Assembly: GCA_004022145.1 (NCBI GenBank)
Contig: RCNU01000035.1
Reading direction: 5' to 3' (one strand)
DNA from: Paecilomyces variotii
Lineage: Eukaryota
Length of the DNA stretch: 39,565 nt
Positions within the stretch are counted from its first letter, which is position 1. Every line of letters starts with the position of its first letter. The notes beneath the pieces were generated by a model. It made no database searches. It was not told where the DNA came from and saw nothing but the letters and a program-made list of their open reading frames with translations. This document shows, piece after piece, positions 1 through 39,565 of this stretch. The translations under genes were made by a program, and so were the position numbers.

Positions 1-2194
1 TTAGTTTATTTTAATTAAAAAAAATCTCTGTTCCTGTTTAATTACTTTCTGTAATTTTTTTTTATATAGTTATTTAATTCTGCTTTATCTTTTTTTATTT
101 TTTAAAGCTTATTTAATCCTATTATATTAATAGAGTAGTAATTTTTTATAATATCCCTAGCTTCTTTTTTAGAGCTTAAGTTATTTTTAGGCTATCCTAG
201 TATAATTGACTAGATATTATACTTAATTAAGCTAATATTCTTTTGCTTTTCTTTTAGTCTTTATTTAATAATCTCTTTTTATAATATATTCCCCTATATA
301 AGATAAATAACTTCTCTATTCTATCCTTTTAGCTTAAAGTAAAGTTTATAATTTTCTTTTTAATAGATAAGCTTCTAATTTAGAAGGCTTTTTAAATTTA
401 GGTAATAAGATTAAATATAATTAGGAGCCTAATAGAAGTTATATAAATTTAGAGGTATTCTAGATTTTCTAATTAGGTTAAATCCTAAAGGCGCCCTAGC
501 TTATATATTTATATTAGTATTAGGCATATTATTATTAGGCTTCTCTATATACTATATACTATATAATTTTAGTTTTTTAAACTCTTTTATTAATTAATTA
601 ATTTATAACTGCTCTATTAACTTTACTTTAGCGCTTTATTATTTAGTCCTATCTTTATTCTTATCTAGGTAAATTCTATTAGGTTTAATAAGAAATTATA
701 TATTATCTTCTTTAATTACCTTTTCCTTTATTAAAGTTATTATATCTTAATCTTTCTCTAGTTTATTACTATTAAGGTAGCAAAGAGTTTTAGTTATTCT
801 TACCCTATTTATTATCTCTTTATAAAAATTAGTATATTTAATAGTAGATAAAGTATAATAGTCTATATTTAACTTTTAAACTACTTACTGCTTAAGCTTT
901 TTTAAAAGTTTTTAAAGATATTAAACTTTCTGTAAGTATTAGCTTAACTTATCTAAAGTTATTAGCGCTTTTAATATAGCTTAATATTTTTAGTTATACT
1001 CTTTTAAATCTTTAGAATTATTATATTTTATATTTTTAAACCTTTTTAGCTATTAGATATTATATTTCCTTTAATATTTATTATAGTAAGTATATTTTTA
1101 TTTAGTTATTTCTGCTAGTTTTAGGTAGTTTTTTTTTTTATATTTAAGTTAAATATTTATCTATAATAATACTAACGGGCTATAATAATCTATAAATTAT
1201 TTAGTTTTTTTCTCTTCTAAGAGTTAATTTGCTTTATACAGCCTTTTAAAAAGCCTTAGGTAATAAGTAATATTATCCTCTTTAAAATATAATGCCCTAG
1301 AATTTCTAAGCATTAGTATTTATAGAGTTAATATAACCTAAATTAGCTATATTATTAATAGTCCTATATTTTTAAATACCTAAGCTGTCTATATCTTTAA
1401 ACCTAATAATATTAAAGAGCTAGAAGTCTTTTTATCTTAACTAATGCTAAAAAGATTAGTATTTTTCTTTATATTTTTTTAAAGGAATAGTAATAAAGAT
1501 AATAATAAGAAATTCTTCTACTTTTTAATAAATAGTTCTTATTTAATAATTTCTTATTTCTTCTAAATTTTTACTTCCCTTTTATATTTATTAAGCTCTT
1601 CTTTATATTTAGCAGTCCTTCCTTACTCTTATTATTAATATATATTTTTACCTTATATTATATTTACTATCTTTACTAATTTAAGAGATATATTTATCTT
1701 TTTTTATTTATAGTAATAATCTTCCTTAACTATTTTATTTATCTTTTTACTACTTCTTACCCCTTTTTTTAGCTTTAGTTTTAACCTCAGCTTTTAGTTC
1801 TTCTTTCTCCCTTATTTTTGCTTAATATTTTAATACCCCTTATATTTAACTCTAATTTATTATAGGAAGATATATTAAGATTTAGTATAAAGTCTTTAAG
1901 CAAGGAGGTATTAAGAAAGAAAAGAAGGGTATTTAGTTTTAGAGCTTAGAGTAGAGCTAAAGAAGAAGCTCTAGCTATAAACTAATATAATAAATTAATA
2001 ATAATTTAATGCTGAACTGATACTAAATAATAATAGAAAGGAAAAGCTAATTATTTTATTCTAAATAATTAAAAGGTATTATCTCCTTACTGTTCTTCCT
2101 TCTCTCCTGCTTTATTTATAGACTTTTTAAAGACTTTAAGTAAAAGTATATAACCCCTTAACTAATTACATTTTTTATAGTAATTCTCCCTACT
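1..2194 (-). mobile_element. Gypsy-like element B, 5' part (LTR + gag remnant), runs off the left edge; inserted in the integrase of element A
   Basis: The minus strand at 1313-1230 de-RIPs to MPGNPGALYFEGDNVTHYLRLFERLCEA, a motif I recognise from N-termini of fungal retrotransposon gag-like proteins. Sequence switches abruptly to + strand integrase at ~2195. Second LTR is not in the window. Confidence 0.65.
1861..2194 (-). repeat. Putative 5' LTR of element B (~334 bp)
   Basis: Non-coding-looking segment with short inverted ends (TATAGGAAG at 1861; CTCCCTAC at ~2186-2193) and a minus-strand TATAAATA at ~2113-2120. No partner LTR is available to confirm it, so the ends are approximate. Confidence 0.5.
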
Positions 2195-2933
2195 ATAATA
2201 CCTCTAGAAGAAACTTAATTAAAAGAATTTTAGCCTATTCTATATTATTAAGGTTATTAGCCTATATATTTATTAGCTTAACTTGCCTGCCTTAATATAT
2301 ATTTATCTTATATTTAATATTAGCTTATTTTACCTTATTATTAAAAACCTTATATTTAAATAGAGATAATCTTTATTACTACTTATTAAAGTTAATAGCC
2401 TTAAAGAATAAGTTATTAAAAATATCTTAGATTCTTAATAAGAATACTATAAATATAGAAGCCTTTAACTATAATATATTATTAAATAGTTAAGCTATAA
2501 TAACTTAATTAAAGAGCCTATATATTATTTATAATATACCTAGGAGATTATTATAAACTTCTATTGCTATTACTTAAATAAGCTAAAGCCTAGAGATAAT
2601 TTTAATAAAGCTTAACCTTAAGAAGGGGAGTATTATTATAGTGTTAATATAGGGGATAAGATAATTAATCTATTAGCTAATACTTATTTAATTTAGAAGA
2701 ATAAGGTCTATACTCTTCTAAATTATATAAGGAATTATATAATCTTATAAAGATATTTTTAATATATAGCTTAATCTAAATTTAAATTTCTTAAGCTATA
2801 TTTTATTTACTAAGCCTGCCTATAATAGCCTATTTTAGTCTAAATTAGCTAGATAGAGATTCTATAGCTAGTCTTAGTATTAACTACCTTATTCTATTTA
2901 TTCTAACCTGCTCCTCGAGCCTATACCTTAATA
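2195..2933 (+). mobile_element. Gypsy/chromovirus element A, 3' end (integrase C-terminus, chromodomain, PPT, 3' LTR); inserted in the 5' LTR of Copia-1
   Basis: 2196-2290 de-RIPs to QRPQKKLDWKNLGPF..IKVISPHAYQLNLP (GPF/GPY motif). ~2475-2520 reads YVVKWSGYDDPTEEP (chromodomain). PPT AAGAAGGGGAG at 2620-2630. Confidence 0.88.
2634..2933 (+). repeat. 3' LTR of element A (300 bp)
   Basis: Follows the PPT, has TATTA...TAATA ends (RIPed TGTTA...TAACA) and aligns with 38273-38527. Confidence 0.88.
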
Positions 2934-3108
2934 AGTTTAGAGAAAATCATTTCTTAAGCTTAATAAAAAATCTATTACCCTAACTAAGAATATAAAAATA
3001 TATTTTATATTTACTATATATGCTAATACTTCTTCTTCTTAAGTATTATTAGCCCTTTAAGCTATTAGATTAGTCTAGGAATTCTATCTAAACTTATTCT
3101 TTTTAACT
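2934..3108 (+). repeat. Copia-1 5' LTR, distal 175 bp only
   Basis: Matches the last ~175 bp of 7865-8137. The missing ~100 bp would lie left of element A, outside the window. Confidence 0.88.
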
Positions 3109-3120
3109 AATTATAAGCCC
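3109..3120 (+). promoter_or_regulatory. Primer-binding site for a half initiator tRNA-Met (Ty5/copia type)
   Basis: AATTATAAGCCC is RIPed GGTTATGAGCCC, complementary to the tRNA-iMet anticodon arm. The second copy reads AGTTATAAGCTT at 35709-35720. Confidence 0.8.
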
Positions 3121-3149
3121 GGGTTTATAATAACTTAGGAGAAATAGCT

Positions 3150-6100
3150 ATATAATAAAAACTATTCTATCTTAAATATTTAAGTTTAAACTAATAATAA
3201 TAAGCTATTCTTATATAAGAGAACCTGTAATAAGACTGCTTTAATACTATATTAAATACTAAACCTAATAAGAGTTAGATTCTATTAAAAGTTAAAAAAT
3301 TAATCTATTATTATTATATTTTTAATAAAAGATAAAAATAGTAAGAGAGATAAACTTATTTTTACCTTCTTAAGGGAGAATTATAAGATATAATTTTTAT
3401 ATATAAAAAAGTAGCTCTTTAATAAGAATTGCTAGAATACTATTAAATTATTTAAAGAAAAAAAGAAAAGCTAAGATAAAAAGATATTTAGAAAGACTAA
3501 TATAATTATATAATATTAAATTATTAAATACCTCTTAAACAGTAATTAAAAGAACTTTATAAATTTATTTAATATAGAGGATCTATAAAAGAGACTATAA
3601 ATAAAATATAAATAATCTCTCTCTACCTAGAAATATTAGCTTATTTAATAATATATATAATTTCAGATAACCTCTAGATAGATAATTTTAAATGCTTAAG
3701 GATAATTAGACTTAATAGAGAAAAAAATTAAAGCATATAATAAAGATATATCTTTTTTAATTAAACTTAAAGCTAGGATTTAATAATTACTCTTAGCCTT
3801 ATTTAAAGAATATATTACTATTAAAATAGCAATTAATATATAAATAAGCCTAAATATAAATAAAATCCTAAGTATTTTAAAAAAGGTAAAAGCTTAACTC
3901 TAGATAAAGCTAATTATTATATTCTTTATTAAAAATAAATAAACTCTAATTAAATATTATATCTGCAAGAAAGATTACTATATTAAAAACTGCTTATTTC
4001 TACCTATTACTTAGAAAAATATAAGAGATAGCTAAAAATAAAAAAAAGAGTTTCTTAAATAAATATTTAACAGTCTTATTATCTAAGATAAAAAAATAAT
4101 AAACTTAATTACTAAACTCTATAAGGAGGTTTAATTTTTAAAGAGTAAAAGATTAAAAAATAAAAAATATAGAGTATATAAAGCGGAAGAAATCTTAGAC
4201 TCTAAGAAGAGTTAATTTTAACTAAAATCTTTAACTTTAGTTATTTTTAATAACTAAGTCTTATATAAGATTGCTTATTTTTTAAAAGATATTACTAGTA
4301 AGAATCTATCTTAATAATATATAGATAATAGTACTAGTTTATATATAATTAATAAAAACTACTACTTTAAAAGACTATTAATTTAGATTTAATAAAGGTA
4401 TATCTATATAGGCAGAGGAATCTTATATTTAAAATATATAAAAATAGCTATTTTAAGAGATAAGAATAAAAAAGAGTTAGACCTAGAAAATATATTATTT
4501 ATATTAAACCTTAGGGTAAATCTCTTATTAACTAAGATATTTTACTAGCAGTTAAATATATATAAGTATTTTAATAAAAGAATAATATTATATTAAATAA
4601 ATTAGATAAGGTTATAATTTAAAGTACTATTAAATATAGAGTCTATATTATTAAAAAGATCTTCTTAGACTAAATATTAAAGTTATAATATATACTTATT
4701 ATACTATTACTTATTAAAGATACCTTTAATATTATAATTATAAACTAAGAGAAAAGACTTCTTTAAAATAAAATTATACTCTTATTTTATTAAAATAAAA
4801 TTAAGAAAGAGTATTAATTATAGTATAGGAAAATTAGCTATTTTAAACTTAAAAAGGTTAGAAACTTATATAACTTAACTATATTAAAAAAACCTATTAA
4901 AGTAGTAATAAACTATTAATATATAATATATGCTATAGCTAATATTAGAAATAAGAGGAGGATTACTAATATATAGAAGGCTAATATTCTTAAACTTATT
5001 TATATAAATATATATAATTAAATACTAGAGTTTAAAAATAGATATATCTATTTCTTAATAGTTATAGATAATTTTTTAAGGAAAATATAAGTATTTCTAA
5101 TAAAAGCTAAATCTAATACTGCCCCTATTTTAAATAAATAAAAAAGGGAGATTAAGATAGTAATAGGTCTCTAAATTCTTAGTATATAATTAAATAATAT
5201 ACTAGAACTTAAAAATCTTTTTAAGACTTAAAGAAAATAATTTAGTATTTATTATAAACTAATAGTTCTATATATATTAATATAGAACAGAGCTATAGAA
5301 TAAGTATATTAAATTATTAAAAAAGGAATAAGAGCTATATTTAAAGATTTAAACCTTCTAGTTAAATTATAGGTAAAGGCAGCTTAAACTAATATATATA
5401 TTAGAAATAGAGTATTAAATAGACTAATAATTAATAGGGTTTAAATATCTCTAAAAAAAGCCTTTACTAGAGTTAAGCTATTAATTAATTACTTAAAAAT
5501 ATAGAGATATTAAATAATATTATATATAAACCCAGAATCTCTACTATAAGGTATATAAAAAAATAAGTTAATAGATTAAGGCAGAATCTATATTTTTATA
5601 AAATATATTAAGAGAATAAATAAATAATAAAAAATTTAGGCTTTAGATATAAAAAAGATTATTAAGACTTATTAAGCTAAGTTTTTTAAAAATAAATTAA
5701 GAAAAAACCTAGATCTTAAAATTTCTTAAAGATTATTACTGAATATAGTATTAATAAAAAATTTAAGGGGTTAATTAATAACTTAACCTATTATTTTAAA
5801 TATATATATATCCTTAAGTAAAAAAAAATAATATTAAAAATCAGGAGAAGAGCTATAAAGAAATTTTAGTTTTTCTTTAAAAAAAAAAAGAAGTTTTTTA
5901 TTAAAAAGAAATTAAGATATTTTATTATAATAAAATTATAGAATAAAAAAAAATACTTAATTATCCTTATTTTAATAATCTAAATAATTATAAGAATTTA
6001 TAAATAAACCCCTTATCTCTACTAAGTAAATAAGTTATATCTTATATAGAGATTCCTTATATAGTAAAATATAAGAGGGAGAAAATTAAGTTACTAGATA

Positions 6101-7855
6101 ATAAATAAGATACTAAAAAATTATATTAAGCAATACTTATATTAAATCTCCTACCTCTAGGTATTAATATAAACTAAGAGAAGCATATAAAATAAATATT
6201 AAATATTATAATAGCAGTATATATAATAAAGGAGTATATTCTAATCTTAAACTTATATTATACTATAATTAATAACCCTACTTAAGATAAACTATAGTAA
6301 AGTGTATTTAAAGCTAAAATAAATATATTTTAAGTAAATAGAACTTTTAAAATAGTTATATTATTATTAAGAGCTAATATTATAATTAGCTATTAAATAT
6401 TAGCTATAAAGTATAACTTAAATAGTTTCCTTTAAAAGCTTAAAATATACCTTATTACCTAAGAATTTATTTAAAAATATAGTATTAATTTTAAATATAC
6501 CTTTACTTCTATTTTATAATATAATATACTATAAATATTCTTAGCTATTATTATAATAGAGAATTATAAATGCTATATTATAAATATTAATAATATCTTT
6601 ATAAAGTTAATATTAAAGAAGAAAATTTATATAATACTTTTATTAAGAATAAATATACTATTAAGAATAATATTAAAAGTTCTTTAATCTCTATATAATC
6701 TAAAATAAGCTATAAGAGATTAGAATTAAACCTATATAAAAATATTCTAAAAAATAGATTTTATATAGACTAATACTAATCTATGCTTATTATAGTATTT
6801 AAAGAAAAAAATCTTACTCCTAATATATATTAATAATATCTTAATTAGTATAAAATAAATAAAGAATATTTATTAATTTAAATAAGAGTTTAAATTAGTA
6901 TATAAGATAAAAGACCTAGGAGAAATAAAGAAAATCCTTAATATTTAAATTATCTAAAATAGGAAGGACTAAATATTAATAATAGATTAATCTTACTATA
7001 CTAAAGAACTCTTATTATAATATAGAATAAGCAAAAAAAAAGTATATCTAGTTAATATCCTATTAAACAGATATAACTCTTTAAAATTATTTAGCCCTTA
7101 AGATAGAAGAATAAACTAGAAAAAGTATTAAAAGATTATTAATAGTCTAATCTATTTAATAATTTTAATAAGACTAGATATTATATTTATAATAGGTAAA
7201 TTAAATTAATATCTATTAAATCTATTTAAAAAGTATTTTAAAATATTAAAGTCTCTTATAAAATATTTATAATTAACTATATATCTTAGTCTTAAGTTTA
7301 ATATAAACTGAGACTAGTAACTTATTAGGTATTTAGACTTAGATTATATAATAAATAAGACTAATTAGATATTAATCTTAGAGAATATTTTTATTTTAGC
7401 TAATAGTCTAGTAAGCTAATTAAATAAAAAGTAAAAATCTATTATAACTTTAACTATAAAGGCTAAATATATAGCTATATATTAAGCTATAAAGTAGTCC
7501 TAATAATTAGCCCTTTTTTTAAAAGATATAGAATATAGATATTATATTAGTCTAAATAAATTTAAGCTAATAATAAGGGAAGAGTAAGCTTTTATTATTA
7601 ATTCTTCAGTTAAGGTTTATAGAGATAACTAAGTATTATTATTACTAATTAGAGATACTTATATCTATAAGAGATTAAAGCATATTAATATTATATACTA
7701 CTATATATATAACCTATACTAAAAGAATAAGATTAATATTAAATTTATTAGAATATAGAATATAATAGTAAATAGTTTTACTAAACTATTATTAAAAATA
7801 AACTTCCTAAGATTCTTAAGTTAATTAAGATTAATTAACCTAGTAAGTCTAGACT
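3150..7855 (+). pseudogene. Copia gag-pol remnant
   Basis: De-RIPed motifs: Zn knuckle CYIC...H....C ~3954-3993; protease WCVDSGASSHMT ~4315-4350; LWHRKIGH ~4817; integrase YFLTVVDDFSRKTWV ~5049-5093; RT LLVYVDDI ~6817-6840; RNase H GYSDSDY ~7328, STMEAEY ~7451, KHIDIAYH ~7678, ADGFTKPL ~7768. Start is approximate. Confidence 0.9.
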
Positions 7856-7864
7856 AAGAAGAAG

Positions 7865-8137
7865 TATTATAAAATAGCAGTTAAAACTAGTAGATTCTAA
7901 TATAATTAAGATTTTACTTTAAAAAAATCTTTAGGAATAATTTTACTATAATAAAATTAAGCGGCTTAAAAAAAACTACTTCCTAAGTTTTATAAAAAAT
8001 CTATTACCCTAACTAAGAATATAAAGATATACTTTATGTCTATTATATATATCAATACTTCTTCTTCTTAAGTATTATTAGCCCTTTAAGCTATTAGATT
8101 AGTCTAGGAATTCTATCTAAACCTATTCTTTTTAACT
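7865..8137 (+). repeat. Copia-1 3' LTR (273 bp)
   Basis: Starts TATT (TGTT) after a purine tract and ends TTTAACT like the 5' copy. Confidence 0.85.
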
Positions 8138-10490
8138 TAAAGCTTTATATTAATTATTAAGCCTTAAATAATATTATTATAAAAAATAGATATTTTTTAT
8201 TTAAGGTAAATAAAATGCTTAACTAATTAGTTAGCTCTAAAATCTTTATTAAGCTTAATCTTAGAAATACTTATTATTAGATTAAAATCTATTATAAAAA
8301 TAAATAAAAAATAGCCTTTTAAACCTATTATAAGTATTTTAAATATTTAATTATATTATTTAGCTTATATAATATTCTTATTACTTTTTAAGCCTATATT
8401 AATTAAGTATTATAGGGGTTATTAAATATCTATTATATTATATATTTAGATAATATCTTAATTTTCTTTAACTCTATTAAGAAGTATAAGAGATATATAG
8501 TATAAGTCTTAAAAAGACTATAAAAATATAAATTATATATAAAGTTATTTAAATATAAATTCTATAAGAAAAAAGTTAAATTCTTTAATTTCTTTATAAA
8601 AAAAAATAAAATAGAGATAAATTTTAGTAAAATAAAAACTATTAAAAATTAGCTAAAGCTTAAATTTTCTTAAGATTTACTAGATTTTTTAGAAGATTTA
8701 TCTATAATTACTCTATAAAAACAGCTCCTTTAATTAGTCTATTAAAAGGAAGTATCTAGGGAAAAAAGACTAAAATATTTACTTAGATTAAAGAGGCTAT
8801 AAAGGTATTTAATAAACTAAAGTTAATATTTTTAACTCTATTAATATTAAGGTATTTTAATTTAAAGAAGCTAATATAACTTATAATTAATACTTTAAGA
8901 TTCGCCCTTACTATTATATTTTTTTAAGAAGATAATAATAAAATAAGTCTAAATATTAATTTAGAAATAGCTTTAAGAATTAAGACTAGGATAAATTATA
9001 ATATTATATTTAAGAACTAGTATTCTATAGTATATTATGCCTAGAAGTTTATTAAAATAGAGGTATATTATAAGGTCTATAATTAAAAACTCTTAGCTAT
9101 TATTAATATTTTTAAATATTAGTAATATTATTTAAAAAATAATAAATACCTTATATAAATATAAAGTAACTATATAAACCTGCGCTATTTTTTTACTATA
9201 AAGATATCAAATAATAAATAAGCTTAATAGGTAAAATTATTAGCAGTATATAACTTTTAAATTAAATATAAGCTAAAATAGTTTAATATTATAAATACTC
9301 TGTTTAAAAGGGTAGATTTTAAACTATTTAAAATTAAATTCTAGATAAGATTACTTCTAATCCTTTAAAAAAAGCTTTAATATAAAGCTTAGGATAAATA
9401 TATATAAAAAGATAATTTAAAGCATAAACCTATTAAAGCGGGCAGTATAAATAGTCTAAAATATTTAATATAAAAAATACTAATTATTAAGGTAATTAAA
9501 GAAGAGTTTATTTAAGATATTATAATTCTTAGCTTACTCTTTATATTAAAACAGCTTTAAATAAGAGATACTTTTATTTTAAAAAAAATTAGAAAATTAA
9601 AAGTATATACTCCTAGAAATAGCTTAAAGATAGTATAGAGAATAGATAATAAAGGACTATTATAAAAGAGTAATACTATATTTATACTAAATATACTTAC
9701 TATAAAGTAAGAGCTTTTTTAAATATATTATAATAACCTTTATATAAGATACTAAAGTATTAAAAAGACTAAAAAGCTGCTTTAAAGAAGATTTAACTAG
9801 CTTAAGATAATATAGAATATATAGGAATATATATTTATATATAATATTTACTAAAAAAATTAAACTTTATAGCATAAGCTATATAGAGAGCTAAAATCTC
9901 TATTAATCCTAGTATAGCTATAATAAAATATCTTAATAGATTTTATAATAAGACTGCTATTATTAGAGAAATAAGAAGTTATCTATAATTTAATATTAAT
10001 AATTATAGATTACTACTTAAAAATAGCGCTTTATATCTCTATTTATAAAATATTAAAGGCAGATAAAATAATTAACCTTATTATAAATTATATTTATAAC
10101 TGCTTTAAACCTTTATAATTAATTATATTAAATAAAGATATACTATTTATTAATAAATACTAGATAAAATTTTACTACTATATTTAAATTACTAGACTTT
10201 TAAATATTATATTTTACTCCTAGACTAATAGCTAGACTAAAAGATAAAATTAAATATTAGAATATTATCTTTAAGTCTACTTAAACTATAAATAAGATAA
10301 TTAAGTATTTTTATTAATTATAGCAGAGTTTATATATAATAACTTAATTTATATTTTTACTAGTATAATTTTCTTTTATATTATTTATAGATTTAACTCT
10401 AAGAATTAAAATAAATATAACTTTAAGAAGTAAATAAATATATTAATAGTTAATAATTAATTAAAAAAACTTATTAAAATATATACTTAA
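8138..10490 (+). pseudogene. Host Gypsy C, piece 1: RT (from LRLCVDY), RNase H, integrase core
   Basis: 8138-8290 de-RIPs to LRLCVDYRGLN..TIKNRYPLP.VDEMLD.L.GSKIFTKLDLRDAYHQIRI; YLDD at 8443-8454. Reverse-complement match to D at ~13356-15722. Confidence 0.93.
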
Positions 10491-10922
10491 TGTAAGAAAT
10501 AGGGGTTCTTAAAGATCGCTAATAAATTACTTCGCCAGCAATTATAATAAGAGGAGTAGCAGCTTCGCGTACCCAGCTCAAAGAAGGATCTATTAGCGAG
10601 ATAAAGGATTAACTATTGCAATAAAGGGTTTAACTAGTATAGAGAAGGGTCTATACTAGAGGGTTCTAGTAGTAAAGAGTCTATATAAGTAAGAAAATAG
10701 TAGAGTATATATTATATTAGAATAGATTGCTAGCTTCTAGTAAAATAATAATTTAAAGCCTATTTATATTCTAAATCTTAAGTACTTCCTAGCTTTATCT
10801 TATATAAATCCTAAAAGCGGGGAGAGCGGGGTTTAATTAATTACCTTAGTATTATATTTAGATTTGGGGCTTTACTATAATTCTGCGAGCTTATACTTTA
10901 ATAAGAAGCTAGGGGTATAACA
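10491..10922 (-). repeat. D 3' LTR (432 bp)
   Basis: TGTAA...TAACA termini are still intact; direct repeat of 17577-18008. Confidence 0.96.
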
Positions 10923-11188
10923 GTATCCTCCCCCTTTTTAAAGGCTTATCCTTGAGCTATTATAAAGTTATTATATTAAATATAAAGTATAGCTTTATAG
11001 AGGTTTATAATATAATAAATAAAGGAGCTTCTTACCGCCTTTATAGCAAAGGGTTAAGAAGTTATATAAGCTAGGAGTGTTATTTATATAATATTATAAG
11101 GTTAAAATTTTAACCCTTAGTAATTATCTTCCTATCTCTTACTATATATAGCTCCTAGTCCTAAATATATTTAAATAAAGATCTAGAT

Positions 11189-12589
11189 ATGTTTTTAAGG
11201 TTATAATAATACTAATAGTATAGCAGTTTATTAAACTTAAGAAATTAGTTATTTTTTTATTAGTTTTTAGAGCTTCCTACTTTAGGGGTAAGTTATCTTA
11301 ATTAACTATATTAATATAAGCTAATTTAATTTAGATAATGTCGCCCTAAATTTATTTTATATTTAAGCAATATAAAAAGACTCCTTAAGTAAGTGTTCTA
11401 GTATAAGATTTTATATATTATATACTGATTTCTATAGTATTAATAGCCTAAGGATATTATCTCCCCCTCTAGGGAGTTATTTCCTTCTCCTACTTTTAAG
11501 ATAGAGGATATAGCTATTATTATTATAATACAGCTAAATCTAGTTGCTATTATAATATTAGAAAATAATCCCCTAACTACTGCTAAGATATTAGGGATTT
11601 TAGCCGTTATTATAATGCTAGAGAGACTACTTCCTTAGATAAGTATTACCCCTTTTATGGCTATTAATAGGTTAATATCTTTATTTACCCTAGGTTCTGT
11701 AGAGGATCTATTAGCTAAGATAAATATTATGCTAGAATTAAGGCGTAGGAGATTTATACTTTTATTAGATTAGCCTTTTTTTATAATCTTAGCTATTATA
11801 TAGGCGGGTTTATCTAATTTAATAATAGCGCTAAAAAGCCTATTAAAGAGAAAGAGGACTTATTTTATTATTAGGCTAGCTGCTATAGCTAAGCTAAGGA
11901 TAACTCTTATTTATACTATAAAAAGGCCCTAGAGATAAAGCGCAAGGCGTGAGGAGGTTATTAATATAAGGATTTAAACTAAACTAGCTGTTATTAAGAT
12001 ATTAATTAAAACTACTATTATTGCTATTACTAATATAATAATAGAGAATAGCCCTATTATCTCTTAGCTAGGTAAGAAGTTTTCTCTAGTGCCTTAAAAG
12101 ATATGCCTTTATTATTTAAAGGGGCTAATTAAGAATTTAGCACTTTAATATATTTATGCTAATATTAATATTAAGTGCAATTATTGCAGTTGTAAGTATA
12201 AGCCCTATATTTTAGTCTTATTAGTTTATAAGGATAAGCTTACTTATCTATAGAGCCTTAGCTAAGAGGCCTATCTCTTAGGTAATTATAGGTCTTTTAA
12301 GAAGGCTTATAATAAGTATAAATTCTTTATAAAGGTATATTTATATAAAGCGCCTATTAAGATAAATATAGATAAGCTTATATCTACTGTTCTATTAACT
12401 CTATTTTTATATAAGTAGTTTATAATATAGCTTTAGCAGGAGTTGCTTAAATTATTTTATTTAATAGTATTAAATCTGTAATATATGTAAGAAATTATAT
12501 ATATTACTTATAATATTCCTCCTTTCTCTAATAAGAAGGAGAATAAATCTGTATTAATAGGGTTCTATAATAGTAAAGTAAATAAGTAG
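11189..12589 (+). pseudogene. Antisense accessory ORF of D with Zn2Cys6-like cluster (RIP-inactivated)
   Basis: One frame de-RIPs coherently: MAPKSPSKRKR at 11825, C-x2-C-x11-C-x8-C-x2-C-x6-C at 12104-12208 (three codons still TGC, three TAT from TGT), and an acidic tail ending in TAG at 12587-12589. In-frame ATGs survive at 11189, 11615, 11657 and 11729; the true start is uncertain. Confidence 0.68.
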
Positions 12590-12789
12590 GGGGGATTAAT
12601 TTTAGGCCTGTATTTTTAGTTTCTGCTAGAGATAGCCTAGTTAAAATAAATTTATTTCTAGATAGATTAGCTTTTTATATCTTTATTAAAACTCTTAAAC
12701 CTTTATAAATAGATAAATAGAAAAAGAGTAATATAAATTTAATAATAAAATAGTTAAATAAAACCTATAAATTTAATAAAAAAAAAGGG

Positions 12790-15700
12790 AAATTTTATTA
12801 GTTCTGTTAACTTCTTTTTTTAAAGCTTCTTAGAGCCTTTCTTAGAGAGGTTTTATTAATAGCTTATATTATTATCTTAAATTTAGTTAATATATCTTAA
12901 GCGTACTTAAGATTCTCCTTAGGTTATTATAAATTTTTATAATCTAGATAGCTCTTTTATTTAATTAAATATTACTTCTTTCCTTATATTATCTATTTAT
13001 CTAGAATAGCTTTAATCTCTTATTCTAGTTTATTATTTACTAAGATTAGGTTTAAATACTTAGGTTTAACCCCTAATCTTTAATAGTAGGGCTCTAATAG
13101 GGAGATATAAAAGACTAGGTATATTTTGCTCAGGCTTTTTAAGAGCTTAAGCTAATAGGCTTAAATTCTAATTCTCTCTATAACTTTATAAGGTCTTAAG
13201 TATTTTATATCTAGTTTTTTAATTAGTTAATCTGTCTTTAAGTTTTTTATTAAAAGGCAGACTCGGTCTCCTATTATATAGGATCTAGGCTTATATTTTT
13301 TATTATAATATTTCTATTATATAGTAATAGCCTTTTAAAGGGATTTTTTTAATTAGGTATATATTTTAGTAAGTTCTTTTAATTAATTATTAACTATTAG
13401 TATATTTATTTGCTTTCTAGAGTTATATTTATCTTAACTCTTAGGATTAAATTTATAGATAATGCGAAAGGGAGTTGTACTTATAGAGGTATAAATTAAA
13501 TTATTATATATAAATTCTGCTATAGTTAATAAGGATACCTAATTATTTTACTTATAGTTTAAGTAGACCTAGAGATAATATTTTAATATCTAGTTCTGCC
13601 TTTTAATCTAGCTATTAGTCTAGGGGTAAAATATAGTACTTAAAAGTCTAGTAATTTAAATATAGCAGTAAAGTTCTATCTAGTATTTATTAGTAAATAA
13701 TATCCCTTTATCTAATATAATTAACTATAGAGGTTTAAAGCAGTTATAGATATAATCTATAATAAGGTTAGCTATCTTATCTATCTTTAATATTTTATAG
13801 ATAGGGATATAGAGCGCTATTTTTAAGTAGCGGTCTATAATTACTAATATTAAATTATAAATAATTTCTTATTTCTCTAATAGCAGCAGTCCTATTATAA
13901 AATCTATTAAAATACTCTACTATAACTACGCTAGGATTAGTAAAGACTTTAGCTTTTTATATAGCTTATATTATAGAGTTTAGTTTTTCTGGCAGATATT
14001 ATATATAGATATATATTTTTATATATCCTGTATTATTTTAGGCTAGTTAAATCTTCTTTAAAGCAGCTCTTTAATCTTCTTAACGCCTTAATGCCCTATA
14101 TAAAGGTTATTATAATATATTTAAAGGAGCTCTTACTTTATAGCGGGTATATCTAATATAAATATAGTATTACTCTTCTATAATAATCTTTTATTATTTA
14201 TTCTCTATACTATCTCTAAGCTATCTTTAGGAATATATGCTTTTAATTCTTTAATTTTCTCTAAAATAAAGGTATTCTTTGCTTAAAGCTATTTTAATAT
14301 AAAGAGTAGGCTAAGAGTTATAGCATCTTAAATAGACTCTTCCCTAATTACTTTAATAACTAGTATTTTTTATATTAAATATTCTAGACTATTTATACCG
14401 CCCACTTTAATAAGTTTATACTCTAAACTACTTTCTTATATATACTTATCCTAAGCTTTATACTAAAGCTTTTTTTAGAGGGTTAGAAGTAATCCTATCT
14501 AGGATTTAGATTTAAATAGTTTAAAATCTGCCCTTTTAAATAGGGTATTTATAGTATTAAGCTATTCTAGCTTATATTTAATTTAAAAGTTATATACTGC
14601 TAATAGTTCTACTTATTAAGCTTACCTATTATTTAATATTTTTATAGTAAAGAAATAATATAAGTTTGTGTAATTGCTTTATATTTATATAGAATATCTA
14701 TTACCTTCTAGGTAATAATATTAATGTTTAAAAGTATTAATAATAGCTAGGAGTTCTTAGTTATAGACCTTGTAATATGCCTTTATTTTAGTAAACTTCT
14801 GGGTATAATATACTATAGGGTGCTAGTTCTTAAATATAGTTTATTAATCTATCTAAGTTTTAATTCTTAGACCTATCTCTAATCTAGCGCCTAAAGCTAT
14901 TTTATTACTATCTCCCTAAAGGAGTATAGTAGTAAGAGTAAATCCTAAGATATTAATCGTAAGTATTATTAGCTTTTTTAGATTAAAATGCCTTAGTACT
15001 AGCGGAGTTATAAAAGCTAATTTTAGCTTATTAAATACTTTCGCGGTTTCTTTAATCTAGATAAATATTTTAGTTTTCTTCCCCCGGATACTTTTTTTTA
15101 ATAAACTAGTTAAAGGAGCTGTTTTTATAGAGTAGTTATAGATAAATCTTCTAAAAAATCTAGTAAATCTTAAGAAGACCTGAATTTTTTTAAAGGATTT
15201 AGGCTTTAGCTAATTTTTAATAGTTTCTATTCTGCTAAGATCTATCTTTATTTTATCTTTCTCTATAAGGAAATTAAGGAATTTAACCCTTTTTTTATAG
15301 AATTTATATTTAGATAATTTCGCATATAATTTATATTCTTACAGTCTCTCTAAGACCTGCACTATATATCTTTTATACTCTTTAATAGAGTTAAAAAAGA
15401 TTAAGATATTATCTAAATATATAATATAATAGATATCTAATAATCCCTGTAATATTTAATTAATATAGGCTTAAAAAGTAGCGGGAGTATTATATAGGCT
15501 AAATAATATAATTAAGTACTTAAAATACTTATAATAAGTTTAGAAGGCTATCTTTTATTTATCTCCGCAGCAGATTCTAATCTAATAATAAATATCCCTA
15601 AGATTAAGCTTAATAAAGATCTTAGAGCTAACTAATTGGTTAAGTATTTTATTTATCCTAGGTAAAAGATATCTATTCTTTATAGTAATGCTGTTTAAGG

Positions 15701-16480
15701 CTTAATAATTAATATAAAGCCTTAATATATTATCTACCTTAGGAATAAATAGAATAGGTACTCTTGTAAGGCTTATTAATAGTTATATTTACTCTTTTTA
15801 TTATATATCTTTAAGATATTTATATAAAATATTAAGTTCTTTAGTAAAGAGGTTATAAAGTCTCTCTTATAAAGGCGCTGTACTATCTAAGAGTTTAATC
15901 TTATATTTATTTATTTTAGCGGGTAATATATTTATTCTTTTTTTTAAAAAGACCTCTATATACTTTTTATATTTTAAAGGTAAGTTTTTTAGAATAATAG
16001 GGTTAATTTGATCTCTGTAGAGTATCTAAATTATCTCTTCTCTTATTATCTTAGAGAATTATTAAGTATTTTTAATCTTTATTTATAATTATTATAGAAT
16101 ATAATATCTTTAAGTTATTAACTCTTAATCTATAATAAGATTAATAGCTTATAATTATAATTTCTTAAGAATAATAAATAATCTAGGTATTAAGATAATA
16201 TAAAAGTATATATCTGCCTTTTCTATAGTTTCTTCGGAGTTAATAATATAGATCTCCGCTTTAAAGAATCTATATTTCTAAATCTTATACTTGTTAATAG
16301 ATTTAAAGTTTATATACTATTAGAGATTTAGGGGAATTCTATATTATATAGCTATATTTAAGCTAATATAGCACTAAGCTAAACCTAAATTAATAAAAGC
16401 CTTATCTTTAAATATATTATTAGGTAGGTAAAGTTATATTAAAGTATATAAAGACTTTTTACTTATTTTAGATCTTTTAT
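12790..16480 (-). pseudogene. D pol remnant (PR, RT, RNase H, integrase, chromodomain)
   Basis: AFVDSG ~16385-16400; YLDD 15408-15419; TDASGF ~14945-14960; HDQELLAIVDAFKHWRHYLEG ~14703-14765; integrase HH..H ~14090-14118; chromodomain ~12870-13030. Ends are approximate. Confidence 0.92.
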
Positions 16481-17550
16481 TATAAAGGGCTATAATAGTC
16501 TTAAGTTTTTCTCTTTTAAGAGAATCTTTCTTTTTTAGATATAATTTAGATCTTTATATATAATCTCTTTTATTATAATTAAAGCAGCGGCCTTCTTTTT
16601 TAAGCTAGTCCTATTTTATTAATAATCTGAATTTCTTCTTTTAGGGTTTATTTATCTTCTCACGCTAGTTATTAGTCTCCTTTCTCTTTTACCCTGAGAT
16701 AGAGTCTTTTAGCGCGCTTTATATTAATCTACTTATGTTTAGTATAATAAAGAGGTTTAAGGATTTATTTTTCTTTTAATTTATTTCCTAATTAGTAGCT
16801 AAAAATATTAATTAGTTAAGGTTAATTAGGAGATCTTAATAGTTTAATAAACCTGTTTAAACTTTAAGTTATAATTTTGTATAAAAAATATAAGACTAAA
16901 TAATCTTATTATTATTAAATCCTTTATCTTAGTTTAGCTTCGCGCGAGCTTGTTTAAAATAATATAGAAAAGCTCTAGCAGTTTAATTTAAATATTAGGT
17001 TAAGGTATAAAAGTAATTTATTATATTTTATCCCTAATAATGCGGATTATTAAGTAAGTTTAATAATTAACCTTTAAACCTATTTTAGGTTAGTATCTAG
17101 AAGTTAGAATCCTTTTACTAGTAAATCTAAGATTAAGCAAGTTCTTTATCTAGTAAGGCTGCAGTGTAGGTAACTTTCTTATTTTCTATCTTAAATAATA
17201 AAGCATTATAGGCTAAATATTTATTTATATACTAGTATTACTAGTAATAGGTATTAAGTATAATAGCTCTATACCTCTGCAGTTCAGATAATTTAAGCCT
17301 TAATTACTTATTAATATAAGTAGCAGCAAGAAGCTATAGGAGGTTTCTCTTTATTAATAGATTATTTTCTATTTAGGATTAATCTCTCTCTAGGCCTATT
17401 AGAATATCTCTTAAGGTTTATAAGCTAATTTTAGTAATTAGTTACTGTAAGCTAAGTTTAATAATCTCTAAACCCTTTAGAGTATATATTATAGGCTAAG
17501 AGCTAGGACTCTTATTCTCTAAGTTATAGAATATATTAATATAGCTACTT
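16481..17550 (-). pseudogene. D gag remnant
   Basis: Lies between the 5' LTR and protease; EGRCFNCNKRGH zinc knuckle at ~16535-16595. Confidence 0.8.
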
Positions 17551-17576
17551 ATATCGCTAAATAAAGTAATCTAAAT

Positions 17577-18008
17577 TATAAGGAATAGGGGTTCCTAAAG
17601 ATTATTAATAAATTACTCTACTAGTAATTATAATGAGAAAAGTAATAGTTTTATATATTTAACTTAGAAAAGAGTCTACCAGCAAGATAAAAGATTAATT
17701 ATTATAATAAAGGGTTTAACTAATATAGAGAAGGGTCTATACTAAAAGATTCTAATAATAAAGAGTCTATATAAGTAAGAAAATAATAGGGTATATATTA
17801 TATTAGAATAGATTGCTAGCTTTTAGTAAGATAATAATCTAGAGCCTATTTATATTCTAAATCTTAAATATTTCCCAGCTTTATCTTATATAAATCCTAA
17901 AAGCAGGGAGAGCGGGGTTTAACTAATTACCTCGGTATTATATTTAGATTTGGGGCTTCGCTGCAGTCCTGCGAGCTTATGCCCTAGCGGGGAGCTAGGG
18001 GCATAATA
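17577..18008 (-). repeat. D 5' LTR (432 bp)
   Basis: Colinear direct repeat of 10491-10922; minus-strand TATAAATA at 17847-17854. Confidence 0.96.
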
Positions 18009-18830
18009 CTTAATTAAAAGAATTTTTTTAAAAGATTATTACTGCATAATAAAAATATTATAATAAGAAATATAAGCCTAGATCTTATATAATAGAAGAC
18101 TAAGTTTACCTTTTAATAAAGAACTTAAAAATTAATTAATTAATTAAAAAACTAGATATAAAATACTTAAGACCTTATAAAGTTATAGAGAGAATTAAAA
18201 CTTAAGCTTATTAATTTAAGCTCTTAAAAAGCCTAAGTAAAATATATTTAATTTTTTATATCTCTTTATTAGAGCTTTATTATTAAAGACTAAAGGCTAA
18301 ACTTAAATATTTAAACTTAATCTTAGTAAATAATAAACTAAAATAAGAGATTAAAGCTATTTTAAATAAATAAATAATATAAGAAAAGAAATAATATTTA
18401 ATTAAATAGAAAAGCTATCTAGATTATAAAAATTTATAATAGCTTAAAAAAGACCTTAAGTATATTTAAAATATATTAGCTAAATTTAAGGTAATAATAT
18501 AAACTATTAATAAGATCTCTTTAAAAAAGGCTCTAAGAAGCTTTAGAAAAAGAAGTTAATAAAATTAATAAGATTTTCCTTTTTTTTCTTATTAGATTTT
18601 TAAATTTTATTTAATTATTTAATTATTAAATTTATATTACTCTTTCTCTATTTATTTATTTATAAAGGTTTAGGAGTTTTAATAAGGATATAAGAAGCTA
18701 ATTTATCTAGAAATAAATTTATTTTAATTAGGCTATCTCTAGTAAGAACTAAAAATATAGGCTTAAGATTAATCTCTCTTATTTATTTACTTTATTATTA
18801 TAGAACCTTATTAGTATAAATTTATCTTCT
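18009..18830 (+). pseudogene. Host C, piece 2: integrase C-terminus, chromodomain and start of 3' region
   Basis: Resumes exactly where piece 1 stops; KKLDAKYLGPYKV ~18146-18185; reverse-complement match to D ~12538-13360. Confidence 0.92.
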
Positions 18831-19441
18831 TATTATTACTCTAGGATCTTTCTTAGCTATTTTATTATACTATTATTAGAGAAAGCTTAAGTAAAACTTA
18901 CTTAATTTTTCCTTAATAATCTAAATCTATTTAGATCTTTTATAAGTAGTTAATATAGTTTACTTACTATAATCTATTAAGTAAGGCTTTATAAAGGTAT
19001 AATTTAATAGGTCTAATAGAATAATTAAATAATAATAGTTAAGTTAGAAGTAGGGCCTAGTTAAATTATAATCCTTCTAGTATTATTCTTACTAACCTAT
19101 AATAAATAGTAGATAAATAAAATATATTAAGTGCGAAGAACTAAATATATCTATAAAGCGTAAATAAGTATTCTTATATATTTAGTTCTTTCTATTATAC
19201 TATATACTATTCTACTATATATTTTATAATATATTTAATCTCTAATATTTTCTTATATACTATTCTCCTACTATTTTAATAGTATATTTAATAGTATATA
19301 TTATATGCTTTTCTATATTATTAACTATTCTAGTGCTATTCCTTTAAATTATATAATTAGTATCTTTATTATATAATTATGCTGCAGTTTTATATTATTC
19401 TTTTAGTTTCTTTATTTACTATATCTAGTTAGTCTATAATA
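18831..19441 (-). repeat. E 3' LTR (611 bp)
   Basis: Direct repeat of 24828-25435, adjacent to the PPT. Confidence 0.93.
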
Positions 19442-19565
19442 TTATTCTCTCTTTTTAAGGTCTTTATCTCTAAAGATATAGATATAAATAAAGCGCTCGC
19501 CTATATTACTATTAAGATTTTAGCTTTTCTTTTATAAGTAATATTTTTATAATATATTTATTATT

Positions 19566-20144
19566 ATACCTCTTAAGCGTTTTAATTACTTTACTAATTA
19601 TATTTATTAGTTTAATTATATTTACCTTAATAGTTACTTTATTAAATATTCTTATAAATATTATTTCTCTTATAGTAAAGCTTATATTATAGATTTAAAA
19701 AGTTAAAACTATACTTTTTATACTTATTATAGTTATAAATATAAAAAACAATTTTATAGTAAAAGAGAGTAAAATAAGCTTTAAGAAGCTTAAAAAAAAA
19801 TAAATATTAAACTTACTGCTGCTAAGAAATAATCTACTCTTCTTTTTATTAAAATTCTTCGCCTATAAAAATAGTAAAAGTTCTTAAAAGAGTATAATTC
19901 TAAAATATTAGATTATAATATTTTAGTAATAAATAAATTAAATAAAGAAAATTCTCTTTCTGCTAAAGATTTAGTTAAGCTTAATTACTTTATAATTAAA
20001 GATAATTATTAATATTAACAGCTATCTGCTACTCTTAATAATCTATTAATAAGTTAAATTCTTTATAATTTAAGCCCTAGTTTTTAGACTTTTACTAGTC
20101 TTAATATTCCTCTATTAAATATTAGTAATTTATTAAATTTTTAA
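19566..20144 (+). pseudogene. Antisense accessory ORF of E (~192 codons) with canonical Zn2Cys6 spacing and coiled-coil-like region
   Basis: De-RIPs to MPP..R...PCEYCFSRGKACIMDSKSQNCASCTRRGRKCEKQFHSEREWNKLQEAQ...ELAAAEEQ...KILRLRKQQKFLKER...LDELDEEDPLS. C-x2-C-x6-C-x8-C-x2-C-x6-C at 19653-19742; all six codons are now TAT (RIP of TGT). Confidence 0.7.
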
Positions 20145-23100
20145 CAGGTTCTTAAGTATTTTCTAAAGTATTATATTCTTTTTATTTTATAAGGTACTAA
20201 GTTTATTTATTAACTTTTCTTTCTTCTAAAATTCTTTTAATTTTATATTTTTCTTCTATAATCTTAACTTCTTTATATTATATTTAAGTATTTTGCAGTA
20301 CTAGTTTTAATAATAAGATATAAAAAATTAAGTATATTCTTATATTATCTAGGAGTTTTAATCTATAGTTTACTAGTCCGATTTTCTCTTTAATAATAAA
20401 TAGTCTAATCTTTTTATTATCTAGTTTACTACTTAATTATTTTATTTTAATATTTTTATATAGTAAGTATACTTTTTTCTCTCTTTTTAAGTTAAGTCTC
20501 TTTTAATATATTTTGTCGAAGTAGACTGCTATTCTAAGGTTTATAAATTTAATATCTTTTTATAGTTATTTATATAATATCTATAGCTATATAACTTTCT
20601 TTTCTGCTTTATAGTTTATTTTTTATATTTTCTTTAGTTTATTGCTAAATTTAAGATTATATCTAAAATTAATATAAAATAATATCTTCTTTATTATTAT
20701 ATTAATTAAGTTATTATATATAAATTATACTATAAGTAGTAATTTAACTTAATTACTTTAATTATAATTTATATAATTCTATAAGTATTACTTAATTATT
20801 TAATTTATTCTTTTTATTTATCTATTTATCTATAGGTAATAAGCTATGCTAAGTCTATACTTAATACTAATTATATCTATTAATGTTTTCTATAATTTTA
20901 ATATAAACTATAAATCTTTATTTATTATTATTCTCTTTAGTATACTATATTTACTAAATATATATTAAAGTAGTAAGTATACTATATTAATTACTATTAC
21001 GTCTTAACTCTTAGTAATTATTATTACTACTAGTTATACTATTTAATAGTTATATATAATTATTCTATTTTTTTTCTCTTTAATAGCGTTAGTTTAAGTT
21101 CTTAGATTTTTTTTTTATAATTTAGTCTTTTACTAAGTATATCTACTCGCTTATTTTATTCTCTATTATAATATTTAATTATAAAGTTATAATTAGCTAA
21201 TACTTTTACTTATTTTACTTATCTTTATATTAATACTTTAATTATTATAAAATAAGTAAAATTCTTATAATCTATAATTATTTTAATTATATATTTTATT
21301 CTTTTAAGATAAACTCTCTATTATTAAAACGCTATTATTATAGCTAGTAATTCCTTATTATAAATCTTATAATTTAATTCTATTAGTATTATTTTTCTTA
21401 AATAATATATTATTAAATATAGCTTTTTATTATTATTTAGCTATAATATAATTACTTTAATTATATAGTCTAATATATTAGTCTTAATAATTATTTCCTT
21501 TTCTAAATTATATTATCTAAGTATTAGTACTATAATAAGTCTTATTTTAACTTCCTTAAATATTTTCTATTAGGTTTTAATCTATTAGTAATTTTTCTTT
21601 TTCTTTAATAAGTTAAATAGTAATCTTATAATATCTATATATTGTTTAATATATTATTAGTAATAGTTTACTATTTTAATAAATACTTATAATTCTTATA
21701 GGTTTATTAGTATTAGCTAATCTTTAATTATCTAAATCTTTTATTTATCTGTTTATATCCCTTCTTAAATAATTTAATATCTTAGGAAATTTATTTCCTT
21801 AATATAAAATTTATATTTTTTTAGCTTTATTCTTAGCTTTACTATTTATAATTATTATAATATTATCTTAATATATTTAATATATTCTTTATAATTTTTA
21901 GAAAATATTAAAATATTATTTAGGTATATAACTATAAAGTTATATATATAATCTCTTAATACTTTATTAATAAATTATTAAAATATTACTAGTGCATTAG
22001 TTAATTTAAAAGGTATAATCTTATATTTATAATATTTAAACTTAGTTTTAAATGCTATTTTCTATTCTTTACCTTTCTTTATTTATAATCTATTATAGAT
22101 ATCTGCAATATTAAATTTTATAAAAATCTTTACTTCTTATACTATATCTTAAATCTCTATAATTAGTAGTAATAGGTATTTATTCTTAATTATAATAGCG
22201 TTAAGCTATTAGTAATCTGTATATAGTTATAAACTTCTATCTTTCTTTAATATAAATAGTATTAAATATTCTGCTAGTAATATTAATAGTTATATATAAC
22301 TTTTTTATAGGTTCTCTTTAATATATATTTTTAGTACTTTTAATTTTTTCTTTAATAATTAGTAAATTAGTTTATATATTAGTAACTTCCCTTTAATTAA
22401 GGATATTTTATAATTATATAGTCTATAGTTTAGTAATTCCTTATTAATGCTAAGATTAAAGAGATTTTAAAATTATTTATATTTTTTTAATATCTTTAAT
22501 TCTATTATCTTTTTTAACTTCTTTATTCTTATTATAGTACTATATAGTATCTAACTATATTACTTCTCCTAGATTTATATATTCTATTATATAATCTTAC
22601 TTATTAACTCGCTTTCTAAAAGTTCTTTAAGATTTTCTTATTCTTTTAACTTAGAGCTATTAATTATTTCCCTTAACTTAATCCCTTTTATAGCTAACTT
22701 TACCTCGCCTATTTAACTCTTAAGAGCCTAGAAATAGTCTTATTTTAGCCTTATTCTATATATATATCTTATAAATTATATCTTATTATATGTTTAATTA
22801 ATCTTTAAATTATATTATCTAAGCTATAATACTCTAAGTACTATATTATACTCTTTAATCTTAGTTATATTAAAGTTAAGTAATTTTAAATAGTTTTAAA
22901 CTAATATTAGAATTATTTCTATCTTTATAGTTAAAGATTATCTTAAGTCTTCTCTATTAAATCTTAAAATTAATACTAGCTATTTCTTTATTTTTTTTTA
23001 GAATTTATAACTTCTTTATAAATCTTAGGTTTATAAAGTTTCTTATAGCTCTTAAGTTAACTAGTACTTTAATTAATTAGCCTATAATCTTAGCCTATAA

Positions 23101-24800
23101 TTTAATATATTAACCTTTAGCTATTACTACTATTTAGTATTATCTTTCTTATTATTATCTTTTAATTCGGTTTTCTCTTAGAAAATACCTATTATTAATC
23201 TTCGCGCTATAATATATTAAATAATAGTCTTTATAATATACTGTCTAATATATACTCTTATACTCTAGGTATCTCTAATACTTTCTCTATATATATCTTA
23301 GCCTATTATAATAGGCTAATATTTCTCTTTATAAGGAATTTACTTAAGTCTTAGCTTATTAAGCCTCTTACTTATAGCTATACTTATTTAAGTTTAATAA
23401 AATAAAATCTATTACTCGCGTCTTAGCCTTAATTACTTTAATACTTAGTTTTTTATTAGTTTTAAGCGATTATTTACTATTTATATCTTTTAGCTTCTTA
23501 AGTATTTCTTTAGCCTTATATTATTCTTTTAATTTAATTAAGTCCTTTTATAGAATTATTATAACTACTTTATTAATTTTATTATTTAATAATATTATTT
23601 ATTGCTTTATAAGTTATTTTACTACTTTAAATATTTCCTAGGTTTCTTATAAATATTTATTAATTTTATCCTATACTTCTTATACTATTTCTAGTAATAC
23701 TAATACTTATTTAGCCTATTTAATCCTTAAAAGATCTATATTTTTATCTCTATTATCTTAAGTTATTTATTTATATTATATTTATTCTTAGCTCTTTAAA
23801 ACTTTATTATAATTACTTTCTTTATTTATTGCTTTTAATTATTATCTTAGTTTTTTTAATACTTTATAATTCTTTATATAATAGCTTTCTTTATTACAGT
23901 TAAAATATTTAAACTTCTTTTATTTTTAATTCTAATTAATTCTATTATTTCGTCTTAGTACTATAGCGTTTAGCTTTATTAGCCTTAATCTATAGGGATT
24001 CTTATCTCTAATTAGTTATTTCTTATTTAATCTATATTAATTTAATTTACGATATTCTATAGATCTTTATTATTTCGCATATTTTTTAGCTTATTTTCGT
24101 TCGAATATCTTATTATTAATTTTAATTAATAATTTAATAAGGTTATTAATATTATCTAGTCTATTAACTTATATAAGTTTATCTTAAACTTCTTTCTTAA
24201 GTCCTTATTTATAAACTGCTATTTATACTAATAATCTTTATCTTAGATAAGATATAATTTATTTAAACTATATCGCGTAATCTGCTGCTAATTATATTTA
24301 ATATAAATATTTAAGCTTTTGCTTTATAACCTTTATCTTATCTCTAATATTAAATGCTTTATTTAGCTTTGCTTAAAAGCTTATATAGCTTCTATAAATT
24401 TATTTAGTAATTTTATCTTTATTAGGATTTAAATTCTTATTAACTACTATTAAGTTAATCTAATTAAATACTAGTCCTCTTATATAGAATATTACTAAAA
24501 GTATTTTATTATTATTATTAGTAATATTTATTATTTAAAAGTATAGATTTAATTAAATAATAAATATTTATAACTTATCTCTTTTACTATAATAATTTTT
24601 AAGTTTTAGTAATTTAATTCCTTATTATAGTTTATCTTCTGCAGCTTATATAGTTATAATAATCTCTTATAATTATTTAATTATTCTTATAAATTCTTAA
24701 GTTATAGAAGTGCGATTTATATTATTAGTTATTATAGCCTACTTAGCAGATATTACTTAATTATTACTAAATATCTTAAATCTTTAAATACTTAAACCTT
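20090..24800 (-). pseudogene. E gag-pol remnant
   Basis: DPYGPRPMELD ~23970-24000; CCHC knuckle ~23865-23910; extra H..W..C..D.C..H motif ~23205-23265; VLVDSGA ~23048-23068; LFVPKKDGSLRLCTDYRQLN ~22200-22260; YLDD 21915-21926; RIHPIFHVSLLEP ~20300-20340; chromodomain QYLVKWKGY...ENTWEP ~20146-20200. Confidence 0.92.
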
Positions 24801-24827
24801 TAGTAATAGAGTTAAAAGTACTTAATA

Positions 24828-25435
24828 TATTATTACTTTAAGATTTTTCCTAGCTATTTTATTATATTATTAAAAAAGGCTTAAATAAAACTTATTTAAT
24901 TTTTCCTTAATAATTTAAGTCTATCTAGATTTTCTATAAGTAGTTAATATAGCTTATTTATTATAATCTATTAAGTAAGGCTTTATAAAGGTATAACTTA
25001 ATAAGTTTAATAAGATAATTAAATAATAATAGTTAAGTTAGAAATAAAGCTTAATTAAATTATAATTCTTCTAATACTATTCTTATTAACTTATAATAAA
25101 TAATAAATAAATAAAATATATTAAGTATAAAGAACTAAATATATCTATAGAGCGTAAATAAGTATTTTTATATATTTAATTCTTTCTATTATACTATATA
25201 CTATTTTACTATATATCTTATAGTATATTTAATCTCTAGTATTTTCTTATATATTATTCTTCTATTATTTTAATAGTATACTTAATAATATATATTATAT
25301 GCTTTTTTATATTATTAACTATTTTAATACTATTTCTCTAAATTATATAATTAGTATCTTTACTATATAATTATACTGCAGTTTTATATTACTCTTTTAG
25401 TTTCCTTATTTACTATATTTAGTTAGTCTATAATA
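24828..25435 (-). repeat. E 5' LTR (608 bp)
   Basis: Direct repeat of 18831-19441. Confidence 0.93.
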
Positions 25436-26074
25436 CTTTCTCTTTATTAGAGAAAGAAAGAATATTATAAGCAATATATATAATTTCTTATATACGCTAT
25501 AAATTTAATATTATTAAATAAAGTAATTTAAGTAACTTCTATTAAAGCTATATTATAAACTATTTATATAAAGATAAGGTTAATAAGATAATAAATATAA
25601 GCTTATCTATATCTATTTTAATAGGCGCTTTATATAGATATATCTTTATAAAAGATTTATATTTATTATAGGCCTCTTTAAAAAACTTATAGTTATTTAA
25701 GAGATAAGCCTCTTAATTAAAGCTTTATAAATAAATAAGCTTATTCTTATAAATTAATAAGATTAAAATATAAGGCTTATATTTATAACTATAATAATTA
25801 TATTTAATATTAATATTAATATAAGTATATTAAAGTATTAAATTCTTAATTAGCCCCTTTAAATAATAAAGGTATATTTTTTAAAATATTAAAAGAAACT
25901 CTTTATTTAGCCTAGAGATAGTAAAGTTATTCTCTATTATTATATTAATAATAATAATAATAATAATAATAATCTTAATTAATATTTTAATAATAGCTAG
26001 TTTAATTTAAGTCTCTATATTAATAATCTCCTTATACTCTATATTTTATCTCTAAGGCCTTTTTATAATATAAG
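25436..26074 (+). mobile_element. Host C, piece 3: 3' region carrying the Zn-cluster part of the antisense ORF (minus strand ~25771-25875)
   Basis: Reverse-complement match to D ~11908-12542. Confidence 0.9.
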
Positions 26075-26223
26075 TATAACCAGGCGAAGCCGTAAAGATA
26101 TAGGAGGTAAGAAGGTTAATTGTTTTACTAGAGAGATACTGCTTACTAAGTGCTGTTAAGGCAGTTTAATAGGCGGTTTAATACTGCCGCAGCTGCAGCT
26201 ATAGCAGAGCTATATTTATAATA
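26075..26223 (-). repeat. F 3' LTR (149 bp)
   Basis: Colinear with 34386-34534. Confidence 0.95.
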
Positions 26224-27749
26224 GAATATCTCTTCCTTAAATAAAAGAAATAGTATCTGCGCTGTAATATAATTAGATATAATTTATTAGCTATAGCTAT
26301 CTTATTCTTTATTTAGGAAGACCTTTTTAGCGCTTAAAAGCTTTTTAATATTATTTTCTGTAGTCTTAATAAGCTATATAGTGCTAGTTATAAATTTATT
26401 CTGCTAAAAAATTAGCTATTTTTACTCTTTTTATTGCTATTCCTATTAATAATATTTATATTAGTAGATATTTAGCTGGGCCTAGTAGCCTTTAAAGAAG
26501 TCTTAGTAAAGCTATTTAGTAAGGTTAATAAGGCTATTATATATATAATATTAAGGGAAGAAGATAATATTATTATATTTTACTAGTTAATAATTCTTAT
26601 CTATTAGATAGTAAGATTAATTTTTTTATTATTATAGTAAGCCTAGCAGAATTATTATATATAATAAGACTAATAGCTCTCTCCGGCGAAGCTATTATTT
26701 ATTTTTTAAAAATCTTTCTCTTATTATATTTATTAGGACTCCTACTATAGCTATAAGCAGATTTTTTAAGTCTAAGAGAATTGGGCGCTTAGGGCTTAGT
26801 TTTTAAATAAGCATAATAGCTATAAAGATAAAGTGTAATTCTAGTTATAAAAACGCCTAATATTTATTTATATAGACTATGTTGTTTTAGTAGTTCTATA
26901 TTATCCCTATAATAGTTAAGTTATTTTATCTTTAAGGTTATAAGTTTTTAAATTATTTTTTACTATTTATATTAGGCTGCCCTTATTTATTATTTAGATA
27001 TTCTTATATATATTATCTCTTTATTTATTCTTTTTCTTTATTAGGGTTTATATTATTTATAGTATTATTAATATTATTTTCTAATATTAAATTATTAGTA
27101 TTACTCTCTAATATTAAATTAATAGTTAGGGGCTATAGCCTATAGTAAATTATTAATTAGGCTAAGTATATATTAAGGCTATTATTAGGGCTTAGATTTA
27201 AATTTTTATTTATAAGATTTTTACTAATACTAGATTCTCTTACTATTATAATATAGTAATATTTTTCCTTAAAGATATATTAATAATGCGCTTTAATCTG
27301 TTAATAGAATTATAGAATATTATTTAATTATGCTAGCATTGCTGTTGCGGCGTATATTAAGTATATTAATACTAAGTATTTTATTAAGTCTAGGAATTAT
27401 TTTTTTTATCTGGCCTTATAGTCTTATAATATTTCTCCTATTTAAATACTATAGTAAAGTCTTAGTCTTTTTTATAAGGTAGGTTATTCTGCTAGCTATA
27501 TATTTAGTTATATAATTATAATATAGCCTCTGTTCTTATTATTAGGCGTAAAGATATTTATTAATATATTAATATTTAATAATAATATAGGATAAGTAGT
27601 AGTTTATGCTAAATAAGAGAGGTTAAGCTAATATTTTACTAGAGTTAGCTGTAGGTATAGTATAAGGATAAAGTAAGTAAAGTATTGCTAGTATTAGCTA
27701 AGTAAGCTAATAACCCCTCCTCTAATAGTAAATATATAGAACTACTAGT

Positions 27750-30700
27750 AACTTTATTTTTATATTTTTTTATTAGCTTTAGCGCGTCTTTAAGATTATT
27801 AATATTATATTATATGTTATATTTTAGCCCCTAGCTCTTTTATTAGACTAAGTATTCTATAATAATATATTAGCGATGCTGGTAGATGTGCTTATCTATA
27901 AGCTTCTTAATTTTATAGGTCCTAGTATTATCTTCTTCTATATATAGTACTGGCGGTAGTTATAGCTATCTATTAAAGAAATTATCTCTTAGCAGGGCTG
28001 GCTCTAAGTATACTATTAAGAATATATTATATACTCTTTAATATAATAGTAGCTCTAGCTTATATACTAATTTTTTTATATATTAAATTACCTTAAAAAG
28101 TTTAATATATTATTGTAAAAACTTTCTTTCTAATACCTTTATTACTAGTATTAAGTAGCCTTTATAAAAATATAGATAGACCTAGTTACTGGGTATAAAA
28201 GCAATATAAAGATATTGCTAGTTATAATATTATTTAGCTAATATAACTGCTATTTTTATAGCTTCTTTTATATTAATCTTATATATAAAGCTTTATTCTA
28301 GTTCTATATTGTGCATAAGGTCTATAAATATAGATAACTTAATACTATATATTAGCTAATACGGTATATACCCTATAGATATGCTTTTATTATTATTAAA
28401 AGCCTCTTAAAGCTATAATAATGCTAAGGGCTAATCTATTAAGATATTTAGCGCGCTAAGGAAGTATTTAAGAGCTATCTCTGCTTACTAGTTTATACAC
28501 TTTAATTATCTATCTATTTATAGGTAAAATGCTGTTAAAAATAATAGCTAGATATTTAAGTATCTAAAAAATTCCTTTTATAAATTAGATAGAAACTTAG
28601 GGTCTTTATTAGAAATAATTTTCTATAGTAAACCCTAGTTCTTAATATATAGATAATTTAATAGGGCTGCTGCTTAATTAGCTATAGTCTAAGTAATTTT
28701 TTTTAGAATAAATATTATTCTTTTAGTAAACTTATATATTACTAATATAGCTTAATTAAGGCTATTTCTTATCTTAGGTAGGCCTATAATAAAATTAATA
28801 ATTAGTATATTAAATAGAATTAGTAGCGTTATAATAGGCTATATAGACCTAAAGGGCTAGTATTACTATATTTAATTTATTATATATTTAGAGTAATAGG
28901 TAATATATTCTTATACTAGCTTAGATATTTTATAAATAGCTAAGCTATTTAGTCTGTCTAATATCCTATTAACTCTAGAATAGTTAACTTAATTATAGGT
29001 AAGCTGTAGTATCTCCGGGACTACTAATTATAGAATATATAGATATTAATATTTATTATACCTATTAACTAAGTATAAAAGATTATCTTTTATCTTATAT
29101 AATAGTATTACCTTCGACTTATTCTATAGGTTATTTAATATTTAACTTTATTTAGAGTTTGTTTAATAGCCCTTTATTAATTTTTTCTTAAACCTAGGGC
29201 TTATCTTAACTAGAGAGATATAATAAATATCTGTCTTATTATTAATATTAGTAATAAAGATATCTATATCTCTAATATCTTTTAATAGGAGAGTATATAG
29301 CTCTACTATAACTAATAATAAATATAATAGTATATCTAGTATTATATTAGTTTTGCTGAGCTTATAGATAAAATTTAGATTAAATTATTAAATATATTAT
29401 ATTATAAGGATTAAGTATAAATTAATCTACTTTATTGAACTAGATTTTAATATAGTTTATTTAGCTATTGCTAAAGTAGCGCTATAATCTATAAATATTA
29501 TAATAATTAATTTTAATGCTTTAATAAAATAGTATATCTTCCTAAGTATCTATACTAAGTATGTAACCTTTAATTTTATTAGCTAATATTTTATTTCTGT
29601 AAAGTTTAGCTATCTTAATAAAAATAGAATTGGCTATATCTTTAACTTACTTAATATTGCCTTAGCTGGCGGGCTAGTTATTAAGAGATAATGCTTATCT
29701 GCTAATACCTTATTACATAAGTAGTATACTATTATGCTAAAACTATATCTTAATATATTTGCCCTAGAGCCGCCTATTATATTAAGATTAATATAAAATA
29801 ATCTATTTAGTAAGAAGTAGGCTAGAAAAGATAGGTCTTAGAAATATTATTTAATTTCCTAAAATAACTATAGCTCTTATTTAGTTAAAAGGCTTATTTA
29901 AGTATTAGTTATAAATTTCTAGTATAGTTTACCTTTAATAGGACTAGGGCGTAGTAATAATATCTTACAGTCTTATAAAGAACTTGTAATAATTATATAT
30001 CCTAAGATATATTAATAGAACTATTCTATAAGGATAAAAAAATACTTAAGGTCTTTTAAAATAGTAGGGAAAAGTAGGTCTATTATAGCCTTTATTTTCT
30101 TCTCTAGATTAGCTATATTAAAGGTATTAACCTAATAACCTAATAGTATTACTAAGAGAAACTTAATAAAAGACTTTTTAGGATTTAAGGCGATATTAAG
30201 CTCCTATATTATAGAAAATAGTGTATATAAGTATTATTTATAATTATTTAGTATCTTTAATGCTATAATTAGGTTGTCTATATAAATATAAATAAACTCC
30301 TAGAACTTCTGCAAATAATAGTTTATAATTTATTAAATATAGGCAGGCGCATTATAAAATCCTATTATAGCTATATTAAAAACCTTTTAGCCCTAATAAT
30401 TAACTACTACTAGTCGCAATTAATAAGGTAGGAATATTTTTTATTAGTAAAAAAAGGAGATTATATTATAAATGGAGATAAATAGTTTCTCTGCTATTAT
30501 TGCTAAGATTTTATCTTATAATAAGATAAGATAAATATTAGGTTTTATCTCTTAGTTTAGTGCGCGAATATCTATTATAATATACCCTTTTTATATTTAT
30601 TAGCTATTCTTTTTTATTATTTTTTAGATAATAAAGACTAGGTATTTAGTAGGTATATAGCTATTGGCCTATTCTATATAACCCAGGTTATAAAGTTTAT

Positions 30701-33700
30701 TAAATATATTATCTATAATCTTTTAGTCTGCTAGTTTTAATAGGTAAACTTTAAATTAATATAGGAGCTAAGCTTCTTAACCTTTCTTTAATAATATTTA
30801 TATTTATTAATCTTCTAGTATATTAGTAAAGCCGTAGTTGTCTTATATATTATATAATTTAATAATGTGCTGTAGCTAATTAGCAGTATCCTTATTTTTA
30901 TAGATAATAATGCCTTTTGCTATAACTTACTTTAGGCTTAGCTTATATACTATTTTTAGGGTTAGTCTATTATATCTTTTCTGTAAAGCCTCTACTAGAA
31001 GTATTATTATAGGGTTAATTATAAGAGTATTTATTTTATCTAATTTGCTAAATATGCCTAATTATATTTTTTATAGAATTACTTATAGCTGCTCTAAGAA
31101 GTTAAATATTTAGATAAATATTATCTTTGTATTAACTATATAAGCAAATAGCGCGATATAATTATAGCATAAGTTAAAGAGATAATCCCTATTATTAATT
31201 AAATTGCCTTTTATTTTAATTAATAGCTATATACTAGATCTTAGTAATATTATTACTCTTTAAGCTAAATAGATAAATTAGGGTATATAGTACCCTAGCT
31301 TTGCTATAATTTTTATTAGTATTATTACTCCTTAGTAAGCATTAATAATTACTATACTAGTGCCCAAATTAAGTATAAACTTATATAGTATAAGAATGTT
31401 ATTGCCTATAAGAATATTTGCTCTTAGCCTATTAACTAAATATACTTTTATTTCTAGTTTAGCCCTAACCTCTTAGCTATTAAGGGTAGTAGGCAGGTTA
31501 ATTAAAAGTTAGATAAACTAGGTAAATAGTATAACTATACTACTAATACTCTTAATTATAATTTTTAATATATTCTATATTAGTAAAAGTAGGGCTTATT
31601 ATTATAAGAACTATCTATTAATAATTATTATAAAGCAACTACTGTTTAAATAAATAATAATATATTCTTAAGAGTCCGCTATATATATTAAAGCCTTAGT
31701 ATAATACTATTCTTTAAAGAAGTATCTAGTGCCTATTTATAGCTATATTAGGGCTGTAAAGTATATTATCTGAGGTATCTTATCTCTAATTATTGTAGGC
31801 ATCTGCGGTATTATTATCTTTTTACTATACTTAAATTATATACTTTAAAGATATTAATATAGTTTATTATTTAATTTAAACTTATATAAGTATATATAAT
31901 ATTTTTAAGTAGAGGCTTCTGGCTAAATATAGTATATAAACTAATTATAGCTATTATCTCCTATATAGTCTATTATATCCTCTGTATATTTAATGCCCTT
32001 ATCTGGCCTATTATTAAATCTAGTATCTCTATATTTTATATAGTATATACCTTAATAAAACCTATCTGTAAAAGAACTAGTTTAATTATTATTAATATTT
32101 ATTAAATATTATAATATAAATAGCAGATTTTCTACTCCTAACTTATTATTAATATATATATTATATACTTATTAAGGAATAGCATTGTCTTAATTTAATT
32201 AGTCTTAATTTAGCATAAATAATTATTAGGCCCTATTATAGTTCTGTAAGAATACTTATTAAATAGCAATATCTTAGTTTAGCTAGTTATAGTTTTATGC
32301 AAATAATAATTTAAAAGGTATAAAAAATCTGCTTTCTCTACCGCCTCTATTAATAAATTATCTTATCTAATCTTAAGAAATATCAGCTATAGGCCTTATA
32401 TTTAAGGATTATTACTATAGCTATAGCCTTAAATTAGGTTATCTTAAATTATTATAGCGATATGCTTAGTATAGTAATATCTATATATAGCCTTAGTTAT
32501 TATATCTATAATTGCTATATTAATTGTATTATCCTAATTACTAATTATTCTCTAAATTAGCCTAGTCCTACTATATTATATAAGCTTTATTTACTAATTC
32601 TATAAACTATACTAATAATATATTCTTATTAGAATAAATAAGGTCTTTTTATATATATAAGGAGAATTTTATCTATACTAAATAAAGCTGCATATAAATT
32701 ATACTAGGTTTTATCGCCTTATACAGCTAGATAATTATCTATATAAAGTTCTATAGTATAACTCTATTCTATATATTAGCTATAGAATATAATATTTTTT
32801 TTAACTTATATATATTATTATATTATAATACCTGTATTAATCTTAAATCGCTTTAATAATAGTAGAATCTAAGCTTCCTTAATAAGATATATTTATAAAC
32901 TATCTTATTTAAATTTAGAAAGCTCTATTATATATTATTATAATATTTATCTCTTAAGGGATATATAAAGCTATAGCCGGATTAACTTATTACCCTTAAT
33001 TAAAATAAAATCCCAGATATATTTAGTAAATAAATAAATGTCTTTATAGAATATCTGGCTATTAATAGTTATTATCGGCCCTATTTCTATATATTTATAG
33101 TCCTTTAAATCTAGTTAAAAAAACCTGAGTTCTTTTTACTTTTAAAAGGCTAAGCTATTTAGGTATAATAATAATATTATTATAATATTGCCAGCAGTAT
33201 TCTAGTTATAGTTATAATTATTACCTAAAGTAGAGCAGTTTTTATTAGACTATATATTATCTTACTATTTGCTGAGTTTATATAAAATACCCTAATTTTA
33301 TTCCGCTAGCTTAGTTATAGTCTTAATTATTATTTTATTTAATATAGCTATTATCTTTATTATTTATATAAGCAGAATATTAATACTTATTAAATTAAGA
33401 TTAACTTCTATTAATAGCCCCGCCCTAGTATTATTATCTATATCTTTACCTTCGACTAATAGCAGTATAATATTATATATAAGTCTTTTACCTTCTATAC
33501 TGCTTATTTCTCTATTCTATTATTAATTAATTATAATATTATCTTTATCTTATCTAGCTTCTATGCTAAGCAATAATCGTTTTATATTAAAGATTAAAAA
33601 ATAGAAATTAGTTCCTAAATATAATAGCTTATTAAACTATATTTATAAAAAGTTTAAGAAGATATTAGAAATATCTATAAGATATTTAAGTATATAATAT

Positions 33701-34000
33701 TCTTAGTCCGGGAATATTAGGGTATTCTTTTAAGGGTTAGAGGAGGCCCTTATCTATATTATATATAATAATAATATCTTAAAATAGCTATAGCCTAATA
33801 GATTAATTAGTTCTTGCATTACTTTCTCCCCTAATAATACTCTTTACTCTTACTGCTAGGATAGGAAGGTAAAATTATTAGTTAATATCTTTATTGCCCT
33901 GTAAAAGCTGCTTATAGCTTAGTTTAAAATATTTTAATTAATTACCTAGTCTATAAGAAATAAAAAATTTCTTACTTATAGGGTAGTATTACTCTTTAGT
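27750..34000 (-). pseudogene. F gag-pol remnant
   Basis: C2H2-like CHICSHKFESNNKLHQHL 31901-31848; GTGYFFRGWHYA ~31697-31735; protease CLDSGC ~31636-31654; RT SFFYQW...SHQGQEVFNVAVMGFCNAPAYVQR ~30330-30460; YIDD 30273-30284; chromodomain YEIEKL...EYLVRWKGWGPE ~27770-27918. The 5' limit is approximate. Confidence 0.9.
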
Positions 34001-34385
34001 ATAATTAAGTTAACTATAAGATAAGCTAATATCGAATTTCCTTTTAGTATTAGATAAAATAAAATAATAAAGTTAATTAAGAATAAGATAACTTAGGGGA
34101 GCTAATTTCTATAGTTTAACTAGCTCGCCCGGAAAGCTATAAGCTAAAAAATAATTAATATAATTTAGAAAGGGATTATAAATAAATATTAGAAGGGAGG
34201 GTTTAAATTATTAGAGAATATAGGTATATAGTATTATAAGGATATTAATATTATCCTTATTAATACACAGCAGATTTTTCTGCAAGATAATAAGATTAAT
34301 TAACTAAAGTCTAATAATCCTAAGGTCTTAAAACTTAAGATAAAGATAATAAAGATGCTCTAATTAATTAGGATATACTACTATT

Positions 34386-34534
34386 TATAACTAGGCGAAG
34401 CTATAGAGATATAAGAAATAAGAAGGTTAATTGCTCTACTAGAGGGATACTGCTTACTAAATATTATTAAGGCGGTCTGATAGGCGGTTTAATACTGCTG
34501 TAGCCGCAGCTATAGCAGAGCTATATCTGTAATA
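34386..34534 (-). repeat. F 5' LTR (149 bp)
   Basis: Colinear with 26075-26223. Confidence 0.95.
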
Positions 34535-35569
34535 ATAAGTAAGAGTTACTCTTAGCTTAGCTATAATAGCTAGCTTAATAATAAAATAGGTTTTTTTCTT
34601 TTTTAATAGGCTTTTTAATACTACTATTAAGTTAAATAAACTTACTTATATAATAACTAAGACTATAAAAAAAGGCTAATTTAATAAAGATATAAACCTT
34701 CTATATTTTAATTCTAGTATAATATTTATTTTAGCTAATAAATTCTTTATAAGATTTAAAATAAGTAAAGATATTAACTTATTAATAGCTATAAAAGGAG
34801 TAATACTTAATTAAGGAAATAGTCTTTTTAATATTATAATAGTAATTAAAGTCTTTAATATTTTAGTAATAGTTAAAGAATTATAATCTAGTATTATATT
34901 AATAATTAAATTTAGCTATATTTTAATAATAGCAGCTATTTCCTCTATAGAGAATATAAGAGGAGAAAATAGCTTCTTAAAGGAAGAGATAACTTCTTTA
35001 AGCTATTAATATTATTAAAATTAGCATATATTATATAAACTATAAATTAGAATAATTATCTAAGAAGTCTTATTATAATAGAGTAATATAAAATAAATTC
35101 TAAGACTTATAGTTTACTCTAATTAATTAGTATTAATATAATAAATTATAATAACTTATTCTTAAAGTAAGAAGCTTTAAAAATAAATAAAAAAGCAGCT
35201 AATTTTTTAAAGTTTTTAAGCTATTATATTATTAATACTATTATACCTTTAAAAATATATCTAAATTATTATTTAAATATATTTAAGACTAAGAGTTATA
35301 TATAATAAAAGATAAGAAGATAATTATTAAAAGTTAGAATTCTAATCTTATAGTATTATATAAATAATACTTTTAGCTTATATAACTTCTTAATTCTTTA
35401 TTATAAAAATAGTAAGAAACTTCTTTATTTATTATATTATAGATCTCTATAAAGCTATATTTTATATTTAATATAATAACTTTATAATAGCTTAAGAATA
35501 AGCCTTTAAAAAAGGGGAGAATACTATTATACCCCTAGCTCTTTACTAGGGTATAAGCTTATAAGACTA
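34535..35569 (+). mobile_element. Host C, piece 4: rest of 3' region, PPT (~35508-35521) and first 45 bp of the 3' LTR (35525-35569)
   Basis: Reverse-complement match to D ~10878-11912; TATTATACCCCTAGC at 35525 is the start of the D-type LTR. Confidence 0.9.
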
Positions 35570-35708
35570 TATTAGGGTTTCTGAGAAAATATAAATATAT
35601 ATTTTATATTTACTGCGTATATTAATATTCTTTTTTTCTAAGTATTATTAGCTCTTTAAGCTATTAAATTAGTTTGAGAAATTCTATTTAAACCTATTCT
35701 TTTTAACT
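35570..35708 (+). repeat. Copia-2 5' LTR (~139 bp)
   Basis: Starts TATTAGGG (TGTTAGGG) where similarity to the C LTR ends; its last ~120 bp match the Copia-1 LTR end; followed by the PBS. Confidence 0.75.
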
Positions 35709-38120
35709 AGTTATAAGCTTAGGTTTATAATAATTTAGGAGAAATAGCTATATAATAAAAACTATTCTATTTTAAATATTTAAGTTTAAATTAGTAATAA
35801 TAAGCTACTCTTATATAAGAGAACCTATAATAAAACTACTCTAATACTATATTAAATACTAAATCTAATAAGAGTTAAATTCTATTAAAGATTAAAATAT
35901 TAATCTATTATTACTATATTCTTAATAAATAATATTAAAAATAAAAAAAGAAATCTATTTTTATTCTTTTAAAAAAGAACTATAAGAAATAATTTATTTA
36001 TATAAAAAGATAGCTTATTAATAAAGATTATTAGAAAGTTACTAAGTTTATTAAAAAGCTATATAATAATTAATTTAATAAGGCTAATATAATTATTTAA
36101 TACTAAATTATTAAATATTTATCTAAAGATAATTAAAATAAATTTATTAATTCTAATAGTATATATATATTATAGAAGGCTCTATAAATAAAATATATAA
36201 AAATTCTCTTTAATTAAAAGCATTAACTTATTTAATTATTTATATACTTTTAAATAACTCTTAAATAAATAATCTTAAATACTTAAAGTTAATTATAATA
36301 GATAAAAAAGAGAATTATAATATTTAATAGTATAATATTTTCTTTAGCTAAGCCTAAGATTAAAATATAATAATTATTTTTAATATTGCTTAAAAAGTAT
36401 ATTATAATTAAGGTAATAATTAATATATATAAGAATTTAAAGGTAGATAATATTTTAGCTATTTTAAAAAAAATAAAGACTTAATTTTAAATAAAATTAA
36501 CTATTATATTTTTAATAAAAAATAATTATATCTATAAGAAAGATTACTATATTAAAGATTACTTCTTTTTATTTATTACTTAGAAAAGTATAAGAAATAG
36601 CTAAAAATAAAGAAAGAAGTCTCTTAAATAAATATCTAATAATCTTATTATTTAAGATAAGATAATAATAAAAATAATTAATAAAATTTATAAAAAGATT
36701 TAATCCTTAAAAAATAAGAGATTAAAAGATAAAAAGCAAAGAGTATATAATATAAAAAAAACCTTAGATATTAAAAAGAGCTAATCTTAATTAAAGTCTT
36801 TAGCCTTAATTATCTTTAATAATTAAATCTTATATAAAATTACTTACCTTTTAAAAGATATTATTAATAAAAATCTATTTTAATAATATATAGATAGTAA
36901 TATTAATTTATATATAATTAATAAAAATTACTATTTTAAAAGATTACTAATTTAAATTTAATAAAGGTATATTTATATAGGCGGAGAGATCTTATATTTA
37001 GAATATATAAAAATAGCTATTTTAAAAGATAAGAATAAGAAAGTATTAAATCTAGAAAATATATTATTTATATTAAACCTTAGAGTAAATTTCTTATTAA
37101 CTAAGATATTCTGCTAATAATTAAATATATATAAGTGCTTTAATAAAAGAATAATATCTATATTAAATAAATTAGATAAAGTTATAATTTAAAATATTAT
37201 TAAATATAGAATTTATATTATTAAAGAGTCTTCTTAGATTAAATATTTAAATTATAATATATACTTATTATATTATTCCCTATTAAAAATACTCTTAATA
37301 TTATAATTATAAATTAAGAAAAAGAATTTTATTAAAATAAAATTAAAAAAAAAGAAAGATTTTATTAAAATAAAATCTAGAAAAGGTATTAATTATAATA
37401 TAGAAGAATTAGCTATCTTAAACTTAAAAAGGTTAAAAACTTATATAACTTAACTATATTAAAGAAGCTTATTAAAATAATAATAGATTATTAATATATA
37501 ATATATATTATAGCTAATATTAGAAATAAGAAAGAGATTATTAATATATAAAAAATTAATATTCTTAAACTTATTTATATAAATATATATAGTTAAATAC
37601 TAGAGTTTAAGAATAAATATATTTATTTCTTAATAATTATAGATAATTTCTTAAGAAAAATATAAGTATTTCTAATAAAAGCTAAATCTAATACTACCTC
37701 TATCTTAAATAAATAAAAAAAAAAGTTAAGATAATAATAGGTCTTTAAATTCTTAATATATAATTAAATAATATATTAAAACTTAAGAACCTTTTTAAGA
37801 CTTAAAGAAAATAATTTAATATATATTATAAACTAATAATTCTATATATATTAATATAAAATAAAGCTATAAAATAAGTATATTAAACTATTAAAAAAAA
37901 ATAAGAGTTATACTTAAAGATTTAAACCTTTTAGTTAAATTATAGATAAAGGCAGCTTAAATTAATATATATATTAAAAATAAAGTATTAAATAAACTAA
38001 TAATTAATAGGGTTTAGATATTTTTAAAGAAAGCTTTTACTAGAGTTAAGCTATTAATTAATTATTTAAAAATATAAGAATATTAAGTAATATTATATAT
38101 AAACCTAGAATCTTTATTAT
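35570..38120 (+). mobile_element. Copia-2 (relative of Copia-1): 5' LTR, PBS, gag, protease, integrase; inserted in the 3' LTR of C and interrupted at 38120
   Basis: 35709-38120 aligns with 3109-~5547 of Copia-1. Confidence 0.92.
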
Positions 38121-38272
38121 TATTAAGGTGCGGGCTCGGGAAGTAGGTTAGAACAGATAGAATAAGGTAGTTAATACTAGGACTAGTTACAGGATCTCTA
38201 TCTAGCTAATTTAGACTAGAATAGGCTGTTACAGGCAGGCTTAGTAAATAAGATATAGCTTAAGGGGCTTAA
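38121..38272 (-). repeat. Inverted terminal 152 bp of an A-family LTR
   Basis: Reverse complement of 38376-38527 and of ~2782-2933. Confidence 0.92.
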
Positions 38273-39565
38273 TATTACGGTGCTAGCATAGGAGACAGAG
38301 ATCTACTGGTTAATGCTTACATAAGGCATTATGTAACCTCGCGAAGATATTTTTAATGCATAGCCCGATCTAAATTTAAGCTCTTTAAGCTATATTTTAT
38401 TTATTAAGCCTACCTGCAATAGCCTATTTTAGTCTAAATTAGCTAAATAGAGATTCTATAGCTAGTCCTAGTATTAACTACCTTATTCTATTTTTTCTAA
38501 CCCGCTTCTTAAGCCTATATTTTAATACTATATAACTCTTATTTAGGAGTTAATACTATTAATAATATCTGCCTTAATTCCCCTATTCCTGCTAATAACT
38601 TTAAGAGAGTTTATTAAGCATATTACTGCTAGCTATAGGCTAGAATAATATAATTACTATTGCCTAGTATATAAATATATTAATAAGGCTAAGACTATTA
38701 TAAATAAGATAAATTATTAGGCTAAGATATATTTTTAAAAGCTTTAGCAAGAATTTGCTGTTGTTTAATAAAGACTTAAATAAGAAATTATTAAACTTAA
38801 GACTATTTAGCAATATTAAAAGACTTAGCTTTAAAAAAAGAATAATAATATATTTAAGCTATTTTTAAAAGAGATTAAGCCTATTATACAGTTATACTTA
38901 TTATAAATATACCTTTATTTATATTTAAACTTAAGCCTAGTATTAAGAGGCCTATAGCTGCTTTAATAGGAGTATTTAAAATATTTATTATTATATCTTC
39001 CTCTGCCCTTAGACTTTTAAAGAGACTTTTTAACTTAGATAAGTTTAAAGATAATTAAAAAGACCTTTAGCACTTTATAGCCTAGATCTAAGAGAAGATA
39101 ATAATTAATTAAAATTAATTCCTAACTCCTTAGAGCTATATAGTTTATATAATTAACTATTTAAAAGGTATATCTTATATTTAAGTATTATTATATATTA
39201 GAGATAGGACTTATACTCTTAATAATTATTAAAGATTCTAGATATTCTAGAGTATATATTTAATAATCTTAATTATATAAACAATATATATAGCAAACTG
39301 TTTAACCTTTATTAAATTAATAAAGAATTTAGAATCTTTTTTATTAAGTTTTAGCACCTAGCGCTAGAAGGAGAAATACCTAAAAAAATATTATTTATCC
39401 TATTTAAGTAAGCTATTAGTTAAGAACTTTAAGAAATATTATTATATAGTTAGCCCTTAAGTTATAAATATTACTAATTTACTAAATTCTTATAAGATTT
39501 TAAGAACTATTATTGCTAATATATTATAAACTAGCCCCCTATTATAAAGATTTATACTGCTATTT
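38273..39565 (+). mobile_element. A-family Gypsy, 5' part (LTR 38273-38527 + gag remnant from ~38560), runs off the right edge
   Basis: LTR aligns with 2634-2933; ~39015-39090 de-RIPs to SERL.DPDKFEG.RKDLQHFVAQI, a typical fungal Gypsy gag N-terminal motif. Confidence 0.88.

Follow-up and report, generated by a model that had tools for sequence, protein, structure and literature searches.

A genuine accessory gene, inactivated by RIP, is probably carried on the plus strand at 11338-12589 of a 39,565-nucleotide stretch of Paecilomyces variotii DNA (contig RCNU01000035.1 of assembly GCA_004022145.1; hereafter the window), within a chromovirus of Paecilomyces type. We observe the gene and its reading frame, the signals of an intron, a six-cysteine motif, mobilisation of the gene together with the element, and conservation of its protein in two species. 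The copy present in the window is dead. The observation at the root of the original prediction for this DNA is confirmed, and the interpretation placed on it is partly supported.

In the explanation we favour, the accessory gene would occupy the interval from pol to the 3′ LTR, run antisense to pol and converge with it, and consist of two exons separated by a 58-nt intron. Its ancestral product would be a protein of about 397 amino acids, with a basic N-terminus followed by a disordered Pro/Ser-rich region that holds short conserved motifs, then KRKR/KRPRRR clusters, the six-cysteine module, about 90 amino acids of helices and an acidic PPFSD(D/E)E tail. An antisense promoter of its own, in or beside the 3′ LTR, would drive expression. 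The protein may enter the nucleus, bind zinc through its six cysteines, in the form of a divergent Zn2Cys6-like cluster or of two CxxC knuckles, and regulate transcription of the element or of the host as a DNA binder. Taken jointly, its own promoter, nuclear entry, zinc binding and DNA-binding regulation make up a tentative proposal, which we place somewhat below an even chance.

The carrier element and its antisense gene

Element D is a RIP-degraded Ty3/Gypsy chromovirus of 7,518 bp (10491-18008) with pol on the minus strand. Alignment of the LTR pair, with the ends of the first read from the sequence, places the 3′ LTR (in element orientation) at 10491-10921 and the 5′ LTR at 17577-18008, both on the minus strand; the segments 10493-10920 and 17579-18006 are 84% identical. 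The sequence also reveals a 5-bp target-site duplication, CTTAA, at 10486-10490 and 18009-18013, and a minus-strand polypurine tract (AAAAAGGGGGAGGA, about 10922-10940) that abuts the 3′ LTR. The minus-strand pol frame starts at 17576 and contains, in order, the Pfam domains RVT_1 (5.8e-14), RT_RNaseH (9e-10), Integrase_H2C2 (3e-7) and SH3_Tf2-1 (3e-11). A chromodomain remnant follows at 13019-12876, where the RIP-degraded sequence scores below the cut-off (Chromo, E 0.04, 14.3 bits). Element D thereby combines reverse transcriptase, RNase H and integrase in Ty3/Gypsy order with a C-terminal chromodomain, as chromoviruses do. Among the matches listed in a search with pol, 19 of the 22 chromovirus-type homologs carry PF00385, and none of the 22 is from Paecilomyces.

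The gag-pol region thus mapped by Pfam and the chromodomain remnant (12876-17576, minus strand) converges with the accessory gene. The first in-frame stop past the chromodomain is at about 12866, and therefore 180-275 bp separate the ends of gag-pol and of the accessory gene. Because the chromodomain ends near 12876 and the polypurine tract lies at about 10922-10940, the spacer between them measures about 1.9 kb, the length given in the original prediction. Upstream of the antisense gene, a stretch of about 400 bp defined by position only (10941-11337, plus strand) presumably contains a promoter or 5′ UTR, or else transcription may start inside the 3′ LTR.

The accessory gene occupies the position of the antisense ORFs termed aORF-3R, inside the element and between the end of pol and the polypurine tract and 3′ LTR, and the layout in host C is alike. 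Its strand is equally consistent, with pol on the minus strand and, on the plus strand, the matches to homologs as well as ATG, intron signals and stop. The protein is conserved between copies C and D and in homologs from P. variotii and Paecilomyces lecythidis whose ends align. A convergent antisense accessory gene of the C/D family between pol and the 3′ LTR had been proposed from the outset, and external homologs, frame and both copies bear it out.

Exon 1 (11338-11388, plus strand) comprises the ATG and 16 further codons, 17 in all, and is placed by the N-terminus of the homolog P0006 and by the host C copy. Against P0006, nine of its 17 residues are identical and the other eight RIP-consistent; at position 11341, a T to C difference in other family copies gives back the Pro of P0006. 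Exon 2 (11447-12589, plus strand), delimited by phmmer matches, alignments and RIP-consistency, has 380 codons and a TAG stop at 12587. Between the exons, splice signals and homolog continuity predict a 58-nt intron of spliceosomal type (11389-11446, plus strand; GTAAGT...CTGAT...TAG), which would shift the frame by +1. The GTAAGT stands exactly where P0001 and P0006 continue, and both proteins read across the junction. Being antisense to the element's genomic RNA, such an intron would not be lost on retrotransposition.

The start codon had been placed at 11825, which is wrong: the Met at 11825 aligns with an internal Ala of P0001 (...TAAPKGLSKRKR...), and translation starts at the ATG at 11338. 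The basic peptide read there as MAPKSPSKRKR does correspond to a basic cluster confirmed by homologs, but it is internal rather than N-terminal. Alignments place two such clusters at 11825-11950 (plus strand), reading KSLLKRKR and KRPxRxSARR in D and KGLSKRKR ... KRPRRRSAGR in P0001. They resemble a bipartite nuclear localisation signal and may act as one.

Exon 2 as a whole encodes, in order, a disordered Pro/Ser/Ala-rich part with a conserved block (SITPFxAINRS...VEDLLAE...ELRRxRF), the basic clusters, the six-cysteine module, a helical region and an acidic tail. The helical region (12209-12514, plus strand) includes the equivalent of P0005 residues 132-184, which are modelled as helices. 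The C-terminal tail (12515-12586, plus strand) is acidic in unmutated homologs, where it reads GLPPFSDEEEED.. and GLPPFSDDEGD..GEVEE, and has been turned to N/K by mutation in D. Both the helical region and the acidic C-terminus that had been predicted from D are thus found in unmutated homologs.

Stops are distributed unevenly among the frames. Per 100 codons over 11450-12350, the plus frame of the gene (p%3=2) contains 1-7 stops, against 7-22 in the other plus frames. Over the 398 codons of the gene there are 19 stops, exclusively TAA or TAG, against a six-frame mean of 11.7%. One minus frame is also poor in stops over 11400-12090; a sense-strand ORF in the spacer was rejected because homologs, ATG, intron and stop all fall on the plus strand.

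Homologs, copies and RIP damage

An exhaustive phmmer search with a translation of the D frame in which stops are read through as X, against 1.84e9 representatives at E ≤ 0.001, returned five relatives: P0001 (4e-27), P0002 (5e-23), P0003 (3e-13), P0004 (6e-12) and P0005 (5e-5). The four that have a source name are hypothetical proteins of Paecilomyces, from P. variotii and P. lecythidis. Frame, motif, basic cluster and acidic tail, the four features claimed for the antisense protein, are all confirmed by these external homologs. P0005 is unmutated and ends in the acidic PPFSD(D/E)E tail. P0001 is devoid of the cysteine module and is modelled by AF2 with a long C-terminal helix instead, the rest being disordered; the module is therefore not universal in the protein family. 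The Paecilomyces homologs probably sit inside intact elements and carry the intron there.

The relation of D to P0006 is especially close, as all 118 aligned exon-2 positions and all 17 exon-1 positions are identical or reachable by C to T or G to A change (22% for a rotated null). The same measure gives 75% for P0001, 56% for P0004 and 53% for P0005, with nulls of 19-20%. Of the 16 internal exon-2 stops of D, 11 coincide with Q or R in an unmutated homolog, and one more reads Arg in copy C. It had been suggested that a deRIP consensus of the C/D family would serve as a check on the frame. A two-copy consensus that takes, at each site, whichever of D and C is less mutated does not open the frame: 18 of the 19 stop positions stay stops because C has stops at 17 of the 19 as well. 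The transversions between D and C (4, 3 and 6 at codon positions 1, 2 and 3) are too few for a test of codon-position bias.

The reading that there is no gene here, only a frame in AT-rich DNA that looks open by chance, joined by gene-predictor artefacts in related genomes, could draw on the 19 stops in the frame and on a relaxed cysteine pattern that recurs throughout the window (see below). However, with E-values down to 4e-27, complete RIP-consistency of P0006 against a null of 22%, an exact-spacing pattern confined to D and its copy, and a start, intron junction and stop that all align, it appears, on these comparisons, effectively refuted.

The frame had also been reported in host C, and it is there, at 34547-34999 and 25446-26075 on the minus strand. 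An insertion of element F (26076-34534) splits this copy into an N-terminal half at 34547-35110 (minus strand, covering exon 1, the intron and the N-terminal half of exon 2, with approximate coordinates for the first two) and a C-terminal half at 25446-26075 (minus strand), which aligns through the cysteine module with all six positions as TAT or TAC. Element E (18839-25443) cuts the copy at its 3′ end. Between D and C there are 385 transitions and 43 transversions. Of the contigs from DNA run X1, 543 pieces map to the gene stretch at ≥80% likeness, and where they differ from D there are 545 transitions and 13 transversions.

Element E had been called unrelated to D, and indeed nothing in it is detectably similar to the D protein. 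Its pol, too, runs on the minus strand, and the LTR edge at 19450 and the chromodomain end at about 20097 are about 650 bp apart. Element E has one match to the relaxed pattern, with zero cysteines, at 19653.

Might the ORF be a passenger, a captured host gene fragment or recombined host gene that does nothing for the element, with the Paecilomyces homologs as the host originals? An intron is typical of cellular genes, and the distribution of two homologs could fit a host gene: P0001 is identical on five contigs, with accessions from at least four P. variotii strains, and P0005 occurs as a single copy on a 734-kb contig. Yet P0006 equals D at 135 of 135 positions when RIP is allowed for, and therefore belongs to the same element family and is no diverged host paralog. 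P0002 and P0003 themselves appear RIP-mutated, as repeats should, the gene is equally placed in C and D, and the stretch is highly multi-copy. Moreover, active RIP would leave single unmutated copies; the available part of PMC6300479 describes one intact Tn123 in P. variotii. We consider a passenger improbable.

It is distinctly improbable, too, that antisense transcription itself is what matters, through dsRNA or small-RNA control or transcriptional interference, with the ORF incidental to it. The accessible text of a plant review mentions this option for antisense aORFs as a class (PMC7264820). However, P0004 and P0005 share 46% identity, keep the conserved blocks and have aligned C-termini, and their in-frame indels and aligned stop amount to protein-level conservation across species. 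In addition, four of the six cysteines are kept or turned solely into Tyr in this pair, and the well-placed intron keeps the reading frame. Contigs from metatranscriptome runs X19 and X20 cover the gene stretch, though such libraries may hold DNA and the contigs come without strand or level; the exon joint 11388/11447 is not among the 15 contig joints listed out of 16.

A profile search returned P0001 and P0005 alone and is uninformative on the range of the family because RIP-type words of D swamped the candidates it had to consider. Two scans of metagenome contigs and two of viral contigs yielded no confirmed relative loci.

The six-cysteine module

The module C-x2-C-x11-C-x8-C-x2-C-x6-C lies at 12104-12208 (plus strand) and was delimited by alignment with P0005, a pattern scan and the variants of other copies. 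In D the codons at 12104, 12176 and 12185 are intact TGC, and the other three columns read TAT; a TGT at 12191, which the original prediction did not count, also falls within the module. The spacing proposed from D is exactly that of unmutated P0005, and the three TAT codons, which had been taken as ancestrally Cys, fall in Cys columns of that protein. Across these columns P0005 reads CCCCCC, P0004 YYCCCY, D CYYCCY and C YYYYYY, so that every non-Cys residue of P0004, D and C is Tyr, the signature of TGY to TAY change. The TGC at 12185 reads TAT in other copies of the family (rows 12186 and 12187). In all six frames of the window, a [C/Y] pattern with this exact spacing occurs twice, in D and in its host C copy, where residue frequencies lead one to expect about 0.1. 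A relaxed [C/Y] zinc-cluster pattern occurs 23 times, which makes pattern-spotting alone unreliable.

The zinc-cluster-like character that had been attributed to the module has weak support. A hmmscan at E ≤ 10 found neither Zn_clus nor any other Pfam family in P0001, P0002, P0004 or P0005, and no Zn_clus in the isolated 55-aa cysteine segment of P0005 or in the translations of the window. The antisense protein, then, lacks a match to the PF00172 profile. The Zn2Cys6 consensus is C-x2-C-x6-C-x5-12-C-x2-C-x6-8-C. Four of the five spacings of the module fit it, in P0005 directly and in D by way of TAT codons, and the near-invariant x6 loop is x11. By phmmer against PDB sequences no zinc-cluster protein was recovered, the sole match being a chance one to a small terminase (E 0.6).

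In an ESM-Atlas structure search with residues 84-150, seven of ten rows were Zn_clus-bearing clusters with TM 0.50-0.55 over 40-46 residues, although by the Atlas's own caveat a TM over 0.5 'means little for short stretches'; the Zn_clus domain itself was the aligned part in two of the seven. In the AF2 model of P0005 the cysteine module forms a beta-hairpin at low confidence (pLDDT about 46-58), and residues 132-184, past the module, form helices at pLDDT 84-88. Foldseek (pdb) and VIA-align with this model gave generic helical hairpins only (Z ≤ 7.9), the helical part filling the lists. A homodimer with zinc predicted for P0005 residues 84-225 scored 0.02, a value that counts neither for nor against. 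The resemblance of TM about 0.5 in the ESM Atlas thus weakly supports the label 'Zn2Cys6-like' for the modelled antisense protein, against the missing Pfam match, and a transcription-factor-like function may be envisaged.

A rather unlikely alternative holds that the gene is real and its product is no DNA-binding transcription factor. The module would then be of zinc ribbon or treble-clef type, for protein or RNA binding, and the protein might act in retrotransposition (nuclear import of the pre-integration complex, or chromodomain-aided target choice) or blunt host defence. The Pfam result and the x11 first loop would suit this alternative, as would the AF2 beta-hairpin over the first cysteine pairs, which is nearer to a ribbon than to the two-helix Zn2Cys6 fold. 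The N-terminal half is mostly disordered by prediction, and its short conserved motifs look like typical interaction motifs; the available part of the plant aORF review treats nuclear import alongside regulatory roles (PMC7264820). On the other hand, the structural neighbours of the cysteine segment are mostly Zn_clus-bearing, basic clusters and an acidic tail make an activator-like layout, and each specific alternative role comes without positive evidence.

A nuclear zinc-binding regulator, as we propose, could also belong to something broader. The nearest clusters to P0005 in the ESM Atlas include unnamed Ascomycota clusters of 52-157 members each, with feature scores of 0.90-0.91 and TM by query of 0.60-0.71 on the cysteine segment. 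These would be members, in other fungi, of an unrecognised fungal chromovirus family with antisense spliced genes that encode small, divergent Zn2Cys6-like DNA-binding regulators with an x11 loop, used for HBZ-like LTR control or for shielding from defence. We regard so wide a family as unlikely; if it were true, the fungal-specific Zn-cluster fold would have a mobile-element branch.

Significance and known systems

LTR retrotransposons are known to carry antisense accessory genes, whose functions are obscure. In print we found essentially one named fungal example, brtn, and the C/D locus makes a second fungal family. The locus is tractable, as natural unmutated homologs occur in P. variotii, described as transformable and crossable in the available part of PMC6300479. 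The antisense intron offers a clean transcript signature, and the layout of six cysteines, basic clusters and acidic tail makes nuclear zinc-dependent regulation directly testable. The case also indicates that real protein features can be recovered through RIP damage, since the spacing predicted by way of TAT codons is exactly that of the intact relative.

The module had been described as recurrent and under-described, and here precedents are in print, namely plant aORF-3R and Boty brtn (PMC7264820, PMC8365987; consulted in part). The Boty element of Botrytis and Sclerotinia carries brtn, an antisense extra gene reported in 2011 in Virology and cited in the accessible portions of PMC8365987, PMC7264820 and PMC4227169. 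According to these excerpts, it resembles our case as a chromodomain-bearing fungal Ty3/Gypsy element with an extra antisense gene between pol and the 3′ LTR. The hosts differ in order, Helotiales for Boty and Eurotiales for the D family, and no Botrytis or Sclerotinia protein was found among the named proteins in the D-gene matches of our sequence searches, which is a weak argument against homology to brtn. The available text of PMC8365987 notes that the current annotation of B05.10 lacks brtn.

In plants, the accessible part of PMC7264820 describes antisense aORF-3R between pol and the 3′ LTR of Grande, RIRE2, Retand and PvRetro13. Some antisense aORFs encode nuclear proteins, as stated there, and the GENE23 protein of Grande is nuclear with its own promoter (Gomez-Orte 2013, in PMC7264820). 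As far as these excerpts go, the D gene shares position, orientation and conservation across copies with the plant ORFs, which differ in belonging to plant elements and in their SMC-like and transposase_28 domains; we found no sequence relation between them and the D gene. Closer to the host, the available part of PMC6300479 describes Tn123, an intact 'Tf2-type' retrotransposon of 7,091 bp from P. variotii CBS 144490, where it lies on contig 123 at 231,587-238,677; its RIP-mutated copies build AT-rich regions. Likened by that description, it comes from Paecilomyces, as do all named homologs, is near in size to the 7,518 bp of D and has CpA to TpA-biased RIP copies; it differs in that the same portion of the paper leaves an extra antisense gene unmentioned.

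A literature search for Zn2Cys6-type antisense genes in LTR retrotransposons found no relevant paper. Among cellular proteins, the nearest comparison is with Zn2Cys6 transcription factors (PF00172; Gal4 type), with which the D-family protein shares six cysteines, spacings x2, x8, x2 and x6 within the consensus, basic residues past the second cysteine, helices past the module and an acidic region. It differs from them in its first loop (x11, not x6), in the absent Pfam match and in a module that is mid-protein, not N-terminal; moreover, it is small, encoded by a transposable element and without the Fungal_trans middle homology region.

A viral counterpart is HBZ of HTLV-1, a nuclear regulator that is encoded in antisense and made from a spliced transcript of the 3′ LTR. 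The likeness lies in a spliced minus-strand gene between the last sense gene and the 3′ LTR, whose product is basic and nuclear with a transcription-factor-like layout. HBZ is nevertheless a bZIP protein of an animal retrovirus without homology to the D protein, and the analogy is functional alone. In this limited sense, the nuclear regulator role that we propose may parallel those of HTLV-1 HBZ and maize Grande GENE23.

Carrier elements and their RIP setting

The window, with a GC content of 12-27% per kb, consists of LTR retrotransposons nested in one another and heavily mutated by RIP. Self-comparison places element D, a Ty3/Gypsy chromovirus, at 10491-18008, with LTRs at 10493-10920 and 17579-18006 that are 84% identical and a CTTAA target duplication on both sides. 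D is enclosed by host C, a copy of the same family in the opposite orientation, whose pieces occupy 8137-10490, 18009-18838, 25444-26076 and 34535-35559 and which is also interrupted by elements E (18839-25443; LTRs of ~612 bp, 90% identity) and F (26076-34534; LTRs of 149 bp). Over 2,473 columns the comparison of D with C counts 385 transitions versus 43 transversions, an excess that is the signature of RIP (C>T/G>A mutation). Excerpts of one paper describe active RIP in P. variotii and AT-rich regions made of mutated retrotransposons (PMC6300479).

Host C is truncated. It matches D 10888-15725 and spans 8137-35559, including the three LTR elements inserted into it (D, E and F). The insertion junctions show short base duplications that would fit target-site duplications. 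Insertions E (D-equivalent 12529-12534) and F (11908-11914) both lie inside C's accessory gene. Another repeat family is found on both sides of C (2723-8137 and 35588-38527) as direct repeats ~32.57 kb apart with 71-90% identity, and includes LTR-like repeats at 2928-3108, 7957-8137 and again 35588-35680.

When the pol frame of D was translated with stops as X, the minus-strand frame from 17576 matched, in order, the Pfam families RVT_1 (5.8e-14), RT_RNaseH, Integrase_H2C2 and SH3_Tf2-1. The degraded chromodomain (13019-12876) scores E 0.04, below the cut-off; PF00385 is present in 19 of the 22 pol homologs listed. A minus-strand polypurine tract adjoins the LTR at ~10922-10940, and the ~1.9 kb predicted between chromodomain and tract is thus correct. 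Element E likewise has a minus-strand pol, with matches to RNase H, SH3_Tf2-1 and Chromo (E 1e-4), and ~650 bp separate its LTR edge (19450) from its chromodomain end (~20097). Room for an extra gene is much less there than in D, in an interval that is unreliable to read because its GC content is ~17%.

An antisense gene and its protein homologs

Between 11450 and 12350, the plus frame p%3=2 holds 1-7 stops per 100 codons and the remaining plus frames 7-22, against a mean stop share of 11.7% over six frames. One minus frame is also stop-poor in part of this region, so stop density alone cannot choose the strand. The presence of a gene was settled by an exhaustive phmmer search of the 11447-12589 translation (stops as X) against 1.84 billion representatives, which matched five proteins: P0001 (248 aa, E 4e-27, query residues 1-178), P0002 (E 5e-23), P0003 (E 3e-13), P0004 (207 aa, E 6e-12, residues 180-288) and P0005 (243 aa, E 5e-5, residues 207-374). 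Those with a named source, together with P0006 (a cluster member), are annotated as hypothetical proteins in Paecilomyces variotii or P. lecythidis; P0002 and P0003 look RIP-mutated themselves. In tblastn searches, the homologs matched the window only in D and in C pieces, bearing out the same frame predicted in C, while E, F and the remaining elements gave no match.

The homologs also revealed a first exon. P0006 begins MPPRICFVSKRRKKTPQ, followed by PEDITSPS, and in D an ATG at 11338 opens 17 codons in a different frame from exon 2, all of which fit P0006 (9 identical, 8 reachable by C>T/G>A alone). The next 58 nucleotides (11389-11446), absent from P0001 and P0006, run from GTAAGT through an internal CTGAT to a TAG directly before the Pro codon of PEDI. 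We read this segment as a putative spliceosomal intron; its length, 3x19+1, explains the frame change. Position 11341 is C in other copies, which restores a Pro of P0006.

Along exon 2, the alignment to P0006 covers 118 positions, every one of them either identical (71) or consistent with RIP (47), versus 22% for a rotated null; the corresponding consistencies are 75% for P0001, 56% for P0004 and 53% for P0005 (nulls 19-20%). All 19 stops of the gene are TAA or TAG. Of the 16 that lie inside exon 2, 11 align with Q or R in a homolog, and one more is Arg in copy C. Antisense RNA as the sole function of this locus is highly improbable. The consensus frame had been expected to be open, and within the window it is not: 18 of 19 stop positions stay stops in the less-mutated D/C state, and D and C share the stop at 17 of them. 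External homologs supersede this two-copy test, and with them the chance that no gene exists at all is negligible. Within the gene D and C differ by 13 transversions only, too few for a codon-position test.

The six-Cys module and predicted structure

P0005, which is without RIP mutation, carries C-x2-C-x11-C-x8-C-x2-C-x6-C, exactly the spacing originally predicted from three TGC and three TAT codons. The six columns read CCCCCC in P0005, YYCCCY in P0004, CYYCCY in D and YYYYYY in C; Tyr at every non-Cys site is what RIP of TGY to TAY predicts, and the TAT codons were indeed formerly Cys. Even D's intact TGC at 12185 is TAT in most contigs of other copies in public runs (positions 12186 and 12187). 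Across six frames of the window, the [C/Y] pattern with this exact spacing is found twice, only in D and C, where simple arithmetic from the six-frame figures expects ~0.1. A relaxed Zn-cluster pattern occurs 23 times and is therefore worthless alone as evidence.

The predicted acidic C-terminus recurs at the ends of P0005 (GLPPFSDDEGD...GEVEE) and P0004 (GLPPFSDEEEED...GKVAE). The basic cluster is real (KSLLKRKR in D; KGLSKRKR, then KRPRRRSAGR, in P0001) but internal, the proposed initiator Met at 11825 aligning to Ala. Residues 1-17 of P0005, from P. lecythidis, are MPPIRRRGRGRPRK and include a GRP core, which we take to resemble an AT-hook; such a core would fit binding of AT-rich DNA, for example RIP-mutated repeats.

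The AF2 model of P0005 has low confidence before residue 97, a hairpin for the Cys module (pLDDT ~46-58), helices at 132-150 and 154-184 (pLDDT 84-88) and a third at 196-219. P0001, from P. variotii, keeps the N-terminal half and basic clusters, and its model is disordered apart from a long C-terminal helix (pLDDT >92; residues 182-247) in place of the six-Cys module. Its sequence is identical on 5 contigs, with accessions from at least four strains. This variant may have arisen by deletion, or may represent a copy that became fixed or was domesticated.

Pfam returned no family, including Zn_clus, even with the isolated Cys segment; a PDB sequence search gave no relevant match, and Foldseek and VIA-align gave generic helical matches only. 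By features, the nearest ESM Atlas entries to P0005 are unnamed Ascomycota protein clusters, which score 0.91 with the full-length protein and 0.90 with residues 84-150. By structure, residues 84-150 match three unnamed clusters first (TM 0.60-0.71), and 7 of 10 rows are Zn_clus-bearing clusters at TM 0.50-0.55, values that carry little weight over short segments; in two of these seven rows the Zn_clus domain is what aligns. "Zn2Cys6-like" is thus a reasonable lead; membership by sequence failed. An alternative, itself less likely than not, is a zinc module that is no transcription factor and serves retrotransposition or counter-defence.

Mobility, proposed function and precedents

The accessory gene is at the same place in C and D, and both copies keep the intron, whose orientation is antisense to the genomic RNA. 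DNA run X1 alone yields 543 contig pieces that match 10900-12900 with a likeness of ≥80% (545 transition versus 13 transversion places). We conclude that the gene moved with a high-copy element. A passenger host gene, to be weighed with the retained intron on one side and this shared position and copy number on the other, is improbable. What the analysis establishes is an antisense gene of two exons that moved along with a chromovirus and whose protein is conserved between P. variotii and P. lecythidis; the copy at 11338-12589 is dead.

The RIP-mutated stretch 10900-12900 was also found in public runs X4, X9, X11-X14, X19 and X20, several of them food, grain and fermentation metagenomes from different studies, and two metatranscriptome runs contain a small share of it. 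The organism that carries it thus seems to be common in samples of this sort.

For function, we tentatively propose, at less than even odds for all steps jointly, that the gene would be driven by an antisense promoter within or next to the 3′ LTR, the basic clusters would direct nuclear import, the six Cys would bind zinc, and the protein would then regulate element or host transcription. HTLV-1 HBZ is an analogue of this mechanism. Another is the nuclear GENE23 of Grande, as portrayed in excerpts of PMC7264820.

Excerpts of PMC6300479 report one intact 7,091-bp "Tf2-type" element in P. variotii, Tn123, which our literature search found in no further paper; D, compared by size alone, is 7,518 bp. 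Plant elements have been described with antisense ORFs between pol and the 3′ LTR, and a fungal case is Boty (brtn) of Botrytis and Sclerotinia (excerpts of PMC7264820, PMC8365987 and PMC4227169); our literature search found no paper connecting a Zn-cluster-like protein with an antisense retrotransposon gene. On these precedents we rate the kind as already known and the D/C accessory gene as a new variant of it.

What the first reader, a model, noticed from the sequence alone, without database searches (positions are those of the whole stretch)
19566..20144. Gypsy element E carries an antisense gene with a canonical Zn(II)2Cys6 (Gal4-type) spacing
Seen: between the 3' LTR and the chromodomain, the strand opposite pol has one frame with TAT codons spaced exactly C-x2-C-x6-C-x8-C-x2-C-x6-C (19653-19742). 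A helical stretch (ELAAA...KILRLxKxxKFLKE, largely readable without correction) and an acidic region follow. The ORF ends tail-to-tail, overlapping the pol 3' end. Established: TGT>TAT is the standard RIP change, this spacing defines fungal binuclear Zn-cluster DNA-binding domains, and antisense extra ORFs are reported in a few fungal Gypsy elements with mostly unknown function. Inference: the ancestral element encoded its own small DNA-binding regulator, possibly expressed from an antisense promoter in the 3' LTR (trans-activator, copy-number control or anti-silencing factor).
Basis: partly seen in the sequence, partly recalled or inferred. Interest (0 to 1): 0.85.

Follow-up and report, generated by a model that had tools for sequence, protein, structure and literature searches.

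The report
Dead zinc-cluster gene inside fungal retrotransposon
A mutation-wrecked fungal jumping gene carries, on its reverse strand, the remains of a small zinc-cluster protein gene that survives intact in related moulds, so this group of retrotransposons seems to carry its own regulator-like protein.

Summary
Window 19566-20144 (+) lies between the pol chromodomain and the 3' LTR of a RIP-degraded Ty3/Gypsy element on the minus strand (LTRs 18831-19450 and 24828-25443).

Read through its 13 internal stops, the frame finds 13 proteins at E<=1e-3 (best 5e-17) among 1.84 billion. A profile then finds 141, mostly from Eurotiales. Intact members carry C-x2-C-x6-C-x8-C-x2-C-x6-C exactly where the window has TAT. 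All 22 columns with >=90% consensus can be reached from the family residue by C>T/G>A alone (shuffled mean 3.4, max 9).

An intact metagenome copy (L001) shows the same layout: the ORF lies tail-to-tail with a chromodomain, overlapping it by 56 bp.

The cysteine domain stays below Pfam's PF00172 cut-off. However, two models rank Gal4/Hap1/Put3-type domains first in fold searches, at weak scores. A homodimer through the long helix is supported by a model (0.50 against a best control of 0.05).

The function as a DNA-binding regulator and the promoter are inferred. I found no paper describing this family. The window copy is dead.

The parts
19566..20144 (+). RIP-inactivated antisense gene: 192 codons plus stop, 13 internal stops, no frameshift. 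It is a member of a family of small Zn2Cys6-like coiled-coil proteins. ATA at 19566 is the former ATG; TAA at 20142-20144 is the stop.
   Evidence: phmmer best E 5e-17. End-to-end alignment with the family. The family profile hits the six-frame window only at 19614-20087, E 5.6e-19. RIP-compatibility 22 of 22, 44 of 48 and 84 of 95 columns, against shuffled means of 3.4, 8.7 and 18.
19653..19742 (+). Former six-cysteine cluster, C-x2-C-x6-C-x8-C-x2-C-x6-C. All six Cys codons are now TAT.
   Evidence: The family columns are 100% Cys in the 71 full-length members, which were selected for having six Cys. 76 of 129 family proteins keep all six.
19767..19925 (+). Remnant of the long helix (family residues about 62-124), predicted to form a coiled-coil dimer. 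It includes RLRKQQKFLKE, read here as RL*K**KFLKE.
   Evidence: AF2 model helix 62-124. Homodimer model interface 56-117. Alignment.
19926..20091 (+). Remnant of the acidic helix (LDxEDPLSAEDLxELDRLA) and of the LAAxS..P.L.Q..PSFW segment.
20092..20144 (.). Tail-to-tail overlap: the last 17 codons and stop of the antisense gene on the + strand, and the last codons of the pol chromodomain on the - strand.
   Evidence: L001 has the same arrangement with a 56-bp overlap.
20092..24700 (-). gag-pol of the host Ty3/Gypsy chromovirus, RIP-degraded, with one frame change near 21000-21100. RT/RNase H lies at 21327-22481 and the chromodomain at the 3' end. The gag start is approximate.
   Evidence: Six-frame reading. 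Homologues carry PF00078, PF17919 and PF17917. tblastn.
18831..19450 (-). 3' LTR.
   Evidence: 89.5% identical to 24828-25443. All 61 mismatches are transitions.
24828..25443 (-). 5' LTR.
19451..19565 (.). 115-bp spacer between the LTR edge and the former ATG. On the - strand it holds the purine-rich tract next to the LTR (about 19451-19475). On the + strand it is the presumed 5' UTR or proximal promoter of the antisense gene (inferred).
   Evidence: Sequence. L001 has a comparable spacer of about 110 bp with a TATA-like motif.

Best explanation
Window 19566-20144 (+) is the point-mutated corpse of a genuine gene. A lineage of fungal Ty3/Gypsy chromoviruses carries this gene antisense, between the end of pol and the 3' LTR, with its last codons overlapping the chromodomain.

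Intact relatives are 170-240 residues long. They contain, in order:
- a basic N-terminal helix (MPKR...);
- a six-cysteine cluster with binuclear Zn2Cys6 spacing and a very basic second half (CTRRGRKC-EKRFH);
- a helix of about 60 residues, modelled as a homodimeric antiparallel coiled coil;
- an acidic helix;
- a disordered tail.

Shown: the gene family exists, the window copy belongs to it, RIP-type transitions killed the window copy, and the gene sits antisense inside Gypsy elements.

Inferred:
- It folds as a Gal4-like two-zinc cluster (about 0.7).
- It is a dimeric nucleic-acid-binding regulator made from its own antisense promoter at the 3' end of the element. It would act on the element's LTR or on host genes, in the way HBZ of HTLV-1 is an antisense-encoded transcription-factor-like protein (about 0.4-0.5).
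For: Homology:
- The read-through translation finds 13 proteins at E<=1e-3 among 1.84 billion representatives, best 5.1e-17.
- A profile of 10 intact members finds 141 proteins.

Cysteines:
- 56 of 129 family proteins in hand have exactly C-x2-C-x6-C-x8-C-x2-C-x6-C.
- 76 of 129 have it when loop lengths are allowed to vary. The rest are N-truncated or carry Tyr for Cys.

RIP decay:
- 22 of 22 strongly conserved columns are reachable by C>T/G>A only, with 7 identical. Shuffled codons give a mean of 3.4 and a maximum of 9 in 2000 shuffles.
- 61 of 61 mismatches between the two LTRs are transitions.
- GC of the region is 16.6%.

Context:
- In L001 an intact ORF (894-1421) overlaps by 56 bp an intact chromodomain end on the other strand (1497-1366). 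An LTR and a gag start follow.
- Signs that the gene sits in repeats: four paralogues at >=90% identity on four scaffolds of Thermoascus crustaceus, and several database members with RIP-like Tyr-for-Cys changes.
- In 97 of 129 proteins the C-terminal tripeptide can mirror the chromodomain's N-L in the L001 phase, against 3.7% of internal tripeptides. This rests on one conserved motif, so the 97 are not independent.

Fold:
- AF2 gives pLDDT 84.4 and 85.1.
- Foldseek's top ranks are almost all Zn2Cys6 DNA-binding domains, for example Pho7 at 2.2 A over 43 columns and Ppr1 at 2.1 A over 34.
- The top PDB hit of the family profile is GAL4 with all six Cys aligned, but E is 0.27.
- PF00172 is the Pfam family matched by most members, 23 of 71 at E<=1.
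- The Atlas structure search lists Zn(2)-C6 clusters at TM 0.61-0.81.
- UniRef names two members Zn(2)-C6 fungal-type domain proteins.

Dimer: score 0.50 against a best control of 0.05. That mark was reached by 21 of 30 proteins solved as pairs of one chain and 0 of 23 solved as single chains. The runs agree in at least 75% of their contacts, and the partner's pLDDT is at least 71.
Against: - No fold or sequence match to Zn2Cys6 domains is statistically significant. Foldseek E values are 0.8-4, the GAL4 sequence hit has E 0.27, and the best PF00172 E is 0.0097 with none at the gathering score.
- AlphaFold may place six cysteines in a Gal4-like knot from memory.
- Basic residues average 0.82 between Cys2 and Cys3 against 2.64 between Cys5 and Cys6. 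As I recall, canonical domains contact DNA through a basic first half.
- The modelled dimer is antiparallel (contacts i+j of about 172-175). That would put the two clusters at opposite ends of a long rod, unlike Gal4.
- DNA context is known for only two loci, the window and L001.
- There is no expression evidence for the gene. The only RNA contig laid on the window covers 20322-20564, inside pol.
- No dN/dS could be computed.
Confidence: 0.8

Rival explanations
1. The gene is real and element-borne, but the cysteine cluster is a structural zinc knot in an adaptor protein and does not bind DNA. The protein would work by protein-protein or RNA contacts, for example steering integration, packaging RNA or countering host silencing.
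For: All matches to PF00172 are below threshold. The first half of the cluster lacks the basic residues. The modelled coiled coil is antiparallel, unlike Gal4-type dimers. The review PMC7264820 (passages read) says the functions of all antisense extra ORFs remain unknown.
Against: Three structure-based rankings put Zn2Cys6 DNA-binding domains first. The invariant CTRRGRKC-EKRFH segment is strongly basic. The order of basic N-terminus, cluster, dimerising helix and acidic helix is that of a minimal transcription factor.
Confidence: 0.3
2. The ORF is a host gene fragment picked up by one element lineage (transduction). It is a passenger, not a maintained part of the element.
For: The other Gypsy remnants in the window lack it. 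Only two loci with DNA context were seen.
Against: The position, orientation and overlap phase are the same in the window and in L001, whose ORFs are only distantly alike. 141 relatives at 30-60% identity keep the ORF and the six Cys. The C-terminal motif fits the overlap in 97 of 129. No longer relative of 432-2000 residues was found, which is weak evidence.
Confidence: 0.05
3. The TAT spacing is chance in TA-rich RIP-mutated DNA and there never was a gene.
For: TAT makes up about 10% of codons. The relaxed pattern occurs 3 times in the window, as expected by chance. Stop density does not distinguish the frame. Pfam finds nothing in the raw frames.
Against: phmmer E is 5e-17 to proteins whose Cys residues align to the TAT codons. 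The profile hit has E 5.6e-19 in one frame only. RIP-compatibility lies far beyond shuffles.
Confidence: 0.01

Closest known systems
[quoted passage not shown] 2011, Virology 417:248). I know it only through citations in PMC8365987, PMC7264820, PMC4227169 and PMC5987419 (passages read); the paper itself is not held.
   Same: An extra gene between pol and the 3' LTR of a fungal chromodomain-bearing Gypsy element, on the strand opposite gag-pol.
   Different: None of the 120 listed of 141 family hits carries a Botrytis, Sclerotinia or BRTN name. In the passages I read, no zinc cluster is mentioned for brtn.
Antisense additional ORFs between pol and the 3' LTR of plant Gypsy elements: Grande gene23, RIRE2, Retand and PvRetro13 (review PMC7264820, passages read).
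   Same: Same position and orientation. Some have their own promoter upstream of the ORF and a nuclear protein. A regulatory role is proposed.
   Different: These are in plants, in mostly non-chromovirus lineages. The review states that none shows clear similarity to other database proteins. Here a recognisable transcription-factor-type cysteine cluster and a coiled coil are present.
Gal4-type fungal Zn(II)2Cys6 transcription factors (Pfam PF00172; Gal4, Hap1, Put3, Ppr1, Leu3, Pho7).
   Same: Six Cys with spacing inside the family's range. Two short helices start at the C-x2-C pairs. A linker and a dimerising helix follow. These structures top both fold searches.
   Different: The sequence is below the Pfam cut-off. 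The basic residues sit in the second half of the cluster. The protein has under 240 residues and no long relative of 432-2000 residues was found (weak evidence), so nothing resembling the large middle region of host zinc-cluster factors is seen. The modelled dimer is antiparallel. The gene is encoded by a retrotransposon, not by the host.
HBZ of HTLV-1, an antisense-encoded bZIP protein. This is recalled; the HTLV antisense promoter in the 3' LTR is mentioned in PMC7264820.
   Same: A retroelement gene on the minus strand at the 3' end. The product has a basic nucleic-acid-binding-type region and a dimerising helix. This is an analogy of function only.
   Different: No homology: a bZIP, not a zinc cluster, and an animal retrovirus. 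Expression and function of the fungal gene are untested.

Membership tests
Pfam PF00172 Zn_clus (fungal Zn2Cys6 binuclear cluster) | Six cysteines spaced C-x2-C-x6-C-x5-12-C-x2-C-x6-8-C (range recalled). | tested here: met
   56 of 129 proteins have the exact 2-6-8-2-6 spacing. 76 of 129 have it with loops of 8, 10 or 11 and 6, 7 or 8 residues. The window has TAT at all six places.
Pfam PF00172 Zn_clus (fungal Zn2Cys6 binuclear cluster) | Score at or above Pfam's gathering cut-off (21 bits). | tested here: not met
   In one search, 1 of 9 proteins matched: P0027 at 14.4 bits, E 0.043, over the second half of the domain only. In one search, 23 of 71 matched at E<=1 with best E 0.0097, and none reached the cut-off.
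Pfam PF00172 Zn_clus (fungal Zn2Cys6 binuclear cluster) | Fold of the binuclear cluster: two helix-strand halves around two metals. | tested here: inconclusive
Pfam PF00172 Zn_clus (fungal Zn2Cys6 binuclear cluster) | Basic residues after the second Cys that contact DNA (recalled from the Gal4 literature). | tested here: not met
   Mean K+R is 0.82 between Cys2 and Cys3, against 2.64 between Cys5 and Cys6, in 56 members.
Pfam PF00172 Zn_clus (fungal Zn2Cys6 binuclear cluster) | Binds two zinc ions and binds DNA. | not testable with these tools
   Needs purified protein.
Antisense additional ORF between pol and 3' LTR of LTR retrotransposons (aORF-3R) | Lies between the pol stop and the 3' LTR, on the strand opposite gag-pol. 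| tested here: met
   Window: LTR edge at 19450, ORF at 19566-20144, pol end at about 20092. L001 has the same arrangement.
Antisense additional ORF between pol and 3' LTR of LTR retrotransposons (aORF-3R) | Present in most copies of a family and in several species, not a one-off capture. | tested here: inconclusive
   141 proteins from several Eurotiales genera, and a C-terminal motif that fits the overlap in 97 of 129. DNA context was seen at only 2 loci.
Antisense additional ORF between pol and 3' LTR of LTR retrotransposons (aORF-3R) | Transcribed antisense from its own promoter. | not tested
   No stranded RNA data for an intact copy. The one RNA contig on the window lies in pol.
Ty3/Gypsy chromovirus (host element) | Two LTRs; gag; pol in the order RT, RNase H, integrase; C-terminal chromodomain. 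| tested here: met
   LTRs. Homologues of the RT/RNase H region carry PF00078, PF17919 and PF17917. The integrase C-terminal region and chromodomain motifs YLIKWKxY..ENTWEP..NL were read and matched to L001. The chromodomain was not scored against Pfam.
RIP (repeat-induced point mutation) decay | Only C>T and G>A transitions, with extreme AT enrichment of repeats. | tested here: met
   61 of 61 LTR mismatches are transitions. GC is 12-27% across the window. 22 of 22 conserved columns are RIP-compatible. A second genomic copy differs mainly by C>T (28) and G>A (19).

The most novel reading that the evidence does not exclude
A lineage of Eurotiales chromoviruses encodes its own minimal Gal4-like zinc-cluster transcription factor on the antisense strand. 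It would be made from a promoter at the 3' end of the element. It would bind the element's LTR, or host promoters, as a dimer to set the element's transcription or to blunt silencing: a fungal retrotransposon counterpart of HTLV-1 HBZ. If so, retrotransposons could also move zinc-cluster regulators, and their binding sites, around fungal genomes.
Probability: 0.35. Interest if true: 0.8.

Novelty: new variant of a known kind. Interest (0 to 1): 0.72.

Why it matters
Antisense extra genes in LTR retrotransposons are known, but none has an assigned function, and the review I read (passages of PMC7264820) says none resembles any known protein. This family has a readable architecture: a zinc-cluster-like domain, a dimerising helix and an acidic helix. 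It also has more than a hundred intact members in culturable moulds. That makes the open question of what such genes do directly testable, by zinc and DNA binding, LTR reporters and knock-outs in a tractable Aspergillus.

The case also shows that a RIP-destroyed gene can be recognised from purine/pyrimidine-preserving decay. Finally, proteins annotated as hypothetical, RAD50-like or Zn(2)-C6 in several fungal genomes are probably transposon genes and not host regulators.

Tried and rejected
- Whole genome: none is held, so no genome-wide set of copies could be compared.
- Pfam on the six raw frames of 19451-20144: nothing at E<=10.
- Stop density as a coding test: rejected. Frames antisense to pol score as low as the candidate frame.
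- Purine content, which RIP does not change: the + strand is 47.8% purine over the ORF, against 39% over pol. This separates strands weakly and frames hardly at all, so I did not use it.
- Reads and contigs: at >=80% likeness the spacer 19451-20061 is covered in organism A's runs only by the identical contig. A second, more mutated copy starts at a contig end at 20062. No variant letter was listed at the six TAT codons. No RNA contig covers the ORF. These absences are not evidence.
- Earlier findings of this scan: nothing.
- Viral-contig scan: 127 pattern matches, none confirmed.
- Search for longer proteins: none (weak).
- The first 'shift -1' variant of the overlap test was mis-specified. 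It returned zero even for background and is disregarded. One search replaces it.
- Papers: searches found no report of a zinc-cluster gene in a fungal retrotransposon. The text of Muszewska 2011 (PMC3248453) has no 'antisense' or 'zinc'. PMC4427930 has none of the five terms searched. Supplements were closed and may list extra ORFs. Repbase and Dfam could not be consulted.
- dN/dS: not possible, because only one intact DNA copy (L001) was obtained.

Full report
Setting. The window is extremely AT-rich (GC 12-27% per kb). Reading the minus strand of 18500-26500 in three frames shows a Ty3/Gypsy gag-pol riddled with stops. Recognisable motifs remain: RT (YTDY**LNAIIIKNKYLLLLI, YLNNILIFSK), RNase H, an integrase C-terminal region and a chromodomain (YLIK*KEYNTLENT*EPVKNLINY*YLIEEY). 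The RT/RNase H part finds 19 proteins carrying PF00078, PF17919 and PF17917, with E down to 8e-59. Two LTRs, 18831-19450 and 24828-25443, are 89.5% identical, and all 61 mismatches are transitions. So 'element E' is a RIP-degraded chromovirus on the minus strand. The finding's interval is the spacer of about 690 bp between the 3' LTR and the end of pol.

The observation. The + frame from 19566 has TAT at 19653, 19662, 19683, 19710, 19719 and 19740, which reads Y-x2-Y-x6-Y-x8-Y-x2-Y-x6-Y. On its own this is weak. Tyr codons are about 10% of every frame, and 11 of the 30 codons in the stretch are TAT. The exact spacing occurs once in the six frames, but the family of allowed spacings occurs 3 times, which is about the chance rate. 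The stop density of the frame (0.073) is no lower than in frames antisense to pol that hold no gene (0.066-0.084). Pfam finds nothing in any raw frame.

What settles it. I read the frame through its stops with X and searched it with phmmer against 1.84 billion representative proteins. It finds 13 proteins at E<=1e-3, four of them at E<=1e-10, with a best E of 5.1e-17. These are proteins of 82-217 residues. The intact ones read ...PC..C......C[IV]MD.K.RNC..CTRRGRKCEKRFHS..EW..., with six Cys aligned to the window's six TAT codons. A helix with RLRKQQKFLKE follows (window: RL*K**KFLKE), and then MLDHD..VM..LD.EDPLSAEDL.ELDRLA (window: ILDYNILVINKLNKENSLSAKDLVKLNY). The alignment runs from the family's Met1, which is ATA at 19566 in the window, to the stop at 20142-20144, without any frameshift. 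A profile of 71 full-length members hits the six-frame translation of the whole window only here (19614-20087, E 5.6e-19).

I then tested the RIP idea column by column. Where the family consensus is >=90%, 22 of 22 window codons can be derived from a codon of the consensus residue by C>T/G>A alone, and 7 are identical. At >=70% the figure is 44 of 48, and at >=50% it is 84 of 95. With the window's codons shuffled among columns, the means are 3.4, 8.7 and 18.0, and the maxima over 2000 shuffles are 9, 18 and 33. The four misses at >=70% lie in the C-terminal part (codons 154-193), where the alignment is shaky: two of them, at codons 176 and 193, are offsets, judged by eye. The 13 internal stops sit at family Arg, Gln or Trp columns wherever the consensus is clear.

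The family. A profile search returns 141 proteins at E<=1e-3. The named ones come from:
- Aspergillus (chevalieri, affinis, calidoustus, hiratsukae, fumigatus, udagawae);
- Penicillium (steckii, nucicola);
- Talaromyces (marneffei, stipitatus);
- Rasamsonia emersonii and Thermoascus crustaceus;
- one Fusarium sp..

The rest come from metagenomes and run assemblies. None has a precomputed Pfam domain apart from three spurious Nup54 labels. Sources call them hypothetical, RAD50, myosin or, twice in UniRef, 'Zn(2)-C6 fungal-type domain-containing'.

Of the 129 proteins in hand, 56 have the exact spacing and 76 keep six Cys when loop lengths may vary. Among the 71 full-length members the middle and last loops are 8 and 6 residues in 51, 10 and 6 in 15, 11 and 6 in 3, and 8 and 7 or 8 and 8 in one each. 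The others are N-terminally truncated gene models or carry Tyr in place of Cys, as RIP would produce. No relative of 432-2000 residues was found, which is weak evidence.

Link to retrotransposons beyond this window. One scan of metagenome contigs gave L001, 1497 bp. It holds three features:
- an intact 175-codon family ORF on the + strand (894-1421);
- on the other strand, an open frame reading ...YLVKWKGYDTSENTWEPIDNLTNCQLLLQDYCQQ*, a chromodomain end that stops at 1366, 56 bp inside the ORF;
- further along that strand, a purine tract, an LTR of about 466 bp with TGTTAC...GTAACA ends, and the start of a gag frame.

This is the same architecture as in the window, where the overlap is about 53 bp, but in an undamaged element. 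The LTR-to-ATG spacer is about 110 bp in L001 and 115 bp in the window.

Indirect signs that the other members are also transposon-borne:
- four paralogues at >=90% identity on four scaffolds of one genome;
- RIP-like variants among the database members;
- the family-wide C-terminal ...PSGS[RQ] motif.

By the genetic code, that motif is what the opposite strand of the chromodomain's P-x-x-N-L encodes in the L001 phase. 97 of 129 C-termini fit it, against 3.7% of internal tripeptides. This rests on one conserved motif, so it is a consistency check and not 97 independent observations. The other two Gypsy remnants in the window (pol at 8134-9203 + and 14625-15989 -) show no trace of the gene.

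What the protein looks like. AlphaFold2 on the 71-sequence alignment gives a mean pLDDT of 84.4. The model has a helix at 2-18, two short helices at 27-32 and 46-51 that start at the C-x2-C pairs, one long helix at 62-124, a helix at 129-152 and a disordered tail.

No match to solved structures is significant, but the rankings are consistent:
- Foldseek's list for the full model is almost entirely Zn2Cys6 DNA-binding domains (Put3, Hap1, Gal4, Pho7, Leu3, Ppr1, Cep3, Lac9, AlcR) at E 0.8-7. Local fits include 2.2 A over 43 columns and 2.1 A over 34.
- A natural 88-residue member modelled the same way (pLDDT 85.1) gives the same list.
- The family profile's best PDB hit is GAL4 with all six Cys aligned, at E 0.27.
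- PF00172 is the Pfam family most members touch, 23 of 71 at E<=1, but none reaches the 21-bit cut-off.
- The Atlas's own model of residues 18-66 lies nearest to Zn(2)-C6 clusters, at TM 0.61-0.81.

A two-copy model passes its controls: score 0.50 against a best control of 0.05. That mark was reached by 21 of 30 proteins solved as pairs of one chain and by 0 of 23 solved as single chains. The runs agree in at least 75% of their contacts, and the partner's pLDDT is at least 71. The model supports pairing and does not show it. The interface covers residues 56-117, and the contact pairs sum to about 172-175, which means an antiparallel coiled coil.

How it most likely works. Shown: a maintained protein-coding gene lies antisense at the 3' end of a chromovirus lineage, and the window's copy was killed by RIP. 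Inferred: the protein is a small, probably nuclear, zinc-cluster dimer that binds nucleic acid through its basic cluster half. It would be made from its own promoter in the 110-115-bp spacer or the 3' LTR. L001 has a TATA-like TATTTATTATTAG about 45 bp upstream of the ATG. The protein would then tune the element's own transcription or host responses. The nearest functional analogy is HBZ of HTLV-1 (recalled). The main rival is a zinc-stabilised adaptor that does not bind DNA. I put about 0.95 on the gene, family and RIP reading, about 0.7 on a Gal4-like two-zinc fold, and 0.4-0.5 on a DNA-binding regulator.

Comparison with what is known. Antisense extra ORFs between pol and the 3' LTR are known in plant Gypsy elements and, among fungi, in Boty (brtn) of Botrytis and Sclerotinia (passages of PMC7264820, PMC8365987, PMC4227169 and PMC5987419). 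The review states that none has a clear similarity to database proteins and that their functions are unknown. The brtn paper itself is not held, so homology to brtn is untested. No Botrytis or Sclerotinia name appears among the 120 listed hits. Five full-text searches and the fungal LTR survey PMC3248453 gave no report of a zinc-cluster gene in a fungal retrotransposon. Supplements, Repbase and Dfam could not be checked. I therefore file this as a new variant of a known kind.

Where the DNA occurs. The stretch is held nearly word for word by runs labelled 'organism A' (about 34 Mb of contigs) and by food-fermentation and grain metagenomes: 20 rows in 8 studies. In organism A's contigs, the spacer is covered at >=80% likeness only by the identical contig. 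A second, more mutated copy of the pol end (87% identical over 20062-20568) begins at a contig end.

Verdict. The copy in this window is a fossil. The interest lies in the family it reveals.

Noticed in passing
window 25444-25600 and 12378-12534: The DNA just outside the 5' LTR of element E matches 12534-12378 on the opposite strand at 84.7% identity. Element E therefore sits in or next to another repeat family, as a nested insertion in a RIP-mutated repeat block.
   Followed up: no
window 8134-9203 (+) and 14625-15989 (-): Two further Gypsy RT/RNase H remnants (tblastn). The family profile finds no antisense zinc-cluster ORF near them.
   Followed up: partly
window 20322-20564: A 243-base contig from a food-fermentation metatranscriptome run (X20) matches the integrase C-terminal part of pol with one difference. 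It could be low-level transcription of the dead element or carried-over DNA.
   Followed up: no
window 20062-20568: Organism A's contigs hold a second copy of the pol end, 87% identical, differing mostly by C>T and G>A and by 8 small gaps. It is cut by a contig end at 20062, so it is unknown whether it keeps the antisense gene.
   Followed up: partly
L001 791-902: In the intact metagenome element, the spacer of about 110 bp between the LTR edge and the ORF's ATG holds a TATA-like TATTTATTATTAG about 45 bp upstream of the ATG. On the other strand a purine tract abuts the LTR.
   Followed up: no
family proteins P0023 and relatives, residues 56-117: The two-copy model pairs the long helices antiparallel (contact pairs sum to about 172-175). 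This would place the two cysteine clusters at opposite ends of the rod, unlike Gal4-type parallel dimers.
   Followed up: partly
family proteins: Several members are annotated in public records as RAD50, myosin heavy subunit, SbcCD, YdcH or RNase H-like nuclease. These are probably coiled-coil-driven mislabels of a transposon gene.
   Followed up: no
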